Part shown: in pieces, positions 1 through 27,279 of the stretch
Position numbering within the stretch: the first letter of the stretch is position 1
Layout of the letters: every line of letters starts with the position of its first letter
IMG/VR virus record: IMGVR_UViG_2541047774_000009
Reading direction: 5' to 3' (one strand)
Origin: a virus
Lineage: Duplodnaviria > Heunggongvirae > Uroviricota > Caudoviricetes
Length of the DNA: 27,279 bases
Position numbers and translations under genes: made by a program
Notes under the pieces: generated by a model
The model's database searches: none
What the model was told of the DNA's origin: nothing
The model's input: the letters and a program-made list of their open reading frames with translations, nothing else

Positions 1-3053
<3,053 letters not shown>

Positions 3054-3079
<26 letters not shown>

Positions 3080-3599
3080 TCAGCAACCCCGGTATCAGTT
3101 CATCCAGCGCGGCTGCTTTGTTCATGGCTTTGATGATATCCCGTTTCAGGAAATCAACATGTCGGTTTTCCAGTTCCGGAAAACGCCGCTGCACCGACAG
3201 GGGGATCCCGTCGAGAATACTGGCAATTTCACCTGCGATCCGCGACAACACGAAAGTACAGAATGCGGTTTCCACCACTTCAGCGGAGTCTCTGGCATTC
3301 TTCAGTTCCTGTGCGTCGGCCTGCGCACGCGTAAGTCGATGGCGTTCGTACTCAATAGTCCCTGGCTGGAGATCTGCCTCGCTGGCCTGCCGCAGTTCTT
3401 CAACCTCCCGGCGCAGCTTTTCGTTCTCAATTTCAGCATCCCTTTCGGCATACCATTTTATGACGGCGGCAGAGTCATAAAGCACCTCATTACCCTTGCC
3501 ACCGCCTCGCAGAACGGGCATTCCCTGTTCCTGCCAGTTCTGAATGGTACGGATACTCGCACCGAAAATGTCAGCCAGCTGCTTTTTGTTGACTTCCAT
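3054..3599 (-). CDS. Nu1: Terminase small subunit Nu1 (181 aa)
   Basis: Translation MEVNKKQLADIFGASIRTIQNWQEQGMPVLRGGGKGNEVLYDSAAVIKWYAERDAEIENEKLRREVEEL matches lambda Nu1; located immediately downstream of cos. Confidence 0.95.
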
Positions 3600-3776
3600 T
3601 GTTCATTCCACGGACAAAAACAGAGAAAGGAAACGACAGAGGCCAAAAAGCTCGCTTTCAGCACCTGTCGTTTCCTTTCTTTTCAGGGGGTATTTTAAAT
3701 AAAAACATTAAGTTACGACGAAGAAGAACGGAAACACCTTAAACCGGAAAATTTTCATAAATAGCGAAAACCCGCG

Positions 3777-3788
3777 AGGTCGCCGCCC
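3777..3788 (-). other. cosN cohesive-end sequence (12 nt); cosB lies between here and Nu1 start (3600-3776)
   Basis: Reverse complement of 3777-3788 is GGGCGGCGACCT, the lambda 5' cohesive end; reverse complement of 3600-3790 reproduces the lambda left-end sequence (GGGCGGCGACCTCGCGGGTTTTCGCTATTTATGAAAATTTTCCGG...). Confidence 0.85.
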
Positions 3789-3937
3789 CGTAGCCTGTTG
3801 GATCGCCGGAAAGGACCCGAAAAACGAGAATAATTATCACTTACAGCAAGAATCGAATCTGATCTATTATGGTGCTTGCTATTATGTGCCGGCACAAGTG
3901 CGTCGTTTACCGTCATTTCACACAGAGGCATCATCAA

Positions 3938-4189
3938 ATGAAAATCAGAAATATTCTCGCTATCTCCCTTGCAACATCATCCTTCAGTTGCCTGGCATTT
4001 AAATCCTCGCCCAATGTGCTACCAGGACCAACGAATCAACTAACTGCGGTAGAAAGTAAAATTATCGGACATTTTTATGCCCCACACAGTGCATTACCCG
4101 GAACAACCATCACAGGGACATGTGACGCCTCCCCCGTCCCGGGATGCACCTGTCCGTTTTGTACTATGCTGCGTAGCCAAAACCGATAA
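3938..4189 (+). CDS. Hypothetical small secreted protein (83 aa) with N-terminal signal peptide and Cys-rich C-terminus
   Basis: Internal ATG of track ORF 3869..4189; product MKIRNILAISLATSSFSCLAFK... has a hydrophobic signal-like N-terminus and CDASPVPGCTCPFC near the C-terminus; no family recognised. Confidence 0.3.
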   Translation: MKIRNILAISLATSSFSCLAFKSSPNVLPGPTNQLTAVESKIIGHFYAPHSALPGTTITGTCDASPVPGCTCPFCTMLRSQNR

Positions 4190-4552
4190 CATCCGCATTT
4201 ACCTGGTATTCCATGATGAGTTCACGCAGCGACTGATAGAGGAAGGAAAGATGGTTAGCAAAAGCAAGGCGCATTGCCGCCGCATGCTGCAGGCATTGCA
4301 ACAGACGAGAGCAGGTATTTTTGACCAGTTGGAAAACTGCCAGCATACTTTGCCCGAGTATATCGCCATCTCATCGGAAACCAGTGCAACTCTTATTCAT
4401 CGGGTTCCACTAGAGAAAAAGAAGAAATGAACAGTGAGGCGTTGTGTGGCATACAACGCCTTCTTCCATCATTCCTCGTCAGCCATGACAAAAATATAAC
4501 CGCTGGCTCTTTCATTTTTCTCCTGCTTCCAGCCCCTCTCTACCTGGAAGCA

Positions 4553-4879
4553 TCAGGGACGTGACGGCGTAAAGATAAATTGTCTCTTCACTCCCTGACA
4601 GGGACGATTCTTTTCAAATCGCCATTTCGCCATGGCCTTCACCACTTCATCACGAAACAAATTATGAGGCTCTGAGCGGAGAAAAACGATCCGTGTCACA
4701 GTCCCATCAGCACCAATATCGAACTTAACCTCAACCAGCCCCTTGATATAATTTGCTGCAGCATATTCCGGATATCGTGGATACACCGTCACTAATTGCC
4801 GGGGCTCATCAGCTTTTTGCTGCGAGCATCCCACTGCTAGGACAGATAACAGAAAAAGTAGTAAAAGGCGTCTTTTCAT
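4553..4879 (-). CDS. Lipoprotein with TonB C-terminal-like domain (108 aa)
   Basis: Start at internal ATG 4877-4879 with AGGA upstream; N-terminus MKRRLLLLFLLSVLAVGCSQQ (signal peptide plus lipobox LAVGC); C-terminal segment YIKGLVEVKFDIGADGTVTRIVFLRSEPHNLFRDEVVKAMAKWRFE resembles TonB C-terminal fold. Confidence 0.5.
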   Translation of the reverse strand: MKRRLLLLFLLSVLAVGCSQQKADEPRQLVTVYPRYPEYAAANYIKGLVEVKFDIGADGTVTRIVFLRSEPHNLFRDEVVKAMAKWRFEKNRPCQGVKRQFIFTPSRP

Positions 4880-5359
4880 TTTTATTCCTACGGGTCTTAT
4901 TCTGACAATATATCCTGTGTTCCAGACTGCCACATCACCACATCCTGTGCCATTATCTGACTCACATTACATACATCGCATCGGGATACAGTAGTAGCAC
5001 TTTCTGTAATACAGCTTCCGGTTTCTTCCACCATCGCACCGGGATAAATCCGCGAATCATTAACGCGGTAAAAACCCGGTGTGCATCGTTTTTAATTATT
5101 CCCGCACACTCACGCAGAAGGAATTCCCCGTCGGGCTACGGTCATGGTTAATGCGGGAATACGGCGACGATACAGCGCAGCTAAAAGGGTAATGGACGGA
5201 TAGACCGGTTTATTTCATTCTACAGGATTCTGAGTGTCCCCAACTCCCTCCAATCGTCTGAGCTCACCTGTGTAGTTTTAATTTTCATCAATCCATTTAA
5301 CTATCGTTTAATTGTTGTCACATAGGATTCTGCCGTTTTTAACAATGCAGGATAATAAG

Positions 5360-5653
5360 ATGAAAAAAATGTTGTTTTCTGCCGCTCTGGCAATGCTTAT
5401 TACAGGATGTGCTCAACAGACGTTTACTGTTGGAAACAAACCGACAGCAGTAACACCAAAGGAAACCATCACCCATCATTTCTTCGTTTCGGGAATTGGG
5501 CAGAAGAAAACTGTCGATGCAGCAAAAATTTGTGGTGGTGCAGAAAATGTGGTTAAAACAGAAACCCAGCAAACATTCGTAAATGGATTGCTCGGTTTCA
5601 TCACTTTTGGCATTTATACTCCGCTGGAAGCGCGGGTGTATTGCTCAAAATAA
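5360..5653 (+). CDS. bor: Bor lipoprotein (serum-resistance outer-membrane lipoprotein, 97 aa)
   Basis: MKKMLFSAALAMLITGCAQQTFTVGNKPTAVTPKETITHHFFVSGIGQKKTVDAAKICGGAENVVKTETQQTFVNGLLGFITFGIYTPLEARVYCSK closely matches lambda Bor; oriented opposite to lysis genes as in lambda. Confidence 0.9.
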   Translation: MKKMLFSAALAMLITGCAQQTFTVGNKPTAVTPKETITHHFFVSGIGQKKTVDAAKICGGAENVVKTETQQTFVNGLLGFITFGIYTPLEARVYCSK

Positions 5654-5684
5654 TTGCATGAGTTGCCCATCGATATGAGCAACT

Positions 5685-6146
5685 CTATCTGCACTGCTCA
5701 TTAATATACTTCTGGGTTCCTTCCAGTTGTTTTTGCATAGTGATCAGCCTCTCTCTGAGGGTGAAATAATCCCGTTCAGCGGTGTCTGCCAGTCGGGGGG
5801 AGGCTGCATTATCCACGCCGGAGGCGGTGGTGGCTTCACGCACTGACTGACAGACTGCTTTGATGTGCAACCGACGACGACCAGCGGCAACATCATCACG
5901 CAGAGCATCATTTTCAGCTTTCGCATCAGCTAACTCCTTCGTGTATTTTGCATCGAGCGCAGCAACATCACGCTGACGCATCTGCATGTCAGTAATTGCC
6001 GCGTTCGCCAGCTTCAGTTCTCTGGCATTTTTGTCGCGCAGGGCTTTGTAGGCGATTGCGTTATCACGGTAATGATTAACAGCCCATGACAGGCAGACGA
6101 TGATGCAGATAACCAGAGCATAAATAATCGCGGCGACTCTGCTCAC
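5685..6146 (-). CDS. Rz: Rz i-spanin (153 aa, GTG start overlapping R stop)
   Basis: Translation from GTG at 6144-6146: (M)[59 protein letters not shown]... matches lambda Rz. Confidence 0.9.
5744..5926 (-). CDS. Rz1: Rz1 o-spanin lipoprotein (60 aa), embedded in Rz in +1 frame
   Basis: [60 protein letters not shown], lipobox VVGC and Pro-rich tract, near-identical to lambda Rz1; entirely inside Rz. Confidence 0.9.
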
Positions 6147-6676
6147 TGATCTATCCCCCAACAGGCTAATGCGCTTTCCTGGTCACGACGAATAACCTGT
6201 CCATAGCAGTTATTTGAACGTATGCGGCAATCGCGCCCACCATCTTTTATCCACCAGCGAATCGCCTCGCATGCACCTTTACGATCACCGGCATTCAGCC
6301 GCTTATAAAACGTCGACGGGAAACACTTACCGGGGCCAATGTTATAGGGACAAAATGACGCGATACCCGCTTTCTGTGGTTCGGTCAGTGGCACTTTAAT
6401 ATTGCGCTCCACCCATGCCAGCGCCTTATCCCGTTCAATGGCGTTAACCTGGTCGCATTTTTCCTTCGACAGTTTCATACCGGGAACAACGGGTTTTCCA
6501 TCCACCACCGTGGCACCCCGACAGATGGTCCAGATGCCGGAACCATCGCGGTATGCCGTTGTGTGGTTACCTTCTTTTTCATCCAGAAACTGGTCGAGAA
6601 TATCAGGCGCAGGCGCACCGACGGCAATCAGTGCCAGAACGGCAGCCGACAGGCCGTATCTGATTTTTGCGTTCAT
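6143..6676 (-). CDS. R: SAR endolysin (GH24 T4-lysozyme-like, 177 aa)
   Basis: N-terminal signal-arrest-release segment [16 protein letters not shown] followed by catalytic E-x8-D-x5-T triad ([16 protein letters not shown]); matches P21/933W-type R rather than lambda transglycosylase. Confidence 0.9.
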
Positions 6677-6781
6677 GGATATTTATCAGGATTTATCGGT
6701 TTCTGAACCCTGGATATGTTTATCTGTCCCGGCCTGTTGAATCAGGCAAGGAATAGTTAAATACAATAGAGAGGATTGTTT

Positions 6782-7054
6782 ATGGACAATAGCACCATTT
6801 CTCTACAGGAGTTGCTCGACTGCATTTCCAGGCTTCGGGATGATGTAAATGCCCTTACTGTCGCATTTTCATATCTGGCATTCTCAATTCCCAAGGAACA
6901 AATGCAACCAACACTGGCATCGCTCCAGCTTGAATCAATCAATCCCAAATGGTCCCAGCAACAACAAAATTCTTTCAAGTGGCTGGCGGTATTACTGGAG
7001 GAAAAATATGCTGGTGAAATTACCATTTCGGCGGAGTCTTCAGTGAACCAGTAA
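6782..7054 (+). CDS. Hypothetical small protein (90 aa), antisense to the lysis operon
   Basis: ATG at 6782 preceded by GAGAGGA (6767-6773); occupies a 343-nt gap between the DUF1327-like gene and R; 3' end overlaps DUF1327-like gene on the opposite strand by 35 nt; no family recognised. Confidence 0.35.
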   Translation: MDNSTISLQELLDCISRLRDDVNALTVAFSYLAFSIPKEQMQPTLASLQLESINPKWSQQQQNSFKWLAVLLEEKYAGEITISAESSVNQ

Positions 7055-7364
7055 TTCTTCCCGGCAGTTTTCCTTTGTAGGTTATCCACACACTCTGCGC
7101 CTCTAAAATTATGGGGCGCTTTTCCGGCGACTGCTCATCCCCTCCACATAACCCGGCAGCAACATCCAGGAAGACCTGTCTGATGCTCCTTCTGGCTGCT
7201 GCCTCATAAAACTCCAGCGCGGCACCTTCAACACGGTCCAGCGAGATGTCCAGGTCAAAAATTTCACCGTCAAAGCGTTCTTTGTCCTGTAATGCTAAAG
7301 TTACCGTAACTTTATTCTCAAAATTGCGGATCCCTTTCACAATCATTTCATAGTTTTGGACCAT
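7020..7364 (-). CDS. DUF1327-family phage protein (YdfR-like, 114 aa)
   Basis: MVQNYEMIVKGIRNFENKVTVTLALQDKERFDGEIFDL...; AGGAG RBS; sits between holin and endolysin as ydfR does in Qin-type prophages; start 4 nt after holin stop. Confidence 0.6.
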   Translation of the reverse strand: MVQNYEMIVKGIRNFENKVTVTLALQDKERFDGEIFDLDISLDRVEGAALEFYEAAARRSIRQVFLDVAAGLCGGDEQSPEKRPIILEAQSVWITYKGKLPGRITGSLKTPPKW

Positions 7365-7368
7365 TATA

Positions 7369-7584
7369 TTACTCTCCTCTCGCAGCCTTTCTTCTGTCTT
7401 CTCTGATTTTGAAGTACAGATTCGTCAGATAAGTCAGAAAGCCCAGAACCAGACTTCCCAGTACACCAATCGCAGCCCACTGAGACGGACTAACCTGATC
7501 AAGCCATTGTAAAAACCAGTAGCCAGCACTGCCTGCGGAGGTGCCGTAGGCAATGCCTGTTGATATTTTTTCCATCTGATACAT
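7369..7584 (-). CDS. S: Class II holin/pinholin, S21/EssD-like (71 aa) with dual-start motif
   Basis: [71 protein letters not shown] matches S21/EssD family; two in-frame ATGs (7584 and 7575) 3 codons apart; paired with SAR endolysin. Confidence 0.85.
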
Positions 7585-7693
7585 ATCCCGCCCCAACAGA
7601 CCTGTGCTACCGGAAAGAAAAAAGGCCATCAGCAAAACTCTGATGGCCTGAATCACCTTTACCAGTCATGTATGAAAAAATACGCACAACCAA

Positions 7694-7823
7694 TTGACAA
7701 TAATTATCATTTTCATTAAAAATACCGCGTAACATTCTTATTTCATGAAGAACCATACCCGCCAGCGACCTGAGTAGCAAAAGCTGTTCATCCCCCATAT
7801 TTTTGCTGGCGGGTTCTTTTTTC
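7694..7823 (+). ncRNA. Candidate small RNA transcription unit antisense to the late-operon leader
   Basis: Consensus -35 TTGACA at 7694-7699, A/T-rich -10 region 7717-7723, then 10-bp perfect GC-rich stem (ACCCGCCAGC 7757-7766 / GCTGGCGGGT 7805-7814) followed by TCTTTTTT; no ORF over 10 codons. Confidence 0.3.
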
Positions 7824-8049
7824 TACTGCCCTCCTCCCCAGGAAAAGCATTTCATTCTTTTCTCATTAATCGTTACTGGAGAGAAGGCGGGAAAAAGCCA
7901 GCTCTTTGGCCCTAAATAACAGCATGGCTTCAGTCCATACAGAATCTGATTTTCCAGCTCACATAATAACCAGATGATGCAGTTGCAAAATCTGGCAACA
8001 TCGGATTATTATGCGCCTGTGAAAATTTCTTCACGTTTTATTCCTTGCC

Positions 8050-8077
8050 GCCCGTGCCTCCCAGCGCGGGCTTTTTT
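8050..8077 (+). terminator. Plus-strand intrinsic terminator-like hairpin with T6 run
   Basis: GCCCGTG...CGCGGGC stem (one G-U pair) followed by TTTTTT at 8072-8077. Confidence 0.4.
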
Positions 8078-8081
8078 ATCC

Positions 8082-8107
8082 AAAAAATACCCCTCCGGAG
8101 AGGGGTA
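8082..8107 (-). terminator. Minus-strand intrinsic terminator (candidate tR'-like)
   Basis: Perfect 8-bp stem TACCCCTC/GAGGGGTA (8088-8095/8100-8107) with 4-nt loop, followed on the minus strand by a U6 run (plus-strand AAAAAA 8082-8087). Confidence 0.5.
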
Positions 8108-8396
8108 TCATACAAGGGGATGACCATGATGCATGGTGCCGGGTGCCTCCCGGTGAGTCCGGCATCAGCATACGAACCCGCGATTATCCCAGAACTGACT
8201 GCTGATTCGCCCCGCCGCTTAGGGGGATTCACCATGCGTTTTTTTATTTACAAACTCTTCGCCAGACAAACAACCATTAACTGGCTGAATTGTGAGGTAT
8301 TTCAATTTTTAGAAAACTGACCAACCTCCGCTTATACGCCGGGCATGGAGCGGATACAAAAAAGCCCCGCAAAAGCAGATCAGAAGGATTCGTTGT

Positions 8397-8436
8397 AAAA
8401 AAAAAGCTGTCAGATTATCGCGCTAATCTGACAGCT
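8397..8436 (-). terminator. Minus-strand intrinsic terminator downstream of methyltransferase gene
   Basis: Perfect 12-13 bp stem GCTGTCAGATTA/TAATCTGACAGC (8406-8417/8424-8435), 6-nt loop, followed on the minus strand by a U9 run (plus A-run 8397-8405). Confidence 0.6.
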
Positions 8437-8677
8437 ACAGCAGGTATCCAAAAACATGGGTGGAAACAATAAGTGAGTTAAGAAGACACGGTGTCGGATT
8501 TTTACCGATGAGCCGTTGGCGTGGTCAACCGTGACTCGCTTGTATCAACGATGAATTAATGAAGCCAATCCTTTGCAGGCTATGTACAACCCACCACATC
8601 AGCCCTGCTGCATTGCAGGATACACTGTATCTGTAATCATTATACGGCACAGACATCCCACCAATAATTGAATTAAT

Positions 8678-9769
8678 TCACAAAATTGTATTTGCTGATA
8701 ACATACTGATTTCCTGGATGGTCTGATTAAACCGCTCTGTCTCAAGCTCAACACCTAACGCCCGACGCCCCAGCGCCATTGCTGCTTTTATTGTGGAACC
8801 GGATCCCATAAAGAAATCAGCAACCAGATCGCCGGGTCGACTACTGGCATTGATTATTTGCCTGAGCATATCCGCCGGTTTCTCACACGGATGTTTACCC
8901 GGGTAGAACTGAACGGGTTTATGCATCCAGACATCGGTATAAGGCACGGAGACTGATACGGAGAAATAGCGCCGGAGAGATTTAAACTCATCCAGCAATT
9001 CAGAATATTTGCGATTCAGTGAATCATAAGATGCCACCAACTGGTGGTGTGGTTGTTCCAGTTGTTGTTCCTGAAACTTCTCTGCCGCTATACGGGAAAA
9101 CAGTGCCTGTAACTTCCGGTAGTCAGCCTCATTCGGCAACTGCCACTGACTGGCACCAAACCAGTGGGAAACCATATTTTTCTTACCTGTGGCTTCGGCA
9201 ATTTGTTTTGCCGTTATACCCAGTTCGGCACGAGCATCCCTGAAATACGATATCAGCGGTGCCATTATGTGCTGTTTGAGTTCCCTTTCTTTTGCCGCAT
9301 AGCCGTCACTTTTGCCGCGATATGGCCCCTGGTAATGTTCAGCAAACAGAACGCGCTCTGTGGCAGGAAAATATGCGCGCAGACTTTCTTTATTACACCC
9401 ATTCCAACGTCCGGACGGCTTCGCCCAGATGATATGGTTAAGCACGTTGAAACGTTCACGCATCATGATCTCAATATCAGATGCCAGGCGATGCCCACAG
9501 AACAGGTAAAGGCTTCCGGCTGGTTTCAGTACCCGCCAGAACTGGGCCAGACAGTGGTCCAGCCACTTCAGGTAATCTTCGTCCCCTTTCCACTGATTGT
9601 CCCAGCCGTTGGGCTTCACTTTGAAGTACGGCGGATCGGTAACAATCAGATCAATGGAGTTATCAGGCAGGGACTGAATAAAATGCAGGCAATCAGCGTT
9701 GATTAAATCAACACTGTTTATTTTTACAGTATTTTCATGGATCAGTAAGCGTAACTCTGGTAGGCTCAC
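8678..9769 (-). CDS. Orphan DNA methyltransferase, beta-class N6-adenine/N4-cytosine type (363 aa)
   Basis: Motif IV DPPY near N-terminus (LIVTDPPYF) and AdoMet motif I near C-terminus (DFFMGSGST): circularly permuted beta-class order; GTG start at 9769; no adjacent endonuclease gene. Confidence 0.8.
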   Translation of the reverse strand: MSLPELRLLIHENTVKINSVDLINADCLHFIQSLPDNSIDLIVTDPPYFKVKPNGWDNQWKGDEDYLKWLDHCLAQFWRVLKPAGSLYLFCGHRLASDIEIMMRERFNVLNHIIWAKPSGRWNGCNKESLRAYFPATERVLFAEHYQGPYRGKSDGYAAKERELKQHIMAPLISYFRDARAELGITAKQIAEATGKKNMVSHWFGASQWQLPNEADYRKLQALFSRIAAEKFQEQQLEQPHHQLVASYDSLNRKYSELLDEFKSLRRYFSVSVSVPYTDVWMHKPVQFYPGKHPCEKPADMLRQIINASSRPGDLVADFFMGSGSTIKAAMALGRRALGVELETERFNQTIQEISMLSANTIL

Positions 9770-9888
9770 TCTGCTTTTGCGCTAAAGCAGTGGGCCGTGG
9801 TTCGCTTGTGACAAGTAAGCATGAGCGAATGGCTGGCAGGTGCTACCAACACCCACCAGCCGCCCATTTTCACAGCAGGAAACCGCCA

Positions 9889-10092
9889 TTACTGGCAGCG
9901 TCTGAATTTATTCCCGTACCCGCCGTTATCCTTCGCCAGACCCGCCAGAACTAACTGAGTCAGTATTAACTGGCACCGGGCTTCGCTTACTCCGGTAGTT
10001 CTCGTCATCATGCGTGGCGTTACCCACTTGTCAGCAGGTAAGAAATGAAGGACTGCGGCGGCGGTTTCTGTCATATCTTGCTGTTTTAGCAT
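9889..10092 (-). CDS. Hypothetical small winged-helix-like protein (67 aa from internal ATG; ORF extends to 10116)
   Basis: ORF co-oriented with and 119 nt upstream of the methyltransferase; helix-turn-helix-like segment TPRMMTRTTGVSEARCQLILTQLVLAGL; internal ATG has GAAGGG upstream; no family recognised. Confidence 0.3.
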   Translation of the reverse strand: MLKQQDMTETAAAVLHFLPADKWVTPRMMTRTTGVSEARCQLILTQLVLAGLAKDNGGYGNKFRRCQ

Positions 10093-10411
10093 GTCTTTTT
10101 CCCTTCTGGTTAACATGACATACCAATAACTCTTGTCTAAAAAGCCAGCAAGATAAAAAGTCAGTATTCACGACCACCAGCGTGTTTACTGTGCTGCACC
10201 AAGTTTACAGGTACAAAAAAACCGCTCAGCGGCGGGTTTAAGTTGTGTGGCGAAGTAACCACTCTTAACACAGTAATCTAGAAAATGCGGACCGCGTTAG
10301 TGATTTTTATCTGTTTTTCCATTATTTTTTTGCCACACAGCTTAAAACGAAAAATAAAGCAGGCGTTGCCAAACCTCACGGTGACAGTTGGCTTAGAATG
10401 AGGACATATTT

Positions 10412-11431
10412 TTGGATAAGTTTGATGAGATTCATGTAGACATTGAATCTGAGCAGCAAGCCTTCGATTTGCTTGAAAGCTATCTTGATGGTTATGGTTT
10501 ACCTGACAGTTTAAGTTTCAACGGATGGCCAAACCTTACCATCAGATTAACCGGTGAAAAATTCAACAGATCGCTAACACCTTCAGTTATGAAGGGATTT
10601 GTTGAAATGCAAGCTCAAATCAACAAATCATATGCCCTTGCCAAGTACGGTGTCCCTGACGTCCGCAAACTGACCAAAGAAGAACTTGATGCCCTAGAAA
10701 TAGAAGTTACGGTAGAACAGGGTTCTTCAATAGTAGAAATCAACATTGATGGCTTTTTAACCAAACTCACACAGGAACTTGTTGGTAAAATGAACGCAAC
10801 TGAGATCATGTTTACTGTTCTCGGCGCAGCAGTCATCTGGGGCGGAGTAACAGTATTTAAACGGTTCTTGGACAACCGTAAAGATATTCGCCTTGCAGAA
10901 ATTGCTAAGGATGGAGAGAAAGAACATCTCCGGACTATGCAGATCATGAGCGAGCAAGAAACTAAACGCCTGCGGGTTATTTCAGAAATGATTGCGGAAA
11001 AACCACTTCTCGATAACATGGACCGTATGTCGTATGACGCTAAAACCCAAATGGTCAAATCCTTTGTGCGTTCAGATAACGCTCAAATTGATGGCGTTAC
11101 TATTGATTCTGAAATGGCGAAAGAGTTGGTTACGAATGCTCGTAGACGTTCATCAGAAATGAGGATTGATGGTATTTACCGAATTGAAGAAGTCAATAAT
11201 ACTGACCCAGAGAGTTTCAAAGTTAAGGTCCGACGCGTAGATACCGACCAACGTCTAACCTGCGTAGTTCAGGATGTTTTCCTTGATGAATCCGGAAACA
11301 AAGAAGCATTGCAGCGAGCTGAGTGGGAAAGAAAGCCTGTACATTTGAGCATTAACGCAAAACACGTCGATGGTGACATTAAGTCAGCAGTAATTCTCTA
11401 TGTTCGAGATGTGGAACAAAAGCCCGAGTAA
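10412..11431 (+). CDS. Hypothetical membrane-anchored protein (339 aa, single central TM helix), lower-GC moron convergent with late genes
   Basis: TTG start with GAGGA 7 nt upstream; one hydrophobic helix (IMFTVLGAAVIWGGVTVF, residues about 133-150) separating two soluble domains; stop codon sits in the loop of a hairpin shared with the convergent Q gene; no catalytic motif recognised. Confidence 0.6.
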   Translation: MDKFDEIHVDIESEQQAFDLLESYLDGYGLPDSLSFNGWPNLTIRLTGEKFNRSLTPSVMKGFVEMQAQINKSYALAKYGVPDVRKLTKEELDALEIEVTVEQGSSIVEINIDGFLTKLTQELVGKMNATEIMFTVLGAAVIWGGVTVFKRFLDNRKDIRLAEIAKDGEKEHLRTMQIMSEQETKRLRVISEMIAEKPLLDNMDRMSYDAKTQMVKSFVRSDNAQIDGVTIDSEMAKELVTNARRRSSEMRIDGIYRIEEVNNTDPESFKVKVRRVDTDQRLTCVVQDVFLDESGNKEALQRAEWERKPVHLSINAKHVDGDIKSAVILYVRDVEQKPE

Positions 11432-11438
11432 TCGGGCT
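11417..11438 (-). terminator. Hairpin terminator immediately downstream of Q (shared with convergent 339-aa gene)
   Basis: 7-bp stem AGCCCGA/TCGGGCT (11421-11427/11432-11438) with GTAA loop; on the minus strand followed by TTTTGTT. Confidence 0.5.
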
Positions 11439-11445
11439 TCAATAA

Positions 11446-11823
11446 TCAATCTTTAATTTCGGGGTCCATCTCTAGACTAATTTCCAGCATCGATAGGCAG
11501 CCATCAATAAACCCCTCAGCCATCTGTATCTCAATGCGTATTAGTTTCTCATCCTTTTTACGAGCCTTGGCGAGCTTTCTTTTAGAGATACCGTATAGGT
11601 AATGGGCAACAAGAAGCGAATGTTCGTCCGGCCTTTTTTGCCTTAGACGAGCAAGACAACCTTCAATAATTAATGCATCACTATCTGAACATGCCTGACG
11701 TGTTTTGCTTGTATAGGGAAGAAGCCCTTTAAACCCAGCAGCTATAGGAGAATAGTCTACTCCTGAACTATCACTCGCCGCCCATGCTCCCCAACGATCC
11801 AGAACCATTTGAATATCACGCAT
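11446..11823 (-). CDS. Late-gene antiterminator Q, phage-82/QuuD type (125 aa)
   Basis: MRDIQMVLDRWGAWAA...IAAGFKGL...C.D.DA.II.GC.ARL...LL..YY...KAEG.I.G.L..L.I.LEMD pattern matching QuuD/Q82 family; GGAGA RBS before ATG 11823. Confidence 0.8.
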   Translation of the reverse strand: MRDIQMVLDRWGAWAASDSSGVDYSPIAAGFKGLLPYTSKTRQACSDSDALIIEGCLARLRQKRPDEHSLLVAHYLYGISKRKLAKARKKDEKLIRIEIQMAEGFIDGCLSMLEISLEMDPEIKD

Positions 11824-11840
11824 CAACTTTCTCCACAAAA

Positions 11841-12836
11841 TCAGGCCAGCACGCCAATTGCCAGCGCACGATCGATAAAACGAAATATCAGCTCCAGCTG
11901 GGAGCCATACTTCTCTTCAAATGCCACGGTATCCGCATGCAGCTCGTCGTGATGCTTTCTGCACAAAGGCAACACAAAGAGGTCATGCGCTTTTGTACCC
12001 ATTCCCCCCTGACCGTGGCCTATCAGGTGGTGGGGATCATCAGCAGGCTTTCCACAACATGCACACGGCTGTGTCTTAACCCAGCGCGTGTACTTTTCAT
12101 TAACCCAGCGGCGACGTTTTGGGCGTAACATAAAAGACTCCGGCGACTCCGGATCCACTTTCAGCGCCAGCACCTTTTTCGCCTTATCCTGGATGATGCT
12201 GGTGGCAGGAACCGAAGGCACAAGGTCACTTTCCCGGGTGACAGACGGCACAACAGGCTTCGGTAATCTCAGTGCCTTACGGGCTGCACTTTCCGGTAAG
12301 GCATCCGCCAGGTCATTACGAATCAGCCACCAGCACAGTTCCGGCATTGTCACAACGTGACTGTCATCAAAACCGAGATCCCGACGCACAACAGACAACA
12401 CCCAGCGGGCACAGTTATCCGTTGCCATTGATTCCAGCCGTTCCGTGAACTGATCGCGCAGCTGGTTATCGCAGTGCCAGCACAGACGGATTGCGCCCGG
12501 CGCGTGTCGCATTGTTGTCATGTTCTCGCTGTGCCAGTCGGAATGAGGCCACTGGCAGCCTTTTTCACGAAGTAACCAGCTTTCAAGACATTCCACGCCA
12601 CCAGCACGACGGATCACTGCCTCATTGCGGAACACGGCCCGAACGACAGGATCATCCGCCAGCGGTTGTGATGCCGCCGGAACGGCACCACTGGCAAAAG
12701 ATGAATAACGTTCCGGCTCAGGCTCCAGCAGGACACGCCCCTGCATAAACAGGGGCATCAGCTCTGAACCAGGTCTGAACAATACGATCCCCATACGCGG
12801 GGCAATTTCAGGGGTCAGTAGTGCTCTCACAGTCAC
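11841..12836 (-). CDS. DUF968-family phage protein with C-terminal HNH-like motif (331 aa, start uncertain)
   Basis: C-terminal cysteine/histidine cluster CACCGKP...HHLIGHGQGGMGTKAHDLFVLPLCRKHHDELH typical of DUF968 nin-region proteins. Confidence 0.65.
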   Translation of the reverse strand: MTVRALLTPEIAPRMGIVLFRPGSELMPLFMQGRVLLEPEPERYSSFASGAVPAASQPLADDPVVRAVFRNEAVIRRAGGVECLESWLLREKGCQWPHSDWHSENMTTMRHAPGAIRLCWHCDNQLRDQFTERLESMATDNCARWVLSVVRRDLGFDDSHVVTMPELCWWLIRNDLADALPESAARKALRLPKPVVPSVTRESDLVPSVPATSIIQDKAKKVLALKVDPESPESFMLRPKRRRWVNEKYTRWVKTQPCACCGKPADDPHHLIGHGQGGMGTKAHDLFVLPLCRKHHDELHADTVAFEEKYGSQLELIFRFIDRALAIGVLA

Positions 12837-12837
12837 C

Positions 12838-13647
12838 TCAATGAACGGTATCGAGCAGCTTTAACAGCTCAGGGAATCGGGATTCGAAGAAATGCGGCTG
12901 CGTCTCGCGCGGATTTGCAGGACTGGTGATGTTCTTGCCGAACATGCAGCCTTTCGCTGTCAGCGACCAGAATTTTTTGATGTTGTTAATCGCGGTACGG
13001 CTGTATCGTTCGCGCTGCTCGACGATCCCCAGCTTCACCATCTGGTGATATGCCTGATTAGCCGTAAGGCGGATACCATACTGTTTCAGCAGTGCACTCA
13101 GCGACAGCGTGGGGCGACTTGAGCCATCAGGCGCGTCAGCAGGAGCATCAATGGCATAGCGCGGTGCCAGATTCGGTAAGCCAACAGCCTCCTGGAGTTT
13201 CTGACAGGCACCAAGCACTGATGAGTTAGACAGGTTTAACTCCCTGCGCATAAAGTCCAGCAGAATCACACCAGCCTGCATCTTGTCAGCAGCCTGCCCG
13301 GATAATTTTTCCGGTGCGCTGGTTACCATATCGAAAGTACGGATCACCTTCAGATGGAATGACGGGCTGATCCACATTGCATAGGCATACACCAGTTCCT
13401 TGCAGACATACGTTCCCCGTTCATTTCCCCCATGAATCACACTCACCGGGTCAACACCCAAATTCTGGGTGTTGGTCAATTCATGAACAAGCTCAACAGT
13501 TTGTTGGCTGGAAAGAAACTTTCCTGGCTCCTTGGTTCTGGCATTTGCACCAGATGCTACTGCTGCGCGATGCAGATCGTTCAGGCTGTAACGCCCATAA
13601 GCATCACGACGAACTTCAATACCATCAATGACCATCAGATTATTCAT
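12838..13647 (-). CDS. KilA-N domain protein (269 aa)
   Basis: N-terminal IDGIEVRRDAYGRYSLNDLHRAAV... resembles KilA-N DNA-binding domain; GAGGAG RBS. Confidence 0.65.
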   Translation of the reverse strand: MNNLMVIDGIEVRRDAYGRYSLNDLHRAAVASGANARTKEPGKFLSSQQTVELVHELTNTQNLGVDPVSVIHGGNERGTYVCKELVYAYAMWISPSFHLKVIRTFDMVTSAPEKLSGQAADKMQAGVILLDFMRRELNLSNSSVLGACQKLQEAVGLPNLAPRYAIDAPADAPDGSSRPTLSLSALLKQYGIRLTANQAYHQMVKLGIVEQRERYSRTAINNIKKFWSLTAKGCMFGKNITSPANPRETQPHFFESRFPELLKLLDTVH

Positions 13648-13666
13648 ACTTCGTTTCTCCTCTTAA

Positions 13667-14056
13667 TCAGGCGGCTGCACCCGCCGTTTTCTCGTACTTA
13701 CTGATAGTGATCTCGACCTTCCCTTTCGGGATAACCGGTCCCCACTCCACCAGCATTCTTTTCACCTGTCTGTCGTCTTCCCACACACCCGCGTGGGTCA
13801 GGGCGTCAAACAGCGCCTTGTTATAGTTGTCCAGATCACGGATCCGGTTATCCGGCGGAAACAACACGATCTCCACTGAAGCAGGTGCCGACGTTGGTTT
13901 CGGCAGACGACGTAACTGCTCAACTATTGCTGCGCACGCCGCGCTCTGGAATTTTCGCCCCGCCGCGCTTATCAGGCTCTTACCAGCAAACGCCCCTTTG
14001 TTGGGGTGTCGCCAGTACGTGTTCACGCTGGGCGGAAAAGGCAGGATCAGCTTCAT
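13667..14056 (-). CDS. rusA: Holliday-junction resolvase RusA (129 aa)
   Basis: MKLILPFPPSVNTYWRH... with conserved RDLDN acidic motif, characteristic of RusA family; start overlaps upstream stop (ATGA). Confidence 0.85.
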   Translation of the reverse strand: MKLILPFPPSVNTYWRHPNKGAFAGKSLISAAGRKFQSAACAAIVEQLRRLPKPTSAPASVEIVLFPPDNRIRDLDNYNKALFDALTHAGVWEDDRQVKRMLVEWGPVIPKGKVEITISKYEKTAGAAA

Positions 14057-14379
14057 ACTTTCAGGTCCCTCTCATGTAACCAGTGGGTTGCACGCAGCCT
14101 TGCGTTTTCCTCACCGGCAAGCAGTGCGCGGATAATCCCGACCGCCTCGCTGTCGTCGTCCTTCACCGCGGTATGAAGCGTTATCCCCCGGGCCACGCCA
14201 CGCTTTATCGTGATGACGCCTTTTTTCTCCAGTGCGCGAAGATGCTCCACCGCTGCATTCACCGAACGGTATCCCAGCATGGTTGCCACCTCCTGATTGG
14301 TTGGCGGGAAGCCACGTTCTTTCTGATAAGAAATCAGCATATCCAGCACCTGCTGCTGGCATTGAGTTAACGTCGTCAT
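14053..14379 (-). CDS. LexA DNA-binding-domain-like protein (108 aa)
   Basis: LTQCQQQVLDMLISYQKERGFPPTNQEVATMLGYRSVNAAVEHLRALEKKGVI resembles the LexA N-terminal winged HTH; no peptidase domain. Confidence 0.55.
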   Translation of the reverse strand: MTTLTQCQQQVLDMLISYQKERGFPPTNQEVATMLGYRSVNAAVEHLRALEKKGVITIKRGVARGITLHTAVKDDDSEAVGIIRALLAGEENARLRATHWLHERDLKV

Positions 14380-15029
14380 GCCGCCATCTCCCTGACCAGT
14401 TTTTCTGCCTGCTGGCGAACCTGCGCCAGAAACGCCTCACCACATGCCTCAAGTTCATCGCGCCCGATGTAGCTGATTGCCGGGCCCTTCCAGGTCTTGT
14501 CGAAAACAGCAATAGCACCAGCGAAGAAAGCGCCTGTCGGCACCTGCTTCTCGTCCTTCGGGATAAACCAGGCAGGCAGTTCAAAACCAATACGCCCGCG
14601 AATAAAAGCAATATGATCTGCATCTTCCGGCCACCACACTTCGCTGGTGGCAGCTTTGATCAGGAAAACATAGCGTCCGCCCTTATCACGCATGGCACTG
14701 GCATGCTTCATGATGTAACGCATGCCGGTGATGTATTGCCCTTCATGCTGACTGGCGCGGCTGTACGGGGGATTACCAAAGGCAGCACCTTTAAGCTCCG
14801 CAAGACGTTCAGACCAGTCATGCGCCAGCGCGTTGTCTTCCGCAGTGTAATAAGCGGCACATTTGGCGTTATCACCATCAGTGAACAGATCCAGAACAAA
14901 CGGGCCAAACAGGGTGTTAATTCCCCAGAAAATGTTATCCGGCGTGCGCCACTGATCGCCCACTTCCTTCAGTTCATGGGCTGGTTTGTTCCGCAGCTCC
15001 ACCAGCGCCTGCCAATATTTATTACTCAT
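14376..15029 (-). CDS. Phage Dam-like DNA N6-adenine methyltransferase (217 aa from ATG 15029)
   Basis: NPPY catalytic motif (FGNPPYSRA); ATG at 15027-15029 overlaps upstream stop (TAATG); no endonuclease partner. Confidence 0.7.
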   Translation of the reverse strand: MSNKYWQALVELRNKPAHELKEVGDQWRTPDNIFWGINTLFGPFVLDLFTDGDNAKCAAYYTAEDNALAHDWSERLAELKGAAFGNPPYSRASQHEGQYITGMRYIMKHASAMRDKGGRYVFLIKAATSEVWWPEDADHIAFIRGRIGFELPAWFIPKDEKQVPTGAFFAGAIAVFDKTWKGPAISYIGRDELEACGEAFLAQVRQQAEKLVREMAA

Positions 15030-15523
15030 TAAGCCCCCACGTAATTCCCTGACAGATACCACTCTTCACCCGATGCAGCGCGCTTGCTGCTTTTCCGTAA
15101 GCACCGCTCACGACGCGCCAGAAAATTGTTTCGTTCTGGCTGGGAGTGGCTTTCACGGAATGCCGCCATCCACACCGTTGCAGCACGACGGTATAAGCCC
15201 CTGGACTCCAGTTCTTCCGCCTGGCGGGTCAGGCACAAAATCACCCGGGGATCGTTAGTGCCGACATAGAAATTGCGCACAGGTCTGGTTTCACGAACTG
15301 GTTGTGGTTCCGGCTCCTGCGCTCTCTCAGTCAGGCGCGGGAAATGTCTGCGTGTATCTCCTTCACAACGGTGAGCCACACGCCCACTCTGACGTAACTT
15401 GCTTGCTGACTGCAGAACGTGCAGCCGTGAGTAACCTGCAAAAGCATCCGCAATGTCTCCGGAAGTACACCCCGGATGGGCTTCAATGAATTTCTGAACT
15501 TCATTCAAAAGACTCATGATCAC
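15029..15523 (-). CDS. Hypothetical regulatory protein, N-terminal wHTH-like region and C-terminal PerC-like motif (164 aa)
   Basis: C-terminal LESRGLYRRAATVWMAAF resembles the PerC/Pch activator signature as recalled from memory; assignment tentative. Confidence 0.45.
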   Translation of the reverse strand: MIMSLLNEVQKFIEAHPGCTSGDIADAFAGYSRLHVLQSASKLRQSGRVAHRCEGDTRRHFPRLTERAQEPEPQPVRETRPVRNFYVGTNDPRVILCLTRQAEELESRGLYRRAATVWMAAFRESHSQPERNNFLARRERCLRKSSKRAASGEEWYLSGNYVGA

Positions 15524-16338
15524 CCCCTGAATCCTGCCGGGATCTGGCTGTAGTCCACGTTGTCGTAACTGGCTTTGAAGTACGGGTCCTCGCGTCTGGC
15601 TGCAGATACCGCAGGAACTTCCCAGGATTCTTCGAAATGACGATCCGGACCAAAGAACGTGACAGCCTGTTTCACAAATTGTGTGCCGCTGTTACCCATC
15701 GCAGATACCCAGCCCGCGTAGCGTTTCACACCTTCCAGCATGGTTTCGGGTTTTACCCCCTCATTCAAACGAGCTTTCCAGGCTTTGAAGGCTGCAGATT
15801 TTGAATTGCCACCAGCACGTTTGGGGTATGCCAGCCATGCCTGCTCAAACTCCGGAGAGTATTCCGGTCGGTTTGAACGAACTCGCACGGACTCATCAGC
15901 AGATGCACCAACAGCTATTGGTTCATTGACTGGTTCTTTGACTGGTTCAAAAGAGTGACTGGTTCTGGGTGAATCTCCTGCACCACCCCCTGGTGCAACT
16001 CCTGCACTACCTGGTGAATTTGCTGCACCAGATAGTGAATTATTTGCACTACCCCCTAGTGAATCTCCTGCACCATCAAGATGAAGGAGATAGATATTAC
16101 TTGAGTTACCTTTTTCACCTTTCCGGGTGACTTTTTTTACCAGCCCGGAATCACAAAGGGCCGCAATATGATTCATCACAGAACGTTTGCTAATCTCGCA
16201 CTGGTCAGCAATATGCTGGTAGCTGGGCCAGCACTCACCCTGATCGCTGGCATTATCAGCCAGCTTGATCAGAACCAGTTTTCGCAATGGATTACCCACT
16301 CGAATTTTCATCGCTTTAACCATCAGCTCCATACTCAT
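15520..16338 (-). CDS. Replication initiation protein, O-like with HTH_36-type N-terminal domain (272 aa)
   Basis: N-terminal VGNPLRKLVLIKLADNASDQGECWPSYQHIADQCEISKRSVMNHIAALCDSGLV typical of phage replication-initiator wHTH; iteron array inside the Gly/Ser/Ala-rich linker coding region; GGAGG RBS. Confidence 0.7.
   Translation of the reverse strand: MSMELMVKAMKIRVGNPLRKLVLIKLADNASDQGECWPSYQHIADQCEISKRSVMNHIAALCDSGLVKKVTRKGEKGNSSNIYLLHLDGAGDSLGGSANNSLSGAANSPGSAGVAPGGGAGDSPRTSHSFEPVKEPVNEPIAVGASADESVRVRSNRPEYSPEFEQAWLAYPKRAGGNSKSAAFKAWKARLNEGVKPETMLEGVKRYAGWVSAMGNSGTQFVKQAVTFFGPDRHFEESWEVPAVSAARREDPYFKASYDNVDYSQIPAGFRG
15925..16080. repeat. Iteron array (candidate replication origin) inside the initiator gene
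   Basis: Three TGACTGGTTC repeats (15927-15965) followed by five about 19-bp direct repeats of consensus TRGTGAATYTCCTGCACYA (15966-16075) at about 21-24 bp spacing. Confidence 0.6.
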
Positions 16339-16571
16339 GCTGCACCTCCGAGATGCTTCATGTTTTTTCCGGAGCGAAAGGCTATAAGCGGCATACTGAC
16401 GCGGTAATTACGGCCCAGCGGTTCACAAATCACCTTCTGACATTCACGGTCAACCAGGCTGACACGTAGAACATGCCCTGCTGGCGTGGTGTACCACTGC
16501 CCAACTGTGGGTGTTGATATTTTTTTACGCTGAAATAAACGGTAAATGTTGAGGAGCAACGGATTAAGCAT
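16335..16571 (-). CDS. Hypothetical protein (78 aa)
   Basis: ORF with start and stop overlapping neighbouring genes (translational coupling); no family recognised. Confidence 0.4.
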   Translation of the reverse strand: MLNPLLLNIYRLFQRKKISTPTVGQWYTTPAGHVLRVSLVDRECQKVICEPLGRNYRVSMPLIAFRSGKNMKHLGGAA

Positions 16572-17400
16572 GACGATGCCCTCCGCTGATATTCAGGAGA
16601 CGGTGAATATGAAAATTAGCCTTATCCGCCAGACGAATACGTTCAGCTTGCAAGTTAAGAAGGGTTTCTACCAGAACCTGATGTGCCTGCGGATCCGAAA
16701 GAGTTACCTTGCGCAGAGCACGTAGTGCAGTTGTTACATAACTGAGTTTATGTAAGTCTTCATCATTCAGACGAGTGAGGGCTGGGACAGTAGCCATGAT
16801 GGCAGCCTCCGTATGCAATGGATAACTTCCACCACCGGAAACGCCAATTTCGCTGGTGGTGAACTGAGCAGGGTTGGCGTAACCGGCGCATACGGAAACC
16901 GGCGCACCTTTCGGTGCCCCCACCCAGCCCACCATAATTTGGGTATAGCTGAGTTGTAGCAACAAAAAAGACGCTAACGCGCCAATTGTCGCCGTATGCA
17001 ATTCCAGGACGCCAATCCCGGCACCCGCTTTATAAGGTGCCTGAACAGTGTAACGTCCCGGAATGGCAGAATCAATGTGCTGGTGGTCCTTCACACTCAA
17101 CAAAATCACGCCTGAATTTCCACAAAGGGCTAAAGCACTCATGCGGGTAGTCTTTGCGAAGATAGATAACGCGCTGTGTTTCTGGCTCCCAACGAATAAC
17201 ATGAACATAAAGTCCTCTTCCGTCACGAAACCAGCGGTTAAGTTCCTGCACAACTCGCCCCCCACAGTCAGGTAAAGTTCTCTGTGGTTACTTACAGCCA
17301 GGAGATTTGGTAATCTGCATTCATGCCGTAACAACAGGTGTTCAGCGACGCTGACCACCAGCTGTTGCGACAAACGGTTATTTGCCGTTAAACTGTTCAT
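16564..17400 (-). CDS. Hypothetical protein (278 aa)
   Basis: Long ORF tightly packed in early-right operon with ATGA overlap to upstream gene; no family recognised. Confidence 0.5.
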   Translation of the reverse strand: MNSLTANNRLSQQLVVSVAEHLLLRHECRLPNLLAVSNHRELYLTVGGELCRNLTAGFVTEEDFMFMLFVGSQKHSALSIFAKTTRMSALALCGNSGVILLSVKDHQHIDSAIPGRYTVQAPYKAGAGIGVLELHTATIGALASFLLLQLSYTQIMVGWVGAPKGAPVSVCAGYANPAQFTTSEIGVSGGGSYPLHTEAAIMATVPALTRLNDEDLHKLSYVTTALRALRKVTLSDPQAHQVLVETLLNLQAERIRLADKANFHIHRLLNISGGHRHA

Positions 17401-17960
17401 GCGTTAGTTTCTCCACAGACACAAAACGCCACGACGCCCGGAGCTGCACACTCGCGGGCGTCACTCTTTTCTGGAGCGCAAAAGATTTTGTAGACCAGTG
17501 CTGCATGCTCCTGGAGCTTCGAAATTGACAGATACAACTCATCATTAATTGCTGTCTGCTCGTGTGGCTCCACTATCCCATCTTCGATTGCCGAACGAAT
17601 CTGCTTTGAGTAACTCCCGATCTGTTCGATGACTTCCAGCAGGCGCTGGTTTATATCGGCGTTCTCTACTTCCTCAATTTCAGGAAGCGATACAAACACC
17701 CCACCAGCAGACTGTGCGACAGCATCCGCAATGTAGTGAGTGCCAGCCGCGCGCTGTAAAATCATTGCCCATCCCAGCGGGAAAATCTGATCGCCATCTG
17801 CACGAAGGCGGTTGAATAAAGCGTTCTCTGTTACATCCAGCCACTCAGCAGCTTCAGCGTAACCCCCCGGCAACGCCGCGATAGTTTTTCTGACAGCTTT
17901 CACGTACCACTCAGGCTGTTTTTCTACTTTCCAGTGATGCTTACCCACGGTTAGCCTCAT
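17397..17960 (-). CDS. Putative CII-like/YdaT-like early regulatory protein (187 aa)
   Basis: Second gene of the rightward early operon, 31 nt after cro-like gene; assignment by position and loose resemblance only. Confidence 0.35.
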   Translation of the reverse strand: MRLTVGKHHWKVEKQPEWYVKAVRKTIAALPGGYAEAAEWLDVTENALFNRLRADGDQIFPLGWAMILQRAAGTHYIADAVAQSAGGVFVSLPEIEEVENADINQRLLEVIEQIGSYSKQIRSAIEDGIVEPHEQTAINDELYLSISKLQEHAALVYKIFCAPEKSDARECAAPGVVAFCVCGETNA

Positions 17961-17991
17961 CGTTCTGTGGTTAAAAATTGAAGGTGTTCTG

Positions 17992-18192
17992 TTAATCTTT
18001 CGGATAGATATCCGGTCTTAAGTCAGATTTCGTAATTGCACCTGACGTGCATTGCTCAAGTTTTTTAGCCAGCACAAAACTGGCTTTTTTATAACCATTG
18101 AAAACCAGCCGTAAGTAGCCTGGTGTTGAGCCAACTTTTCCGGCCAACTCGCCCTGCTGTTCTTTGGTTAAAGAGTCCCAATACGCTTTCAT
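17992..18192 (-). CDS. cro: Cro-like HTH regulator (YdaS-like, 66 aa)
   Basis: Start ATG 18190-18192 with GGAGG 9 nt upstream; MKAYWDSLTKEQQGELAGKVGSTPGYLRLVFNGYKKAS... HTH; divergent from cI across an operator-containing 90-bp region. Confidence 0.7.
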   Translation of the reverse strand: MKAYWDSLTKEQQGELAGKVGSTPGYLRLVFNGYKKASFVLAKKLEQCTSGAITKSDLRPDIYPKD

Positions 18193-18282
18193 ACAATATG
18201 TACCTCCGGTATACATATTACATGATTGAGATGAACCTTCAAGATACTTGTACCTTATCGGTACAAAGGTTTTAATTTCTTT
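18193..18282. promoter_or_regulatory. Immunity-region operator/promoter region (OR-like) between cro and cI
   Basis: Perfect inverted repeat TTGTACCTTATCGGTACAA (18248-18266) and related site ATATGTACCTCCGGTATACATAT (18196-18218), both with TGTACC/GGTACA half-sites. Confidence 0.6.
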
Positions 18283-18957
18283 ATGAAAACAGTCCATGAC
18301 ATCCGGCGGTCTAACGCCAGAAAACTGAGAGATGGTGTTGGCGGGAATTCTTCCTTTGCCACCATGATTGATCGCGAGCCAACCCAGACCAGCAGGTTTA
18401 TGGGAGATGGTGCTACTAAAAATATCGGTGACAGCATGGCGCGGCACATCGAAAAATGTTTCGACCTGCCTGTCGGATGGCTTGATCAAGAACACCAGAC
18501 CACGAACATCACAAAAAAACCTGATGTTTCAATCACTAACAAACAAATAACGTTAGTCCCTGTCATATCATGGGTACAGGCCGGAGCATGGAAAGAAGTT
18601 GGCTATTCTGAGGTTGATTTGAGCACAGCAGAAACTTACCCCTGCCCTGTACCCTGTGGCGAAATGACTTATATCTTGCGGGTGATTGGTGATTCAATGA
18701 TTGATGAGTACCGCCCGGGAGACATGATTTTTGTTGATCCTGAAGTCCCTGCCTGCCACGGTGACGACGTTATTGCATTGATGCACGATACAGGCGAAAC
18801 CACCTTCAAGCGGTTGATAGAAGATGGAACACAGCGTTACCTCAAAGCATTAAACCCAAACTGGCCTGAACCTTACATTAAGATCAACGGTAATTGCTCT
18901 ATAATTGGTACAGTGATTTTCTCAGGAAAACCAAGAAGATACAAAATAAAGACCTAA
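18283..18957 (+). CDS. cI: CI-like prophage repressor with C-terminal S24 (LexA-type) peptidase domain (224 aa)
   Basis: C-terminal autocleavage domain with GDSM serine motif and downstream Lys (RVIGDSMIDEY...FKRL); divergent from cro. Confidence 0.85.
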   Translation: MKTVHDIRRSNARKLRDGVGGNSSFATMIDREPTQTSRFMGDGATKNIGDSMARHIEKCFDLPVGWLDQEHQTTNITKKPDVSITNKQITLVPVISWVQAGAWKEVGYSEVDLSTAETYPCPVPCGEMTYILRVIGDSMIDEYRPGDMIFVDPEVPACHGDDVIALMHDTGETTFKRLIEDGTQRYLKALNPNWPEPYIKINGNCSIIGTVIFSGKPRRYKIKT

Positions 18958-18970
18958 TCATTATTTATGA

Positions 18971-18993
18971 ACCTGCTTCGGCAGGTTTTTTTA
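18971..18993 (+). terminator. Intrinsic terminator after cI
   Basis: ACCTGC-TTCG-GCAGGT hairpin followed by TTTTTTT. Confidence 0.6.
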
Positions 18994-18996
18994 TAC

Positions 18997-19030
18997 TTGA
19001 CAATGTACTTTTGGGATACATAATGTATCC
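18997..19030 (+). promoter_or_regulatory. pL-like promoter with overlapping operator palindrome
   Basis: -35 TTGACA (18997-19002), 16-nt spacer, -10 CATAAT (19019-19024); perfect 17-bp palindrome GGATACATAATGTATCC (19013-19029) overlapping the -10. Confidence 0.5.
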
Positions 19031-19624
19031 AAAAGAAACATGCAACAGGCAAGATTCAAACAAAGTTTGGTTGTAACACGGCGTATGGCACATGCGTCGT
19101 TAGCGGTCTGGAGACGTTAAAGGGGACAATCCACTCCTTGCTCGGGCAAACAAACCAGGTAGCCGGAATGTGCAAGTCAATGATGATGCTGATAAGACGC
19201 CTAACCAGCGTGGCGATTCGGTTTGACGCCTGGGAAGAGACCAGGGTGCAACGATAAGAGCATTTATGGAGCCGAGACAAAGTGTGGCGCCGAACTGGCT
19301 AAGTGCTCTCAGCGTTGTGGTAATCCGCGAAATGGCGCGGCGGTAAGTATGGCGGGGTTAGTCTTTCCCCGTTGAGGACACCGGATTGTCAGGTTGACCA
19401 TACGCCTGAGTGACAACCCCACCACAACAGCCACTGCTTTGGCGGTACCAGTTTGTACACTTGCTTCCGGCTGGTACCGCTCTTTTTACAAAACAGAGAA
19501 GAGCATCACCGGACGACGGGCTCATAACCCAATCCATCCGGGCGGCTGCCACCGCAGGTGTTCTTCTCTGTTTTGTGGAGAAACCAACCGGCCTTGCAGG
19601 GTCGATATGATGAGGAGCAGCAAA

Positions 19625-19987
19625 ATGGCTAGCGAACGCAGTACTGATGTGCAGGCATTTATCGGGGAGCTGGACGGCGGCGTATTTGAAACCAAAATCG
19701 GCGCAGTTCTCAGTGAAGTCGCTTCCGGTGTGATGAACACGAAAACCAAAGGGAAGGTCTCGCTCAACCTGGAAATCGAACCGTTTGATGAGAACCGTGT
19801 GAAAATCAAACACAAACTCTCATATGTTCGCCCGACTAACCGCGGGAAAATTTCCGAAGAAGACACCACCGAAACGCCGATGTATGTCAATCGCGGTGGT
19901 CGCCTGACTATTCTGCAGGAAGACCAGGGACAATTACTGACTCTTGCCGGTGAACCTGACGGAAAACTCCGCGCAGCAGGTCGTTAA
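19625..19987 (+). CDS. YfdP-like phage protein (120 aa)
   Basis: ATG 19625 with GAGGAG 7 nt upstream; precedes yfdQ/yfdR homologues in the same order as CPS-53 yfdP-yfdQ-yfdR. Confidence 0.55.
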   Translation: MASERSTDVQAFIGELDGGVFETKIGAVLSEVASGVMNTKTKGKVSLNLEIEPFDENRVKIKHKLSYVRPTNRGKISEEDTTETPMYVNRGGRLTILQEDQGQLLTLAGEPDGKLRAAGR

Positions 19988-20052
19988 TATCGTTCTTAAT
20001 TAACCGATTATTTATCTCATCACTGAATATCTTTATATAGTGAGGACTTATT

Positions 20053-20877
20053 ATGTCTCAGAACTTAGACGCAACCGCAATTAATCAAATCCATGCCCTT
20101 ATTTCTGCTCAGGGTGTTAATGAAATTATCAGTAAGATTGGTGCCGATGCTGTGGCATTGCCTGAGAATTTCCGCATTCATGATCTGGAAAAATTTAATT
20201 TAAATCGCTTCCGTTTCCGTGGTGCGCTTTCCACTGCCAGCATCGATGACTTTACCCGTTATTCTAAAGATCTTGCAGATGAAGGCACCCGCTGCTTTAT
20301 CGATGCTGATAATATGCGAGCAGTCAGTGTGCTTAACCTGGGTACTATTGATGAACCAGGTCACGCAGATAACACCGCCACTCTCAAACTGAAAAAGACA
20401 GCACCGTTCTCTGCCCTGTTGTCTGTTAACAGCGAGCGTAACTCCCAGAAGTCACTGGCAGAATGGATTGAAGACTGGGCCGACTATCTTGTGGGCTTTG
20501 ATGCTAATGGTGACACCATTCAGGCAACAAAAGCGGCTGCGGCGGTCCGTAAAATCACGATTGAAGCAAACCAGACTGCTGATTTTGAAGATAATGACTT
20601 CAGCGGCAAACGCTCCCTGATGGAGTCTGTCGAAGCGAAGACCAAAGACATTATGCCAGTGGCATTTGAGTTTAAATGCGTTCCGTTTGAAGGTCTGAAA
20701 GAACGTCCGTTTAAATTACGCCTCAGCATTATCACTGGCGATCGTCCTGTACTGGTTCTGCGCATTATTCAGCTGGAAGCGGTGCAGGAAGATATGGCTA
20801 ACGAATTTCGTGATCTGCTTGTTGAGAAATTCAAGGACAGCAAAGTAGAAACCTTTATTGGGACTTTCACCGCCTGA
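20053..20877 (+). CDS. yfdQ: YfdQ-like DUF2303 protein (274 aa)
   Basis: [22 protein letters not shown]... 274 aa, same length and N-terminus as recalled for E. coli YfdQ; GAGGA RBS. Confidence 0.7.
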
Positions 20878-21005
20878 TTTCATTACTGCAAATGCCCCTG
20901 CGGGGGCATTTATGGAAACGTAATTGACTCAATAATCGCCTGAAGGCGAGGGTTTTCTTTAACCAAAATTCAGCGCGATGCAGCGCATATAACGTGGAGA
21001 ATAAA

Positions 21006-21530
21006 ATGTCATTTATTAAAACTTTTTCCGGGAAACATTTTTATTATGACAGGATAAATAAAGACAACATCGATATTAACGATATCGCGGTTTCCCTTTC
21101 AAATATCTGTCGCTTTGCCGGCCATCTTTCACACTTCTACAGCGTCGCCCAACATGCGGTGCTTTGCAGCCAGCTGGTACCGCAGGAATTTGCTTTTGAA
21201 GCGTTAATGCATGATGCAACAGAAGCGTATTGCCAGGACATCCCGGCTCCACTGAAACGCCTTCTTCCTGACTATAAACGGATGGAAGAAAAAATAGACG
21301 CCGTAATCCGTGAGAAATACGGGTTACCCCCGGTTATGAGTACGCCCGTGAAATATGCCGATCTCATCATGCTGGCAACCGAACGCCGCGATCTCGGGCT
21401 TGATGATGGCTCTTTCTGGCCCGTACTGGAAGGTATCCCGGCAACAGAGATGTTCAAAGTTATTCCACTGTCGCCAGGCCATACCTATGGGATGTTTATG
21501 GAACGCTTTAAAGAGTTAACTGAGTCGTAA
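21006..21530 (+). CDS. yfdR: HD-domain 5'-deoxynucleotidase YfdR-like (174 aa from ATG 21006)
   Basis: MSFIKTFSGKHFYYDRINKDNIDINDIAVSLSNICRFAGH... with HD motif (LMHDATEAY); GGAGA RBS 5 nt before ATG. Confidence 0.75.
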   Translation: MSFIKTFSGKHFYYDRINKDNIDINDIAVSLSNICRFAGHLSHFYSVAQHAVLCSQLVPQEFAFEALMHDATEAYCQDIPAPLKRLLPDYKRMEEKIDAVIREKYGLPPVMSTPVKYADLIMLATERRDLGLDDGSFWPVLEGIPATEMFKVIPLSPGHTYGMFMERFKELTES

Positions 21531-21638
21531 AAATCAGCACGTACGAATTCAAACTCTGCCATAAAAGAACATATAAGTAATTTATTAACATATAGATATA
21601 GGTTATATTACAAATTGAACAATTATTGGAGAGCAACA

Positions 21639-22505
21639 ATGAATCAAAATCCATTCTCATTCTATGACTTTCTTGGATATTTAATACCAGGTGGTTTTTT
21701 TATCCTATTAATGTATTTCTGTGGTTTGACATTCGATCTAGATATTGTTATTGACTTAAGTGAATTGCTCAGAGGTCAAAGTCAAATCTTTGGCATTTTG
21801 AACTACGCTTCAATAGTTATTATATCTTATATAGCTGGACATTTTATTTCTATCACGTCAGCATTTTTTATCGAAAAACACATGAATAAAGAATTAGGAT
21901 ATCCTTCCAAATATCTATTTAAAAAATTGATAGATACCTCAGAAAGCATTTGTAGCCCATCATGCGATGAGAGAAGCGCTGATAAAAAAACAAAAATAAA
22001 GAATCGCATAATCAAATGCGTATTATGCCCAATAATACTATGGGATTTTATAACACAAAAACTATGTTATTCTCAATCTCTACCATTTCATTTAGCTAAT
22101 ACAACATGGTTAATGATCAAAGAAGGTTATGAGAAAAAGTTCATAACAAATCGCCAATTATTACAAGATAAAAACGGACTTGATGATGATCTCTTCAGAT
22201 TGGCATATCATTATGTTTATGAGTTTTCAAAACAACATCAAACAAAAATTCAAAACTATGTTGCATTATATGGTTTTTGCAGAAACATATGTTTAATCTT
22301 TATAATTTCATTTTGGGTATCAGTTCCAACCTTTATTTATCGATTATGTACTCATAGTGATTATCTTTATAGTTTACTTTCAATAATGCTTAGCTTTTTC
22401 TTCGTCTATGTTTTCTATGTTGGTTTTGTTAAATTTTATAGAAGATATACTTTAGAAGTATTAATGGCATTTGCTGTACTTCAAAGTAACGACACTATTC
22501 GTTAA
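21639..22505 (+). CDS. Hypothetical multi-pass membrane protein (288 aa), AT-rich moron
   Basis: GGAGAG RBS before ATG 21639; at least five hydrophobic helices (e.g. FFILLMYFCGLTF, IFGILNYASIVIISYIAGHFISITSAFFI, CRNICLIFIISFWVSVPTFIY, LLSIMLSFFFVYVFYVGFV); very low GC relative to flanking phage DNA. Confidence 0.6.
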   Translation: MNQNPFSFYDFLGYLIPGGFFILLMYFCGLTFDLDIVIDLSELLRGQSQIFGILNYASIVIISYIAGHFISITSAFFIEKHMNKELGYPSKYLFKKLIDTSESICSPSCDERSADKKTKIKNRIIKCVLCPIILWDFITQKLCYSQSLPFHLANTTWLMIKEGYEKKFITNRQLLQDKNGLDDDLFRLAYHYVYEFSKQHQTKIQNYVALYGFCRNICLIFIISFWVSVPTFIYRLCTHSDYLYSLLSIMLSFFFVYVFYVGFVKFYRRYTLEVLMAFAVLQSNDTIR

Positions 22506-22546
22506 TAATGTTGCTCCCGTGTGCAGACGGGATAATGGAGAAACGT

Positions 22547-22753
22547 ATGCTGAACCTCGATTGTGTTCCTATCTCAACTTATTGCAAAGAAACTGGCGAA
22601 ACTCCTGAAGCAATAAACAAACGTGTACAGCGCGGTGTTTGGCGTGAAGGTGTTCAGGTTTTAAAGGTTGAAGGCGTTAAGGAGAGGTGGATTGATCTTA
22701 GTGAGGTTGCAAAATGGGCCAGACAAAACTGCTCAAACTACCGCGCGGCGTAA
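22547..22753 (+). CDS. xis: Excisionase-like protein (68 aa; alternative start 22535)
   Basis: Small basic ORF immediately upstream of and overlapping int by 40 nt; GGAG RBS; resembles prophage excisionase-like proteins. Confidence 0.6.
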   Translation: MLNLDCVPISTYCKETGETPEAINKRVQRGVWREGVQVLKVEGVKERWIDLSEVAKWARQNCSNYRAA

Positions 22754-23889
22754 CAATCAGGAAACACCGCCAGGGCGAAACGATCAATATAACTTTCACC
22801 TACAAAGGAGTTAGATGTCGTGAGCCGCTTTCCAATCTGGAAGTAACACCAAAGAACATTAAATACGCCGAGCGTACACTCGGCGAAATCCATAATAAGA
22901 TCGAAAGGGGAACATTCATTTATGCAGAATATTTTCCCCGTTCTGCTCGTTTGAAAATTTTTGGTAATGCTGCTGCAGGCAAAACGGTAAAGATGTACCT
23001 GGACGAATATCTTGAAATCTGCGAAACAAGAAAACTTTCACCCTCTACGATTGGTGGCTATAAAAAATGCCGTAGTGCGTTAGCCTCACTTCACATTTGC
23101 CCTGCAAGTGAATTAACACCAGCAACCCTGAAAGCGTGGATTCAAAGCCAGAAAACAACCTTAAAAACCATTCGCAACCAGTTATCTTTCCTGCGGTCAG
23201 CACTTGATGAAGCCGTGACCGATGGGGTACTTCAAATTAACCCCGTATCGTTAGTAACAGCTTCGCGCTACCAAAGTGATAAGTCAGAAGCAGAAAGCAG
23301 CTATGTGGTTGATCCGCTATCACCAGCAGAAGTTGATGCATTACTAGCAGCAGCCGGAAACAAACAATGGGAAAATCTGTTCCGGTTCGCTATACATACA
23401 GGCCTGCGTAGTTCTGAACTATGTGCCCTTCGATGGCGTGATATCGACTTTGTTGGAAAAACAGCACATGTCCAGAGCGCAAGTGTTGTTGGTGTTATCA
23501 AAGGGACCAAAACAAAAGCCGGTACTCGTAAAGTTGAACTGACAGAAGAGGCAATGTTGGCGCTGATAAATCAGAAGCCATTTACGTTCATGAAAGATGC
23601 TACGGTCTTTGAAGATCCAAAGACCAATAAGCCTTGGGCAAGTGCTGATGCAATCAGGAAAAAAGCATGGGTGCCAACATTGCGAAAAGCAGGTATTCGC
23701 TACAGAAACCCATATCAGACCAGGCACACTTATGCTACTAAGTACATTAGCCAAGGAGCTAATCTCTTCTGGCTAGCAGGGCAGATGGGGCATAAGGGGC
23801 CCGAAATGTTGTTTCGTCATTATGGGCGTTACTTGAGTGATTATGACAACCACAGCTCAACAACGCTCACAAGTAATTGCAAAAAGTAG
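22714..23889 (+). CDS. int: Tyrosine integrase (391 aa)
   Basis: Catalytic-domain motifs HTGLRSSEL (Arg), RHTYATK (His/Arg) and LFRHYGRYL (Tyr nucleophile); N-terminal arm-binding-like domain. Confidence 0.9.
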   Translation: MGQTKLLKLPRGVTIRKHRQGETINITFTYKGVRCREPLSNLEVTPKNIKYAERTLGEIHNKIERGTFIYAEYFPRSARLKIFGNAAAGKTVKMYLDEYLEICETRKLSPSTIGGYKKCRSALASLHICPASELTPATLKAWIQSQKTTLKTIRNQLSFLRSALDEAVTDGVLQINPVSLVTASRYQSDKSEAESSYVVDPLSPAEVDALLAAAGNKQWENLFRFAIHTGLRSSELCALRWRDIDFVGKTAHVQSASVVGVIKGTKTKAGTRKVELTEEAMLALINQKPFTFMKDATVFEDPKTNKPWASADAIRKKAWVPTLRKAGIRYRNPYQTRHTYATKYISQGANLFWLAGQMGHKGPEMLFRHYGRYLSDYDNHSSTTLTSNCKK

Positions 23890-24139
23890 CCTTGAGCAAG
23901 GTAAAGCATGTTATTCAAAGAAGCCTATTTCGTTCAAAACGAGAGGTCCTCCACAAATCCACGCTTGAATAGGTATTCTTTACAATTATGAGCATACCCC
24001 TTATAGATTTATTCCATTGAAAAATGCCATCCCCCTGATAAAACAACAGTATTATTGTTTCAAAAAAAATGTTATAAGTAAATTCACTTACATGTAACGT
24101 TTAAATTTTTGTTTAAGAAGTATAAATTAGAGGGATAAA

Positions 24140-24991
24140 ATGACTACACCAGTAATAAGTTTCATAAATATGAAAGGTGGGGTTGGTAAAACAACTTTAT
24201 GCGTCGGCATTGCTGAATATCTTGCAAACTTCATGGATAAAAAGGTATTAATTATCGATATTGACCCACAATTTAACGCTACACAGTCAATACTTAGTAA
24301 ATATGATCGAGTGAAAGAGTATATAGCTGATCACTTAGAAAATACAAAAACCATCAGACGAATATTCGAGACAAAATCAAGCTTAACGGGTAAAGTTCAG
24401 CAGGTCACTCCTGATGAAATTATCATCAAGATGTCAGAGCACTTAGATATGATTTTTGGTGATATTAATACAATATTTGATATTGAACAACCTGCGGCAA
24501 GATTACATAAGCTAAAACGCTTTATAGAAGAACATAAGCTTCGAGATATATATGACTTCATTTTGATCGATAGCCCACCAACCATTTCATTATTTACTGA
24601 TGCAGCTCTCGTTGCTTCAGATTATTATATTGTGCCAGTTAAAATTGACCACTACTCAATTTTAGGTGCGACAAGTCTTTTAAGCGTAATAGAAAACATT
24701 CAAGATAATTATGACCATAAAAACATTCAAAACCTTGGTTTTATTTATACTAATACCCTAGAAAATCTATCAAAAAAGACAAAAAAGCTAAAGACAGACT
24801 TTGAAAGTACTGAACCTTTTAATGAACTATACTTTTTTGATAACCAGTTGAAGTTTGTACAGGATTTGATGGTGGGTGGTAGAGGTAATATATCATCAAG
24901 TTATAAATCATCCAGAAAATATATCAAAGCGATTTGTGAAGAGTTTTTAAGTCGGATCCAAGAAGTGCAAACGGGGGGGGAAGATGAATAA
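24140..24991 (+). CDS. ParA/MinD-family P-loop ATPase (283 aa)
   Basis: Deviant Walker A MKGGVGKTT, IDIDPQFNATQ motif, ILIDSPPTISLF Walker B-like segment; AGAGGGA RBS; AT-rich. Confidence 0.85.
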   Translation: MTTPVISFINMKGGVGKTTLCVGIAEYLANFMDKKVLIIDIDPQFNATQSILSKYDRVKEYIADHLENTKTIRRIFETKSSLTGKVQQVTPDEIIIKMSEHLDMIFGDINTIFDIEQPAARLHKLKRFIEEHKLRDIYDFILIDSPPTISLFTDAALVASDYYIVPVKIDHYSILGATSLLSVIENIQDNYDHKNIQNLGFIYTNTLENLSKKTKKLKTDFESTEPFNELYFFDNQLKFVQDLMVGGRGNISSSYKSSRKYIKAICEEFLSRIQEVQTGGEDE

Positions 24992-25397
24992 AAATAGTAA
25001 CAACCTCGAATTATTACAGACATTGGTTTATAAGAAGCCCTCGTCAAAAGAAGCGTTTATTGGTTTGATAACAATAGCAATCTATTCTAGGGAAATTTTT
25101 GTTAAAAATGAAGATGCAGCAGAATTCGTAAAAAATGTATTTGGATTAAGTTTCTTAGACTACGTCATCAAGTCAAGAACTTTATTATGCGCTAGACTTA
25201 CCCGTAATCTTGTAAATATGAGCGAGAGAGACATTAAAGAATGCATATATAAAGCATCAGAGTATTTTAAAACTGACAAATTTATTATTGGATATAATGA
25301 AAACTCACTTACTTTTAAAAAAAGTAACGTCAAACGTAATGCAAATCGAGATGTAGGTACGTGGATTAATGCTCTTTTGAAGAAGGATAGAAAATAA
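24984..25397 (+). CDS. Hypothetical protein (137 aa), second gene of ParA-like operon
   Basis: Start overlaps ParA stop by 8 nt; Lys/Asn-rich; no family recognised. Confidence 0.5.
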   Translation: MNKNSNNLELLQTLVYKKPSSKEAFIGLITIAIYSREIFVKNEDAAEFVKNVFGLSFLDYVIKSRTLLCARLTRNLVNMSERDIKECIYKASEYFKTDKFIIGYNENSLTFKKSNVKRNANRDVGTWINALLKKDRK

Positions 25398-26062
25398 TGC
25401 TTCAAAGAGACCCACATGGATTTAGAAAAGACGTAAAAGAATTTATCACAATGATAAAATCATTTCAGGTCGATATTCGCACCGAAAACAATCTTACATC
25501 GGCTTATAAACATGTGCTTTTTCTGGAGTTTATCCATAACTCACATCCAGAAATAAGTCACAAAACCTTTATAAAAAGTATTATTTATGATGTTTTAAGT
25601 TCAATTACAGCGATACTTCATAAACGAGAGCGATATCTTCATCTTAATTTTCGCTCAATGATTGAACATCTTGCACGTATATCCTTACAAAAAGTTGATA
25701 ACGGGGGGGATTTCGATATTACAATTAGAACTCTTGATTTCGAGAATCTTAAATCTACCAACACTGATGAAAACTGGGCGTACATGCATTCACAGTATAA
25801 ACAAGCATGTGGCTGGTTACACTCATCATCTAAAGTTAAATTAAATATCACAGCATCATTTCCAGATTTATTAAAGTCTGATTCAAAAAGTAATGCAGCT
25901 AAACTGTCAACCCATTTGCAAAAGATGACTACCGAAATGTTAAAGATTTTTTTTAACTACTATGTTGATGAGATTCAAACTTCTTTTTACCGCACACGGG
26001 GAGAAATGAGGTATGTGCTTGGCAACCATAACTTCGAATATTTTTTAAGCAAGAATCCATAA
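25397..26062 (+). CDS. Hypothetical protein (221 aa), third gene of ParA-like operon
   Basis: ATG overlaps upstream stop (TAATG), AAGGA RBS; no family recognised. Confidence 0.5.
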   Translation: MLQRDPHGFRKDVKEFITMIKSFQVDIRTENNLTSAYKHVLFLEFIHNSHPEISHKTFIKSIIYDVLSSITAILHKRERYLHLNFRSMIEHLARISLQKVDNGGDFDITIRTLDFENLKSTNTDENWAYMHSQYKQACGWLHSSSKVKLNITASFPDLLKSDSKSNAAKLSTHLQKMTTEMLKIFFNYYVDEIQTSFYRTRGEMRYVLGNHNFEYFLSKNP

Positions 26063-26152
26063 ATATATATTTCCTTAAAAAGGATACGTGAAGTACACGA
26101 AGCATGCGAGAAATAAAATAAAAAAATAAAAATCAATAAATTAAAAACAAAT

Positions 26153-26184
26153 GGACGCTGGTTCAACTCCCGCCAGCTCCACCA
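26153..26184 (+). other. ssrA: 3'-terminal fragment of ssrA (tmRNA) forming an attachment-site junction
   Basis: GGACGCTGGTTCAACTCCCGCCAGCTCCACCA matches the E. coli tmRNA 3' end (T-arm and CCA) with one G-to-T difference in the T-stem; upstream sequence is AT-rich and unrelated to the ssrA body. Confidence 0.8.
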
Positions 26185-26231
26185 AAATTCTCCATCGGTG
26201 ATTACCAGAGTCATCCGATGAAGTCCTAAGA

Positions 26232-26264
26232 GCCCGCACGGCGCAAGCCCTGCGGGCTTTTTTG
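26232..26264 (+). terminator. Intrinsic terminator downstream of ssrA 3' end
   Basis: GCCCGCA...TGCGGGC stem followed by TTTTTT. Confidence 0.6.
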
Positions 26265-26388
26265 TGCCTTGAATTTGTCCCGCGAAGTCTGATGCCAACT
26301 AATTAAATCCGAACCTTTTAGGCACCTTGTTAGGCACCTCATAAAGCTTTATTGTTTTTGAGGTGCCTAAAACTATGGAAACCCGGCA

Positions 26389-27279
26389 ATGGCAAGACAA
26401 ACCAAACCTCTCTCCGTTAAGGAAATCGAATCAGCCAAACCCAAAGAAGTGGACTACGTTCTCTATGATGGTGATGGCCTTGAGCTACTCATCAAATCCA
26501 GCGGGAGTAAAATCTGGCAGTTTCGCTACATTCGCCCTGTCACCAAGAAACGTGCGAAGAAGAGCATTGGCCCCTACCCGTCAGTTACGCTTGCCGATGC
26601 AAGAAACTATCGCGCAGAGTCTCGTTCTCTTCTGGCGAAACAAATCGACCCTCAGGAACATCAGCAAGAACAACTTCGCAGTTCGCTGGAAGCTAAAACC
26701 AATACTTTCCAGCTCGTGGCTGAACGTTGGTGGAATGTGAAGAAAACCAGTGTGACCGAAGACTACGCAGAGGATATCTGGCGCTCTCTTGAGAGAGATG
26801 TTTTTCCTGCGATTGGCGACGTTAGCGTTACAGATATTAAAGCTCACACACTGGTTCAGGCCGTCCAACCGGTTCAGGCCAGAGGAGCACTGGAAACCGT
26901 TCGTCGCCTGTGTCAGCGCATTAATGAGGTCATGATCTATGCCCAAAACACAGGGCTGATTGATGCTGTACCCAGCGTTAATATCGGTAAAGCATTCGAG
27001 AAGCCTCAGAAAAAGAACATGCCCAGCATTCGACCGGATCAGCTACCACAACTGATGCAAACAATGCGAACAGCCAGCATTAGTCTTTCCACACGCTGCC
27101 TGTTCATGTGGCAACTCCTTACTATTAGCCGCCCTGCCGAAGCGGCTGAAGCACGCTGGGAAGAGGTAGACATAGAAGCGCGAGAGTGGAAGATTCCTGC
27201 AGCACGTATGAAAATGAACCGCGACCATACTGTTCCATTGTCAGATGAAGCAATTGTGTCAACGACGGATGAAAAGTGA
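26389..27279 (+). CDS. intA: IntA-like (P4/CP4-57 family) integrase, apparently truncated at 296 aa
   Basis: MARQTKPLSVKEIESAKPKEVDYVLYDGDGLELLIKSSGSKIWQFRYIRP... P4-family integrase N-terminal and core-binding regions; in-frame TGA at 27277-27279 before the catalytic His/Arg/Tyr region. Confidence 0.75.
   Translation: MARQTKPLSVKEIESAKPKEVDYVLYDGDGLELLIKSSGSKIWQFRYIRPVTKKRAKKSIGPYPSVTLADARNYRAESRSLLAKQIDPQEHQQEQLRSSLEAKTNTFQLVAERWWNVKKTSVTEDYAEDIWRSLERDVFPAIGDVSVTDIKAHTLVQAVQPVQARGALETVRRLCQRINEVMIYAQNTGLIDAVPSVNIGKAFEKPQKKNMPSIRPDQLPQLMQTMRTASISLSTRCLFMWQLLTISRPAEAAEARWEEVDIEAREWKIPAARMKMNRDHTVPLSDEAIVSTTDEK

What the first reader, a model, noticed from the sequence alone, without database searches (positions are those of the whole stretch)
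3869..5653. Cluster of envelope-targeted accessory genes beside cos
Between cos and the lysis genes lie a small secreted Cys-containing protein candidate (3938-4189), a lipoprotein with a TonB C-terminal-like domain (4553-4879) and bor (5360-5653). The first two are oriented against, or independent of, late transcription, consistent with lysogen-expressed surface-modifying or host-interaction factors.
Basis: partly seen in the sequence, partly recalled or inferred. Interest (0 to 1): 0.35.

Follow-up and report, generated by a model that had tools for sequence, protein, structure and literature searches.

The report
Exported accessory genes beside prophage cos
Next to the DNA-packaging site of a phage-21-like prophage sit three separately acquired genes for exported proteins: the known serum-resistance lipoprotein Bor, a lipoprotein that is only the receptor-binding end of the host TonB protein (probably a decoy), and a small conserved secreted four-cysteine protein that the annotations I checked leave out.

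Summary
All three genes are real and lie at the stated coordinates. The window is the right end of a phage-21-type lambdoid prophage, 98.7% identical to phage 21, with its late operon on the minus strand.

- **bor/iss (5360-5653, +)** is ordinary.
- **4553-4879 (-)** encodes a signal peptide, a lipobox Cys18, a 7-residue tether and a complete TonB C-terminal domain. It aligns without gaps to E. coli TonB 150-230, and the AF2 model fits TonB from its BtuB and FhuA complexes at about 1.0 Å rmsd. It lacks TonB's membrane anchor and proline-rich spacer. Relatives sit just after the lysis cassette, co-oriented, in five phage lineages.
- **3938-4189 (+)** is a real gene. Its codon-position divergence is 0.24/0.17/0.54. 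It belongs to a family seen only in Enterobacterales, with an AxA|F signal-peptidase site and four invariant cysteines, and it matches no Pfam, PHROG, NCBIfam or PDB entry. PGAP and the phage 21 annotators do not call it.

The three occur separately elsewhere, so this is a low-GC hot-spot for acquired genes, not an operon.

Best mechanism (inferred): the lipoprotein is an outer-membrane-tethered decoy that occupies the Ton boxes of TonB-dependent transporters. The small protein's function is unknown. Interest is moderate.

The parts
3777..3788 (.). cosN cohesive-end sequence (AGGTCGCCGCCC, the reverse complement of lambda's 12-nt end)
   Evidence: Single exact match in the window, none expected by chance. 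Aligns with the lambda and phage 21 right ends.
3812..3818 (-). cosQ (GGGTCCT on the minus strand)
   Evidence: Mapped from the phage 21 annotation (L001 24-30). Sequence read.
3846..5070 (.). Variable accessory-gene slot between the conserved cos segment and the lambda-like bor-Rz segment; low GC
   Evidence: Other lambdoid phages match only query 1-246 (cos side) and 1472-2101 (bor-Rz side). The low-GC tract (0.40-0.51) runs about 3650-5750, so it also covers cos and bor; flanking genes are 0.52-0.55.
3938..4189 (+). Gene for an 83-aa precursor of a small secreted protein: signal peptide 3938-3997 (cleavage CLA|FK), mature protein about 63 aa with four invariant Cys (C62, C70, C72, C75) in the motif GTCxAxPVPGCxCPFCTMLRS
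   Evidence: Homologues. Coding signature. No known family. SD-like GAGG 9 nt before the ATG.
4251..4430 (+). Unresolved 59-aa ORF with a good Shine-Dalgarno sequence (phrog_4843). It overlaps antisense the 60-aa ORF 4164-4346 (-), which PGAP and the phage 21 annotators call (phrog_3744).
   Evidence: No diverged homologues for either ORF, so it cannot be decided which, if either, is a gene.
4436..4462 (.). 12-bp-stem hairpin between the convergent plus-strand unit and the TonB_C gene; candidate two-way terminator
   Evidence: -22.3 kcal/mol for the 66-nt stretch 4425-4490 that contains it, z = -3.6, 0 of 200 shuffles as stable. A T-rich tract follows on the minus strand. The consensus terminator scan did not call it.
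4553..4879 (-). Gene for a 108-aa lipoprotein: signal peptide 4829-4879, lipobox Cys18 at 4826-4828, tether SQQKADE, TonB C-terminal domain 4571-4804
   Evidence: All 3 differences from phage 21 are synonymous.
5360..5653 (+). bor/iss, the serum-resistance outer-membrane lipoprotein, antisense to the late operon
   Evidence: Pfam Lambda_Bor 6e-31, phrog_260, PGAP name 'Iss'. About 95% DNA identity to the lambda bor-Rz segment.
5685..6161 (-). Rz i-spanin with embedded Rz1 o-spanin (5744-5926). Context only: shows the lysis cassette is complete without the TonB_C lipoprotein.
   Evidence: Pfam Phage_lysis 1.6e-53 and Rz1 2.9e-20.
3054..3599 (-). Nu1 small terminase subunit. Context only: the next late gene after cos.
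   Evidence: Pfam Phage_Nu1 9e-101.

Best explanation
The stretch between cos and the lysis genes is the variable accessory-gene slot of a phage-21-type lambdoid prophage. It holds three separately acquired cassettes for exported proteins.

1. **bor/iss** is the known outer-membrane lipoprotein, transcribed against the late operon.
2. **The TonB_C lipoprotein** consists only of a lipoprotein signal, a 7-residue tether and a complete TonB C-terminal domain. It has no membrane anchor and no proline-rich spacer, so it cannot couple to ExbBD and cannot transduce energy. [quoted passage not shown] I infer that it binds those Ton boxes as a tethered decoy and competes with host TonB. That would shut down TonB-dependent entry of phages such as T1 and phi80, of group B colicins, and of siderophore-linked compounds, at a cost in iron and B12 uptake. 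It is transcribed with the late operon at least. Whether it is also expressed in the lysogen is unknown.
3. **The small secreted protein** is released into the periplasm by signal peptidase I and has four invariant cysteines. It is probably disulfide-bonded and probably serves the lysogen. Its activity is unknown.

Shown: gene reality, export signals, fold, orientation, and the modular distribution. Inferred: outer-membrane location, Ton-box binding, competition with TonB, expression timing, and any role of the small protein.
For: **Identity of the region.** It is 98.7% identical to the phage 21 right end. At least 80% of it is present in 820 of 5426 complete E. coli genomes.

**TonB_C lipoprotein.**
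- Pfam TonB_C, 49.2 bits.
- Residues 23-103 align without gaps to E. coli TonB 150-230. Y163, P164, F180, G186, F202, W213 and F230 are kept, and Y215 is replaced by Phe.
- AF2 mean pLDDT is 86. Foldseek gives rmsd 1.0 Å to TonB in the BtuB complex and 0.9 Å to TonB in the FhuA complex, at 39-40% identity.
- The lipobox Cys is invariant and +2 is never Asp in 24 family members at 34-98% identity.
- All 3 nucleotide differences from phage 21 are synonymous.
- It lies after the lysis cassette, co-oriented, before the terminase or packaging genes where these are annotated, in five lineages with different endolysins and terminases.

**Precedent for the mechanism.**
- Ton boxes bind by adding a strand to beta3 of the isolated TonB C-terminal domain, with nanomolar affinity (PMC11658791).
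[quoted passage not shown] A Ton-box peptide reduces colicin killing and phi80 infection (PMC9841981, citing Howard 2001 and Tuckman 1992).
- T5 Llp is a periplasmic outer-membrane lipoprotein that blocks FhuA from the inside (PMC9586334).

**Small protein.**

**Modularity.** The small gene occurs without TonB_C. TonB_C occurs without the small gene.
Against: - There is no experimental or interaction evidence for Ton-box binding.
- Two TonB positions implicated in Ton-box contacts differ: Q160 is Tyr here and variable in the family, and R166 is an invariant Tyr.
- A general decoy would starve a lysogen of iron, so constitutive expression seems costly.
- Phage 21 is cited in the literature held here as a LamB-using phage (reference list of PMC12803456; the receptor itself is from my own knowledge). 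Blocking TonB-dependent receptors therefore gives no obvious benefit for its own adsorption.
- Some family members are not in phages at all.
- TonB-like C-terminal domains can bind other partners: FusB binds ferredoxin (PDB 9hi3).
- I found no convincing sigma-70 promoter for either the lipoprotein gene or the small gene.
- The AF2 model of the small protein is uninformative, with pLDDT 49.
Confidence: 0.55

Rival explanations
1. The TonB_C lipoprotein blocks one specific receptor, as T5 Llp and Cor do. It would bind the periplasmic face of one TonB-dependent transporter and change its outer loops. That would exclude superinfecting phages or stop progeny being lost on cell debris at lysis. It would not be a general competitor of TonB.
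For: Llp is a periplasmic outer-membrane lipoprotein that inactivates FhuA from inside by reverse allostery, and such lipoproteins are said to be common in coliphages (PMC9586334). The position just after the lysis genes in five lineages fits a late, lysis-time role.
Against: The domain is a generic TonB C-terminal domain whose known partner, the Ton box, is shared by all such transporters. There is no sequence relation to Llp or Cor. The receptor of this prophage is outside the window.
Confidence: 0.15
2. The TonB_C lipoprotein is an accessory of lysis: a spanin-like or outer-membrane-destabilising factor that acts with holin, endolysin and Rz/Rz1.
For: PHROG 1267, which it matches at 5e-43, is labelled 'Rz-like spanin'. 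It is an outer-membrane-type lipoprotein like o-spanins. It always follows the lysis cassette on the same strand.
Against: Rz with an embedded Rz1 is present here, and an embedded o-spanin is present in the Salmonella prophage. It has no C-terminal membrane segment as a unimolecular spanin would, and no match to Rz1. It is a globular TonB fold. Relatives exist outside phages. The PHROG label is probably carried over from neighbouring genes.
Confidence: 0.1
3. The TonB-like domain binds something other than a Ton box, for example peptidoglycan, ExbD or an imported protein. The lipoprotein would then have a role unrelated to blocking TonB.
For: The C-terminal domain of FusB, a TonB homologue, binds ferredoxin directly (PDB 9hi3). 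Q160 and R166 equivalents are changed.
Against: The fold matches the transporter-bound TonB conformation at about 1 Å rmsd, and the edge strand beta3 is present. A 7-residue tether to the outer membrane puts it far from ExbD.
Confidence: 0.1
4. The lipoprotein gene is a dead fragment of a captured host tonB, as several records name it ('partial tonB-like', 'TonB fragment'). The small ORF is a chance reading frame.
For: Annotation names. PGAP and the phage 21 annotators do not call the small ORF.
Against: The lipoprotein is only about 40% identical to host TonB, and it belongs to a family with an invariant lipobox across 34-98% identity. All its differences from phage 21 are synonymous. The small ORF keeps its length and four Cys down to 27% identity in six genera and has a clear codon-position signature.
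Confidence: 0.03
5. The three genes form one functional system, co-regulated and acting together on the envelope.
For: They are neighbours. All three products are exported. The small gene and bor are adjacent in Salmonella.
Against: They lie on different strands with a hairpin between the convergent units. Each occurs without the others in other phages, plasmids and chromosomes.
Confidence: 0.05

Closest known systems
Lambda Bor / E. coli Iss (Pfam PF06291)
   Same: The gene at 5360-5653 is a full-length member with a canonical lipobox (LITGC). It sits between Rz and cos, antisense to the late operon, as in lambda.
   Different: Nothing of note. PGAP names this allele Iss rather than Bor.
E. 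coli TonB (energy transducer), C-terminal domain 150-239
   Same: Residues 23-103 of the phage lipoprotein align without gaps to TonB 150-230 at about 40% identity. The model superposes on TonB from the BtuB and FhuA complexes at 0.9-1.0 Å.
   Different: It has no N-terminal membrane anchor and no proline-rich spacer. In their place are a lipoprotein signal and a 7-residue tether. It can therefore bind but cannot transduce energy.
Periplasmic TonB fragments made in the laboratory (Howard et al. 2001, as cited in PMC9841981)
   Same: A TonB periplasmic domain exported without its anchor; reported to inhibit iron import through TonB-dependent transporters.
   Different: Those fragments are soluble, overexpressed artefacts derived from host TonB. 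This is a natural, diverged, lipid-anchored version carried by phages, and its effect is untested.
T5 Llp and the Cor lipoproteins (superinfection exclusion through FhuA)
   Same: Small phage-encoded lipoproteins on the periplasmic face of the outer membrane that act on a TonB-dependent transporter from inside (PMC9586334).
   Different: There is no sequence or fold relation. Llp binds the FhuA plug, not the Ton box, and is specific to FhuA.
Lambdoid 'morons' (accessory genes added at module boundaries, such as lom and bor)
   Same: Variable presence among close relatives, lower GC than the flanks, a position at a module boundary, and envelope products.
   Different: Their own promoters are not demonstrated here for the small gene or the TonB_C gene.

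Membership tests
Bor/Iss lipoproteins (PF06291) | Sequence match to the family model above the curated cut-off | tested here: met
   106.8 bits against a cut-off of 25, covering model positions 1-75 of 75; phrog_260 at 1.4e-58.
Bor/Iss lipoproteins (PF06291) | Lipoprotein signal with lipobox Cys | tested here: met
   MKKMLFSAALAMLITGC|AQQ read from the translation. Judged by the lipobox rule, not by a predictor.
Bor/Iss lipoproteins (PF06291) | Confers serum resistance; expressed in the lysogen | not testable with these tools
   Known for lambda bor (PMC7067206). Not tested for this allele.
TonB energy transducer | N-terminal cytoplasmic-membrane anchor that couples to ExbB/ExbD | tested here: not met
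   The N-terminus is a cleavable lipoprotein signal ending in VGC. The alignment with TonB starts at TonB residue 150.
TonB energy transducer | Proline-rich periplasm-spanning spacer | tested here: not met
   Only 7 residues (SQQKADE) lie between Cys18 and the domain.
TonB energy transducer | C-terminal domain (PF03544) with the TonB fold | tested here: met
   Pfam 49.2 bits against 24.6. PDB sequence hits at 1e-14. Foldseek TM-score 0.90-0.92 normalised to the target, rmsd 0.9-1.0 Å for 2gsk_B and 2grx_C.
TonB energy transducer | Binds the Ton box of TonB-dependent transporters | not testable with these tools
   Inferred from the fold only. No complex prediction or assay was available.
Llp/Cor superinfection-exclusion lipoproteins | Sequence relation to Llp or Cor | tested here: not met
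   The only Pfam and PHROG matches are TonB_C, phrog_1267 and phrog_34172. The structural matches are TonB domains.
Llp/Cor superinfection-exclusion lipoproteins | Outer-membrane lipoprotein facing the periplasm | tested here: inconclusive
   The lipobox is invariant and +2 is never Asp in 24 members, which predicts outer-membrane sorting. Location was not measured.
Llp/Cor superinfection-exclusion lipoproteins | Excludes phages that use a TonB-dependent transporter | not testable with these tools
   Needs plating assays.
Spanins (Rz1-type o-spanin or unimolecular spanin) | Supplies the outer-membrane half of the spanin, or carries a C-terminal membrane segment | tested here: not met
   Rz1 is already embedded in Rz here, and an embedded o-spanin exists in L020. 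The C-terminus VKRQFIFTPSRP is not hydrophobic. There is no Rz1 Pfam match.
Small secreted four-cysteine protein family (unnamed) | Sec signal with an AxA|F cleavage site; mature protein about 60 aa; four invariant Cys in GTCx7CxCxxC | tested here: met
   A20, F21, C62, C70, C72 and C75 are invariant in 27 sequences down to 27% identity.
Small secreted four-cysteine protein family (unnamed) | Membership of any described family | tested here: not met
   No hit in Pfam, PHROGs, NCBIfam, PADLOC or PDB sequences. All database names are 'hypothetical protein'.
Moron (independently acquired accessory cassette) | Present or absent among otherwise closely related phages; base composition differs from the flanks | tested here: met
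   Most lambdoid hits match only the cos side and the bor-Rz side. GC is 0.40-0.51 across about 3650-5750 against 0.52-0.55 in flanking genes.
Moron (independently acquired accessory cassette) | Own promoter and terminator | tested here: inconclusive
   There is a strong hairpin at 4436-4462. No convincing sigma-70 promoter was found for either gene; a TGcTATTAT at 3877-3885 is only a candidate.

The most novel reading that the evidence does not exclude
Temperate phages of Enterobacteriaceae carry a natural dominant-negative TonB: a TonB C-terminal domain tethered to the outer membrane that saturates Ton boxes and switches off all TonB-dependent import. Because at least 15% of complete E. coli genomes carry this slot, it could be a hidden, phage-borne determinant of tolerance to TonB-dependent phages, group B colicins and microcins, and siderophore-linked antibiotics such as albomycin or cefiderocol. 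Beside it sits an unannotated family of secreted four-cysteine mini-proteins that travels on phage right ends and persists in decayed prophage remnants.
Probability: 0.35. Interest if true: 0.65.

Novelty: new variant of a known kind. Interest (0 to 1): 0.4.

Why it matters
If the decoy reading holds, this would be a new way for a phage to control traffic through the host outer membrane. It would copy the host's own coupling domain rather than evolve a receptor-specific blocker such as Llp or Cor. It would act on every TonB-dependent transporter at once.

The full 2.1-kb region is in 15% of complete E. coli genomes, and its inner stretch 4190-4552 is in 23%, including E. coli 536 and APEC IMT5155. 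Any effect on phage therapy, colicin sensitivity, iron uptake or siderophore-antibiotic susceptibility would therefore be widespread and easy to test.

The small four-cysteine protein shows that a conserved exported protein is still left out of the reference annotations I checked for this locus: PGAP on one identical genome and the phage 21 record.

If the decoy reading fails, the region is an ordinary accessory-gene hot-spot containing a known bor gene.

Tried and rejected
- **Lipoprotein reading of the small protein.** Close relatives have SSFSC, which fits the PROSITE lipobox rule. More distant members have ALA|FQAK with no Cys at that position, while A20 and F21 are invariant. I therefore read it as a signal peptidase I substrate.
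- **Fur control of the small gene.** An AT-rich element at about 3820-3841 matches the Fur-box consensus at 14 of 19 positions, and 15 of 19 in L013. Lambda has the same element next to cosQ without the small gene, so it belongs to cos. Rejected as evidence.
- **Spanin reading** from the PHROG 1267 label. Rejected.
- **Structure of the small protein.** AF2 gave pLDDT 49, so it was not searched further.
- **ORF 4251-4430 (+) against ORF 4164-4346 (-).** All 1224 E. coli copies are at least 95% identical, and there are no diverged homologues in phages. Unresolved.
- **The 45-aa ORF 4897-5034 (-)** called in phage 21. Its reading frame is not kept in JLK-2012, so it is probably not a gene.
- **Promoter for the TonB_C gene.** Candidate hexamers have the wrong spacing and are not conserved in JLK-2012.
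- **Searches that returned nothing.** Genome contigs with the lipoprotein; viral contigs with P0175 and P0157; alignment A6 was too diverse for a locus search. The viral-contig scan with A5 returned only near-identical copies and 72%-type copies.
- **Literature.** Searches found no paper characterising a phage TonB-like lipoprotein. Howard et al. 2001 is not held and is cited second-hand.
Full report
**What the window is.** ORF listing and Pfam show a lambdoid late region on the minus strand.
- S holin: 7369-7656
- R lysozyme: 6143-6676
- Rz: 5685-6161, with Rz1 (5744-5926) embedded
- Nu1: 3054-3599
- Terminase A: 1154-3079

The 12-nt cohesive-end sequence AGGTCGCCGCCC occurs once, at 3777-3788. 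cosQ maps to 3812-3818. Positions 3789-5700 are 98.7% identical to the right end of phage 21 (OL657228). At least 80% of the 2.1-kb query is present in 820 of 5426 complete E. coli genomes. The inner stretch 4190-4552 is present in 1224 of them.

Lambda and most other lambdoid phages match only the cos side (to about 3845) and the bor-Rz side (from about 5071). So 3846-5070 is a variable slot. A low-GC tract (0.40-0.51) spans about 3650-5750, against 0.52-0.55 in the flanking terminase and Rz genes.

**bor.** The gene at 5360-5653 (+) is a full-length Bor/Iss lipoprotein: Pfam 106.8 bits, phrog_260, and the PGAP name Iss. It is antisense to the late operon, as in lambda. Lambda bor is known to be expressed in lysogens (PMC7067206). 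This part is ordinary.

**The TonB-like lipoprotein, 4553-4879 (-).**

It is in fact on the same strand as S, R, Rz, Nu1 and A.

*Sequence.* The product reads MKRRLLLLFLLSVLAVGC|SQQKADE, followed by a TonB C-terminal domain.
- Pfam TonB_C scores 49.2 bits against a cut-off of 24.6. NCBIfam TonB models match only their C-terminal 80 positions.
- Residues 23-103 align without a gap to E. coli TonB 150-230.
- With an offset of 127, the following TonB positions are kept: Y163, P164, F180, G186, F202, W213 and F230. Y215 is Phe here. Their functional importance in TonB is from my own knowledge.
- Q160 and R166 are Tyr in this protein.

*Structure.* An AF2 model built on 24 family members has mean pLDDT 86, and above 90 for most of the domain. 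It superposes on TonB from the BtuB complex (2gsk_B, rmsd 1.0 Å) and from the FhuA complex (2grx_C, 0.9 Å). No viral model matches it.

*What is missing.* It lacks TonB's membrane anchor and proline-rich spacer, so it is not a TonB.

*Not a dead fragment.*
- It is only about 40% identical to host TonB.
- The lipobox Cys is invariant, and +2 is never Asp, in 24 members at 34-98% identity.
- Its three differences from phage 21 are all synonymous.

**Where its relatives sit.** They follow the lysis cassette on the same strand, ahead of the packaging or terminase genes where these are annotated, in five settings.

| Setting | Endolysin / spanin | Packaging genes |
|---|---|---|
| Phage 21 type | lysozyme, Rz/Rz1 | Nu1/A |
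| JLK-2012 and Stx1a phages (72% identity) | lysin, Rz-type 'endopeptidase' (as annotated) | 'restriction endonuclease'/DNase ORF, then small and large terminase |
| Klebsiella phage ST13-OXA48phi12.4 (41%) | lysozyme-family protein | none annotated in the stretch read |
| Prophage on a Salmonella plasmid (47%) | GH19 endolysin, DUF2514 | P27-type terminase |
| Prophage with GH108 endolysin (40%) | GH108 | Terminase_2 |

The Salmonella prophage has its own embedded o-spanin, and this window has Rz1. The PHROG label 'Rz-like spanin' for this family is therefore probably a carry-over from neighbouring genes.

Other members lie on plasmids and chromosomes outside phages. Co-orientation does not settle when the gene is expressed. 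Lambda lom is expressed in lysogens, and it is co-oriented with the late genes (the orientation is from my own knowledge).

**Likely mechanism (inferred).**
- Ton boxes bind the isolated TonB C-terminal domain by adding a strand to beta3, with nanomolar affinity (PMC11658791).
[quoted passage not shown] A Ton-box peptide reduces colicin killing and phi80 infection (PMC9841981).
- T5 Llp shows that a phage lipoprotein on the periplasmic face of the outer membrane can inactivate a TonB-dependent transporter (PMC9586334).

A TonB C-terminal domain held 7 residues from the outer-membrane inner leaflet is well placed to occupy Ton boxes and cannot pull on them. I therefore favour a tethered decoy that blocks TonB-dependent entry of phages, colicins and siderophore-linked compounds.

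The weaknesses are:
- no interaction data;
- changed Q160 and R166 equivalents;
- the iron cost to a lysogen;
- the fact that phage 21 is regarded as a LamB user (from my own knowledge, with only a reference title).

The rivals are a receptor-specific blocker like Llp, a lysis accessory, and a different ligand, as with FusB and ferredoxin.

**The small protein, 3938-4189 (+).** Neither PGAP nor the phage 21 annotators call this ORF. It is nonetheless a gene.
- A protein search found 82-84 aa homologues at 55-77% identity in Escherichia, Salmonella, Klebsiella and Citrobacter.
- A profile search of 1.84 billion representatives found 31 clusters. Those looked up were from Enterobacterales, including Enterobacter and Serratia, and all are named 'hypothetical'.
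- Across six genomic contexts the divergence is 0.24, 0.17 and 0.54 at codon positions 1, 2 and 3. The flanks diverge at about 0.55-0.66 at every position.
- Over 27 sequences down to 27% identity, the invariant residues are A20, F21, C62, C70, C72 and C75.

This gives a signal-peptidase-I site (xLA|F), a mature protein of about 63 aa, and the motif GTCxAxPVPGCxCPFCTMLRS. It has no Pfam, PHROG, NCBIfam, PADLOC or PDB match. Its AF2 model is unreliable.

Its relatives are found in these contexts:
- next to cos and Nu1 in other lambdoid prophages, without the TonB_C gene;
- on a Klebsiella plasmid, preceded by a cos half-site and so within a phage right-end remnant;
- next to icd, the phage 21 attachment locus, in Citrobacter koseri;
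- in Salmonella subspecies arizonae, diarizonae and salamae, in the order 133-aa secreted protein, small protein, Bor, omptin.

Its survival beside bor in that non-phage chromosomal setting suggests it benefits the host. Its activity is unknown.

**The rest of the slot.**
- ORF 4251-4430 (+) and ORF 4164-4346 (-) overlap antisense and have no diverged relatives. Which is real stays open.
- A 12-bp-stem hairpin at 4436-4462 separates the convergent units.
- The 45-aa ORF 4897-5034 (-) does not keep its frame in JLK-2012.
- A Fur-box-like element near 3820-3841 also occurs beside cosQ in lambda, which lacks the small gene. It is not evidence of iron control.

**Verdict.** These are envelope-directed accessory genes, but they are three independent modules, and the lipoprotein runs with the late operon. 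The region itself is already sequenced and annotated in phage 21. What is new is the reading of the lipoprotein as a natural anchored TonB decoy, and the recognition of a conserved, unannotated secreted four-cysteine protein family. Interest is moderate until the decoy is tested.

Noticed in passing
window 6757-7364: The lysis cassette is interrupted. Between the S holin (7369-7656) and the R lysozyme (6143-6676) lie two ORFs of unknown function on opposite strands: 7020-7364 (-), phrog_406, and 6776-7054 (+), phrog_2411.
   Followed up: no
window 22714-27279: There are two integrase genes close together: a lambda-type one at 22714-23889 and a P4-type one at 26389-27279 that runs off the window. 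A ParA-like ATPase (24140-24991) lies between them. A second element may be integrated next to the prophage.
   Followed up: no
window 8678-9769: An N6/N4 DNA methylase gene on the late strand, upstream of the lysis genes.
   Followed up: no
L007 about 4850-5252 (Klebsiella plasmid CP024459): The small-protein homologue is preceded by a cosN half-site and a cosQ-like GGAAAGCATCC. The fragment looks like a phage right end that begins at cos. It lies near Fur-family and CobW genes.
   Followed up: partly
L010, L021, L022 (Salmonella subspecies salamae, diarizonae, arizonae): A conserved chromosomal group of four genes: a 133-aa secreted protein with a PPC domain (PliG-like, from memory), the small four-cysteine protein, Bor, and an omptin protease. 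In salamae it is flanked by virulence-type genes.
   Followed up: partly
window 3820-3841: An AT-rich near-palindrome beside cosQ matches the Fur-box consensus at 14 of 19 positions. Lambda has the same element at the same place. Its role in cos, if any, is not known to me.
   Followed up: yes
PHROG 1267: This family of TonB_C lipoproteins is labelled 'Rz-like spanin'. The phages that carry it have complete spanins of their own, so the label is probably wrong.
   Followed up: yes
P0076, P0078 (proteins of about 610-630 aa from the representative library): Low-complexity, eukaryote-like proteins carry 4-5 repeats of P[IL]PGCNCPKCTxLRN. This is the same CxCxxC-LR motif as the C-terminus of the small protein. 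It could be chance or a shared small module.
   Followed up: no
L106 1708-4827: A distant TonB_C lipoprotein (34% identity) lies next to an integrase fragment, and 2 kb from a pore-forming colicin-like gene with a glycine-rich N-terminus. A sister contig lacks the colicin.
   Followed up: partly
L003 (E. coli ZY22049, 100% identical over 3600-5700): In that genome the same slot sits in a decayed prophage: Nu1 is truncated and fused to tail-region remnants. The accessory genes have outlived the packaging genes.
   Followed up: no

Follow-up and report, generated by a model that had tools for sequence, protein, structure and literature searches.

The locus described here raises a simple question: what is a small gene doing in reverse orientation inside a phage lysis cassette, and does it act on lysis? 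The window, by which we mean the entire analyzed stretch of 27,279 nucleotides, contains a typical lambdoid lysis region on its minus strand between positions 5300 and 7700. This region includes the gene for a P21-type class II holin S (7369-7584; 71 amino acids, aa; assigned by Pfam, with an MYQM dual-start motif), a ydfR-like gene (7020-7364; 114 aa; Pfam DUF1327), the endolysin gene R (6143-6676; 177 aa; Pfam Phage_lysozyme), Rz (5685-6146; likewise recognized by Pfam), and Rz1 (5744-5926). A bor/iss lipoprotein gene (5360-5653; Pfam Bor) is located on the plus strand. The ydfR stop codon and the R start codon are separated by a 343-nt gap (6677-7019), in which a plus-strand open reading frame (ORF) of 90 codons opens (6782-7054, with the stop codon at 7052-7054). 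PGAP and phage annotations place its start at the ATG at 6782; in a program-made list of ORFs, it begins with a TTG at 6776. A Shine-Dalgarno sequence, GAGAGGA (6769-6775, plus strand), lies 6 nt 5' of the ATG, and its AGGA was kept in all six aligned Escherichia coli variants. The ORF and ydfR are convergent and overlap by 35 nt at their 3' ends (7020-7054), the last 11 codons and the stop codon of one being antisense to the last 11 codons and the stop codon of the other. The overlapping stretch is ydfR sequence, which was also found in phages that lack the rest of the insert. Thus, the layout matches that given in the initial annotation, which had described an opposite-strand 90-codon ORF in a 343-nt gap, with a Shine-Dalgarno sequence and an overlap with the 3' end of the DUF1327-like gene.

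The ORF is already present in public collections, where its function is unassigned. Its product is RefSeq WP_000370549.1, a "hypothetical protein" encoded next to a "YdfR family protein"; it is a member of PHROG 2411 (E = 3.5e-59, residues 1-90 aligning to positions 1-90 of the 90-position profile); and its exact sequence occurs on about 1000 contigs under the UniRef name Ybl58. A literature search for ybl58, WP_000370549, or the ORF returned nothing relevant. At the curated thresholds of Pfam and NCBIfam, no family matched the ORF protein, and scans of 12 family members against these two libraries produced scattered noise only (E of at least 0.017). The PADLOC defense HMMs did not match the ORF protein and gave one marginal hit among the 12 family members (E = 0.0049). 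No known RNA family was detected by an Rfam scan of positions 6600-7100.

Is the ORF a gene? When 5426 complete E. coli genomes were searched, 1139 of them (~21%) contained the cassette DNA, mostly as one copy per genome. We recovered 24 distinct homologous DNA copies with 82-100% identity, every one of which was 273 nt long, with zero indels among them. The initial annotation had named a lack of frame conservation among homologous inserts as the outcome that would speak against its proposal; the plus frame proved to be conserved among these 24 copies. It was open in 21 of them, including all divergent copies sampled, and the other three, which are near-identical, each carried one premature stop codon. 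Overall, about 3% of sampled ORF copies had nonsense mutations, and several database clusters of the ORF were frameshifted into the +1 frame. Pooled pairwise dN/dS, computed over 79 non-overlapping codons in the 24 distinct DNA versions, was 0.33 for the plus frame; of the five other frames, four gave values of about 1. Variable columns were enriched at codon position 3 (45 versus 27 and 20 at the other two positions; chi-square P = 0.004). Judging from these substitution patterns, the ORF is under moderately strong purifying selection at the protein level.

The one other frame with a low dN/dS (0.21) belongs to a minus-strand ORF of 110 codons (6757-7089). This ORF could in principle be the real gene and the plus-strand ORF its shadow, in which case it would serve as a frameshifted C-terminal extension of ydfR or as a separate late gene. 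The minus frame is open throughout the region in the window and its close relatives, and variable C-terminal extensions do occur in DUF1327 proteins. However, it is interrupted by one or two stop codons in each of the five most divergent copies and by one in a close relative (locus L079), so that 6 of the 24 distinct copies are disrupted. Moreover, it is not in frame with ydfR, and it is the plus-frame protein that is matched by PHROG 2411, by the homologs in databases, and by the remote relatives. The low dN/dS of the minus frame is best explained as a mirror effect, since the two frames have their wobble positions in common. We thus rejected the antisense ORF as a true gene and consider this model extremely improbable.

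An exhaustive profile search combined with a second, word-indexed search revealed homologs of 81-97 aa with 30-64% identity in Citrobacter, many species of Serratia, Chania, Gibbsiella, Chimaeribacter, Sodalis, and Acerihabitans. Residues Y31, L32, and E51 were invariant in these proteins, and the AFSYLAF core was conserved. The Citrobacter homolog also matched PHROG 2411 (E = 1.5e-33). In the libraries that we queried, the link between PHROG 2411 and the chromosomal homologs of Serratia, Sodalis, and other genera, as well as the members at other prophage positions, was unrecorded; this family relationship, drawn from the profile searches, is an addition of the present analysis.

The surroundings of the homologs varied. 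In some prophages, R was swapped for another holin/M15-peptidase set or for IS66 (the latter in Stx prophages), and the ORF was still found beside DUF1327 and holin genes. In a Citrobacter prophage, a 64%-identical homolog was convergent with a gene encoding a 238-aa protein that, by BLAST, has only the C-terminal tail KITGSLRVPMKL in common with E. coli YdfR. (The N terminus of this protein, encoded at 2739-3455 on the minus strand of Citrobacter meridianamericanus locus L086, looks remotely DUF1327-like by eye, with a ...CGG motif; the apparent plan of DUF1327 proteins is a conserved N-terminal domain and a short conserved tail with a variable part between them.) One distant homolog was located inside a tail operon, on the opposite strand between genes L and M. 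Another was found on the opposite strand between the Rz and terminase genes, which is the position of bor in phage lambda. In Serratia-type chromosomes, the homolog is flanked by dinI and bssS, with rne and a gene for a pyrC-like amidohydrolase nearby, and the Sodalis ligni homolog occupies an ordinary chromosomal neighborhood. The convergent neighbors of the distant homologs were related neither to DUF1327 nor to one another, and we therefore discarded the idea that the family has a conserved convergent partner. Since members reside in a tail operon, in an Rz-terminase interval, and on chromosomes, the function of the family does not appear to be tied to lysis.

The ORF is predicted to encode an acidic protein of 10.2 kDa (pI 4.4). 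No transmembrane segment was detected in it (maximum 19-residue hydropathy of 0.88), and its N terminus bears no resemblance to a signal peptide; the protein is thus predicted to be cytoplasmic and soluble. Two AlphaFold2 runs, which used alignments of 18 and 29 rows, returned the same model with a mean pLDDT of 80-81. The model is a three-helix bundle (helices 8-34/35, 38-52, and 59-76) followed by a disordered tail at residues 80-90. The tail is the part encoded in the overlap with ydfR, and its predicted disorder would explain why the 35-nt overlap is tolerated. Leucines 11, 18, 25, and 32 form a heptad, suggestive of a coiled coil or a dimer interface, and the core motif of the protein reads AFSYLAF...ES.N. 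By analogy with other small helical proteins of phages, the most likely mode of action of the product would be binding to a protein of the host or the phage rather than that of an enzyme or a membrane protein. Foldseek searches with two models against PDB and with one against BFVD yielded nothing better than E = 0.7. A sequence-profile search of PDB returned a sole match, E. coli YibL (PDB 2LF0), at a nonsignificant E value of 0.44. Both proteins are helical, but the similarity found no Foldseek support either, and we treated it as noise.

Could the functional product be a cis-antisense RNA that contains the ORF by chance, or could the locus be a decaying, functionless remnant? The ORF is convergent with ydfR and overlaps it, its protein has no known family or fold match, and constraint on it is only moderate, with some copies truncated or frameshifted as described above. 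A noncoding or decaying locus would, however, hardly be expected to keep its frame, with not one indel, among 24 distinct sequences whose nucleotide identity falls as low as 82%, nor to have protein homologs that, at 30-45% identity and in unrelated contexts, retain the hydrophobic core residues. The helical fold was predicted confidently and reproducibly, the gene is present in about one-fifth of complete E. coli genomes, and no Rfam family covers it. We regard the distant homologs as the strongest evidence that the ORF is a gene. As far as can be judged from them and from the conservation of the frame, the RNA-only and remnant models are contradicted, as is the minus-strand model; we hold an antisense RNA or a remnant to be highly unlikely.

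We next consider the insert as a DNA segment. The initial annotation had suggested a comparison with related prophage lysis cassettes, and this comparison revealed a clean presence/absence difference of ~273 bp. In alignments with collinear phages, the optional cassette spans positions 6747-7019, with its edges defined to within a few nucleotides. It is present in phages Chlobot and 783R2 and absent from vB_EcoS-611R1 and many others. The right break falls directly after the YdfR residues ...ITGSLKTPP, so that YdfR ends in ...TPPKW* here (114 aa) and in ...TPPESQP* in the absence of the cassette (116 aa). The left break precedes the R start codon by ~70 nt. This codon and the ~45 nt next to it on the upstream side are conserved with and without the cassette, and the translation initiation region of R is thus left untouched. 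The lambdoid lysis cassette can therefore tolerate an antisense gene: R initiation is preserved, and the change to YdfR is confined to its final few residues. The G+C content of the cassette is 43-44%, compared with 51-53% for R and about 49-50% for most of ydfR. No direct repeats, terminal inverted repeats, or target-site duplication were found in the flanks of the 273-bp cassette. The lack of flanking direct and terminal inverted repeats speaks against insertion of a mobile element; a likelier route is cassette exchange by recombination within the conserved flanks. The boundaries of the cassette are newly defined in this analysis.

How common is the insert among related lysis regions? We examined 80 IMG/VR prophage loci that were chosen solely by a close YdfR N-terminal domain, a sample biased toward relatives of the window. 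The slot between ydfR and R was empty in 49 loci, in which YdfR was 116 aa long and the ydfR-R gap was 63 bp (as measured in 47 of them). It was filled by the ORF (phrog_2411) in 25 loci, with a 114-aa YdfR and a 343-bp gap (measured in 24). A gene for an 86-aa protein (phrog_2572) occupied the slot in four loci, accompanied by a YdfR of 154 or 183 aa and gaps of 319-409 bp, and a gene for a 104-aa protein (phrog_1853) occupied it in two loci with a YdfR of 268 aa and a 452-bp gap. The initial annotation had stated that holin, DUF1327, and endolysin genes are normally contiguous. This holds for the compact 63-bp junction, the most frequent arrangement, but the insert is no rarity: with 25 filled and 49 compact loci out of 80, it is a common allele.

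The two other occupants share the position of the ORF, its convergence with ydfR, its approximate size and, in some cases, an overlap with the 3' end of ydfR (53 nt in one instance). They differ from it in accompanying longer forms of YdfR (154-268 aa) and in lacking detectable homology to it; hhalign comparisons of the ORF family with the two occupants gave probabilities of 1.1% and 0.1%, and we rejected a common ancestry of the three. The gene of phrog_2572 is found in phages PhiR5_1 and PhiR63_1, and that of phrog_1853 is found in Stx2 phage 86. The slot gene of PhiR63_1 is missing from the annotation of its GenBank record; occupant coordinates in the loci that we compared include 1186-1446 in L094, 1688-1948 in L004, and 1206-1520 in L095. 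Given that two unrelated small convergent genes share the slot with the ORF, the ydfR-R junction is a multi-allelic cassette site, a property that the present analysis adds to the description of this locus.

Does the ORF act on lysis? The initial annotation had offered two roles, a tiny moron or a regulator of lysis. Known regulators of lysis, such as the antiholins lambda S107, phage 21 S21-71, T4 RI, and P1 LydB, share their transcripts with the lysis genes; they are holin isoforms or proteins of the membrane or periplasm. The ORF resembles them in its site inside the lysis cassette. It differs from them in being located on the opposite strand, in having a predicted soluble product devoid of membrane or periplasmic features, and in belonging to a family that also occurs away from lysis genes, which leaves neither cotranscription nor a steady linkage to lysis. 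No similarity of the ORF protein to holins, antiholins, or any known family was found.

A modulator of a less conventional kind might still be envisaged, in which the protein or the convergent transcript tunes the expression or activity of YdfR, holin, or endolysin. The protein might bind YdfR, or RNA-RNA pairing or transcriptional interference might operate across the 35-nt overlap. The setting of the ORF, within the lysis cassette and across the 3' end of ydfR, invites such a model, and its linkage to DUF1327-type genes persists where R was swapped and in Citrobacter, in which a DUF1327-type 3' end is still linked to it although the rest of the gene has diverged beyond recognition by BLAST. 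In addition, all slot occupants are convergent with ydfR, and each is accompanied by its own C-terminal form of YdfR. This last association is trivial, however, because the form of YdfR is set by where the cassette joins. YdfR of E. coli K-12 reportedly binds RNA and RNase E's catalytic domain (PMC13232886), which makes a posttranscriptional theme conceivable. On the other side, 49 of the 80 cassettes (61%), with a YdfR N-terminal domain at least 91% identical and the same R, have an empty slot and manage without any partner. The 114-aa YdfR found here and the partner-free 116-aa form differ only in their last few residues, and the distant family members in tail operons and chromosomes have no DUF1327 or lysis genes nearby. 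Thus, the ORF and ydfR do not behave as a two-gene module, and only a loose association, exemplified by Citrobacter, remains. We consider a role in lysis unlikely, while granting it some weight because of the persistent DUF1327 linkage and the report on YdfR and RNase E.

The other role fits better. The concept of morons is reportedly due to Hendrix, Juhala, and colleagues. The lambdoid examples, bor and lom of lambda, encode envelope proteins or lipoproteins with demonstrated expression in lysogens and demonstrated phenotypes. Like these genes, the ORF is small and may be autonomous, is optional between otherwise adjacent genes (a 273-bp indel relative to 611R1, with 25 filled and 49 empty loci in the census), and differs from its flanks in base composition (G+C of 0.43-0.44 versus 0.51-0.53 in R). 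Unlike Bor and Lom, its product is a predicted soluble, acidic, helical protein. The bor gene of the window offers a local parallel: it is likewise directed against the late operon, as a second moron 1.1 kb away. The best reading of the ORF is thus an ordinary moron-type accessory gene of the phage rather than a regulator of lysis. Of the two roles originally proposed, the moron is favored by the optional, opposite-strand cassette, its lower G+C content, and purifying selection, and the regulator is disfavored by the lack of a transmembrane segment or signal peptide, the lack of likeness to holins and antiholins, and the homologs in nonlysis contexts. We put at about 0.62 the probability that the ORF is a true protein-coding gene that stands on its own and acts as an accessory cassette of the moron type. 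The gene would reside in the lysis cassette because the junction tolerates cassettes and not because it acts on lysis; the lysis cassette would then be one permissive landing site for the family.

Because the ORF is oriented against the late operon, it should require a promoter of its own. Its transcription would most likely take place in the lysogen, as long as the late operon is silent; once the prophage is induced, late transcription under Q antitermination would override it. A strict consensus scan upstream of the ORF returned no plus-strand promoter. A lenient weight-matrix scan returned two plus-strand candidates, both within the top 0.1% of scores in the window. The sigma-70-like candidate at 6737-6767 (TTGAAT-19 nt-TACAAT; 10.9 bits) has a nonoptimal 19-nt spacer, and the start predicted from it falls inside the Shine-Dalgarno sequence. 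The second candidate, at 6692-6720 (TTTATC-17 nt-TATGTT; 6.8 bits), would produce a leader of about 55 nt, and both of its hexamers are identical in all six aligned E. coli variants. At the left edge of the cassette, we also observed a plus-strand palindrome, GCCTG-N6-CAGGC (6732-6747), whose loop contains the -35 element of the first of these candidates; it is kept in six E. coli variants with wobble-type changes and could be an operator or merely a recombination joint.

Downstream of the ORF, on the plus strand and antisense to ydfR, a weak hairpin (7097-7123) consists of a 7-bp stem, GCGCCUC/GGGGCGC, and a 9-nt loop. With the UUUU that comes after it, the hairpin might terminate the plus-strand transcript. 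Folding of the whole region was no better than that of shuffled sequences (z = -0.11), and with a weak hairpin and a fold at the level of shuffles, we did not accept an intrinsic terminator 3' of the ORF.

Taken by itself, the ORF matters little: it is one more uncharacterized prophage accessory gene that annotation pipelines already call. Its value lies in its abundance, with roughly one in five complete E. coli genomes carrying it, and in marking a well-defined cassette exchange slot at the ydfR-R junction, which could serve in searches for additional small effectors of prophages. The conserved chromosomal relative in Serratia provides a tractable route to function. A broader reading would combine these elements. 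Ybl58/PHROG 2411 would be an unrecognized group of small three-helix regulators of Enterobacterales, represented in Serratia and related genera by a conserved chromosomal gene beside dinI, an SOS gene, and captured repeatedly by temperate phages. The phage copies, antisense in late operons, would reprogram host stress, SOS, or RNA decay pathways or exclude competing phages, and the 3' end of ydfR would be a dedicated hotspot for the exchange of small effectors, with three or more cassettes of unrelated sequence. Taken jointly, these proposals are speculative, and we think it quite unlikely that all of them hold. Neither the ORF nor its Serratia homolog is preceded by a LexA/SOS box (CTGT-N8-ACAG) that was recognizable by eye; in the Serratia-type chromosomal locus L104, where the homolog region spans 3638-4730, the only good box is the clear LexA box of dinI at 3600-3616.

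Several features of the related prophages and of the window deserve mention. The ORF also occurs in the lysis regions of Stx phages. In Stx-converting prophages (loci L092 and L096), it is located a few hundred base pairs downstream of stxAB, and another small opposite-strand gene, encoding a PmrD/IraM-like anti-adaptor, is found between stx and the holin gene. The holin S of the window starts with MYQMEK..., a two-methionine dual-start motif comparable to that of the holin/antiholin pair of phage 21 S, and is annotated by some as a 68-aa form (locus L090) and by others as the 71-aa form. Just 5' of the holin gene, at 7623-7649 on the minus strand, lies a strong intrinsic-terminator-like hairpin that has six G-C pairs in its 10-bp stem and a T-run after it. 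The structure is reminiscent of a tR'-type terminator, through which Q antitermination would pass. Further upstream, between the methyltransferase/Q region and the holin gene, Rfam matched the STnc100 small RNA at 8078-8266 on the minus strand (114.5 bits; E = 1.2e-24), which is probably part of the late-promoter leader of the prophage. A gene for a TonB-family protein (4553-4933, minus strand) lies between Rz and the terminase gene. Finally, a C4 antisense RNA (16852-16939, minus strand; Rfam, 80.7 bits) adjoins an IsrK Hfq-binding RNA (16964-17040, minus strand; 61.2 bits), and the pair constitutes an immunity/antirepressor control module in the c4-ant style of P1 and P7 within a lambdoid prophage.

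Follow-up and report, generated by a model that had tools for sequence, protein, structure and literature searches.

The closest described counterparts of the element considered here are small RNAs encoded by prophages of Escherichia coli. PasA (85 nt) and PasC (79 nt) of EPEC strain E2348/69 are Northern-validated, Hfq-dependent RNAs whose genes are located between a nanS-p esterase gene and a class II holin gene, on the opposite strand (Pearl Mizrahi 2021). PasA itself extends from 743499 to 743415 on the minus strand of NC_011601, and the adjoining holin gene takes positions 743713-743919 on the plus strand. Other prophage small RNAs, EcOnc51-52, were reported by Tree 2014, and the group consisting of PasA, PasC and the EcOnc RNAs was also considered in the preprint of Zhu, Shabalina & Storz 2026. 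EcOnc52 of EHEC Sakai represents the same kind of unit, and the members of this group have been either Northern-validated or Hfq-crosslinked. PapR (RipA) of UPEC strain UTI89 is an opposite-strand small RNA activated by Lrp (Khandige 2015), and the stx1 promoter of Stx1 phages is regulated by Fur (Calderwood & Mekalanos 1987, cited in PMC7873438).

The window, i.e., the whole stretch of 27,279 nucleotides that was analysed, is a lambdoid E. coli prophage with its late genes on the minus strand, and near-identical copies were found in ExPEC and APEC chromosomes, for example, those of IHE3034, APEC O18 and PMV-1. The interval between Q and the holin gene contains a plus-strand open reading frame, a methyltransferase gene, an STnc100 element and an unannotated spacer of about 490 nt, and it is within this spacer, upstream of the holin, that the candidate unit is located (7694-7822, plus strand). 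The position is that of PasA, PasC and EcOnc51-52, which likewise occupy, opposite the late genes, the spacer that precedes a class II holin gene in lambdoid prophages; their RNAs have lengths of 80-90 nt, compared with about 93 nt predicted for the candidate. In our opinion, this cargo element of the holin-proximal spacer is probably a Fur-repressed gene whose product would be a non-coding RNA of about 93 nt. The coordinates of the features are collected in Table 1.

Table 1. Features of the holin-proximal region of the prophage (positions are those of the window).
Feature	Position	Strand	Remarks
Rz	5685-6161	-	
SAR-type endolysin	6143-6676	-	
YdfR/DUF1327 gene	7020-7364	-	
Class II (S21-type) holin, first lysis gene	7369-7584	-	73% identical to the holin adjoining PasA
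Late-strand intrinsic terminator	7649-7615 (hairpin 7649-7623)	-	10-bp stem and U6; the holin start is some 40 nt downstream
-35 hexamer TTGACA (consensus)	7694-7699	+	invariant in the five sequence types
Fur operator	7695-7714		overlaps the -35 and the spacer; 7-1-7 motif 7695-7709, 19-mer 7696-7714
-10 element	TAAAAA 7717-7722 or AAAAAT 7718-7723	+	spacer of 17 nt or 18 nt, respectively; either 4/6
Predicted small RNA, about 93 nt	7730-7822	+	5' end (7729-7731) expected from promoter geometry; 3' end in the U-run
Terminator hairpin	7757-7814	+	outer stem of 12 bp (7757-7768 / 7803-7814), 8 G-C pairs
Inner hairpin, 8 bp	7771-7790	+	inside the outer stem
Conserved single-stranded stretch UCCCCCAUAUUU, 12 nt	7791-7802	+	candidate seed
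U-tail UCUUUUUU	7815-7822	+	expected 3' end, candidate Hfq-binding tail
STnc100 RNA element	8266-8078	-	114.5 bits (Rfam)
DNA methyltransferase gene	8678-9769		
Q	11446-11838	-	Pfam PF06530, E = 2e-52

Several other elements of the window deserve mention. The plus-strand frame between Q and the holin (339 aa, 10412-11431) is convergent with Q and ends 15 nt from the Q stop codon; it gives only a sub-threshold Pfam match, fills the position normally taken by the late promoter after Q and is missing from the otherwise similar prophage of IHE3034. The STnc100 element was considered as a leader of the pR'/tR' late-promoter type, and this assignment was rejected, since the Stx2 phage F004 has the element between stx2B and yjhS, a long way from Q. 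A second, weak STnc100-like match (8445-8652, minus strand, 17.6 bits) is followed by a 13-bp terminator at 8436-8405. On the opposite strand to Rz and just downstream of it, there is iss, a bor homologue encoding a serum-survival lipoprotein (5312-5653, plus strand). A C4 antisense RNA (16852-16939, minus strand, 80.7 bits) adjoins an isrK RNA (16964-17040, minus strand, 61.2 bits), and such a side-by-side arrangement is that of the immunity or anti-Q regions of P1/P7-type and Gifsy-type elements. No tRNA genes were found in the window.

The first-pass annotation of this DNA had pointed to a consensus -35 hexamer and an A/T-rich -10 on the plus strand, followed about 35 nt later by a perfect GC-rich stem of 10 bp and a T-run, and all these elements are present, the two readings of the -10 together covering 7717-7723. 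In the 10-bp stem, ACCCGCCAGC (7757-7766) pairs with GCTGGCGGGT (7805-7814), starting 34 nt past the -10, and the arms are some 37-38 nt apart (7767-7804); one G.U and one A-U pair extend the stem to 12 bp, and this longer version encloses 34 nt. The order of elements, a GC-rich stem and then the U-run, is that of an intrinsic terminator with an atypically large enclosed segment, and the minus-strand side has no U-run. A simple terminator scan missed this hairpin because it admits only loops of 3-8 nt. The plus-strand fold has an energy of -29.7 kcal/mol and z = -4.98, with none of 200 shuffles equally good, and z for the minus-strand fold is -1.93. Searching of 7694-7823 against Rfam gave no family, either at gathering thresholds or at E up to 10.

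The anatomy of the unit is shared in many respects with the validated RNAs. PasA, PasC and EcOnc52 also have a consensus TTGACA, which is common to them and to the Stx-phage relatives discussed below, an A-rich -10, the motif GCCAGC in the 5' arm of the terminator, an unusually large loop, a U-run and a late-strand terminator before the holin. The total given to the candidate by a promoter scanner is 10/12. The -10 element CATTAAAA(A) is kept in all sequence types of the unit and in the Stx-phage relatives; a T at its last position is obtained only in the AAAAAT reading with the 18-nt spacer, and the other types are without that T. Four promoter-like sites were found in the region against 4.1 expected by chance and, therefore, the promoter call requires support from outside.

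The same annotation had seen no meaningful open reading frame here, and this holds, the frames of 10 codons, 63 aa and 38 aa being unconvincing. The 10-codon frame (7745-7777) has no Shine-Dalgarno sequence; it is preserved, with changes mostly at the amino-acid level. The 63-aa frame on the minus strand (7607-7798) passes through the hairpin and the Fur box and is probably no gene: it lacks a Pfam match, and the other types have kept neither its start codon nor its frame. A "hypothetical protein" is annotated under this stretch in some RefSeq genomes and may be the same 63-aa frame. The 38-aa plus-strand frame (7803-7919) is broken by indels. Taken together, 7694-7822 on the plus strand is a predicted self-contained promoter-to-terminator unit opposite the late genes, as had been proposed for a transcript of about 90 nt, and PasA, PasC and EcOnc52 provide validated examples in the same slot and on the same strand.

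The taxonomic distribution of the unit is narrow, and its abundance within this range is high. A 241-nt region covering it was found in 1,427 of 5,426 complete E. coli genomes (about 26%), and the copies counted in E. coli numbered 1,558 in 1,508 records, 643 of them on plasmids; retention of the unit was noted in about 1,390 records, with about 640 plasmid copies. The same region is present in 574 plasmids of PLSDB, 537 of them conjugative, with Escherichia (531), Klebsiella (21), Salmonella (17) and Shigella (5) as hosts. No match to it was obtained in the phage collection at blastn sensitivity. Among species-representative genomes, the hairpin pattern gave no matches, and the promoter pattern gave, apart from chance matches in Clostridia, only copies in Shigella and E. 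coli. The copies fall into five sequence types, which are 15-20% divergent: type A of the window prophage, type B of pathogenicity islands adjoining pap, type C of ColV-type plasmids, where it lies between iss and iro, type D of a prophage with an ArtAB-like toxin and type E of Shigella flexneri. The block kept by ColV plasmids consists of iss, a remnant of Rz and the small RNA unit.

Mean pairwise identity among the five types is 88% in the promoter with the Fur box, 79% in the 5' tail of the RNA, 88% in the 5' stem arm, 95% in the inner hairpin, 93% in the single-stranded stretch and 98% in the 3' arm with the U-run. It equals 71% just upstream of the -35, 68% in the first segment after the U-run (7824-7860) and 52% in the next one (7861-7883); because identity drops on both flanks, the edges of the conserved block coincide with those of the predicted gene. 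The stem and the U-tail are kept in all five types, type C (ColV) having one A.C mismatch in the stem. The RNAalifold consensus contains 26 pairs, none with compensatory changes; three of them alternate between A-U and G.U, and the inner helix has two invariant pairs (G.U and U.G), these pairs being valid only on the plus strand. The predicted structure is, thus, supported only by conservation. The most conserved unpaired stretch, GUUCAUCCCC(C/A)AUAUUUUU (7787-7804), together with the 5' stem arm would be the likeliest surface for pairing with other RNAs. The family is young and restricted to Escherichia, Shigella and plasmids seen in Klebsiella and Salmonella, so that its conservation has limited weight, and a part of it could stem from recent ancestry or hitch-hiking with iss.

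Besides the plus-strand fold and the edges of the conserved block, a Fur operator raises the unit above chance expectation. The 7-1-7 motif TGACAATAATTATCA has one mismatch to TGATAATNATTATCA, with 0.2 matches with two or fewer mismatches being expected per window. The 19-mer agrees with GATAATGATAATCATTATC in 16 of 19 positions and is the best match of the window, a score of 16 being reached in 6 of 200 block shuffles; on the same consensus, 13 ChIP-verified Fur sites in CFT073-specific genes score 14-17 of 19. The next-best Fur-like sites of the window are 22353-22371 (15/19) and 3825-3839 (two mismatches to the 7-1-7 motif).

Strain CFT073 has a copy of the unit that is about 83% identical, its TTGACA starting at NC_004431.1:3440893; papI, an IS3 element and a remnant of Rz are its neighbours on one side, and an ISL3 remnant adjoins it on the other side. 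In Table S5 of Banerjee et al. 2020 (PMC7157518), a Fur ChIP-seq peak with an amplitude of 3620, assigned to "c3597 transposase", is placed at 3440893, i.e., exactly at the first base of the homologous TTGACA. The amplitudes given in this table for iroN (2115), irp2 (2150) and iroB (1125) are all lower. No other strong Fur box was found near the peak within a 5-kb stretch, and the searched portions of PMC7157518 and its supplements contain no link from this peak to an RNA. The homologous promoter of CFT073 is occupied by Fur in living cells, this being an observation on the CFT073 homologue and not on the window copy. An operator of this kind, occupied in vivo in CFT073, points to iron-responsive rather than lysogeny-linked expression of the unit. 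PMC7157518 lists a second very strong CFT073 peak, assigned to c4561, at about NC_004431.1 4333067 with an amplitude of 1730; it is situated past the 3' end of a hypothetical gene, on the downstream side, and no match to the covariance model of the candidate was found there. The Fur-repressed CFT073 genes of unknown function c1255 and c2412 were considered as well and are not the candidate element.

Relatives of the unit in Stx phages suggest how the operator could have arisen. A search with the covariance model of the candidate gave a unit with 19.9 bits (E = 0.02 in 69 kb) in the Stx2 phage F004, and its location and strand correspond to those of the candidate. This unit has no name, adjoins nanS-p (yjhS) in, for example, F004, Min27, PA2 and BP-4795 and was found in 252 phage records, and its variants keep a CCGCCAG / CTGGCGG stem. 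Its promoter, which in F004 lies outside the covariance model, is identical to that of the candidate in 24 of 29 positions (TTGACAATAA-6 nt-TTTTCATTAAAAA), and the stem arms CCGCCAGCG / CGCTGGCGG, the U-run and the strand relative to the late genes are also the same. The differences concern the loop, which has 11-13 nt, the 5' half of the RNA, which is unrelated, and six bases of the promoter spacer, GAACTG in place of TTATCA, so that the Stx-phage promoter has six mismatches to the 7-1-7 motif. It is precisely these six positions, TTATCA in the candidate, that make its Fur operator complete.

These relatives bear on the view that there is no RNA gene here at all, the hairpin with its U-run being a plus-strand terminator or insulator against stray antisense transcription into the cargo, and TTGACA and the Fur box being fortuitous or orphan. 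The chance frequency of promoter-like sites, the weak -10 and the absence of covariation among the 26 pairs agree with such a view, as does the fact that many ChIP peaks are non-regulatory and that the searched portions of Banerjee et al. 2020 tie the peak in question to no regulated gene. Nevertheless, we consider it unlikely, because the promoter and the stem arms were inherited together, with equal spacing, in the Stx-phage relatives, members of the family with the same type of promoter are expressed, conservation runs exactly from the promoter to the U-run, and there is no upstream plus-strand gene needing termination at this place.

The first-pass annotation had also regarded the transcript as antisense to the 5' leader of the S/R/Rz message. 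It does lie opposite the late strand, but the place is a spacer inside the late operon, with Q 3.6 kb upstream. The further suggestion was antisense control of lysis-gene expression in the lysogen. Such a cis-antisense RNA would pair with the late transcript just upstream of the holin and restrain or time the synthesis of holin, endolysin and Rz, be it in the lysogen or on induction, and this appears to us quite improbable. It is true that Q and the late genes share the minus strand, so that any late transcript must traverse 7730-7822 and would be perfectly complementary to the RNA there, that the equivalent slot of other phages also carries opposite-strand small RNAs and that the partners of PasA in RIL-seq include adjacent phage RNAs. 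However, the overlap (7730-7822) is separated from the holin start at 7584 by 146-238 nt on the upstream side and leaves the holin ribosome-binding site uncovered, the RNA would be transcribed away from the holin, and a strong late-strand terminator, which already guards the holin, separates the two. The features of a cis-antisense RNA were not found: there is no overlap with the start or the coding region, and the unit does not always stand alongside the target gene. Fur control, in addition, has no obvious connection to lysogeny.

The copies without lysis genes provide a natural experiment that counts against antisense control. Those examined from pathogenicity islands (type B) and ColV plasmids (type C) keep the unit and have lost the holin and endolysin genes by deletion, homology to the window ending just beyond the late-strand terminator. 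This terminator is intact in types A, D and E, in which the holin is present. It is decayed in the other two, where it has gathered mismatches, its U-run is shortened and its fold has -13 to -15 kcal/mol versus -19 to -26 kcal/mol next to the holin. The plus-strand unit is intact in type B, in which Fur binds in vivo. Since, in the absence of the holin, the terminator decays and the plus-strand unit is kept, the function of the former appears to be tied to the holin and that of the latter does not. Antisense control of holin and endolysin in the lysogen is, therefore, not supported, in view of the overlap that misses the ribosome-binding site, of the unit outliving the lysis genes and of the Fur operator of the promoter.

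The same decay bears on yet another explanation, in which the functional product is a small RNA of the minus strand, about 60-75 nt long (from about 7690 to 7615) and driven by the region that Fur binds, with GUAAAGGUGAUUCAGG as its seed and 7649-7623 as its terminator. A weak SgrS-like Rfam match (7618-7714, minus strand, 24.8 bits, E = 2e-4 in a 1.4-kb search), the invariance of the block GUAAAGGUGAUUCAGG (7650-7661) in all types and the classic layout of a seed plus terminator are in its favor. The score is below the Rfam gathering threshold of 37, neither a scan nor manual reading gave an acceptable minus-strand -35/-10 near the Fur box, and the terminator in question, unlike its plus-strand counterpart, is decayed in types B and C; we regard this explanation as very improbable. 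The segment 7615-7690 of the minus strand could be a small RNA derived from a 3' end of the late strand.

The Fur-repressed plus-strand small RNA gene thus stays the preferred reading, and it would work as follows. In the presence of iron, Fur would bind 7695-7714 and block the promoter. In iron starvation, transcription from the consensus -35 and the A-rich -10 would start at about 7730 and stop at the intrinsic terminator, in the U-run at about 7820-7822, to give an RNA of about 93 nt, in which a long-range stem encloses a small hairpin and the conserved C/U-rich single strand. Such an RNA would most likely work in trans through base pairing and probably with the aid of Hfq, like its positional relatives PasA, PasC, EcOnc52 and PapR. 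Pairing with the overlapping late transcript would be geometrically unavoidable and is probably incidental; an effect through the Q-modified late transcript, whenever both RNAs are present, would be secondary at most. Since copies also occur, in roughly one of four complete E. coli genomes, on virulence islands and on ColV plasmids, the unit probably acts on the host rather than on the timing of phage lysis. The observations proper are the sequence features and their conservation, the binding of Fur to the CFT073 promoter and the persistence of the unit where the lysis genes are gone; the production of the RNA, its exact ends, its dependence on Hfq and its action in trans are inferred.

RNAduplex scans for targets in the window and in selected loci gave only the cis site and noise. 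In type A, the RNA is complementary to papI, GAACCAUACC (7750-7759) matching papI nt 136-145 and CCGCCAGCG (7759-7767) matching papI nt 80-88, which falls inside nt 74-96, the segment of papI reported to pair with PapR. Other types do not conserve the 10-mer, and pairing of the 9-mer needs G7767, which is A in most copies; this complementarity was noticed post hoc and may be due to chance. Keyword searches of the literature for a Fur-regulated small RNA of ExPEC, APEC or ColV plasmids gave nothing relevant, and a search with sequence strings found no paper that prints the candidate or its Stx-phage relative.

To our knowledge, RyhB is the sole Fur-controlled small RNA of E. coli. It may be that the unit described here is a second, mobile Fur-repressed riboregulator of this species, unrelated to RyhB, which arose in the holin-proximal slot through six spacer bases and spread to islands (with pap) and ColV plasmids (with iss and iro); we offer this broader proposal tentatively and rate its chances at somewhat less than even. 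If it is true, the very strong CFT073 Fur ChIP peak assigned to a transposase would be accounted for by a mobile Fur-repressed RNA, and iron starvation of the host would be linked to the control of virulence or fimbrial genes. Iron starvation is the main signal for extraintestinal E. coli in blood and urine. The unit would then be a transferable piece of the iron regulon that prophages, islands and conjugative ColV plasmids carry along with iss, iro and pap. It would also illustrate that a phage small RNA gene can gain the operator of a host regulator through a few changes in its promoter spacer.

A comparison with the known systems places the candidate near, and apart from, each of them. Unlike PasA and PasC, whose promoters have no Fur box, it has an insert of 34-37 nt with an inner hairpin between the stem arms, and the seed of PasA is the 5' stem arm. 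It occurs mainly in ExPEC and APEC prophages, pathogenicity islands and ColV plasmids, not in EPEC and EHEC as PasA, PasC and the EcOnc RNAs do. Sensitive blastn of 7369-8300 against PasA and PasC aligns only the holin, and the covariance model of the candidate gives no match to them at E up to 10. The Stx-phage unit shares the short motifs GCCAGCGTCC and TTTTTTTATNATGC, the latter in the 3' flank, with PasC. Any link between the candidate and PasA or PasC would run only through this intermediate, and the short motifs concerned suggest that the candidate may be a diverged branch of this group of phage small RNAs that gained Fur control.

PapR belongs to the same cargo region of prophages and is also encoded on the opposite strand; it differs from the candidate in sequence and in being controlled by Lrp and not by Fur. 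A second opposite-strand unit of the window (7983-8078, plus strand) is located 200 nt from the candidate and has a PapR-like 3' half. It comprises a promoter-like TTGCAA-18-TATTAT (7983-8012) and a terminator GCCCGTGCCTCCCAGCGCGGGC with a T-run (8050-8077), and its part 8030-8078 matches the 3' end of UTI89 PapR/RipA, as rebuilt from published primers, minus a 7-nt repeat. This second unit is convergent with the STnc100 terminator, as in UTI89, and the 5' part of UTI89 PapR is absent from it.

The stx1 promoter resembles that of the candidate in being a Fur-controlled promoter placed where lambdoid phages carry their late-region cargo; unlike the candidate, it drives toxin genes on the late strand, and no sequence similarity between the two was found in the phage collection. 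With regard to RyhB, its Rfam model gave no match over 7300-8700 at E up to 10, and it belongs to the core genome of E. coli, whereas the candidate is found in mobile elements and is similar to RyhB neither in sequence nor in structure. The likeness of the two lies in their organization: a Fur operator over a sigma-70 promoter, an RNA of about 90 nt, an intrinsic terminator and expression that would be expected only in iron starvation.

Follow-up and report, generated by a model that had tools for sequence, protein, structure and literature searches.

The region examined here belongs to a window of 27,279 nt (the whole stretch of DNA that was analysed), which is a lambdoid E. coli prophage. 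The part of the window between 7560 and 8700 is found at 99.9% identity in 123 complete genomes, including those of IHE3034 and APEC O78. The late genes are encoded on the minus strand, in the order Q, a 75-aa ORF denoted orf75 (9889-10116), a DNA methylase gene (8678-9769), a gap of about 1 kb without a convincing gene, and an S21-type holin gene (7584-7369), with DUF1327, lysozyme, Rz and terminase located 3' of the holin; this order is interrupted between Q and orf75 by a convergent 339-aa ORF on the plus strand. Two ORFs that overlap the region, of 65 and 91 aa, had no match in Pfam.

The gap between the methylase and holin genes contains several transcriptional elements. Past the methylase gene, scanning and folding identified two minus-strand terminators, at 8436-8405 (13-bp stem, -20 kcal/mol, z -5.7) and at 8379-8366. 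These are followed by a minus-strand sRNA gene at 8266-8078 and, converging on it, a plus-strand unit at 7983-8077. A possible TATAAT -10 element at about 8643-8648 on the minus strand could yield an RNA of ~235 nt ending at the two terminators behind the methylase gene.

Additional elements were observed elsewhere in the window. A candidate sRNA of ~85 nt (7618-7714, minus strand) immediately precedes the holin, with a strong terminator (7649-7623, z -4.2) and a sub-threshold SgrS-like Rfam match (24.8 bits, E 6e-4) that covers the seed-like GACUGGUAAAGGUGA; apart from STnc100, described below, this was the sole match of a permissive Rfam search over 7300-11900. In the PGAP annotation of an identical prophage a 63-aa ORF (7607-7798, minus strand) is placed there instead. 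On the opposite strand, a promoter close to the consensus (TTGACA-18-AAAAAT, 7694-7723) points towards a long hairpin with a T-run (~7759-7822, CCCGCCAGC...GCTGGCGGG), and this plus-strand segment (7694-7822) may represent a second small convergent unit opposite the holin-proximal candidate. Adjacent Rfam matches to the C4 antisense RNA (80.7 bits) and isrK (61.2 bits) at 16852-17040 on the minus strand mark a c4/ant immunity module of the P1/P7 type, like that of Salmonella Gifsy-1. Downstream of Rz, at ~5312-5653 on the plus strand, lies a virulence moron in the late region, the bor-like lipoprotein gene iss (increased serum survival), as annotated by PGAP in the identical prophage of strain 14EC001.

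An STnc100 gene on the late strand

The minus-strand unit in the gap is a complete copy of STnc100 (EcOnc27/sRNA103), an sRNA already known from prophages. The Rfam family RF02076 matches the window at 8266-8078 over model positions 1-206 of 206, with a score of 114.5 bits (E 1e-24), above the gathering score of 47. The 5' end of the Rfam model includes ~28 nt of promoter DNA, and the primary transcript, whose start we predict from conservation and homology, would extend from ~8238 to ~8082 (~157 nt).

The promoter of this unit, at 8273-8245, consists of a -35 element TTGTTT (8273-8268), a 17-nt spacer and a -10 element TAAATA (8250-8245) immediately preceded by TG. About 7 nt separate it from the conserved 5' end GCATGGTG downstream, and about 160 nt from the terminator. 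The preliminary description had proposed this promoter as plausible and weak, and taken alone it is indeed no better than chance: it fails the criteria of a consensus scan, which reported 15 promoter-like sites in the region when 15.1 were expected. The -10 element does not have the usual final T, being TAAATA here and TTAAAA in relatives. Nevertheless, the layout TTGnnT-17 nt-TTAAAA/TAAATA directly 5' of GCATGGTGAATCCCCC was found in 46 distinct upstream variants of homologous loci, and is kept 5' of GCATGGTG in all lineages, even when the flanks are unrelated. This conservation across unrelated flanks identifies 8273-8245 as the promoter of the STnc100 family.

The transcript ends at an intrinsic terminator at 8109-8082, with a 10-bp stem (8109-8086) and a U-run (8087-8082). 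Its hairpin is strong (-17.6 kcal/mol, z -3.6), and none of 200 shuffled sequences folded equally well. A minus-strand terminator had been placed at 8082-8107, about 500 nt upstream of the lysis gene S, and both statements hold, as the holin starts at 7584, ~500 nt downstream. Promoter, RNA of ~160 nt and terminator form a small self-contained unit on the late strand, as had been suggested.

Using the invariant core of STnc100 we retrieved 124 copies from viral contigs. In all of these, as in the window, the gene resides on the late strand, after the late-promoter region and before the lysis genes; in the window its neighbours are the methylase gene and the holin. The fold of the family comprises a closing helix (GCAUGGUG/CACCAUGC), a CCCCC/GGGG hairpin, a variable central helix, an invariant CCGGG/CCCGG hairpin and the terminator, and folding the window copy as a single sequence reproduces this conserved structure. 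A consensus of 17 sequences contains 27 pairs, six of them with compensatory changes, and the central helix is among the compensated elements. Near the predicted 5' end there is an invariant CATGGT, which resembles a -10 element in three of six positions, among them A2 and T6; its conservation is explained by pairing with CACCATGC in the closing helix.

Several relatives of the window copy have been characterized. EDL933 carries 11 STnc100 copies that are expressed without induction, one of them confirmed by Northern blot (PMC5331693), and relatives bind Hfq (PMC4104026, PMC7873438). The copy in Sp5, an Stx2 prophage of Sakai, is the Hfq-bound EcOnc27, which is the same as sRNA103 (PMC4104026, PMC7873438, PMC12711010). 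ChIP-exo binding of RpoD at STnc100 copies of Salmonella LT2 is reported (PMC10794520), and PasD of EPEC is considered to be an STnc100 relative (bioRxiv 10.64898/2026.05.13.724894).

It is conceivable that STnc100 has an added role in cis and does not act in trans alone. Carried on the late transcript, or read from its own promoter past a leaky terminator, it would then serve as a leader or processing element that adjusts the expression of nanS-p or the lysis genes downstream. Such a role would fit the invariant position of the gene, which in over 100 loci shortly precedes nanS-p or the holin on the same strand. It would also fit the pattern of conservation among the copies, where GCAUGGUGAAUCCCCC and UCACCGGGAGGCACCCGGCACCAUGC are almost invariant and the central region varies, an unusual pattern for an sRNA that works through its seed alone. 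Imperfect U-tracts, such as GGGGCUUUCUUAUGG, are moreover found in many copies. The window copy, however, has a strong terminator with U6, late genes are expressed normally in phages without STnc100, and the Hfq-binding relatives accumulate as discrete RNAs. We consider this added role unlikely.

A convergent small RNA and an antisense reading frame

The unit that converges on STnc100 occupies 7983-8077 on the plus strand and has a promoter and a terminator of its own, from which an RNA of ~58 nt is predicted. Its promoter (7983-8012), identified by the scan, has a -35 element TTGCAA (7983-7988), an 18-nt spacer and a -10 element TATTAT (8007-8012); conservation and homology suggest a start at ~8019. 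The terminator at 8050-8077, identified by scan and folding, has an 8-bp stem (8050-8071) followed by T6 (8072-8077) and folds with -16.7 kcal/mol (z -4.1). We confirm the earlier observation that this terminator abuts the minus-strand one: both are strong, and the two hairpins lie 14 nt apart. They stand back to back because STnc100 and the plus-strand sRNA gene converge. The predicted RNA is itself well folded (-21.1 kcal/mol, z -6.0), and the unit is conserved at ~82% identity in 38 of the retrieved loci.

This arrangement is familiar from the prophages of enterohaemorrhagic E. coli. Convergent sRNA genes located 3' of pR', at the moron site, were described in eight Sakai prophages by Tree et al. 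in 2014 (PMC4104026), and a later review refers to them as 'dyads' situated between the late promoter and the lysis genes; the published descriptions cover at least 8 Sakai prophages (PMC7873438, PMC4104026). In Sp5, 75 nt separate stx2B from the STnc100 gene (207.7 bits), whose terminator is abutted on the opposite strand by AsxR (88.1 bits). The plus-strand unit of the window likewise abuts and converges on an STnc100-type gene at the moron site, has its own promoter, and is predicted to yield an RNA within the 51-60 nt range. Moreover, the promoter GCAGTTGCGCAG... is common to this unit and to the AsxR/AgvB-like bodies of other loci. We were not able to find a match to the Rfam models of AsxR or AgvB in window positions 7300-11900 at E<=1, while the Sp5 AsxR, used as a control, scored 88.1 bits. 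A full-text literature search with the sequence of the plus-strand RNA found no paper. By its sequence, the predicted plus-strand RNA is a third, unclassified class at the AsxR/AgvB position. Its position and shared promoter make it a candidate anti-sRNA.

The same strand carries a short ORF, antisense to the 5' end of STnc100 and to its promoter. As had been noted, it begins at an ATG at 8234 and has a Shine-Dalgarno sequence, GGGGGA, which lies 7 nt before the ATG; its length needs correction, since the frame has 28 codons and extends to 8320, and not 26 codons to 8314. This ORF might encode a real small protein, in which case the plus-strand terminator would belong to another transcript. 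The strong Shine-Dalgarno sequence would agree with this, as would the fact that the frame stays open for at least 28 codons in several lineages. But the Shine-Dalgarno sequence and the ATG are the reverse complement of GCAUGGUGAAUCCCCC, the invariant 5' motif of the sRNA. Among homologs the frame varies from 2 to 108 codons (for example 2, 5, 10, 13, 16, 17, 28, 34, 59 and 100) and stops after 2-5 codons in at least 30 copies. The ORF, furthermore, starts at 8234 and heads away from the plus-strand terminator that ends at 8077, and no plus-strand promoter is evident upstream of it. Its product had no Pfam match. We see very little prospect that it encodes a protein; the comparison of homologs indicates that the 28-codon ORF is not a conserved gene.

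Q and the predicted late promoter

The Q gene of the window (11446-11838, minus strand, with a likely start at MRDIQ, 11823) belongs to the Q21/Q933W family (PF06530, E 2e-52). Its product is a distant match to the Q21 structure 6P18 and is 90% identical to the Q of phage cdtI and 71% identical to that of phage 1720a-02. The preliminary description stated that Q is followed immediately by a terminator and a convergent gene. A hairpin with a poor T-run (11440-11419, -13.8 kcal/mol, z -3.9) does begin 5 nt past Q, and only 14 nt lie between the end of the 339-aa ORF and the stop codon of Q. The conclusion that no late promoter lies directly after Q stands, as the site is occupied by the convergent 339-aa gene (10412-11431, plus strand; phrog_6191), a moron inserted between Q and the promoter. 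We found no match for this gene in Pfam or PADLOC or to a defence system.

Other inserts, of 825-1667 nt, are present at the equivalent junction between Q and the promoter in other loci. This junction is a recurrent insertion site (L010, L014, L071, L092, L103, L108, L110, L004, which is cdtI, and L005, which is PhiR40_1), where the inserts of 0.8-1.7 kb differ in the genes they carry, some convergent and others unrelated. Although the Q/pR' cassette is generally described as contiguous, such inserts interrupt it in at least 10 of the 24 loci with the Q type of the window.

On the far side of the insert, at 10303-10245 on the minus strand, homology and the motif GTTAAGAGTGGTTACTTCGCCACAC predict the late promoter pR' together with a conserved early transcribed motif. 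The motif itself (10269-10245) is specific to the Q type: when up to 4 mismatches were allowed, it was found in 23 of the 24 loci that share the Q type of the window and in none of the 58 loci whose Q is of another type. Its distance from the Q stop codon is 16-39 nt where the two are uninterrupted and 825-1667 nt where genes have been inserted; for the window it amounts to 1177 nt. The motif aligns with the pR' of Sp5, for which a start at 1,266,203 was mapped by dRNA-seq and tR' was located by Term-seq 258 nt downstream (PMC7547250). After correction for the assembly version, with the terminator as an anchor, the mapped Sp5 start falls within GATAAG/AGTGG, 6-7 nt past the -10 element TATCAT. 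By conservation and homology, the start in the window would be at ~10268-10263.

The exact hexamers of pR' in the window are uncertain. The -10 element could be TACTGT at 10275-10270, which is the position equivalent to that of Sp5, or TAGATT at 10280-10275; neither candidate has a recognisable -35 in the promoter subclass to which the window belongs, which is marked by GCGGTCCGC upstream of the motif. The consensus scan reported no site on the minus strand in 10240-10340. Since it found neither pR' nor the STnc100 promoter at 8273-8245, both promoters rest on conservation and not on consensus strength. A sigma-dependent pause element was also considered in the pR' leader; the Sp5 TACATT corresponds to TACTTC here and is not conserved, and we make no claim for it.

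The first terminator after pR' (10238-10214, minus strand) is tR'-like, with a short GC stem and T7, and its hairpin is weak (z -1.8). A homologous terminator, AACCCGCCG..GCGGGTTTTTT, lies behind the promoter of every Q type among the retrieved loci, and a terminator is annotated at its homolog in phage Ayreon. In the Sp5 locus (L126), at 672-696, ~30-55 nt past the pR' start and hence inside the mapped 258-nt StxS leader, we observed a terminator-like hairpin, CCCGCCGATGCGCGGG, with T7, homologous to the window's 10238-10214. The StxS Rfam family itself had no match over 7300-11900 at a permissive threshold. From these sequence comparisons, the late promoter is most likely located ~2 kb upstream of STnc100, beyond the gene inserted after Q.

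The preliminary description had instead raised the possibility that the promoter at 8273-8245 and the terminator at 8109-8082 are themselves the Q-dependent pR'-tR' unit, displaced by ~3 kb and giving rise to a 6S-like RNA. Several features invite such a reading. A promoter, a structured RNA of ~160 nt and a terminator do follow each other on the late strand ~500 nt before S, the space between Q and the convergent gene is too small for a promoter, and the CATGGT near the 5' end could be read as a sigma-dependent pause element. The invariance of CATGGT is, however, explained by its pairing in the closing helix, and the Q-type-specific motif is present elsewhere in the window, as described above.

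The distribution of STnc100 across loci weighs further against this proposal. Promoter-proximal sequence of a late cassette, with its Q binding element, would be specific to one Q family and inherited together with it. STnc100 instead follows four unrelated families of Q, confirmed by Pfam as PF06530 (24 loci), PF03589 (29), PF06576/DUF1133 (15) and PF06323 (14). Every Q type is directly followed by a conserved promoter and leader of its own; in PF03589 loci, for example, this is a lambda-like promoter, TTGATT...TAAATT...AACGATGGG. The promoters of all Q types lead into the AACCCGCCG..GCGGGTTTTTT terminator and then into the orf75 and methylase module. In one locus (L090), window positions 7655-9874, STnc100 included, recur with 99% identity; the Q that precedes them is of the lambda type and has a lambda-like pR' of its own containing AACGATGGG.

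Nor is STnc100 adjacent to Q in any of the 82 loci with a Q gene. The shortest distance from the Q stop codon to the STnc100 core among them is 378 nt, with the promoter and terminator of that Q in between, and in the window the STnc100 promoter lies ~3.2 kb from the Q stop codon and not immediately downstream of Q. In Sp5, too, pR' was mapped beside Q, and STnc100 lies beyond stx2B (PMC7547250). Finally, STnc100 is missing from the viable phages cdtI and PhiR40_1, which share the Q type and the motif and in which the holin directly follows the methylase gene. Judging by these complete phages, STnc100 is not required for late expression. A displaced pR'-tR' at 8273-8245/8109-8082 is therefore not supported, and we regard it as highly improbable: the unit is a known sRNA gene that occurs with four Q families and is absent from viable phages with this Q type.

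The preliminary description had stated that its proposal would fall if the late start were located elsewhere, and homology does place the Q-type-specific promoter and leader elsewhere, at ~10300-10214. As one such alternative it had named a start directly downstream of Q, reading antisense through the 339-aa gene, and this part does not apply: because pR' lies on the far side of the insert, the late transcript need not read antisense through that gene.

Proposed arrangement and relation to known systems

Taken together, these results make it very probable that the locus is a convergent sRNA pair in the moron zone, with the late promoter elsewhere, at ~10.3 kb. The sequence features in question are real, and the arrangement has already been published for lambda-like prophages. 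We propose that two convergent sRNA genes at 7983-8273 occupy the moron zone between the late promoter and the lysis genes. STnc100 would be transcribed from its own sigma-70-type promoter into a structured RNA of ~157 nt that stops at 8109-8082, and the plus-strand gene from the 7983-8012 promoter into an RNA of ~58 nt that stops at 8050-8077, at the site which the anti-sRNAs AsxR and AgvB occupy in EHEC prophages. In the lysogen, by analogy with their relatives, both RNAs would be made independently of Q and would act in trans in association with Hfq.

The Q-dependent late promoter would be at ~10300-10245 on the minus strand, followed by the weak first terminator at 10238-10214, with the insert having moved Q 1177 nt away. 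After induction, Q-modified polymerase starting at pR' would traverse orf75, the methylase gene and then a series of terminators to reach the holin. From the gene order and the established mechanism of Q (bioRxiv 10.1101/651190), we infer that it would read through those at 8436-8405 and 8379-8366, that of STnc100, and that at 7649-7623. In this limited sense the 8109-8082 terminator would be one of the barriers overcome by Q.

For annotation, this means that the locus should be labelled as STnc100 with a convergent sRNA gene at the AsxR/AgvB position, and not as a late promoter, which belongs at ~10.3 kb, beyond the gene between Q and the promoter. The convergent partner RNA represents a class outside the AsxR and AgvB models, and the window adds nothing new on the biological role of STnc100. 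A more far-reaching interpretation, to which we give only a small chance, would make STnc100 a conserved cis RNA module and, separately, the plus-strand RNA a third anti-sRNA class with new host targets. If true, every late transcript would carry, immediately ahead of nanS-p or the lysis cassette, an element that for example modulates its processing, stability or readthrough, which would explain the two near-invariant core segments across mosaic phages with four Q systems.

Among known systems, lambda 6S and StxS (PMC7547250) share with STnc100 that a short RNA is made in the lysogen from a promoter on the late strand and ends at an intrinsic terminator which polymerase has to pass with the help of Q. 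Unlike 6S and StxS, STnc100 is neither adjacent to Q nor specific to a Q family, and phages with the same Q can dispense with it. In the window, the homolog of StxS/pR' is 10303-10214, not STnc100.

The minus-strand gene has a close counterpart in Sp5, whose STnc100 has the same fold, the same 5' and 3' core sequences, the same position on the late strand, past the pR'-proximal morons and ahead of nanS-p or the lysis genes, and an abutting convergent partner. The window copy scores lower (114.5 vs 207.7 bits) because its central variable domain is shorter, and the neighbours differ, with the methylase gene upstream and a partner other than AsxR in the window, as opposed to stx2B upstream and AsxR as the partner in Sp5. 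The plus-strand RNA, in turn, resembles AsxR (RF02703), AgvB (RF02702) and EcOnc03 in site, orientation and size (~58 vs 51-60 nt). It shares with AsxR and AgvB a homologous promoter (GCAGTTGC...TATTAT or TAAAAT) and a terminator back to back with that of STnc100. It differs from them in its body and terminator, which read CUUCACGUUUUAUUCCUUGCC and then GCCCGUGCCUCCCAGCGCGGGC, whereas the ~42-nt 3' region of AsxR and AgvB ends in GCCCGAACCCACUCGGGC.

Follow-up and report, generated by a model that had tools for sequence, protein, structure and literature searches.

A probable accessory module in a lambdoid prophage late operon: an M.EcoGII-family adenine methylase gene with a frameshifted start and a conserved structured leader

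Introduction

The closest described systems are M.EcoGI and M.EcoGII, prophage-borne non-specific adenine methyltransferases of E. coli O104:H4 C227-11 (Murray et al., 2018; PMC5778455). Sequence specificity is largely lacking in M.EcoGII and its reconstructed ancestors (PMC5778455; PMC11551740); M.EcoGI and M.EcoGII have no recognition motif, and neither is expressed in lysogens (PMC5778455). M.EcoGII is described as silent and toxic (PMC5778455; reviewed in PMC12707154), a pair of properties for which it is grouped with Mom of phage Mu (PMC12707154). The M.EcoGII family is already characterized and sold as a reagent, and a further gene of this kind is ordinary. M.EcoGII is widely used for chromatin and RNA mapping, and native control elements may help to express or tame the enzyme. 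A conserved, covarying leader at a fixed distance from the start codon, seen almost exclusively ahead of genes of this family, offers a testable handle on how prophages silence so toxic a methylase.

In the com-mom system of phage Mu, Com activates mom translation through leader binding. The locus described here resembles com-mom by analogy only: a small ORF and a structured mRNA leader precede a late gene for a DNA-modifying enzyme that, if it behaves as M.EcoGII does, would be toxic and silent in the lysogen. The two are not homologous: Com belongs to the zinc-finger proteins and Mom falls outside the AdoMet methylases, whereas the small ORF here encodes a predicted winged-helix protein and stops 150 nt short of the methylase, and many lineages dispense with it. 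The C proteins of type II systems are similar in that a small ORF with a DNA-binding fold lies upstream of, and co-oriented with, a modification gene; here, however, there is no endonuclease, the fold is winged-helix and not Xre-type helix-turn-helix (HTH), and no C-box was found. The phage Dam-family methylases (PF05869), which have GATC specificity, are also phage-encoded orphan N6-adenine methylases, but they differ from the M.EcoGII type in family, motif order and early-region location.

The stretch of DNA analysed here, referred to as the window, is the whole 27,279-nt sequence of a Caudoviricetes record (IMGVR_UViG_2541047774_000009).

Layout and prevalence of the locus

On the minus strand, the late region of the window reads Q, a terminator-like site (10233-10221), the small ORF, the leader, the methylase, the STnc100 sRNA and the holin. 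The main features are as follows.

11446-11838, minus strand: antiterminator Q (Pfam PF06530, E=2e-52; context)
10237-10305, minus strand: conserved block with the small palindrome GCGGTCCGC and TGTTAAGAGTGG (comparison with relatives)
10214-10235, minus strand: terminator-like hairpin with T7 upstream of the small ORF, candidate tR' (sequence scan)
10113-10155, minus strand: conserved non-coding block, CTTGCTG ... CAGAGTTAT.TGT.TGTCA, just upstream of the small ORF (comparison with relatives)
9889-10092, minus strand: small ORF of 67 aa, phrog_331, with a predicted stand-alone winged-helix fold (AlphaFold2 model, fold matches)
9739-9888, minus strand: conserved structured RNA leader of ~150 nt, from the small ORF stop to the methylase ATG (covariance model)
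8678-9738, minus strand: canonical M.EcoGII-family methylase gene (conserved ATG 9738-9736; body from codon 3, 9733-8678)
8405-8436, minus strand: strong intrinsic-terminator-like hairpin, 13-bp stem with T9
7369-7584, minus strand: class II holin at the start of the lysis cassette (Pfam PF04971 and RefSeq annotation; context)

Annotation was taken from the E. coli GF47 record in place of that of E. coli ACN002. Collinearity of ACN002 with the whole window had been assumed and proved wrong, since ACN002 matches only 3053-11431.

The gene order is conserved, and annotations of phages Ayreon and cdtI show it too; the module lies downstream of Q and of a terminator. Across the small ORF, the spacer and the methylase, DNA identity is 89-98% to the counterparts in cdtI (orf56/orf55), mEp460, Ayreon and Stx2c-converting phages, where they occupy the same place between Q and the holin. 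These copies differ from the window in having other genes between Q and the module, and in encoding a methylase of 350 aa from an intact ATG-AAA-AAT start that is frameshifted in the window. The site occupied here is the moron site downstream of PR' (PMC4104026). Taken as a whole, the account that we consider probable is that the locus is a three-part accessory module, or moron, of a lambdoid prophage late operon, consisting of a gene for a 67-aa winged-helix protein, a structured mRNA leader of ~150 nt and a beta-class N6-adenine DNA methyltransferase gene, and flanked by Q with its late-promoter region and by the lysis genes. A match to the module is present in 1462 of 5426 complete E. coli genomes (about a quarter), so the methylase gene itself is ordinary.

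The block at 10237-10305 is a candidate late promoter and Q-loading region; its equivalent lies directly after the Q gene in a Salmonella locus (L016), whereas in the window a gene of 339 aa on the opposite strand separates it from Q. A consensus scan of the minus strand over 10240-10411 gave no sigma-70-like match and did not locate the late promoter. Relatives carry a hairpin and T-run at the same place as that at 10214-10235, with differing stem sequences. The block at 10113-10155 is a poor sigma-70 match and was not called by the promoter scan. At the other end, the methylase gene had been thought to end at a strong terminator, but the strong hairpin (8436-8405) lies 240 nt beyond the stop codon.

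The methylase and its family

The methylase was first delimited as a mechanically called reading frame:

8678-9769, minus strand: ORF of 363 aa with a GTG start, containing the whole methylase body (PF01555, PADLOC)

Its description as an orphan beta-class methylase with DPPY ahead of motif I is borne out. The ORF matches Pfam PF01555 (N6_N4_Mtase) at 144.8 bits against a cut-off of 26.7 bits (E=5e-42) and PADLOC MTase_II at 5e-151. In the canonical protein, DPPY (motif IV) is at residue 35 and FMGSG (motif I) at residue 310, which is the beta-class order, with the recognition domain located between them. The N- and C-terminal halves separately match M.RsrI, MboIIA and CcrM.

Comparison with the M.EcoGII reference sequence (PMC11551740, Suppl. 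Table S1) gave 81% identity over 346 aa, or 283 of 348 positions overall in the alignment count. Identity extends to the recognition domain (60/78, 77%) and to the charged interdomain linker, which is present in the window protein and identical at 16 of 22 positions. The alignment has just two one-residue gaps, apart from the C-terminal tail, which differs downstream of a mosaic junction near 8721. The two proteins thus resemble each other in beta-class order, prophage location, and a collinear helix-turn-helix recognition domain with charged linker; the window copy further differs by a 1-nt deletion that puts the canonical ATG out of frame. The window methylase is also ~90% identical to the reconstructed ancestor Anc291. 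In Escherichia albertii, an enzyme 94.8% identical to M.EcoGII is found with the same small ORF and leader (locus L019).

By its sequence, the methylase is a member of the M.EcoGI/M.EcoGII family of non-specific adenine methylases. The function given to it here is extrapolated from a relative sharing 81% identity, and methylation of adenines in any context is predicted from M.EcoGII and the ancestors that bracket the protein. Silence in the lysogen and toxicity would likewise fit its context, downstream of a terminator and in the late operon.

No restriction endonuclease is annotated or detectable near the methylase, as had been proposed, and no nuclease is annotated in the late region. The neighbouring 339-aa ORF carries no nuclease signature by Pfam, PHROGs, PADLOC, NCBIfam, PDB sequence search, AlphaFold2 or Foldseek; Pfam, NCBIfam and PADLOC gave no match to it, and its model bears just a weak resemblance to an OB fold. 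The locus therefore does not have the endonuclease gene adjoining the methylase that characterizes type II restriction-modification.

The small winged-helix ORF

The small ORF had been given a start at 10116 (75 aa). The homologues all begin MLKQQDMTE, and a GAAGGGA Shine-Dalgarno-like site precedes ATG 10092, which replaces the earlier start and yields 67 aa. The AlphaFold2 model is confident (pLDDT 87.1) and has the topology H-b-H-H-b-b, with helices at residues 4-17, 26-33 and 37-49, a single strand or bridge residue at 24 and strands at 53-55 and 63-65, matching the winged-helix order H1-b1-H2-H3-b2-b3. Foldseek aligned the model to Z-alpha and IclR N-terminal domains with TM-scores of 0.75-0.82 and weak E-values (at least 3e-3), as expected for 67 residues. 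The ORF has no PADLOC, Pfam or NCBIfam match; distant relatives carry the NCBI name 'TrmB family transcriptional regulator'. The description of a winged-helix-like ORF upstream on the same strand thus agrees with the model and its fold matches.

The small ORF precedes an M.EcoGII-family methylase in 22 of 24 genome loci from diverse Enterobacterales and is linked to the methylase in 103 of 113 phage instances. Among 149 phage loci that carry related methylases, 67 lack the ORF, and several of these retain the leader. Because the leader occurs without the ORF in many loci, the two need not work together. The winged-helix protein is an optional accessory whose target may be the leader or DNA close by.

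A somewhat unlikely alternative is that the protein is a transcriptional controller in the manner of a C protein, binding DNA upstream of its own gene and timing or repressing methylase transcription, instead of acting on the leader or having nothing to do with the module. Among its best fold matches are the DNA-binding regulator TrmBL2 and the N-terminal domain of IclR, its putative recognition helix (RCQLILTQLV) hardly varies, its start is immediately preceded by a conserved non-coding block, and its linkage to the methylase is strong in both the genome and the phage sets. However, the locus has no endonuclease whose expression needs timing, no clear palindromic operator or sigma-70 promoter was found, and many phage loci with related methylases do without the ORF while several keep the leader. 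Moreover, winged-helix domains also bind RNA hairpins, as SelB does with SECIS, and Z-DNA. The likeness to controller proteins in the original prediction is not supported as membership of that family, given the missing endonuclease, a winged-helix fold where C proteins have an Xre-type HTH, and the 67 phage loci that lack the ORF.

The start codon and the frameshift

Two features at the beginning of the methylase gene determine how it is read.

9732-9735, minus strand: A-run directly after the ATG, the frameshift site; A4 here, A5 in the Ayreon/cdtI alignment
9724-9738, minus strand: 4-codon frame (ATG AAA ATA CTG TAA) opened by the canonical ATG (read from the sequence)

In phages Ayreon and cdtI and in 22 of 22 homologues from other genera, the family ATG at 9738-9736 is followed by AAA-AAY-ACT-GTA. 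This ATG sits 31 nt downstream of GTG 9769. In the window, a 1-nt deletion (A5 to A4) at codon 2-3 puts it out of frame, and the family start pattern ATG-AAA/CTT-AAY-ACT-GTA is not intact. The GTG-started frame of 363 aa, formerly taken as the gene, is a by-product of this frameshift, because the shift removes the ATG from a methylase frame that is merely open upstream as far as the GTG.

GTG 9769 is the only in-frame ATG, GTG or TTG start ahead of the catalytic DPPY motif. No Shine-Dalgarno sequence was found ahead of it, and the codon (9769-9767) is inside the 3' strand of the conserved, covarying basal stem of leader domain H2. With the ATG out of frame and the GTG so placed, the enzyme is probably made poorly or not at all; expression of the window allele is probably weak or absent, the 1-nt deletion probably crippling the gene. 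The frameshift bears on the expression of this allele and not on its family assignment.

Of 1047 E. coli records, 24 contain the exact A4 50-mer, the majority of these being of poultry origin, and 977 fall in the 95-99% identity band; among the matches listed, those at 98% span 51 nt, fitting A5. The A4 allele occurs in 24 complete genomes and two prophage backbones, and this persistence may mean that it retains some function. Initiation at the GTG, or re-initiation after the 4-codon frame, may be possible. Other rescues were rejected by reasoning from the sequence: a +1 tRNA-Lys shift on AAAA would leave the methylase out of frame, and transcriptional slippage would need a run longer than A4.

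The gene could instead be intact, giving a normally active 363-aa methylase that is slightly extended at its N-terminus and initiates at GTG 9769 or else at the ATC that RefSeq chose (9742). The frame is indeed open from the GTG, RefSeq annotates an intact 'DNA-methyltransferase' (WP_077249175.1) with no pseudogene flag, and the allele is present in 24 complete genomes and two backbones. We regard this as unlikely, considering that the downstream ATG is kept in Ayreon, cdtI and all 22 homologues of many genera, that the GTG lacks a preceding Shine-Dalgarno sequence and lies within a covarying stem, and that A4 is confined to 24 of 1047 records. An allele that RefSeq presents as intact from an ATC start is a start-proximal frameshift, mostly confined to poultry-associated E. 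coli. Such a frameshifted start matters for predicting methylomes or phage restriction evasion from sequence.

The structured leader

The spacer between the small ORF and the methylase folds into two domains and a tail.

9807-9874, minus strand: domain H1, long interrupted hairpin (covariation)
9763-9796, minus strand: domain H2, basal stem GGCCCAC/GUGAGCC with an apical hairpin (covariation)
9771-9790, minus strand: 7-bp hairpin CUGCUUU-AGCGCA-AAAGCAG, the apical stem of H2 (covariation)
9739-9762, minus strand: tail up to the ATG with conserved UAYCA and CUGAUC (leader comparison)

H1 comprises stems P1 (UGUGA/UCACA), P2 (AUGGGC/GCUCAU), P3 (GGCUGG/CCAGCC) and an apical stem, P4. In Providencia and Proteus, P3 shows a compensatory change to GACUGU/ACAGUC. 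The H2 apical hairpin covaries as well (alignment columns 136/147: UA 36, GC 11, CG 2, AU 1). The hairpin at 9771-9790 that had been noticed next to the GTG does exist with its 7 bp; it is not an isolated element, however, but the apical stem of H2 within a conserved RNA of ~150 nt. The tail has no Shine-Dalgarno sequence at the usual distance from the ATG.

The covariance model matches the window at 9733-9894 with 181 bits. The covariation rests on a 22-sequence MAFFT alignment and a model-fitted alignment, the latter leaning towards the model. In the model-fitted alignment, 93.5% of cells are paired and 21 of 29 pairs are changed on both sides, a result equalled by none of 500 shuffles. In the 22-sequence alignment, which is structure-agnostic, 97.6% are paired, against 28-41% with the partners slid. 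A structure-agnostic MAFFT alignment of 42 diverse leaders was discarded, as it misaligned the variable stems and recovered just the invariant UGGGC/GCCCA helix. Many G-U pairs assign the structure to the mRNA strand.

Of 74 sources, 52 have the leader ahead of the methylase. When DNA was scanned for the leader pattern independently of any protein, 111 instances emerged, and in 106 of them the methylase comes next at a constant spacing of 135-139 nt. The RNA structure is conserved and near-exclusive to M.EcoGII-family methylase genes. The spacer (9739-9888) has no match in Rfam 15 at gathering thresholds or at E<=10, and the Rfam families AgvB, AsxR, Esr41 and STnc100 do not match it. A full-text literature search for the leader sequence found no paper.

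Most probably the leader is a cis-acting element of the methylase mRNA, which would limit or gate translation of a dangerous enzyme or serve as a protein-binding platform. We tentatively propose, at somewhat less than an even chance, that it represents an undescribed class of cis-regulatory RNA for M.EcoGII-family methylase genes in Enterobacterales prophages, which would work after transcription as a safety catch for a DNA/RNA methylase that is toxic and non-specific. The responder could be the winged-helix protein, as in Mu com-mom, the methylase itself through autoregulation, or a metabolite such as SAM or SAH. By analogy with com-mom, the methylase could be under translational control.

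Two (nearly) invariant 5-nt segments, UGGGC and GCCCA, each with two possible pairing partners, would be the switching elements of such a catch. The alternative UGGGC/GCCCA helix can form in 99.6% of cells yet is invariant, and other alternative helices, including that of GAGCC with the tail before the ATG, are 73-77% paired. In constrained folding of 50 leaders, the consensus fold was favoured over the alternative by a median of -2.8 kcal/mol, and pairing around the ATG was the same in both states. A two-state on/off switch, so tested, gains no support but may still operate.

It is quite improbable that the conserved spacer is not a cis leader but an independent gene for a small RNA, a short coding gene beginning at an invariant AUG, or a site acting at the DNA level. 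Small RNAs are abundant in prophage late regions, and the invariant AUG within AAUGGGCG opens a 33-codon frame in the window. Nevertheless, no terminator follows the structure, the distance to the methylase ATG is fixed, the spacer is almost never seen without the methylase, and the strand-specific G-U pairs speak against a site in duplex DNA. A coding role was rejected, as the frame from the AUG varies from 4 to 45 codons and is conserved just over MGGWWVL.

Proposed function

Methylation of phage DNA on induction, which would evade restriction, is the most likely function by analogy with M.EcoGII. The gene would stay silent in the lysogen and be co-transcribed with the late genes once the prophage is induced, the enzyme would methylate adenines of replicating phage DNA without sequence preference, and packaged, methylated genomes would be protected from many of the restriction systems of the next host. 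The anti-restriction role that the original prediction called possible is supported, and the enzyme is placed more precisely, at 81% identity, in the M.EcoGI/M.EcoGII non-specific family. Because M.EcoGI and M.EcoGII are silent in lysogens and lack a motif, and the window allele is frameshifted, the absence of a new methylated motif in the lysogen would be expected and would not count against the methylase.

That the enzyme is instead an orphan methylase with sequence specificity, serving epigenetic or regulatory ends in the lysogen as Dam or CcrM does, is very improbable: relatives are named 'site-specific DNA-methyltransferase' by NCBI, and solved beta-class relatives such as CcrM and M.RsrI, as well as M.PflMI of the same cluster, are site-specific, but the charged linker is present, full-length identity is 81% to M.EcoGII and ~90% to Anc291, both non-specific, M.EcoGI and M.EcoGII are not expressed in the lysogen (PMC5778455), and the gene lies in the late operon downstream of a terminator with its start frameshifted.

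Two further observations concern related enzymes. The same prophage carries a second orphan methylase, of the Dam family (PF05869), in its early region (14376-15029). The site-specific M.PflMI, which belongs to the same protein cluster as the window methylase, is without the charged linker that the latter has.

The methylase and its family

The interest of this locus lies in a conserved RNA leader and an optional winged-helix companion, neither of which is described in the resources searched. The gene they accompany encodes a phage methylase of a type characterised before, and the window copy is probably a crippled allele. The original prediction of an orphan methyltransferase was partly confirmed as an observation and partly supported in its interpretation. 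On the minus strand, the elements follow one another in this order, with holin, lysozyme and Rz genes after the last of them:

11838-11446, minus: Q
10412-11431, plus (opposite strand): 339-aa gene
about 10305-10237, minus: conserved block with small palindrome
10235-10214, minus: terminator-like hairpin followed by T7
9889-10116, minus: small ORF as first read (ORF call)
9874-9807, minus: long interrupted hairpin of the leader (RNAalifold prediction)
9796-9763, minus: second hairpin of the leader (RNAalifold prediction)
8678-9769, minus: methylase open frame, 363 aa counted from GTG
8436-8405, minus: strong terminator, 240 nt downstream of the methylase stop
8266-8078, minus: STnc100 sRNA (RF02076, 114.5 bits)
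8050-8071, plus, and 8109-8086, minus: convergent terminator-like hairpins flanking STnc100

Pfam N6_N4_Mtase (E=5e-42) and the PADLOC type II methylase model (5e-151) both hit the large ORF; its two halves separately match the solved beta-class enzymes M.RsrI, MboIIA and CcrM, and DPPY precedes FMGSG. Its description as a beta-class amino-methyltransferase is therefore correct. At the DNA level, the region is 97-98% identical to a "DNA methylase plus hypothetical protein" pair in phages cdtI, mEp460 and Ayreon, which lies between Q and holin in Ayreon and cdtI, and 89% identical to Stx2c-converting phages; 1462 of 5426 complete E. coli genomes contain a match. Similarity to cdtI, mEp460 and Ayreon breaks off at a mosaic junction (~8721) within the 3' end of the methylase gene; its final 14 codons, and the 240 nt that follow as far as the terminator, therefore have another origin. 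The gene had been read as ending at that terminator, which in fact stands well beyond its stop codon.

Identities to M.EcoGII are lower bounds because the reference sequence, from Supplementary Table S1 of PMC11551740, was machine-read. Over 346 residues the window methylase has at least 81% identity to M.EcoGII (at least 77% within the helix-turn-helix recognition domain), and its identity to the reconstructed ancestor Anc291 is ~90%; the alignment is gap-free except for two one-residue gaps and the C-terminal tail. An E. albertii protein (L019) at least 94.8% identical to M.EcoGII has the same upstream elements as the window. Judged by these alignments, the window gene is therefore a member of the M.EcoGI/M.EcoGII family. 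M.EcoGII methylates adenine in any context, is unexpressed in the lysogen and is deleterious once expressed (PMC5778455), and its ancestors were likewise largely non-specific (PMC11551740). The window enzyme would be expected to methylate adenine non-specifically.

A frameshifted allele

Methylase homologues from other genera, at 57-92% protein identity, all (22 of 22) start with ATG, then AAA, GAA, GCT, CTT or AAT, then AAY (TCG in one), ACT and GTA. Alignment with Ayreon and cdtI reveals that one A is missing in the window after this ATG (ATGAAAAATACT to ATGAAAATACT), leaving a run of four (A4) in place of five (A5). The ATG at 9738-9736 now opens ATG AAA ATA CTG TAA. Because the lost A puts the ATG out of frame, the predicted 363-aa gene with a GTG start is a by-product of a methylase frame that merely stays open upstream until it meets a TAG, 15 nt ahead of GTG 9769. 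RefSeq sidesteps the frame problem by starting the methylase at ATC 9742.

The A4 allele is real and lineage-restricted. Of 1047 E. coli records matched by a 50-mer across the run, 24 carry it exactly, and these are mainly of chicken or duck origin and from APEC strains. Another 977 match at 95-99% identity; among the matches listed, those at 98% span 51 nt, in agreement with A5. E. coli ACN002 is collinear with the window only over 3053-11431, and GF47 matches nearly the whole window; the A4-bearing block thus occurs in two prophage backbones, and this block, frameshifted allele included, has moved between them. The 8.4-kb segment is 99.9% shared with ACN002, where it lies in a prophage at the DLP12/ompT locus, and contains a packaging gene, iss/bor, the lysis genes, the methylase module and the 339-aa gene.

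The A4 allele may still be translated, either by initiation at GTG or by re-initiation after the four-codon frame. No Shine-Dalgarno sequence was found before GTG 9769, which lies inside the 3' strand of a conserved stem. Expression is probably weak or absent. The comparison of lysogen and cured-strain methylomes originally proposed would be uninformative.

A structured leader specific to the methylase

The spacer from the small ORF stop codon to the methylase ATG measures 148-158 nt. Its mean column identity of 76% (nucleotide) exceeds the conservation of the flanking proteins, and compensatory changes are seen within it. A consensus structure was derived with RNAalifold from a plain MAFFT alignment of 22 sequences, in which 97.6% of cells pair (28-41% with partners slid) and five pairs change on both sides. 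The predicted hairpin at 9771-9790 is present; rather than an isolated feature, it is the apical stem of the second leader hairpin.

A covariance model built from this alignment was applied to 74 sources and, in 52, recovered the leader immediately before the methylase ATG; clades without the small ORF are among them. In 50 distinct leaders fitted to this model, pairing holds in 93.5% of cells and both-sided changes occur at 21 of 29 pairs, values reached by none of 500 shuffles (slid controls, 25-44%). Many G-U pairs assign the structure to the mRNA strand. A protein-independent DNA pattern scan of IMG/VR returned 111 leader instances with sufficient downstream sequence, and in 106 of them the methylase lies downstream at a constant 135-139 nt; the five exceptions are four leaders cut by a recombination junction and one chance match. 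By covariation and position, the spacer is a structured RNA specific to the methylase. It has no match in Rfam 15, even at E<=10, and none of the papers searchable in full text contains its sequence.

A coding gene within the leader was considered and rejected; the frame from the invariant AUG runs 4-45 codons. Five more distant M.EcoGII-family methylases in IMG/VR (L160, L161, L171, L175 and L177) are without the window-type leader and share another conserved motif, TGATGCCTTGAGTACCTGAGACCCA ... GGAGAGGAAGCA, ~60-150 nt upstream of the methylase. In another group (L145, L148 and L151) the leader is GC-rich, and both a terminator and a clear promoter are present.

The winged-helix companion

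All homologues of the small protein start MLKQQDMTE, corresponding to ATG 10092 in the window, and GAAGGGA precedes this ATG; the protein is therefore 67 aa long. It matches phrog_331, and NCBI calls its ~50%-identical relatives "TrmB family transcriptional regulator". The suggested winged-helix character is supported: an AlphaFold2 model from 20 sequences (pLDDT 87) has the H-b-H-H-b-b order, and Foldseek matches TrmBL2, IclR N-terminal domains and Z-alpha (TM-score 0.81), as well as a SelB domain that binds SECIS RNA.

Searching from the small protein alone yielded 24 genome loci (Mangrovibacter, Plesiomonas, Providencia, Proteus, Kluyvera, Salmonella, Citrobacter, Klebsiella and others), and an M.EcoGII-family methylase starts ~150 nt downstream in 22; the remaining two are a contig end and a partial match. 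A small-protein HMM found it in only 82 of 149 phage loci with more distant methylase-family members. The link between the two genes is real, not obligatory.

Proposed mode of action

The module occupies the moron site downstream of PR', where stx sits in Stx phages (PMC4104026). Its promoter was not located in the scan, so late, Q-dependent transcription is what we infer. The conserved block directly follows Q in Salmonella (L016), and several distant phages have a clear promoter and terminator directly 5' of the methylase leader. Beyond the methylase family, gene order, RNA structure and frameshift established here, the module would be silent in the lysogen and transcribed along with the late genes upon induction. 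The enzyme would then methylate phage DNA adenines whatever the context, which could protect packaged genomes against many restriction systems, a role proposed for M.EcoGII (PMC5778455, PMC12707154).

The leader stands at a constant distance from a start codon without a normal Shine-Dalgarno sequence, so its most likely role is a cis effect on methylase mRNA translation or stability. A switch model joining the invariant UGGGC with GCCCA, and GAGCC with the pre-ATG tail, was examined. Its helices are possible and show little covariation, the consensus fold is thermodynamically favoured, and predicted start-site access does not change between the two states. In its arrangement of a small ORF and a structured leader ahead of a toxic modifier, the module resembles Mu com-mom by analogy only, without homology. 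One review groups Mu Mom with M.EcoGII, describing both as silent and toxic (PMC12707154).

Neighbouring genes and RNAs

As predicted, no neighbouring endonuclease was found. The 339-aa gene, which fills the gap from the Q stop codon to the putative late-promoter block, matches phrog_6191; its product has no Pfam, NCBIfam or PADLOC match and has homologues in Enterobacterales, Pseudomonas, Acinetobacter and Burkholderiales. In a confident model (pLDDT 83) its middle part is long and helical, and its C-terminal beta domain gives only weak OB-fold-like matches. The gene is possibly a lysogen-expressed moron.

Within the conserved block (10237-10305), upstream of the tR'-like terminator, the palindrome at 10289-10297 (minus; GCGGTCCGC) has covarying counterparts in relatives (GCGTACGC, TCGTTACGA). 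It may be bound by a protein, for instance as a Q-binding element, or form an RNA hairpin. Between methylase module and holin, the PasD-related prophage sRNA STnc100 occupies the "convergent sRNA" site described downstream of PR' morons in EHEC prophages. The prophage has another methylase in its early region, of the unrelated Dam family (PF05869, E=1e-45; 14376-15029, minus). Also in the early region, Rfam matches to C4 antisense RNA (16852-16939, minus; 80.7 bits) and the Hfq-binding RNA isrK (16964-17040, minus; 61.2 bits) lie next to each other. Beside the lysis cassette, an iss/Lambda_Bor lipoprotein gene (5360-5653, plus), a serum-survival factor, is in keeping with the closest genomes, whose background is avian-pathogenic E. 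coli.

Follow-up and report, generated by a model that had tools for sequence, protein, structure and literature searches.

A conserved single-gene prophage cargo next to the antiterminator gene Q encodes a candidate membrane-anchored anti-phage defense protein

Between the antiterminator gene Q and the lysis region of a tailed-phage prophage (Duplodnaviria, Heunggongvirae, Uroviricota, Caudoviricetes; IMG/VR record IMGVR_UViG_2541047774_000009, of which the whole stretch of 27,279 nt is referred to here as the window), one gene encodes a 339-aa protein that we consider, with somewhat better than even confidence, to be a single-gene anti-phage defense protein that would be made by the lysogen, tethered to the inner membrane through a single helix, and act through the mechanism proposed below. 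Members of the same family, always as one single gene, occur in temperate phages at five or more cargo slots that are unrelated to one another. If the defense role is true, a large family (1,511 clusters at 50% identity, from Enterobacterales to Acinetobacter and Burkholderiales) would join the catalogue of prophage-encoded immunity, a family that despite its size has neither a Pfam model nor a known effector domain.

The gene and its family

The coding sequence occupies positions 10412–11431 on the plus strand, runs from a TTG start to a TAA stop, and corresponds to the RefSeq entry WP_000357056.1 (“hypothetical protein”). The start and ribosome binding site put forward in the first-pass annotation are borne out by comparison: the Shine-Dalgarno motif GAGGA (10401–10405, plus strand) lies 6 nt 5′ of the TTG, and in 12 of 12 Q-linked homologous loci the TTG is kept together with a GAGG, AAGG, or GGGG motif at the same distance. 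The conserved TTG start fits a protein that is made at a low level. A candidate promoter with a weak −35 element is located further upstream (10297–10325, plus strand) and consists of TTAGTG (10297–10302), a 17-nt spacer, and CATTAT (10320–10325); the spacing of this element (TTAGTG-17 nt-nATTAT) is constant in all 12 loci and the letters of the spacer vary. A consensus scan of the upstream region called neither this candidate nor any strong sigma-70 promoter, and an Rfam scan returned STnc130 alone, below threshold. The GC content of the ORF is indeed lower than that of the window (0.420 vs. 0.471), but this feature is weakly specific, as Q itself has a GC content of 0.438 and an even lower GC3 (0.359 vs. 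0.385 for the ORF).

Nonsynonymous variation within the family (pN 0.08–0.28) is well below the saturated synonymous variation (pS 0.70–0.85), which indicates purifying selection, and hundreds of full-length homologues exist; the ORF is therefore a real gene under selection. The homologues are intact rather than broken by frameshifts or stop codons, and nearly all clusters recovered by the profile search fall between 320 and 350 aa, making the family uniform as well as large. Its hosts include, besides Enterobacterales, bacteria of the Halomonas group (Vreelandella, Halomonas), Acinetobacter, and Pseudomonas, and it is also present in phages of Burkholderiales.

The protein matches PHROG 6191 over its full length (E = 1.6e-152, residues 3–337 on profile positions 2–337 of 338), but because this PHROG has no assigned function, membership is uninformative on the role of the protein. 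Pfam and NCBIfam contain no family for it and PADLOC-DB 2.0 gave 0 families at E ≤ 1, so that the earlier impression of a protein without recognizable family still stands, and no homology to a characterized structural or housekeeping family was found. When the protein and 138 homologues were scanned against Pfam, NCBIfam, and PADLOC, the only matches were scattered and sub-threshold, among them DUF7947 in 3 of the 138 homologues (E about 0.001) and a MetS-like match that falls on the hydrophobic helix described below. The FNIII-A domain of the tail tip protein J (PF24801, FNIII-A_GpJ) was considered and rejected: the protein scores 18.6 bits, below the Pfam gathering threshold of 27, a single one of the 138 family members matches, and the modeled structure of the protein is an OB-type barrel. 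A sequence-profile search of the PDB gave no match, full-length Foldseek alignments against viral structures reached uninformative TM scores of 0.24–0.29 (DUF6575 protein, Leptospira phage LE1), and no recognizable effector domain (nuclease, protease, or NADase) was detected in the protein. A literature search with the protein accessions and phrog_6191 returned nothing beyond the DefensePredictor table discussed below.

The cassette and its cargo slots

The immediate neighbors of the gene (Q, DUF968, a 75-aa ORF, and a DNA methyltransferase) are all encoded on the opposite strand. The statement that it opposes all surrounding phage genes is thus correct locally and does not extend to the rest of the prophage, since bor/iss, cI, and int also lie on the plus strand. 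Other cargo of the same prophage consists of bor/iss and a TonB_C protein. The tail-to-tail partner of the gene is Q itself (Q21-type, PF06530; 11446–11838, minus strand). At the junction of the two genes lies a bidirectional terminator-like hairpin (11420–11439; AAGCCCGA-GTAA-TCGGGCTT), which covers the last codons of the cargo gene (K-P-E) together with its TAA, leaving 6 nt to the Q stop codon; a hairpin shared with the Q stop had been noticed in the first-pass annotation. The folding energy is −13.6 kcal/mol on the plus strand (z = −4.25, matched by 0 of 200 shuffles) and −15.8 kcal/mol on the minus strand, and the hairpin is conserved in Entomohabitans, Rahnella, and Serratia.

On the other side, a conserved non-coding block (10221–10322, minus strand) that ends in an intrinsic terminator (stem 10233–10221, then T7) is common to phage cdtI, the K-12 prophage DLP12, Entomohabitans, Rahnella, and Serratia, and in the cargo-less Stx2a phage Stx2_499 it directly follows the Q stop codon. 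The block is, judging from this comparison, a probable Q-utilization or late promoter-terminator module that forms the lysis-side boundary of the cassette; canonical −35/−10 hexamers for a late promoter were sought inside it and none was convincing. The self-contained cassette of about 1.1 kb fits precisely into the junction at which the Q stop codon would otherwise meet the conserved block, and it would bring its own weak promoter region, Shine-Dalgarno sequence, low-efficiency TTG start, and terminator hairpin. Because the cassette is bounded by the Q stop codon on one side and, on the other, by a block plus terminator that abut Q in the cargo-less relative, the gene is convergent with Q and is probably not crossed by late transcription, so that the earlier description “convergent with late transcription” is probably wrong. 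The same mapping, from the Q stop codon to the block, refines the Q-to-lysis cargo site in DLP12-like and Stx-like prophages.

What occupies this slot differs between syntenic phages: an antisense nmpC in DLP12, an antisense DUF6731 protein with a 147-aa ORF in cdtI, and nothing in Stx2_499. By its presence or absence at a defined insertion point the gene is a moron, as had been suggested for this interval. Of the features otherwise used to recognize morons, the cassette shows a strong, conserved terminator hairpin, the promoter candidate has a weak −35, and the low GC content is similar to that of Q.

Homologues travel to other slots as well. Among 80 IMG/VR loci, 48 have the Q-convergent arrangement, with a gap of 5–23 bp to the Q homologue, and in 17 the gene follows a cI homologue encoded on its own strand, with gaps of 62–295 bp. 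The Q-convergent arrangement was also seen in four genera. Homologues directly 3′ of a cI-type repressor and on its strand occur in Salmonella, Morganella, Pseudomonas, Moraxella phage Mcat17, and E. coli phage phi458; those of Acinetobacter are separated from the repressor gene by at least one ORF. In Morganella the interval between cI and the gene lacks a terminator and a strong one follows right after the gene. Position directly after cI on its strand implies expression together with the repressor in lysogens, from which we infer that the protein may be made in the lysogenic state. Further homologues occur in tail clusters (I-J and G/T-TMP), in a Mu-like head cluster, and, in one case, inside a type I restriction-modification (R-M) locus without phage genes, where the homologue adjoins a pair of NTase and substrate-binding protein of the MNT-HEPN type. 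Tab (tail assembly blocker), considered because of the tail-cluster context, was rejected, as that protein is small, unrelated, and encoded in another slot. The spread of a single gene over five slots points to a lysogen-expressed defense function, and makes the family a clean marker for the movement of defense cassettes between phage genomes.

These contexts also bear on the alternative that the protein serves the life cycle of its own phage, as a membrane-bound modulator of the lysis-lysogeny decision, induction, lysis timing, DNA injection, or assembly. The gene and its homologues adjoin regulatory genes (Q, cI), in some phages the homologue forms part of a late operon and shares its strand with tail and head genes, and lambda rexAB, which sits in the equivalent cI slot, has been reported to influence the lysogenic-lytic switch. 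We nevertheless regard such a role as unlikely. The gene is dispensable, being carried by only 87 of 5,426 complete E. coli genomes and missing from closely related phages in which the Q slot is the same. Here it runs antisense to the late genes, its relatives occupy five different slots in unrelated phage types, and one copy resides in an R-M locus devoid of phage genes.

A second alternative is the lysogenic-conversion factor raised in the first-pass annotation; it would benefit the host (envelope stress, serum or bile resistance, colonization) in the manner of the neighboring bor/iss. A prophage that already carries bor/iss and a TonB_C protein, and a slot that is filled by a porin gene in DLP12, would suit such a factor. 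The protein, however, has no signal peptide or lipobox and is thus not surface-exposed, and the broad distribution of the family over marine Halomonas-group bacteria, Acinetobacter, Pseudomonas, and Burkholderiales argues against a niche-specific benefit to the host. A phage-phage conflict accounts better for the close linkage to cI and for the R-M context, and host-directed conversion, including virulence, appears very improbable.

Predicted architecture and membrane anchoring

The predicted layout of the protein comprises an acidic N-terminal domain, a conserved apolar helix of 18 residues, charged helices, and a C-terminal OB-fold barrel. The N-terminal domain (residues 1–125; 10412–10786, plus strand), predicted to be of the alpha/beta type, has no fold match; most of the near-invariant positions fall within it (W39, G48, T56-P57, Q67, and G104-S105). 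The OB-fold-like beta-barrel (residues about 245–335; 11144–11416, plus strand) contains the conserved motifs R251-x-D-G-x-Y256 and A303-E-W305. Between them lies the putative single transmembrane segment (residues 132–149; 10805–10858, plus strand). The one central hydrophobic segment described earlier was recovered, and the bitopic nature of the protein remains a prediction for a helix that is short and marginally hydrophobic (18 residues, Kyte-Doolittle 1.77; insertion free energy, estimated by hand, near 0 kcal/mol).

Conservation argues for a membrane-spanning role of this helix. Its position is stable at about residue 129 across the 138 homologues, and in alignment columns 132–145 only 0–1% of the residues are charged or polar even though mean identity is 28%. 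Fourteen such columns in a row, with conserved Lys/Arg on either side, are what a membrane span typically shows and would be uncommon in the core helix of a soluble protein, and the modeled protein is thus probably membrane-anchored by one helix. Lysines and arginines are more numerous on the C-terminal side (K+R 3.62) than on the N-terminal side (2.06), and by the positive-inside rule the acidic N-terminal domain would be periplasmic, with the charged helices and the OB-fold barrel in the cytoplasm.

Other observations count against anchoring, or at least against this orientation. The helix is short and marginal, a signal peptide is absent, a 125-residue domain without one is an unusual thing to translocate, and basic N-terminal extensions in a few homologues favor a cytoplasmic N-terminus. 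The full-length AF2 model reaches a pTM of 0.71, and the confidence drops to pLDDT 70 when the N-terminal domain is modeled alone; this could reflect packing of the domains against each other in a soluble protein. Such a soluble or peripherally associated cytoplasmic protein, with the apolar helix buried in the core or used for oligomerization, could still act in defense or regulation through its OB-fold, for instance by binding nucleic acid as an Abi-type protein. Given the 14 consecutive apolar, Lys/Arg-flanked columns over 138 sequences, we assign this alternative a low probability and retain the single-helix membrane anchor as the preferred topology.

Proposed defense function and relation to known systems

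An independent machine-learning prediction for the same protein bears on the defense role. In Table S10 of DefensePredictor (Science 2026), WP_000357056.1 is given as “Predicted novel defense gene” with a mean log-odds of 6.55 (the stringent cutoff being 4) and without HHblits or Foldseek match to known defense proteins (PMC13092281). The protein was not among the tested units of that study, in which 45% of the cloned units worked (PMC13092281), and because the predictor draws on genomic context, its score is not fully independent of the argument from context given above. Together with the homologues downstream of cI and the copy in the R-M locus, the listing nonetheless strengthens the earlier suggestion of a superinfection-exclusion or abortive-infection candidate. 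On the other side stand the blank PADLOC result, the lack of a recognizable effector domain and of a strong sigma-70 promoter, and the conservation of the N-terminal domain, since more variation would be expected in a domain that senses fast-evolving phage proteins.

If the protein acts in defense, it would do so at the membrane and early in superinfection, where the OB-fold or the stalk would bind an incoming phage component, either nucleic acid or an ejection or tape-measure-type protein. The outcome could be a block of genome entry or establishment, i.e., superinfection exclusion. Alternatively, the small-residue-rich helix might oligomerize and depolarize the membrane, leading to abortive infection, the proposed mode of action of the membrane-anchored OB-fold proteins AbiP and PdpSau. 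Upon induction of its own prophage, early-right read-through via the tail-to-tail Q gene could silence the cargo gene. A more far-reaching version of this scheme, which we put forward as improbable, is a widespread single-protein inner-membrane immunity without an enzymatic effector, in which the periplasmic domain would dock on a universal envelope component used for phage genome delivery and the cytoplasmic stalk and OB-fold would trap ejection proteins or the incoming end of the genome, thus plugging entry for diverse phages across the Gammaproteobacteria; the carrier would escape via antisense early-right transcription through Q.

Several known systems share parts of this picture. A superinfection-exclusion protein of the kind of P22 SieA, HK97 gp15, and T4 Imm would be expressed from the prophage, reside in the inner membrane, and block DNA entry; what bears on this for the cargo protein is the cI-operon position of homologues and the predicted membrane helix. 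DS-34, a cI-linked, AbiZ-like membrane protein validated as defense in DefensePredictor, and lambda rexAB resemble the many homologues that sit directly 3′ of cI on the same strand; the gene studied here differs in that it adjoins Q, outside the cI operon. RexAB is moreover a two-gene system, of which RexB has four helices, and homology to DS-34 was rejected at an hhalign probability of 0.1. The nmpC gene of DLP12 and the DUF6731 pair of cdtI share the insertion slot, from a Q21-family Q to the conserved block, and the antisense orientation, but their proteins are unrelated to the cargo protein, which also travels to other slots.

Similar in predicted design are PdpSau and AbiP, which are membrane-anchored OB-fold Abi proteins; PdpSau is cargo of Staphylococcus aureus prophages located beside the lysis module and depolarizes the membrane on infection (PMC10127798). 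As with PdpSau and the Lactococcus protein AbiP, the cargo is a single gene whose product is predicted to combine one membrane helix with an OB-fold. The helix of both is N-terminal (residues 5–27 in PdpSau), whereas that of the cargo protein is central and preceded by an additional conserved domain of 125 residues. Homology to PdpSau was rejected, as hhalign of the 138-sequence family profile against phage 53 ORF016 gave a probability of 0.1 with the hydrophobic helix alone aligned.

Finally, SNIPE (PD-lambda-1) is a nuclease anchored in the membrane that cleaves phage DNA as it is being injected (PMC13190303). The proposed resemblance lies in a single-pass inner-membrane anchor with the N-terminus out and cytoplasmic ligand-binding domains at the site of genome entry. 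Unlike SNIPE, the cargo protein has no DUF4041, GIY-YIG nuclease, or PADLOC match, and any block of entry by it must work without DNA cleavage. A conserved N-terminal domain, one membrane helix, and an OB-fold would then, if the defense reading is true, offer a compact system in which to study how a membrane protein can stop a phage with neither DNA cleavage nor a second messenger.

The cargo gene and the slot beside Q

The cargo gene is a 339-codon ORF on the plus strand (10412–11431) that begins with TTG, ends with TAA and is preceded, 6 nt before the TTG, by the Shine-Dalgarno sequence GAGGA (10401–10405). Q (11446–11838; PF06530, E = 2e-52), a DUF968/HNH protein gene (11841–12836), a 75-aa ORF (9889–10116; phrog_331, with weak winged-helix/Ren-like matches) and an N6/N4 DNA methyltransferase gene (8678–9769) all lie on the opposite, minus strand. 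The hairpin AAGCCCGA-GTAA-TCGGGCTT (11420–11439) takes in the cargo stop codon and reaches to within 6 nt of the Q stop, with folding energies of −13.6 kcal/mol on the plus strand (z = −4.25) and −15.8 kcal/mol on the minus strand. The start, ribosome-binding site, strand and shared hairpin are as described in the first-pass annotation, whose observation was largely correct. The lower GC content that it had reported is a modest dip (0.420 in the ORF versus 0.471 in the window) in which the adjoining Q shares (0.438; GC3 0.359 versus 0.385 in the cargo ORF). An identical coding sequence is present in E. coli APEC O78 (RefSeq WP_000357056.1, labelled “hypothetical protein”).

On the lysis side, the cassette borders a non-coding block, TAAAAATCACTAACGCGGTCCGCA ... 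TGTTAAGAGTGGTTACTTCGCCACACAACTT (10221–10322, minus strand), which ends in an intrinsic terminator (stem 10233–10221, then T7) and whose nucleotide sequence is conserved in phage cdtI, K-12 DLP12, and Entomohabitans, Rahnella and Serratia loci. In the Stx2a phage Stx2_499, which has a 74% identical Q protein, the slot is without cargo and the block starts directly 3′ of the Q stop; the cassette (roughly 10320–11445) therefore occupies precisely the junction of Q stop and block. Other cargo occupies the slot in cdtI (L021 2772–4160), namely two antisense genes for a DUF6731 protein (313 aa) and a 147-aa ORF, and in DLP12, namely nmpC, in agreement with the proposed cargo site between Q and the lysis genes. 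The 75-aa ORF and the methyltransferase gene, the first genes past the terminator in the window, also follow the block in Stx2_499, upstream of tRNAs and stx2AB.

In lambdoid phages, a promoter-pause-terminator unit follows the Q genes (10.1101/651190), and the block, judged by its position, would be the counterpart of this unit. Canonical −35/−10 hexamers were looked for in the block (10221–10322) and not identified; within it lies a 10-bp-spaced direct repeat, GTTAAGAGTG/GTTACTTCGC, which might be the Q-binding element. If the assignment is right, late transcripts would start on the lysis side and hence run away from the cargo gene, which would be convergent with Q and early-right read-through and not, as had been claimed, with late transcription. 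A candidate weak promoter of the cargo gene (10297–10325, plus strand) consists of TTAGTG, a variable 17-nt spacer and nATTAT/nTTTAT, an arrangement kept in 12 of the 12 loci examined. The Rfam model of the Salmonella sRNA STnc130 is matched over its full length across the terminator region (10111–10247, plus strand), though below threshold (25 bits versus a gathering score of 55).

Further cargo of the same prophage comprises a Bor/Iss serum-resistance lipoprotein gene (PF06291; 5312–5653, plus strand), antisense beside Rz, and a gene for a small TonB_C-domain protein (4553–4933, minus strand) between the lysis and terminase genes. The S24-type cI repressor (18283–18957) and integrase (22714–23889) genes lie on the plus strand, as does the cargo gene, and a ParA-like ATPase gene (24140–24991) follows the integrase.

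A large family in many genomic contexts

The cargo ORF is a real gene under selection and belongs to a large family. The full-length relatives returned by a word-indexed search number 101, measure about 335 aa and are all labelled “hypothetical”; they span Enterobacterales, Pseudomonas, Acinetobacter and Burkholderiales. When 1.84 billion cluster representatives were searched with a profile, 1,511 clusters matched at E ≤ 1e-3 and 587 of these at E ≤ 1e-30; with few exceptions they are 320–350 aa long and share one architecture. Scans of Pfam, NCBIfam and PADLOC gave no family for the protein or for 138 relatives, and its end-to-end match, PHROG 6191, is of unknown function, which bears out the earlier remark that it has no recognisable family. 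Across genera, non-synonymous differences amount to 0.08–0.28 per site and synonymous ones are saturated (0.70–0.85); the TTG start is retained in 12 of 12 Q-linked loci examined and in Salmonella. The gene is carried by 87 of 5,426 complete E. coli genomes, and relatives in the isolated-phage collection are confined to Moraxella phage Mcat17, Pasteurella phage Pmp14 and E. coli phage phi458.

The genomic contexts of the homologues are the most informative evidence. In 48 of 80 IMG/VR viral contigs the homologue lies tail-to-tail with a Q21-family Q (gap 5–23 bp), a position also found in Entomohabitans, Rahnella and Serratia genomes, where Q is 50–56% identical and the hairpin is kept; in one Q-linked IMG/VR contig (L082, 6222–7091), two additional small membrane-protein ORFs (156 and 129 aa, minus strand) separate the homologue from Q. 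Of the 80 contigs, 17 have it on the same strand downstream of a cI-type repressor gene (gap 62–295 bp). It stands immediately 3′ of such a gene in Salmonella and Klebsiella-type prophages (gap 147 bp by gene calls), Morganella, two Pseudomonas genomes (gap 26–43 bp), Mcat17 and phi458, whose Orf11 is genuinely, if distantly, homologous (hhalign probability 99.4); in Acinetobacter at least one ORF intervenes. The Morganella interval between cI and the homologue has no terminator, and a strong terminator follows the homologue. Homologues within tail clusters are co-oriented with the tail genes; they separate I from J in P. aeruginosa and, in about 10 IMG/VR contigs, the G/T chaperone genes from the tape measure gene, with a lipoprotein gene alongside. 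In contigs L107–L115 (about 6161–6571) this 136-aa lipoprotein gene, with a lipobox, follows the homologue just before the tape measure gene, and may be a second exclusion-type moron. Homologues also occur after a gpG-like gene in a Mu-like head cluster, and one from a Burkholderiaceae genome is embedded in a type I restriction-modification (R-M) locus together with HsdM, HsdS, HsdR, a PD-(D/E)XK protein and an MNT-HEPN-type pair of an NTase and a substrate-binding protein. No partner gene is conserved over the Q, cI, tail, head and R-M contexts, and the system thus consists of a single gene. A role in the life cycle of the carrying phage or as a host-directed conversion factor is less consistent with the dispensability of the gene, its slot-hopping and the R-M context.

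Predicted architecture and membrane topology

An AlphaFold2 model built on a 39-sequence alignment (mean pLDDT 84.7, pTM 0.71) predicts an alpha/beta N-terminal domain (residues 1–125), a long helix with an apolar initial portion (129–163), more charged helices until residue 218 and a beta-barrel (about 245–335). The apolar segment is constant in position across 138 homologues (mean Kyte-Doolittle maximum 1.72), and columns 132–145 contain 0–1% polar residues despite a family mean identity of only 28%. Its C-side flank is more basic than its N-side flank in 70% of sequences (K+R 3.62 versus 2.06), and the N-domain is acidic (mean net charge −5.3). Because of these sequence statistics, a membrane-anchored, single-pass protein with its N-terminus out and C-terminus in is favoured. 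This topology is a tentative prediction, since the helix is short and marginal, the cargo protein lacks a signal peptide, basic extensions precede the N-terminus in a few homologues, and a contact of the N half with the C half could account for the high pTM. Of the earlier claim of one central transmembrane helix between two domains, the conserved apolar segment stands and the span is a prediction. A soluble OB-fold protein is the less consistent reading, as it too fits less well with dispensability, slot-hopping and the R-M context.

A proposed defence role and known systems

The best-supported reading is that of a single-gene defence protein which would be made in the lysogen and act at the inner membrane; its proposed defence role draws on genomic context and one machine-learning prediction. 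The interpretation in the first-pass annotation was reasonable and is now better founded, with the relation of the gene to late transcription as the one claim to correct. A defence role for this uncharacterised family has already been predicted computationally: DefensePredictor lists WP_000357056.1 in Table S10 as a “Predicted novel defense gene” (mean log-odds 6.55, range 4.5–9.7), with no HHblits or Foldseek match to known defence proteins (PMC13092281). Of the predictions cloned there, 45% worked, with higher success at higher log-odds; WP_000357056.1 is absent from the study's table of 118 cloned units (PMC13092281), and none of the sequences checked from that table is related to the cargo protein.

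By analogy, the OB-fold would capture a ligand, followed by an entry block or depolarisation. More speculatively, since the tail-to-tail geometry with Q is conserved, antisense read-through from Q on induction could silence the cargo gene.

The validated system DS-34, a cI-linked membrane protein (PMC13092281), is a positional precedent and not a homologue. The membrane-anchored nuclease SNIPE cuts DNA as it is being injected (PMC13190303); its defining domains are absent from the cargo protein. Both PdpSau and AbiP are abortive-infection proteins in which an OB-fold is anchored to the membrane, and PdpSau, which is prophage cargo beside the lysis module, depolarises infected cells (PMC10127798). 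The family profile has no homology to PdpSau. The proposed defence logic is closest to that of AbiP/PdpSau or of injection-blocking exclusion proteins.

Follow-up and report, generated by a model that had tools for sequence, protein, structure and literature searches.

An orphan PF05869 adenine methyltransferase in the nin-equivalent region of a lambdoid Escherichia coli prophage that also carries a beta-class methyltransferase

The window analyzed here, a viral DNA stretch of 27,279 nucleotides (IMG/VR record IMGVR_UViG_2541047774_000009), is a lambdoid prophage that is 99.6% identical to one in Escherichia coli GF47 and related poultry isolates. Its minus strand carries, in this order, cI/cro/cII-like genes, an HTH replication gene, yfdN/PerC, a methyltransferase gene, a LexA-domain gene, rusA, KilA-N, DUF968, and the antiterminator gene Q (Table 1). 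Past Q follow a plus-strand open reading frame (ORF), a gene for a beta-class methyltransferase, the holin, lysozyme, and Rz genes, then iss, and then terminase. The iss gene encodes the bor-type increased serum survival lipoprotein, and its presence fits the avian/poultry E. coli strains in which the closest matches to the prophage lie. The plus-strand ORF past Q encodes 339 amino acids (aa), and matches PHROG 6191 (unknown function) only, with no Pfam or PADLOC hit; since phage 1720a-02 is without this ORF at that position, it looks like a moron inserted at the site taken by stx in Stx phages. Immediately beyond the integrase, the window has a gene of the ParA family and two genes for hypothetical proteins. 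Similarity to GF47, the best-matching genome, ends at about position 26186, where GF47 enters a P2-like prophage (ogr, D, and tail genes), which places the prophage in a variable, prophage-rich spot.

Table 1. Features of the prophage discussed in the text, with their positions in the 27,279-nucleotide window
Feature	Positions	Strand	Remarks
iss	5360-5653	+	Between lysis genes and terminase
Beta-class orphan methyltransferase (PF01555)	8678-9742	-	DPPY near N-terminus, FxGxG near C-terminus
339-aa ORF	10412-11431	+	Opposite strand, between Q and late-region methyltransferase
Antiterminator Q	11446-11838	-	End of early-right operon holding the PF05869 methyltransferase
LexA DNA-binding-domain-only protein (108 aa)	14053-14379	-	Downstream of the PF05869 methyltransferase
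Phage N-6-adenine methyltransferase	14376-15029	-	217 aa; PF05869/TIGR01712
yfdN (PerC family, 164 aa)	15029-15523	-	Upstream of the PF05869 methyltransferase
Replication-initiation-like HTH/DnaD_N protein	15520-16338	-	Start of nin-equivalent stretch, early-right operon
ParA-family gene and two hypothetical genes	24140-26062	+	Just beyond integrase

The methyltransferase gene of the minus-strand cluster, referred to below as the nin-region gene, is an intact ORF with an ATG at 15029 and a TGA stop ending at 14376. Its coordinates coincide with those of the RefSeq coding sequence WP_021530632.1 ("phage N-6-adenine-methyltransferase") of the near-identical prophage in E. coli GF47. The gene lies between the replication gene and Q, that is, in the nin-equivalent region. 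Its ATG, which is preceded by a GGGGG Shine-Dalgarno-like run, overlaps the TAA stop of yfdN (TAATG), and its own TGA overlaps the ATG of the LexA-domain gene (ATGA); these overlapping stop and start codons show that the methyltransferase belongs to a compact operon, the genes of which are probably coupled in translation, and the overlap with yfdN suggests coupling of that pair. The neighboring genes encode PerC/YfdN, LexA-domain, RusA, KilA-N, and DUF968 proteins; in Pfam and PADLOC searches, none of them significantly matched a restriction enzyme or a PADLOC defense model, and the enzyme is therefore an orphan.

The LexA-domain protein encoded downstream consists of a winged-helix DNA-binding domain without the peptidase domain. 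In-frame fusions of the methyltransferase with the LexA-domain gene were found in a few E. coli assemblies (P0017, P0019, and P0081). The LexA-domain protein was considered as an obligate partner of the methyltransferase and rejected, the E. coli fusions being sporadic, single-assembly events. In Salmonella, Cronobacter, and Enterobacter, the homologues have C-terminal extensions that bear no relation to the LexA-domain protein, and a Salmonella phage homologue is without a LexA-domain neighbor.

In a Pfam profile search, the nin-region protein matched PF05869, "DNA N-6-adenine-methyltransferase (Dam)," with an E value of 9.7e-46 (156 bits against a cutoff of 28.1). It scored 255.6 bits against the NCBIfam equivalog TIGR01712, "phage N-6-adenine-methyltransferase" (curated cutoff, 97.05). 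With these scores, the family match is far beyond chance. The PADLOC model MTase_II PDLC03263 covers the protein from end to end (1-217 of 217 positions). Motif X (DQWRTP) was located at residues 25 to 30, motif I (LDLFTD) at residues 46 to 51, and the catalytic NPPY, which is conserved across the PF05869 family, at residues 86 to 89, with S90 next to it. The catalytic residues proved intact on alignment (alignments A1 to A3), and the family-invariant W27, T29, P30, D47, N54, R146, and F149 are likewise all retained. These results confirm that the product is an orphan NPPY adenine methyltransferase, real and correctly placed in the nin region, as the initial annotation had proposed. We are highly confident that the ORF is a member of PF05869/TIGR01712 with a predicted DNA m6A activity.

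An AlphaFold2 model of the protein, built on a 27-sequence alignment (mean pLDDT of 94.9 and pTM of 0.90), consists of a single Rossmann-type domain plus a long C-terminal helix (residues 190 to 216). The linear order of motifs X, I, and IV, followed by the remaining core strands, is unpermuted and of the gamma type, and the strand order of the model agrees with it; this class assignment was made by comparison with the motifs of M.TaqI. The separate C-terminal recognition domain of classical gamma enzymes is absent from the model, in which that one helix follows the last core strand. The earlier description of the enzyme as "gamma/Dam-like" thus holds for the motif order and fails for a relation to the host Dam. 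E. coli Dam and T4 Dam are alpha-class enzymes (PF02086) in which a recognition domain separates FxGxG from DPPY, whereas the nin-region protein has PF05869 as its sole Pfam match, with no match to PF02086 (MethyltransfD12), and its roughly 35 residues between motif I and NPPY leave no room for a recognition domain. Neither Dam nor T4 Dam structures were among the top 50 Foldseek matches to the model. The chemistry of N6-adenine methylation, with (D/N)PPY, is common to these enzymes and the nin-region enzyme, and a GATC target possibly is as well; "Dam-like" is here a family name only, the host Dam being of a different class. The nearest fold in the PDB was that of the methyltransferase domain of PCIF1/CAPAM, the eukaryotic enzyme that writes m6Am at the mRNA cap (Foldseek E value of 2e-4, probability of 1.0), and the structural neighbors there were adenine-N6 methyltransferase domains. 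In BFVD, phage N6A methyltransferases came first and giant-virus PCIF1 homologues next. In sequence searches of the PDB, neither the single sequence nor a profile retrieved a solved PF05869 structure.

Several other adenine methyltransferases were considered as relatives and rejected. Hia5/Hin1523 are alpha-class enzymes in which DPPY follows the recognition domain, and M.EcoGIX (SAY) is a plasmid-borne, single-strand-specific enzyme. M.EcoGV and M.EcoPA8orf6770P-PNB-2 belong to the MT-A70 family, which is marked by PF05063 together with a DPPW motif, neither of which the nin-region protein has. PA8 gp5 matched PF05063 (MT-A70) and showed no similarity to the nin-region ORF.

The nin-region gene is already known, very common, and routinely annotated. 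Its DNA is present in 2120 of the 5426 complete E. coli genomes (~39%), mostly at 95 to 99% identity. Annotated copies (WP_021530632.1 type), several of which bear the name dam, are present in phages SfV, SfII, cdtI, mEp460, and 1720a-02 and in Stx2a-, Stx2c-, and Stx2k-converting phages; their proteins have the same 217-aa length and are 97.7 to 99.5% identical to the nin-region protein. These copies have the same neighbors, with yfdN/PerC upstream and the LexA-domain gene and rusA downstream; nothing of substance differs between any of these phage copies and the nin-region gene, and they are the same gene. Copies in inducible, plaque-forming phages are 98 to 99.5% identical, and recent isolates able to form plaques on ECOR13 or E. 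coli C carry the gene at 97.7 to 99.5% identity. Homologues with 64 to 88% identity were found in phages or prophages of Salmonella, Cronobacter, Klebsiella, Yersinia, Hafnia, Citrobacter, and Providencia, and the catalytic motif is kept in those from phages of the first six genera. Assemblies commonly contain truncated or fused copies.

Members of the subfamily are fused to a phosphoadenosine phosphosulfate (PAPS) reductase domain in both orders (P0128 and P0143) and to C5-cytosine methyltransferases (P0127, P0129, and P0133). RefSeq phage records NC_019716, NC_003444, NC_009514, NC_049941, NC_004313, and others label the stand-alone gene "phosphoadenosine phosphosulfate reductase," a mislabel that follows from the PAPS-reductase fusions; its likely source is PHROG 33262, a 495-position family built on PAPS-reductase/methyltransferase fusion proteins. 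Salmonella, Cronobacter, and Atlantibacter homologues are 285 to 297 aa long (P0043, P0085, and P0132; L006:4001-4894, of the Salmonella phage 118970_sal3/ST64B sb44 type) and carry a C-terminal extension of ~70 to 85 aa with a conserved K..IN..WLERM...EI and no Pfam match. Enterobacter homologues are 322 aa long, and their C-terminal extension is a different one. In the Salmonella protein P0001 (252 aa), the IMKHASAMRDKGG...EDADHI segment forms an internal 35-aa tandem repeat, and in P0036 (236 aa) DENAKCE is repeated internally; these short tandem duplications may be assembly artifacts or real variants.

The second methyltransferase gene, here called the late-region gene, lies downstream of Q and before the lysis genes. 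Its product matched PF01555 (E value of 5e-42), with TDPPYF and FMGSGS as the forms of its two motifs, and no significant similarity was found between the two methyltransferases of the prophage. The second enzyme was thus rightly described at the outset as beta class, unrelated to the first, and encoded in the late region. A promoter/terminator scan from Q to this gene found weak consensus matches only, including a terminator-like hairpin at 10233-10221 (minus strand), and hints at a late-operon placement. The late-region enzyme is 83.5% identical to the methyltransferase of phage phiP27, 82% identical to that of phage 1720a-02, and 64% identical to PhiOS31_p25 of a Serratia phage, and its gene, like theirs, is located between Q and the lysis cassette. 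The paper on M.EcoGII calls the 1720a-02 methyltransferase "very similar" to M.EcoGII, and the link of the late-region enzyme to M.EcoGII itself rests on that statement, via 1720a-02. Judged by its sequence, the late-region enzyme is a member of the M.EcoGI/M.EcoGII/PhiOS31_p25 clade. PhiOS31_p25 has been shown experimentally to have an extremely relaxed specificity, and tested members of the M.EcoGII/PhiOS31_p25 clade methylated adenine in almost any context.

The late-region gene was found in 1266 of the 5426 complete E. coli genomes. Of the 60 phage records listed for the nin-region gene, at least 37 have the late-region gene as well; 60 listed records per gene were compared, and the count is a lower bound that leaves out 28 further records with the late-region gene. 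Each gene was also found without the other among phages, and this separate occurrence speaks against an obligate functional link between the two. Their combination is nothing unusual and is common in sequenced lambdoid and Stx phages.

Four characterized PF05869 enzymes, which are 24 to 40% identical to the nin-region protein, all methylate GATC. Three of them, M.EcoVT2Dam (VT2-Sakai orf32), T1 Dam, and HP1 Dam, are cited in the literature as GATC methyltransferases, and we confirmed them as PF05869. They have motif X, motif I, NPPYS, and orphan status in common with the nin-region enzyme, and M.EcoVT2Dam also has its nin-region position; however, they are only 24 to 31% identical to it, are without the 11-aa insertion after NPPYS and without the C-terminal helix, and have a different beta6-beta7 loop. 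The fourth, PamA of the Staphylococcus aureus mPhi11 prophage, is a protein of 141 aa that ends in Q141, with NPPY at residues 64 to 67; phage 52A ORF032, whose architecture equals that of PamA, was confirmed as PF05869. PamA renders S. aureus DNA DpnI sensitive, and NPPY mutants lose this activity. A resident S. aureus prophage gave little methylation by PamA unless the gene was constitutively expressed. The PamA gene directly follows replication genes, and PamA is an orphan enzyme with NPPY, as is the nin-region enzyme, whereas the PamA type is ~36 to 40% identical to it over the core only, is without the insertion, and has a Gram-positive host.

The whole subfamily to which the nin-region protein belongs carries the 11-residue insertion right after NPPYSR (about residues 92 to 102, modeled as a beta hairpin at residues 93 to 101), and its beta6-beta7 connection is longer and different. 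Both features are absent from all four GATC enzymes. In the model, the hairpin insertion and the beta6-beta7 loop lie near the expected binding sites of the DNA and the flipped base. A search of the accessible literature found no experimentally determined target for any insertion-bearing member of the subfamily, including the SfV- and Stx2-type copies. The frequency of GATC across the window was unremarkable (84 sites; observed/expected ratio of 0.71, similar to that of other palindromes) and favors neither side. Because of the low identity (24 to 40%) and the insertion beside the active site, GATC is only the best guess at the target; by analogy with the characterized enzymes, we put it somewhat above even chances.

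By family precedent, the nin-region enzyme would be a DNA adenine methyltransferase with GATC as its target and would be mostly silent in the lysogen. We infer that it would be active as a stand-alone, S-adenosylmethionine (SAM)-dependent DNA N6-adenine methyltransferase with a minimal Rossmann fold and the motif order X-I-IV-VIII, in which NPPY would hold the flipped adenine and the region of the invariant Asp47 would bind SAM. Since it is a gene of the early-right (pR-type) operon and its translation appears to be coupled, it is probably silent in the lysogen and expressed early, soon after induction or infection. The enzyme would then methylate replicating phage DNA, most likely at GATC, and would act as a Dam mimic, keeping the fast-replicating phage DNA fully methylated when the host Dam is limiting or absent. 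The M.EcoGII-like enzyme of the late region would probably add broad, late adenine methylation before packaging. We consider this account of early methylation by a Dam mimic, taken as a whole, to be reasonably probable, although an extra GATC enzyme would be redundant for restriction escape if the late enzyme is truly nonspecific.

The alternative that survives best is that the nin-region protein is an active DNA adenine methyltransferase with a target other than GATC, either another short motif or a relaxed specificity set by the hairpin insertion. The insertion and the altered beta6-beta7 loop, conserved in the subfamily and missing from the four GATC enzymes, speak for such a target, as does the model, which has no recognition domain at all. 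Phage-borne adenine methyltransferases of relaxed specificity are known in other classes, and the fusions of the subfamily to C5-cytosine methyltransferases suggest a role in multispecificity protection. However, GATC is methylated by every PF05869 member tested, and although ~39% of E. coli genomes carry the gene, the methylome literature examined assigns no extra motif to such prophage orphans, a result that silence in lysogens would explain equally well. We regard a non-GATC target as a possibility well behind GATC; if true, the phage would gain a second pattern of protection, in line with the proposal of the initial annotation.

In a broader form, this alternative holds that the insertion-bearing subfamily as such is not a GATC Dam mimic and, by virtue of the extra hairpin beside the NPPY loop, acts on another motif, on replication intermediates or single-stranded DNA, or even, in view of the PCIF1/CAPAM-like fold, on RNA. 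We think this unlikely. If it were true, the prophage would have a two-stage adenine methylation, by an early nin-region enzyme and by a late, nonspecific enzyme after Q.

Much more improbable is a protein that acts mainly on a substrate other than DNA, namely, RNA, or that depends on a partner, the LexA-type winged-helix protein or YfdN. The closest solved structures are those of the RNA cap enzyme PCIF1/CAPAM, with the giant-virus PCIF1 homologues in BFVD, but the TM-scores of the model to CAPAM are only ~0.45 to 0.5, and PF05869 enzymes methylate DNA in vivo when produced on their own. A published precedent exists in the Stx-phage "DNA adenine methyltransferase" M.EcoPA8orf6770P, which together with PNB-2 forms a two-subunit 16S rRNA methyltransferase; it is an MT-A70 enzyme, however, without similarity to the nin-region protein. 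The translational coupling to two small DNA-binding-type proteins would suit a partner, whereas the sporadic nature of the LexA-gene fusions and the homologues of other genera, which have no LexA neighbor or have unrelated C-terminal extensions, argue against one. It is equally improbable that the gene is carried along in a mosaic prophage module without activity or function, for, although the two methyltransferase genes assort independently among phages and truncated and fused copies abound in assemblies, the full-length ORF keeps every invariant residue and has a confident structure prediction, and homologues across the phages of six other enterobacterial genera keep the catalytic motif at 64 to 88% aa identity.

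The initial annotation had read the two methyltransferases of the prophage as two distinct specificities, probably directed against different host restriction systems. This inference is only partly supported; it is not the natural reading once the late-region enzyme falls into the nonspecific M.EcoGII/PhiOS31_p25 clade, and the place of that enzyme in the clade weakens the idea. If nonspecific, like the tested members of its clade, the late-region enzyme would cover every site that m6A can block, so that timing or Dam-type functions would explain the nin-region enzyme better. A difference in timing, between an early and a late operon, is a better fit to the two enzymes than two restriction systems are.

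As it stands, the finding matters little, since it concerns a routine prophage methyltransferase in a common pairing with an M.EcoGII-like enzyme. The target of this abundant subfamily bears on how phages escape restriction and on how E. coli methylomes are read, and it would show whether methylation by these phages duplicates that of the host Dam or follows a new pattern.

Follow-up and report, generated by a model that had tools for sequence, protein, structure and literature searches.

The PerC family has been described as one of ~10 kDa proteins (PMC5293775). PerC, from the perABC operon of the EPEC plasmid pMAR7, and PchA/B/C, from EHEC prophages, are single-domain proteins of 89-104 aa, and it is only for these that activation of LEE1/ler or relief from H-NS silencing has been shown; among the single-domain Pch proteins, ler is activated by group 1 (PchA/B/C) only, and not by PchD or PchE; for PchA, the published increase of a ler-lacZ or LEE1 reporter is at least 4-fold. 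Pch relieves the silencing exerted by H-NS, StpA and Hha and lowers the occupancy of H-NS (PMC4764244), and the authors of the Pch study were unable to co-precipitate H-NS with PchA. The proteins of the ANR family (Aar of EAEC, Rnr of EPEC and C. rodentium), the signature of which comes from PMC4983702, are stand-alone, negative-acting and smaller than 10 kDa. They are characterized by three helices with conserved Ala, Glu, Ala, Trp, Ala and, further on, Arg and Cys on one face. For Aar and Rnr, binding to AraC-type regulators, H-NS and Ler has been reported (PMC4983702, PMC10148876). In lambdoid phages, the position of the lambda ren gene can be taken by winged-helix genes (PHROG 142, PHROG 1687, and a 100-aa gene found after P in Klebsiella phage RothD). 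In E. coli K-12, the yfdN gene of the cryptic prophage CPS-53/KpLE1 has been presented in one paper as the PerC homologue of that strain; no experiments on the activity of YfdN were found in the searchable literature.

The window analyzed here (27,279 nucleotides of phage DNA, taken as a whole) carries a further copy of yfdN. The features needed to describe this gene and its product, with the residues counted from the GTG codon at 15523, are:

15520..16338, minus strand: replication initiator, lambda-O-like (HTH_36 / DnaD_N), upstream of yfdN in the same operon; its TGA stop overlaps the yfdN GTG
15919..16078, no strand assigned: origin-like iterons within the initiator gene, formed by a set of about five GGTGCAGGAGATTCAC-like repeats at a spacing of 21-24 nt and, after it, by three to four copies of GAACCAGTCA
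15029..15523, minus strand: yfdN open reading frame, 164 aa from the GTG at 15523, TAA stop at 15031-15029
15332..15517, minus strand: predicted winged helix-turn-helix domain, residues 3-64, pI 9.4, with the basic wing GRVAHRCEGDTRRHF (AlphaFold2, Foldseek, hhalign)
15251..15331, minus strand: Pro/Glu-rich linker, residues 65-91, of which 65-84 are predicted to be disordered (pLDDT <50)
15074..15250, minus strand: predicted PerC-type three-helix core, residues 92-150 (helices 92-107, 111-124 and 128-150), pI 11.3 (AlphaFold2, Pfam, BLASTP, hhalign)
15158..15211, minus strand: motif LESRGLYRRAATVWMAAF, residues 105-122, running from the end of the first core helix through the turn and the second helix
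15032..15073, minus strand: tail SGEEWYLSGNYVGA, residues 151-164, predicted to be disordered (AlphaFold2), its conservation taken from alignments
14376..15029, minus strand: dam, phage Dam-type N6-adenine methyltransferase, downstream of yfdN in the same operon; its ATG overlaps the yfdN stop

The open reading frame is yfdN, a conserved early gene of the lambdoid phages of E. coli, Shigella and Salmonella; SfV, mEp460 and Ayreon are inducible phages with this gene. In RefSeq the same frame is labeled yfdN, PerC family transcriptional regulator; its DNA is 99.4% identical to annotated yfdN genes, and the protein matches phrog_1324 ('transcriptional activator') with E 1.2e-77 over residues 2-163. 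The full-length match at high identity and the conserved neighborhood place it in the YfdN orthologous group (RefSeq yfdN; PHROG 1324), and its assignment to the PerC family is already known, from RefSeq and from the literature. Translation probably begins at the ATG at 15517, which would give a protein of 162 aa beginning with MSLL, because Met-Ser-Leu at the aligned position opens most homologues, down to ~20% identity, and because AGGGGG is found 7-12 nt 5' of this ATG.

The K-12 protein has the same length and annotation as the window copy (95-99% protein identity), and the neighbors are also the same, with a replication gene upstream and dam downstream. CPS-53 is a cryptic prophage, whereas the prophage in the window looks intact in the stretch examined; otherwise there is no difference of substance. 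The prophage surrounding yfdN is 99.6% identical to that of strain GF47, in which no pseudogenes are annotated in the stretch examined.

In respect to the operon, yfdN belongs to the rightward, repressor-controlled early transcription unit and is not a moron with its own promoter. Genes of the cro and cII type precede it and Q follows further downstream; as the gene that directly succeeds the replication genes, it lies at the lambda ren position. The yfdN stop shares a single base with the dam start (TAATG), and yfdN appears to be translationally coupled both to the initiator gene and to dam. The scan for promoters and terminators returned fewer promoter-like sites than shuffled sequences did, and none on the minus strand around yfdN, thus giving no evidence of a promoter belonging to yfdN itself. 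The layout of the iterons in the initiator gene matches that of the lambda ori inside gene O. In the 37 divergent viral loci examined, a homologous initiator gene is found immediately upstream of the YfdN homologue without exception (37/37). The preliminary description had read positions 15029-15523 as a gene of an early operon, and both the frame (minus strand, 164 aa, with the probable later start given above) and its placement, between initiator and dam with overlapping stop and start codons, are borne out.

The AlphaFold2 model describes YfdN as a winged-helix DNA-binding domain joined by a flexible linker to a basic three-helix PerC core, which is followed by a short, conserved, disordered tail. 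The identity of the gene together with this architecture can be regarded as practically certain. In the N-terminal half, which is modeled as a winged helix, three helices (residues 3-15, 21-27 and 33-46) precede a beta hairpin (residues 49-62) with pLDDT of ~90, so that the model shows the H1-H2-H3 plus beta-hairpin wing topology. The best single-domain Foldseek matches of this domain are the winged helices of BlaI, MecI, SmtB, ArsR, MarR and PerR, superposed over 60-66 columns with rmsd of ~2 Å and probability 1.0, with E values of only 0.1-0.5. For both YfdN domains the Foldseek E values are weak (0.02-0.5) because the domains are short; no match to the PDB had E <0.001, and the search was used to assign the fold class only. 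The curated wHTH sequence families give no significant match to YfdN, only sub-threshold ones: NCBIfam BilQ, of MarR type, scores 19.9 bits (E 4.5e-4) against a cut-off of 125, phrog_1687, also MarR-type, is matched with E 3e-4, and in YfdN homologues the Penicillinase_R or MarR models reach 12-19 bits. A sequence search of the PDB with the whole protein returned nothing, even at E 10, and the PDB contains no experimental structure for a PerC-family core. The linker varies in length and sequence among the homologues and corresponds to poorly conserved, gapped columns (alignment A3).

As judged from sequence and profile comparisons, the C-terminal half of YfdN is a genuine PerC-family core, homologous to the first ~50 residues of PerC and Pch. 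The Pfam model PerC (PF06069) matches residues 100-151 (window 15071-15226) with 36.1 bits and E 7.8e-09, above the gathering cut-off of 22.6 bits. BLASTP aligns YfdN with EPEC PerC (pMAR7) at 37% identity over 46 aa (E 1e-06) and with a 104-aa Pch-type protein at 41% over 44 aa (E 1e-07), and the comparison of a profile of YfdN-type C-domains with a PerC/Pch profile in hhalign gives a probability of 99.5% and E 3e-23 over 58 columns. The motif LESRGLYRRAATVWMAAF aligns with LEEKGFYRRAADRWAEIM of EPEC PerC. The core signature of PerC, LE-x2-G-x-YRRAA-x2-W with the downstream R-x3-C, is present, and residues A102, E106, A114, W118 and C141 of YfdN are spaced exactly like A8, E12, A20, W24 and C47 of PerC. 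The preliminary description had noted a PerC-like motif in the C-terminal half, which proves to be far beyond chance, and had taken the N-terminal half for a winged helix, in agreement with the AlphaFold2 model and the Foldseek matches; the PerC-family HMM search that it proposed is the significant one reported above.

The correspondence to PerC is confined to the core. The PF06069 match covers only model positions 5-56 of 90, whereas authentic PerC and Pch proteins match positions 1-89/90 with 143-149 bits, and the BLASTP alignments end at PerC residue 51. The conserved C-terminal half of PerC and Pch (..IKQAV...MG.....FR.Y) is absent from YfdN. Rather than a small single domain of ~10 kDa, YfdN is a protein of 164 aa in which a winged helix and a linker precede the core and a tail unlike the C-terminal half of PerC and Pch follows it. 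Divergent two-domain relatives of YfdN score 34.1, 29.6, 28.5, 19.7 and 12.2 bits with PF06069, down to the cut-off or below it. All three proteins, PerC, Pch and YfdN, are borne by mobile elements of Enterobacteriaceae; perC lies in a plasmid operon while yfdN lies in a phage early operon.

The tail stands in the place of the C-terminal half of PerC and Pch. Its residues W155, Y156, L157, G159, N160, Y161, V162 and G163 are invariant in close homologues (alignment A2), while in divergent homologues (alignment A3) invariance is limited to G159, within a looser W-x-L-[AS]-G-x-[FY]-V-G pattern. The two-domain layout with the tail is retained down to ~20-30% identity. Conservation imposed by an overlap with the downstream gene was ruled out, since yfdN and dam have a single base in common and homologues followed by another gene retain the tail.

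By analogy with its relatives, YfdN is likely to serve the phage as an early regulator that targets nucleoid or transcription-factor complexes. The protein would be made only after the loss of the repressor (upon induction or infection), or through leakage in cryptic prophages. The winged helix would put YfdN on DNA, where the PerC-type core may disturb complexes of nucleoid proteins or transcription factors, for instance those of H-NS/StpA/Hha or of AraC-type activators, as reported for Pch and ANR. The expected consequence, early in lytic development, is a local change of transcription on phage DNA and perhaps also on that of the host, with the tail as a docking peptide for a putative partner. 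The mechanism is extrapolated from distant relatives and is offered tentatively, its chances being somewhat short of even, while for the explanation as a whole (identity, architecture and mechanism) they are about even.

A broader reading can also be formulated, in which PerC/Pch, the ANR anti-activators and the C-domain of YfdN would form one superfamily of phage and plasmid three-helix modules acting on nucleoid and AraC-type regulators. YfdN would then be the DNA-tethered form, composed of a ren-position winged helix, the module and a docking tail, and used by lambdoid phages in the early part of lytic growth to free their own DNA of H-NS-type silencing or to re-program host regulators. We consider this unlikely, but if it were true, an ordinary early function of phages would have been domesticated to give the virulence regulators PerC and Pch.

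The kinship with ANR proteins is the basis of a different explanation, according to which the C-domain of YfdN would sequester activators of the AraC/XylS type, or proteins of the H-NS family, by protein contact alone; the net effect would be repression, and the label 'activator' would be wrong. The NCBIfam ANR model (NF033650) matches YfdN at positions 5-51 of 54 with 23.5 bits and E 3.6e-05, which is stronger than the match of PerC itself (18.2 bits; Pch, 13.6), but lies under the curated cut-off of 32 bits and far behind the PerC profile match of YfdN. A sub-threshold match to the ANR model is also found in all the short PerC-type proteins tested. In the BFVD database, the YfdN C-domain, like the ANR proteins predicted to fold into three helices, superposes on a phage ANR protein with TM 0.91 and rmsd 0.5 Å over 56 columns, both structures being predicted ones. 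The signature A102-x3-E106-x7-A114-x3-W118-x22-C141 is common to PerC, Pch and the ANR protein Rnr, and the distances between these five conserved residues are equal in Rnr and YfdN. As this pattern is TPR-like, part of the ANR resemblance could be due to structural convergence. The reciprocal tests are weak: BLASTP and hhalign comparisons of YfdN or PerC with the single ANR protein Rnr are not significant (hhalign probability 1-10%), and Rnr has no match to Pfam PerC. In view of these tests, ANR membership of YfdN is not claimed. EPEC Rnr, from a Mu-like prophage, is like YfdN encoded among prophage early genes, and a computed interactome places YfdN in a cluster of 'negative regulation of transcription', whereas the ANR proteins are single-domain and have neither the winged helix nor the tail. 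Action by protein contact alone is considered quite improbable for YfdN. The kinship between the PerC core and ANR could nevertheless explain how PerC and Pch act, the mechanism of which is still poorly understood.

The position of the gene, in turn, could suggest an accessory role in replication, with YfdN standing in for lambda P or DnaC and aiding the O-like initiator at the origin, for instance in the recruitment of the host helicase or at the second set of ori repeats. Direct succession to the initiator gene, seen in the window (where the stop and start codons overlap) and in all 37 divergent loci, would fit such a role, as would the iterons and the second repeat family inside the initiator gene. 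Neither the window nor the six divergent loci with listed ORFs showed a gene for P, DnaC or DnaB, and the annotations of the two matching E. coli prophages contain none either. In phiP27 and in Klebsiella phage RothD, a DnaC-like or P gene comes after the relative of this initiator. YfdN has, however, no similarity to any helicase loader, and both of its domains look regulatory. The YfdN subtypes do not co-vary with the three initiator types but are shuffled among them, and the whole downstream gene array is equally syntenic, which makes the adjacency of yfdN and the initiator gene weak evidence when taken alone. In RothD, the related winged-helix gene follows P and does not replace it. The initiator of Vibrio phage D77, which is 48% identical, has neither a loader nor YfdN beside it; the 108-aa gene that follows it was considered as a relative of YfdN and ruled out as unrelated. 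A replication accessory is very unlikely, although the constant placement of yfdN behind the initiator, in phages in which no helicase-loader gene was seen, is a lead for bench work.

The preliminary description had suggested that the prophage encodes a regulator of host virulence loci. Of this proposal the structural part stands (PerC core and winged helix), whereas activation of virulence loci is disfavored by the partial core, the small number of hosts with ler and the early-operon position. In this reading YfdN would act like PerC or PchA/B/C, as a prophage activator of host loci such as LEE1/ler, and it draws on the genuine PerC-family core, including LE-x2-G-x-YRRAA-x2-W, on the presence of yfdN in Stx2c-converting phages, and on the decision of Uhlich et al., who judged the deletion of yfdN prudent in a K-12 reporter strain before testing Pch on ler. 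The C-terminal half of PerC and Pch (Pfam positions 57-90) is replaced in YfdN by the different tail, and PchD and PchE, in spite of their much closer relation to PerC, fail to activate LEE. The gene is present in 2668 of 5426 complete E. coli genomes (49%), K-12 being one of the carriers, and ler, the classical target of PerC and Pch, in 690 of them (13%), so that at least three quarters of the yfdN carriers are without ler; moreover, yfdN occupies a place in the early lytic operon and not that of a moron. A PerC- or Pch-like activity is highly improbable; a virulence switch is unlikely as the general role of YfdN, and we do not think that the protein is a dedicated activator of LEE-type loci. 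The PerC-family label on yfdN should not count as evidence of a prophage virulence switch, because YfdN and PerC/Pch have only the core in common and the classical target is missing from most hosts. In this respect the result is mainly negative, concerning a gene already named, already filed under the PerC family and found in about half of the complete E. coli genomes.

Counter-exclusion, in which YfdN would guard the phage against the abortive-infection or exclusion systems that resident prophages encode, like lambda Ren against Rex, is just as remote: the gene occupies the ren position, there is a weak match of the N-domain to phrog_142 ('Ren-like exclusion protein', E 0.025) and, in hhalign with a probability of 95.7%, a match to the RothD ren-position wHTH, which for its part hits phrog_142 (9.5e-08) as well as the YfdN phrog (6.8e-07), but the connection to lambda Ren is weak and transitive (hhalign probability 31%, E 5e-4), Ren has no PerC-type domain, PADLOC gives no association of YfdN with a defense system, and few predictions follow from the idea. 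The ren-position winged helices and YfdN have in common an H-P-G-C motif before helix 2, and the former are single-domain proteins that, unlike YfdN, do not carry the PerC-type module.

As YfdN is abundant and uncharacterized, two leads may merit bench work, namely the kinship with ANR and the placement behind the initiator. In CFT073, the yfdN homologue is listed at 12.6-fold in a table of the nitric-oxide response, together with neighboring prophage genes (PMC5320621).

The gene of interest and the motif singled out in the preliminary description lie as follows.

15523 to the TAA stop at 15031-15029, minus strand: yfdN open reading frame, 164 aa
15158-15211, minus strand: motif LESRGLYRRAATVWMAAF, residues 105-122 of YfdN (numbered from the GTG at 15523)

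At its start (GTG at 15523) yfdN overlaps the TGA stop of the gene before it (GTGA), and its own stop shares one base with the ATG of the downstream gene (TAATG). The commonest N-terminus of YfdN homologues, down to ~20% identity, is Met-Ser-Leu; its aligned position is the ATG at 15517, which has AGGGGG 7-12 nt upstream. For these two reasons the true product is probably a protein of 162 aa, read from ATG 15517. Two ORFs run antisense across dam and yfdN (14232-15032 and 14986-15258, plus strand, 266 and 90 aa); annotation and homology give them no support, and they are probably by-products of the codon bias of the coding strand.

The same ORF is found in RefSeq as 'yfdN: PerC family transcriptional regulator', and the assignment to the PerC family is correct and already public. 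Megablast detects yfdN in 2668 of the 5426 complete E. coli genomes, some of which have as many as four copies. The protein is 94-98% identical in SfV, SfII, SfIV, mEp460, Ayreon, and Stx2c-converting phages and 68% identical in ST64B, and it matches PHROG 1324 ('transcriptional activator', E 1e-77). When 1.84 billion representative proteins were searched exhaustively by HMM, no more than 154 clusters reached E <=1e-3, some of two-domain proteins (138-165 aa) and others of single-domain proteins of the PerC type. It is a small family, with its centre in the mobile elements of enterobacteria. In the searchable literature no experiment on YfdN function was found, and yfdN is present in screens only. 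Its overexpression gave a glycogen phenotype, and the enriched region of a filamentation screen includes it. The nitric-oxide response table of CFT073 has a 12.6-fold entry alongside those of neighbouring prophage genes (PMC5320621), and a computed interactome places YfdN in the cluster 'negative regulation of transcription'. Uhlich et al. (PMC5931665) describe yfdN as 'the K12 unique PerC homologue' and, to be on the safe side, removed it from the strain that carried their ler reporter.

The window is E. coli lambdoid prophage DNA, with 99.6% identity (8000-26186) to a prophage of E. coli strain GF47. The minus-strand genes around yfdN stand in this order.

ymfT, minus strand: cro-like, divergent from the cI/LexA-type repressor gene ymfK (plus strand)
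ymfL, DUF4222 gene, ash gene, and 78-aa ORF, minus strand: ymfL cII-like, all upstream of the initiator
15520-16338, minus strand: HTH_36/DnaD_N replication initiator, directly upstream of yfdN
14376-15029, minus strand: dam, directly downstream of yfdN
gene for a LexA DNA-binding domain only, rusA, KilA-N gene, DUF968 gene, and antiterminator Q, minus strand: in this order after dam

The genes abut or overlap, and around yfdN the minus strand showed neither promoter-like nor terminator-like sites in a consensus scan; together with the gene order, this bears out the description of YfdN as an early-operon protein. Two genes downstream of yfdN, a position kept in divergent phages, the minus-strand gene at 14053-14379 encodes a 108-aa protein consisting solely of the LexA DNA-binding domain (PF01726, 69 bits), without the S24 peptidase domain, which could be a non-cleavable LexA mimic. 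Fusions of YfdN to the N-terminus of the HTH_36 initiator, to RusA, or to Dam occur as rare singletons (proteins P0026, P0031, and P0019) and look like products of deletion or recombination within the early operon rather than real architectures.

The AlphaFold2 model of YfdN (11-sequence alignment, mean pLDDT 76) consists of two domains. The N-domain, with helices 3-15, 21-27, and 33-46 and a beta hairpin 49-62 (pLDDT about 90), is joined by a disordered linker (65-84) to the C-domain of three helices, 92-107, 111-124, and 128-150 (pLDDT about 92), and a low-confidence tail (151-164) follows. Foldseek aligned the N-domain with winged helices of BlaI, MecI, SmtB, ArsR, MarR, and PerR in the PDB, over 60-66 columns with an rmsd of about 2 A and a probability of 1.0 (the E values are 0.1-0.5, the domain being short). 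Sequence models agree weakly (MarR-type BilQ, E 4.5e-4; phrog_1687, E 3e-4). Both domains are basic, the N-domain (pI 9.4) with a wing rich in Arg and His, the C-terminal core strongly so (pI 11.3).

The Pfam PerC model (PF06069), whose gathering score is 22.6 bits, reaches 36.1 bits on residues 100-151 (E 7.8e-09). As references we took the authentic EPEC perC from pMAR7, where it follows perA and perB, and a Pch-type gene encoding 104 aa. In BLASTP, YfdN 100-145 aligns with PerC 6-51 (37% identity, E 1e-06) and YfdN 102-145 with Pch 7-50 (41% identity, E 1e-07), and a profile of 19 YfdN-type C-domains aligns in hhalign with one of 14 single-domain PerC/Pch proteins over 58 columns (probability 99.5%, E 3e-23). 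At the domain level, and as judged from these alignments, the likeness is homology and not chance. Both structural suggestions of the preliminary description, a winged helix in the N-terminal half and a PerC-like motif in the C-terminal half, are therefore upheld, and we regard the identity and architecture of YfdN as practically certain. The likeness does not extend over the whole PerC model, however: PerC and Pch match all of its 90 positions (143-149 bits), whereas YfdN covers only positions 5-56. YfdN lacks the conserved C-terminal half of PerC/Pch (..IKQAV...MG.....FR.Y) and carries in its place the tail SGEEWYLSGNYVGA, which is strongly conserved although predicted to be disordered. Close homologues show no variation at W155, Y156, L157, G159, N160, Y161, V162, and G163, and at 20-30% identity the pattern W-x-L-[AS]-G-x-[FY]-V-G is still present; some proteins of 77-90 aa comprise core and tail without the winged helix.

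The C-domain may also be related to the ANR family of AraC negative regulators (e.g. Aar and Rnr). The NCBIfam ANR model matches it at positions 5-51 of 54 (E 3.6e-05), with 23.5 bits, below the 32-bit cut-off; authentic PerC (18.2 bits), Pch (13.6), and eight short PerC-type proteins (18-27) likewise give sub-threshold full-length matches. A 60-aa 'ANR family transcriptional regulator' of an Aeromonas phage, from the viral structure library, can be superposed on the C-domain (predicted structures, TM 0.91, rmsd 0.5 A, 56 columns, 25% identity). The signature A-x3-E-x7-A-x3-W with a Cys exactly 23 residues past the Trp (x22), the first part of which is the published ANR signature (PMC4983702), is common to the following proteins.

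L004:2495-2764: PerC
L003:2501-2815: Pch
L042:2631-2864: EPEC Rnr
window 15074-15250: YfdN

Rnr gave no match to Pfam PerC and weak TPR matches instead, and either profile (YfdN C-domain or PerC/Pch) aligned with the single Rnr sequence at 1-10% probability in hhalign. The ANR link of YfdN is therefore a good lead, not membership. Nevertheless, the shared signature and the sub-threshold ANR matches of every PerC-type protein tested suggest that PerC (PF06069) and ANR (NF033650) may form one superfamily. Of the two ANR papers (PMC4983702, PMC10148876), neither draws this connection; PerC occurs once in each, in one case as a reference-list entry. Rnr is encoded in the early region of a Mu-like prophage on the E. 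coli E2348/69 chromosome, where its gene comes after those for the Mu transposase, a MuB-type AAA ATPase, and DUF3164. Phage early genes can thus code for ANRs as well as for PerC-type proteins.

The possible kinship matters mechanistically, since ANRs bind AraC-type activators and H-NS or Ler (PMC4983702, PMC10148876) and Pch relieves silencing by H-NS/StpA/Hha; H-NS was not co-precipitated with PchA by the same authors (PMC4764244). We tentatively propose that YfdN would be expressed together with the replication and nin genes once the repressor is lost, that its winged helix would bind DNA, that the basic PerC/ANR-type core would perturb complexes of nucleoid proteins or transcription factors and so change transcription locally, and that the conserved tail may dock some partner. 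An ANR-like anti-activator, working by protein-protein contact alone, seems unlikely.

The position of yfdN is fixed. In 37 of 37 viral contigs with YfdN homologues (two divergent subtypes, which share about 34% and 28% identity with YfdN of the window), a replication-initiator homologue lies directly upstream, its stop within a few bases of the YfdN-homologue start. Three initiator types are combined with the YfdN subtypes, so the pairing is mosaic, with no co-variation. Downstream there is usually an adenine methyltransferase, from either the Dam family (PF05869) or the unrelated MT-A70 family, absent in some loci, and then the LexA-domain gene, rusA, antirepressor, DUF968, and Q. No P-, DnaC-, or DnaB-like gene was found beside the O-like initiator at 12838-18500 of the window or in the six divergent loci with ORFs listed (L006, L009, L010, L030, L036, and L041). 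In phiP27 the relative of the initiator precedes a DnaC-like loader and a helicase, and in Klebsiella phage RothD it precedes P; that of Vibrio phage D77 has no loader, helicase, or P behind it. The initiator gene also contains origin-like repeats, in the layout of lambda ori inside gene O.

15919-16078, within the initiator gene 15520-16338: iterons, about five GGTGCAGGAGATTCAC-like repeats with a spacing of 21-24 nt, then three to four GAACCAGTCA repeats

These repeats fall where the initiator has its low-complexity linker. A replication accessory at the P position is somewhat less probable than an ANR-like anti-activator.

A further comparison is offered by RothD.

L045:4508-4810: 100-aa winged-helix gene directly after P, the position of ren in lambda

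Its product matches both PHROG 142 'Ren-like exclusion protein' (9.5e-08) and the YfdN PHROG (6.8e-07), and aligns with the YfdN N-domain in hhalign at 95.7%, against 31% for lambda Ren itself. Because of this link YfdN looks, from its sequence relationships, as if a winged helix of the ren position had been joined to a PerC-type module; a Ren-like counter-exclusion function is nonetheless improbable.

It is equally improbable that YfdN is a Pch-like activator of host virulence loci. This functional suggestion of the preliminary description is unsupported, and a virulence switch is unlikely as its general role: it lacks the C-terminal part that may be needed for PerC/Pch activity, PchD and PchE, far closer to PerC, do not activate the LEE (PMC5931665 for Pch tests on ler), ler was detected in 690 of the 5426 genomes against 2668 for yfdN, which K-12 also has, and a gene in a repressor-controlled early operon is expected to be silent in a stable lysogen. 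What merits follow-up is at most the PerC-ANR kinship and the fixed position of yfdN behind the initiator in loader-less phages.

Other ORFs of the window lie on the opposite strand to the early operon. The stretch separating antiterminator Q from the late region, a moron position, contains a 339-aa ORF (10412-11431, plus strand) that is hypothetical in RefSeq and has no match in Pfam or PADLOC. Adjoining the integrase, a 296-aa hypothetical protein (21615-22505, plus strand) has no Pfam match; in PADLOC it weakly matches Csx27, a membrane protein associated with type VI-B CRISPR (E 2.8e-06). Past the integrase (22714-23889), a ParA-type ATPase is followed by two ORFs with no family match (24140-26062, plus strand); in strain GF47, P2-like ogr and tail genes come after this block, so that a second mobile element abuts the lambdoid prophage.

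Follow-up and report, generated by a model that had tools for sequence, protein, structure and literature searches.

An early-left leader RNA of a lambdoid phage resembling the Qin dicF region

Leader RNAs and small RNAs of lambdoid phages and prophages offer several described systems with which an early-left leader can be compared. The lambda-type N/nut system depends on NusA, NusB, NusE and NusG. The put RNAs of phage HK022 act through the zinc-binding domain of the RNA polymerase beta-prime subunit, without protein factors. Terminator sequences like that of dicF reportedly occur in several prophages, as Faubladier and Bouché are said to have described in 1994. DicF RNA binds Hfq. For DicF itself, the passages on biogenesis in PMC9438474 and PMC5069750, citing Faubladier 1990, describe Rho-independent termination and processing by RNase E, with a 72-nt form produced when RNase III cuts read-through RNA. 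For a yfdPQR-type phage, a paper of 2025 suggested a put-like mechanism since N is absent there (PMC12315714).

Here we describe the 600-nt leader between the pL-like promoter and yfdP (start at 19625) in the window, by which we mean the whole stretch of 27,279 nucleotides analysed, from phage record IMGVR_UViG_2541047774_000009. The leader consists of five modules in the order B1, H1, H2, T and H3 (Table 1). At least part of it was found in 4741 of 5426 complete E. coli genomes. Many phages with Shiga-toxin or cdt genes have it too, and annotation leaves the stretch blank.

Promoter, gene content and comparison with nut and put

The early-left promoter lies directly after the terminator of a cI-like (ymfK-type) repressor gene (18283-18957). 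Its sequence, TTGACA-16-CATAAT (18997-19024), matches the consensus at 11 of 12 positions, and an operator-like palindrome (arms 19003-19021 and 19023-19041) overlaps it. By eye, the operator arm ATGTACTTTTGGGATACAT is similar to ATGTACCTCCGGTATACAT at 18198-18216, in the pR/pRM region; comparison of loci shows the promoter segment moving together with the immunity region. To judge from its sequence, this is a strong, repressor-controlled promoter. The terminator of the cI-like gene is already annotated in phages Ayreon and SfV.

An earlier note on this DNA had described a gap of about 600 nt before the first early-left gene, with no open reading frame of 60 codons or more. The gap is indeed 600 nt long and holds no credible gene. 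The second statement has four counterexamples in the list of reading frames (19056-19280 and 19358-19813 on the minus strand, 19410-19610 on the plus strand, and yfdP extended in frame to a TTG at 19394), though none is conserved or annotated: indels break them across genera, and PGAP places no feature in the gap of one 99.8% identical genome. The product of yfdP, which PGAP does annotate, belongs to a family with no assigned function (PHROG 204 / PF27127). The Arg-rich 26-codon frame at 19040-19120 singled out by the note is present; as an N-like peptide we rejected it, its ATG being missing in Ayreon-type and other relatives and in-frame stops interrupting other variants. Its nucleotides overlap the conserved helix 1 of B1, which also forms in phage P1, and the frame is an accident of the B1 RNA sequence. 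A literature search with sequence strings from the leader returned no match.

The absence of an N-like gene, which the note had asserted, extends to the other early genes: ten products of the early-left and early-right genes, scanned against Pfam and PHROGs, gave no N family, and PGAP annotation of the 99.8% identical locus lists none, so N with nut sites elsewhere, an outcome the note had named as adverse to it, did not emerge. Its suggestion of nut- or put-like antitermination fared less well. No boxB-like hairpin (5-bp stem, 5-nt loop) follows the boxA-like sequence, and blastn detects no similarity between the leader and put. A covariance model of put (R2, from 6 RNAs), which recovers all its inputs at 66-101 bits, was run with filters off on positions 16000-20100 of the window; its best score was 5.6 bits, outside the leader. 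Comparison of the leader with the whole window gave chance matches and no second copy of a leader module near pR. In the phage collection the put family amounts to about 21 records, and relatives of this phage are not among them. On these alignments and scans, the leader is not a member of the nut or put families.

Modules of the leader RNA

Folding bears out the note's description of a long, highly structured leader: compared with chance, stability reaches z = -3.6 for the whole leader and z = -6.2 for 19430-19627. The structure is conserved across relatives, and the two inverted-repeat stems that the note had reported both covary across genera; a lack of conservation, its other adverse outcome, was thus not seen. 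Regulation through the leader RNA, also proposed there, is plausible.

Table 1. Features of the leader and its surroundings (positions in the window)
Feature	Position	Strand	Basis
Intrinsic terminator of the cI-like repressor gene	18969..18995	+	terminator scan: 8-bp stem, then T-run
pL-like promoter (-35, 18997-19002; -10, 19019-19024) and overlapping operator-like palindrome	18997..19041	+	promoter match, inverted-repeat search
B1, structured RNA module	19072..19253	+	covariance model R1, 160 bits
H1, hairpin AAGAGCAUU...AAGUGCUCU, ahead of the cloverleaf slot	19256..19311	+	compensatory stem changes
H2, cloverleaf-like, STnc100-like multibranch element	19314..19428	+	closing repeat, Qin homology, folds
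T, DicF-like intrinsic terminator hairpin	19441..19487	+	repeat, conservation, dicF alignment
H3, three-way junction	19483..19581	+	RNAalifold covariation, fold z = -6.2
H3 P2 tip, CGGGCUCAUAACCC	19517..19530	+	identical to initiator tRNA-fMet anticodon stem-loop
Small hairpin (19589-19604), Shine-Dalgarno GAGGAG (19612-19617) and yfdP start codon (19625)	19589..19627	+	folds, PGAP

The comparisons indicate that the modules are separately mobile and arranged as a mosaic. Their boundaries coincide with short conserved motifs such as GTTGTGG and CACAAC, and they keep one orientation towards the downstream genes wherever compared. In phiV10, a promoter-like site, B1, H1, a tRNA-Arg gene and T form an apparently stand-alone unit, which suggests that the modules are a portable noncoding expression cassette ending at T. 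In one related locus (L074), H2 begins about 10 nt past the -10 element of pL. A 9-mer complementarity between B1 and H2 was set aside as close to chance for 600 nt, by our own rough estimate.

The stem of T (19442-19451 / 19471-19480) is a perfect 10-nt repeat enclosing a 19-nt loop and followed by a U-tract at 19481-19487. The 8-bp repeat of the earlier note is real and lies within this stem, with its first arm misplaced by one base (correctly 19444-19451). Together with the boxA-like sequence it had been taken for part of a nut or put site; the two are instead a terminator hairpin and U-tract homologous to the terminator hairpin of DicF. Here GGCGGUACCAG aligns with GGCGGUAUCAG of DicF, and the DicF pattern of GGCGGUAUCAG...CCGCC with a U-tract has its counterpart in GGCGGUACCAG...CUGGUACCGC followed by UCUUUUU. 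A hairpin with U5-8 stands at this position in all 21 sequences compared (the window and 20 related loci, several genera), with differing stem sequences; of E. coli viral loci, 82 of 83 contain T. A standard terminator scan missed it only through a loop limit of 8 nt. The boxA-like CGCTCTTTTTACAA does occur at 19478-19491; its core GCUCUU is not conserved and reads GUCCUU, GCAAUU, GCACUU or GCCCCU in orthologous leaders, with just the U-run retained. By alignment, then, this element is the U-tract of T, which is also paired in stem P1 of H3. In other genera, a mini-ORF in the long terminator loops was judged not to be a gene, the Shine-Dalgarno sequence abutting the AUG.

The DicF model (RF00039, gathering score 48 bits) gives no match at E <= 10 on 19240-19500 and scores 19.4 bits on the L007 variant, against 76.7 bits for K-12 dicF. 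In the dicF alignment, the 5' seed UUUCUGGUGACG, which pairs with ftsZ, is absent from the window, and AGCCACUGC stands in its place. Since T has neither this seed nor a match to the DicF and STnc100 models, a trans-acting sRNA role for it is unproven.

Upstream of T, both H1 and H2 have counterparts in the Qin dicF region. H1, found also in phiV10, varies between loci with compensatory stem changes (GAGCA/UGCUC, GCGCAC/GUGCGC, GCUAAG/CUUAGC). H2 is closed by an 8-nt perfect repeat, GUUGUGGU/ACCACAAC, and shares 105 of 115 nt (91%) with the sequence that immediately precedes dicF in K-12 Qin; where the two closing stems differ, pairing is retained. Thirteen sequence variants, including the window's H2 and its STnc100, fold alike into a closing stem, a short linker (mostly AAU), a hairpin, and a final hairpin that directly adjoins the 3' strand. 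The STnc100 in question is bona fide and lies in the late leader (8078-8266, minus strand), and H2 with T has the same architecture, in which a closed multibranch fold precedes an intrinsic terminator. The STnc100 model (RF02076, gathering score 47 bits) does not match the leader or H2 at E <= 10; the L007-type leader reaches 43.4 bits over the full length of the model (E = 3e-8) and the Qin dicF-dicB spacer 34.1 bits, both below the gathering score. Rfam at permissive thresholds gave nothing relevant over the leader. In other phages the H2 slot holds bona fide tRNA genes: in phiV10, SPN9TCW and BUCT711 (tRNA-Arg), and in Phytobacter; five of the related loci carry tRNAs there. Neither ARAGORN nor the Rfam tRNA model finds a tRNA in the window.

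B1 is an RNA family absent from Rfam, in which no match to it was found. Its copies span 165-190 nt and share the invariant blocks GGUAGCCGGAAUGUGCAAG and GGCGAUUCGGUGUGAC and a GGAAGAG loop. Covariance model R1 identifies 81 copies (72 distinct) among viral contigs and a single one in the window, with none downstream of pR. Pairing is retained in 97.4% of cells (30-45% in slid controls), ten pairs show compensatory changes, and some U-G pairs are near-invariant. Homologs occur in phage P1 (between trnI and ban, 2.3 kb inside the C1-controlled ban operon), D6, phiV10, SPN9TCW, mEp390 (just downstream of a LexA-family repressor gene) and a Klebsiella phage. The invariant B1 block AGCCGGAA can pair with the T loop UUCCGGCU, as an antiterminator might. 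We treat this pairing as chance: the complementarity is missing in phiV10 and Kosakonia, both of which carry B1, and the loop is found also in phages that have no B1.

H3, likewise with no Rfam match, is linked to yfdP in 83 of 83 loci. Its stem P1 (25 bp, 19483-19507 / 19557-19581) contains the U-tract of T paired with an invariant GGAGA; arm P2 bears the tip and P3 is the hairpin GCGGCUGCCACCGC. The long-range repeat of the earlier note, exact over a 15-nt core and extending to 25 nt at 84% complementarity (19488-19512 / 19552-19576), is the base of this junction. Across 18 H3 sequences from several genera, RNAalifold predicts 39 pairs, 12 of them with compensatory changes; 97.7% of cells are paired (44-58% in slid controls), and 99.3% in P1. 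Since four U-G pairs of P1 are near-invariant, only the plus-strand RNA can form this stem. As an uninterrupted duplex, P1 has the length of an RNase III site (about 20 bp or more). The P2 tip matches the anticodon stem-loop of K-12 metZ at 14 of 14 nt (three G-C pairs and the loop CUCAUAA), and this 14-mer occurs once in the window, against 0.00 expected by chance. CUCAU is retained in 17 of the 18 copies, and four are altered at loop positions 37-38. We found no site elsewhere in the window with which the loop could pair. The AlphaFold model of YfdP (pLDDT 69.6), considered as an RNA-binding partner for H3, has no informative structural neighbour.

Models for the leader

Anatomy, conservation, covariation and homology to the dicF region come directly from the comparisons above. 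On balance, and with moderate confidence, we read the leader as a noncoding RNA cassette of an early operon, built to the design of the Qin dicF region, in which T is a leaky attenuator and an RNase III-type stem precedes yfdP. We infer partial termination at T, processing of the leader and cleavage by RNase III. Inactivation of a LexA-like repressor would let RNA polymerase initiate at about 19031 and transcribe B1, H1 and the cloverleaf-like H2 before meeting T. A fraction of transcripts would stop there as a structured RNA of about 460 nt, which RNase E or RNase P might trim into stable pieces, as suggested by DicF and by the tRNAs in the H2 slot; these would include a 3' fragment of about 55 nt with the T hairpin and U-tail. 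The remaining transcripts would read through T, and their U-tract would pair with the invariant GGAGA and join stem P1 of H3. Cutting of this RNase III-type duplex would split the leader from the yfdP-yfdQ-yfdR-xis-int mRNA. With termination partial and the remainder reading through, T would be a constitutive attenuator of the early-left operon. This dicF-type model is supported by the collinearity of H1, H2 and T with K-12 Qin up to and including dicF. Against simple attenuation plus processing stand the unpaired B1 blocks and the H3 tip, which are strictly conserved and which it leaves unaccounted for.

An active read-through mechanism is still attractive, because an N-less phage must get through T and, after yfdQ, another terminator-like hairpin (20890-20913) to express xis and int. 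B1, H2 or both could be a factor-independent RNA antiterminator, put-like in action and unrelated to put, that replaces N by binding elongating RNA polymerase and carrying it past T and later terminators. The lack of an N-like protein, the intrinsic terminators between pL and xis/int, and the presence of a conserved, structured B1 in repressor-controlled or repressor-flanked operons of unrelated phages (P1 ban, mEp390) speak for this, as does the put-like mechanism proposed for the N-less yfdPQR-type phage (PMC12315714). We nevertheless consider it quite unlikely. The put model does not match the leader; B1 occurs once, without a copy downstream of pR, and in P1 lies 2.3 kb inside the operon. 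Moreover, 66 of the 83 E. coli loci with T, H3 and yfdP lack B1, so passage through T cannot in general require it. H2 is related in architecture to the Rfam STnc100 consensus, whose sRNA model includes a terminal terminator hairpin, implying that STnc100-type RNAs end at the terminator. As for a lambda-type nut site, with boxA at 19478-19491 and a small Arg-rich N-like peptide from 19040-19120, the resemblance of CGCTCTTTTTACAA to rrn boxA (plus one extra base) and the Arg content of the 26-codon frame are offset by a boxA core that changes even between E. coli phages, belongs to the U-tract of T and part of stem P1, and has no boxB-like hairpin beside it. The frame has no Shine-Dalgarno sequence, starts about 9 nt from the expected 5' end of the transcript, loses its ATG or gains stops in relatives, and overlaps the B1 helix shared with P1. 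Sequence conservation already contradicts this scarcely credible reading.

The tip of H3 suggests a different role for that module, as a cis-regulatory operator or decoy that mimics the initiator-tRNA anticodon stem-loop and is bound by a protein recognising tRNA-fMet, with a VapC-type nuclease, the 30S subunit, an initiation factor or something encoded in the yfdP operon as candidates. The effect would be to control yfdP expression or to shield the host tRNA-fMet. The full identity falls in the loop that is most conserved in a junction supported by covariation and inseparable from yfdP, and enteric VapC toxins cut tRNA-fMet (PMC7180214). Yet the binding partner is purely putative, the tip may be left over from a tRNA gene, given that tRNAs fill neighbouring slots, and the changes at loop positions 37-38 in four copies weigh against mimicry, which we rate as unlikely. 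It is very improbable that the repeats are DNA-level features, either junctions of mosaic recombination or protein-binding palindromes. The GTTGTGG and CACAAC motifs at module boundaries would suit such a reading, but the near-invariant U-G pairs of P1 and B1 would be A-C mismatches on the opposite strand, compensatory changes retain pairing despite sequence change, and orientation to the downstream genes never varies. The bolder claim that B1 is a factor-independent modifier of elongating RNA polymerase or of Rho, that H3 mimics the initiator-tRNA anticodon stem-loop, or both, is a long shot. If true, N-less temperate phages of the lambdoid, P1-like and epsilon15-like kinds could use B1 to pass their own terminators, and H3 would either be a translational operator or act as decoy or sensor towards nucleases, VapC for example, that are directed at tRNA-fMet; B1 and H3, which appear to be undescribed RNA classes, would then act on core host machinery.

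The dicF-type cassette offers a concrete and testable account of early-left operon gating in N-less lambdoid phages, xis and int included. The leader connects DicF, STnc100/PasD and phage tRNA slots, hitherto treated separately, and contributes two covariation-supported motifs new to Rfam: B1, and the H3 junction that bears the initiator-tRNA-like tip.

Comparison with described systems

Like the nutL/N leader of lambda, the leader lies between pL and the first early-left gene, and its long duplex is a candidate RNase III site, as in the lambda N leader. It differs in having no N-like protein, conserved boxA or boxB, and in placing a terminator before the first gene. With putL and putR of HK022 it shares the setting of a cis-acting leader RNA in an early operon of an N-less lambdoid phage, upstream of terminators. 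The put RNAs have no similarity to the leader modules in sequence or structure; they are about 70 nt long, form two stem-loops and occur at both pL and pR, whereas the window's modules are 115-190 nt long and single-copy. The ban operon leader of phage P1 is comparable in context, being a repressor-controlled early operon with tRNAs, an annotated dicF-like region and a B1 copy directly upstream of ban; its module order is different, and no H2-T-H3 block stands beside its B1.

The STnc100/PasD sRNAs resemble H2 in their 8-9 bp closing stem, the AAU linker and hairpin on the 5' side, the last hairpin abutting the 3' strand, and the terminator. The interior of H2 is different, giving no model match at E <= 10, and these sRNAs lie downstream of Q, whereas H2 lies in the early-left leader.

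The most extensive likeness is to the dicF region of Qin, also an early operon of a lambdoid prophage under repressor control. There, DicF has the 5' seed that pairs with ftsZ; the window's T has no such seed and is not recognised by the Rfam DicF model. The downstream stem is capped by an STnc100-like cloverleaf in Qin and by a three-way junction with a tRNA-fMet-like tip in the window, the next gene is dicB in the one and yfdP in the other, and the window's cassette, unlike that of Qin, directly follows pL and has B1 added. Both share the order of H1, H2, a GGCGGUAYCAG...CCGCC hairpin with its U-tract, a long perfect stem with a structured cap, and the next gene. By our own count, the published end of 72-nt DicF maps inside the Qin stem. 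In the dicB operon this stem, 21 bp long and capped by the STnc100-like element, follows the DicF terminator just before dicB; in the window, T is followed by a stem of 25 bp, in a matching layout.

Modules of the early-left leader

The prophage in the window is lambdoid, of the class to which SfV, cdtI, Ayreon, and mEp460 belong, and about 600 nt of leader separate its pL-like promoter from yfdP. The genes that follow yfdP are, in order, yfdQ (DUF2303), yfdR (5'-deoxynucleotidase), a gene for a 296-aa protein, xis, and int. NCBI PGAP annotates no feature in the gap. Of 5426 complete E. coli genomes, 4741 contain part of the gap sequence. Modeling of the YfdP structure (pLDDT 69.6) yielded no informative match. 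Beyond the integrase gene, 24140-27279 holds parA-like and then P2-like genes, including an ogr/Delta-like gene at about 26817-27035, with late control D lying immediately beyond the window (annotation of comparison locus L003); thus, a second mobile element adjoins the prophage.

Features of the prophage and its early-left leader
Feature	Coordinates	Strand	Remarks
STnc100	8078-8266	-	114.5 bits; in late-gene leader, 3' of Q
Q antiterminator gene	11446-11838
LexA-like cI gene (ymfK-type)	18283-18957	+	ends in terminator 18969-18988
Near-consensus promoter	18997-19024		TTGACA-16-CATAAT; directly after cI-like gene and terminator
Palindrome	19003-19041		overlaps pL-like promoter; half resembles pR/pRM-region sequence at 18198-18216
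B1	19072-19253	+	covariance model and homologues
H1	19256-19311	+	hairpin before H2
H2	19314-19428	+	closed by GUUGUGGU/ACCACAAC
T	19441-19487		intrinsic terminator
H3	19483-19581		three-way junction (P1, P2, P3)
P2 tip	19517-19530		CGGGCUCAUAACCC
yfdP	19625-19987		first gene 3' of promoter
Terminator-like hairpin	20890-20913		after yfdQ
Integrase gene	22714-23889

The comparison covered 83 viral contigs whose YfdP is identical or nearly so, together with 31 genome loci in other genera; across these, the leader splits into independently recombining modules. The promoter segment (to about 19054) travels with the immunity region, the stretch from about 19043 to 19439 is an exchangeable block, and 19440-19624 always accompanies yfdP. 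T and H3 occur at 82 of the 83 loci, H2 at 77, and B1 at 17. One Buttiauxella copy (L090, about 2380-2500) is a natural deletion variant: its H2-type cloverleaf runs straight to GUGGAGAAC and the yfdP ribosome-binding site, and T and the H3 interior are missing.

The leader singled out in the earlier note is real and conserved, and its structure is borne out by folding that surpasses shuffled controls (leader as a whole, z = -3.6; 19430-19627, z = -6.2). The statement that the gap lacks ORFs of at least 60 codons fails literally, as such ORFs exist; what holds is that no ORF there shows conservation or carries an annotation. The short Arg-rich ORF (26 codons, 19040-19120) is rejected as a candidate gene. 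A Shine-Dalgarno sequence is lacking, and the start codon lies about 9 nt from the 5' end of the expected transcript; Ayreon-type relatives do not have the ATG, and in other variants stop codons break the frame. The RNA helix that the ORF overlaps is conserved in phage P1, which has no such ORF.

Terminator T and junction H3

Both inverted repeats reported earlier are genuine and conserved. The shorter is a perfect 10-nt repeat (19442-19451 / 19471-19480), its first arm having been placed one base off. Together with the supposed boxA, it forms the intrinsic terminator T rather than parts of an antitermination site: a 10-bp G+C-rich stem, a 19-nt loop, and then UCUUUUU. T escaped a generic terminator scan only because that scan allows loops of up to 8 nt. 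In the window and all 20 related loci examined, a hairpin at this position is directly followed by 5-8 U; the stems vary yet remain complementary (GGCGGUACCAG, GCGGCGUC, GCGGCACC, GGCGGG, GGUGGC). In place of the putative boxA core, GCUCUU, most E. coli phages have GUCCUU, with GCAAUU, GCACUU, or GCCCCU elsewhere; the conserved part is a U-run, not a boxA. Copies in other genera (L088, L089, L098, L104, L107, L108, L110-L112) have a long T loop with an inner hairpin and a conserved motif, GAUGAAGAUAAUGUUCUG, that the E. coli version does not have.

The long-range repeat spans 25 nt with 84% complementarity (19488-19512 / 19552-19576) and corresponds to P1, the 25-bp base of the three-way junction H3. 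RNAalifold, run on 18 sequences drawn from several genera, predicts 39 pairs, of which 12 show compensatory changes; 97.7% of alignment cells pair, against 44-58% with slid partners, and no shuffle matches the observed covariation. Stem P1 starts in the terminator U-tract, whose pairing partner is an invariant GGAGA. The stem also includes four near-invariant U-G pairs that would be A-C mismatches on the opposite strand, so the structure belongs to the + strand RNA. Of the H3 loops, the tip of arm P2 is the best conserved. Over 14 nt, spanning three G-C pairs and the loop CUCAUAA, it matches the initiator tRNA-fMet anticodon stem-loop exactly; this 14-mer occurs once in the window (0.00 expected by chance). 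The tip may derive from a former tRNA gene, act as an operator, or serve as decoy or sensor for tRNA-fMet-cutting nucleases, which include enteric VapC (PMC7180214).

Module B1 and the H2 slot

B1 has no Rfam match and is present in the window as a single copy. A distant search recovered unannotated copies, 79-83% identical, in P1, D6, SJ46, phiV10, SPN9TCW, BUCT711, and mEp390. In phage P1, B1 lies between trnI and ban, within the C1-controlled ban operon, and D6 and SJ46 are P1-like; in the epsilon15-like phages phiV10, SPN9TCW, and BUCT711 it adjoins tRNA-Arg; in mEp390 it lies just 3' of a cI-like repressor gene. With a covariance model based on 10 copies, 81 were identified in viral contigs, and 72 of these are distinct. 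In an alignment fitted to this same model, which favors pairing, 97.4% of cells pair, compared with 30-45% for slid controls, and compensatory changes are seen at 10 pairs; B1 also has invariant unpaired blocks. One of its blocks, AGCCGGAA (19161-19168), is perfectly complementary to the T loop UUCCGGCU (19465-19472), with further partial pairing on both sides. We reject this pairing, as the complementarity is not conserved in other B1-bearing phages and is probably due to chance.

Thirteen H2-type variants have unrelated interiors and one common closed multibranch fold: the closing stem leads through a short linker, AAU in most, to a hairpin, and the last hairpin abuts the 3' strand. Covariation is seen in the closing stems (GUUGUGAC/GUCACAAC and GCAUGGUG/CACCAUGC, for example). 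The window H2 has no Rfam match; another of the 13 is the bona fide STnc100 of the window, whose closing stem, AAU linker with hairpin, and CACCGGGAGGCACCCGG hairpin are common to pL-leader elements of related phages. The STnc100 model, including its terminator, aligns in full to an L007-type pL leader (43.4 bits, E = 3e-8, just under the gathering score). The slot also holds real tRNA genes: a tRNA-Ile(AAU)-like gene in Phytobacter (L100 2222-2300) and tRNA-Arg(UCU) in phiV10 (L117 2242-2318), SPN9TCW, and BUCT711 (L118, L119). In phiV10 and Phytobacter, H1 precedes the slot and a T-type DicF-like terminator follows; in SPN9TCW, the slot follows B1-H1. H2 is thus a tRNA-slot element and may itself be tRNA-like, and the leader modules act like a portable tRNA/sRNA cassette. 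The phiV10 version, made up of a promoter-like site, B1, H1, tRNA-Arg, and T, is an apparently self-contained unit.

Proposed mechanism and kinship with dicF

The mechanism we favor, with slightly better than even confidence, is an arrangement like that of the dicB operon. After derepression, pL transcripts would carry B1, H1, and H2; some would stop at T and be trimmed to stable pieces, such that T would attenuate the early-left operon. The remaining transcripts would read through, drawing the U-tract into stem P1, an RNase III-type duplex whose cleavage would release the yfdP-int mRNA. We infer partial termination and processing by analogy.

The absence of an N-like gene holds, with no N family among ten early-left and early-right gene products, and the phage must pass both T and the terminator-like hairpin after yfdQ, so an RNA such as B1 and/or H2 that promotes read-through is still conceivable; we consider it unlikely. 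Counting against B1 as that RNA, it is missing from most phages that keep T. The nut/put reading of the earlier note is unsupported at the level of family membership: HK022 putL and putR share no sequence with the window (blastn), and the put family, about 21 records in the phage collection, includes no relative of this phage. A put covariance model that recovers its own members at 66-101 bits reaches at best 5.6 bits on 16000-20100 with filters off, outside the leader. No second copy of any leader module follows pR. A 2025 paper on a yfdPQR-type phage reports that N is absent and only speculates on a put-like mechanism (PMC12315714).

The dicB-like arrangement has its counterpart in Qin, the cryptic E. 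coli K-12 prophage, and here the anatomy, conservation, and homology of the leader are directly observed. Upstream of dicF, Qin has an H1-type hairpin and an H2 with 105/115 identity to that of the window, whose closing-stem differences keep pairing. dicF aligns to T (UUUGGCGGUAUCAGUUU against UUUGGCGGUACCAGUUU; CCGCCCUUUUU against CCGCUCUUUUU); the DicF 5' seed UUUCUGGUGACG is absent from the window, in which the Rfam DicF model has no match. On the 3' side of dicF, an unannotated STnc100-like cloverleaf (L122 2947-3087; 34.1 bits, E about 1e-5) caps a 21-bp stem, which begins 8 nt beyond the DicF terminator; the structure ends just before the dicB ribosome-binding site. According to two accounts citing Faubladier et al. 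1990 (PMC9438474, PMC5069750), the 53-nt DicF arises by Rho-independent termination and RNase E trimming, and a 72-nt form by RNase III cleavage of read-through RNA. Counted on the sequence, 19 nt beyond the annotated dicF end falls inside the 21-bp stem, mapping the RNase III-derived end into it.

The early-right pR operon has embedded RNAs and a terminator as well: at 16852-17040 (-), IsrK (61 bits; terminator of its own at about 16970-16983) and a C4 antisense RNA (81 bits) lie in tandem within an ORF annotated "ash family protein" or "immunity region." This layout resembles the RNA immunity of P1 and P4. On the early-left side, the window repeats the layout of the Qin dicF region, except that its stem has 25 bp rather than 21; the leader is a variant of the known dicF-type early-operon RNA cassette, with two covariation-supported motifs missing from Rfam.
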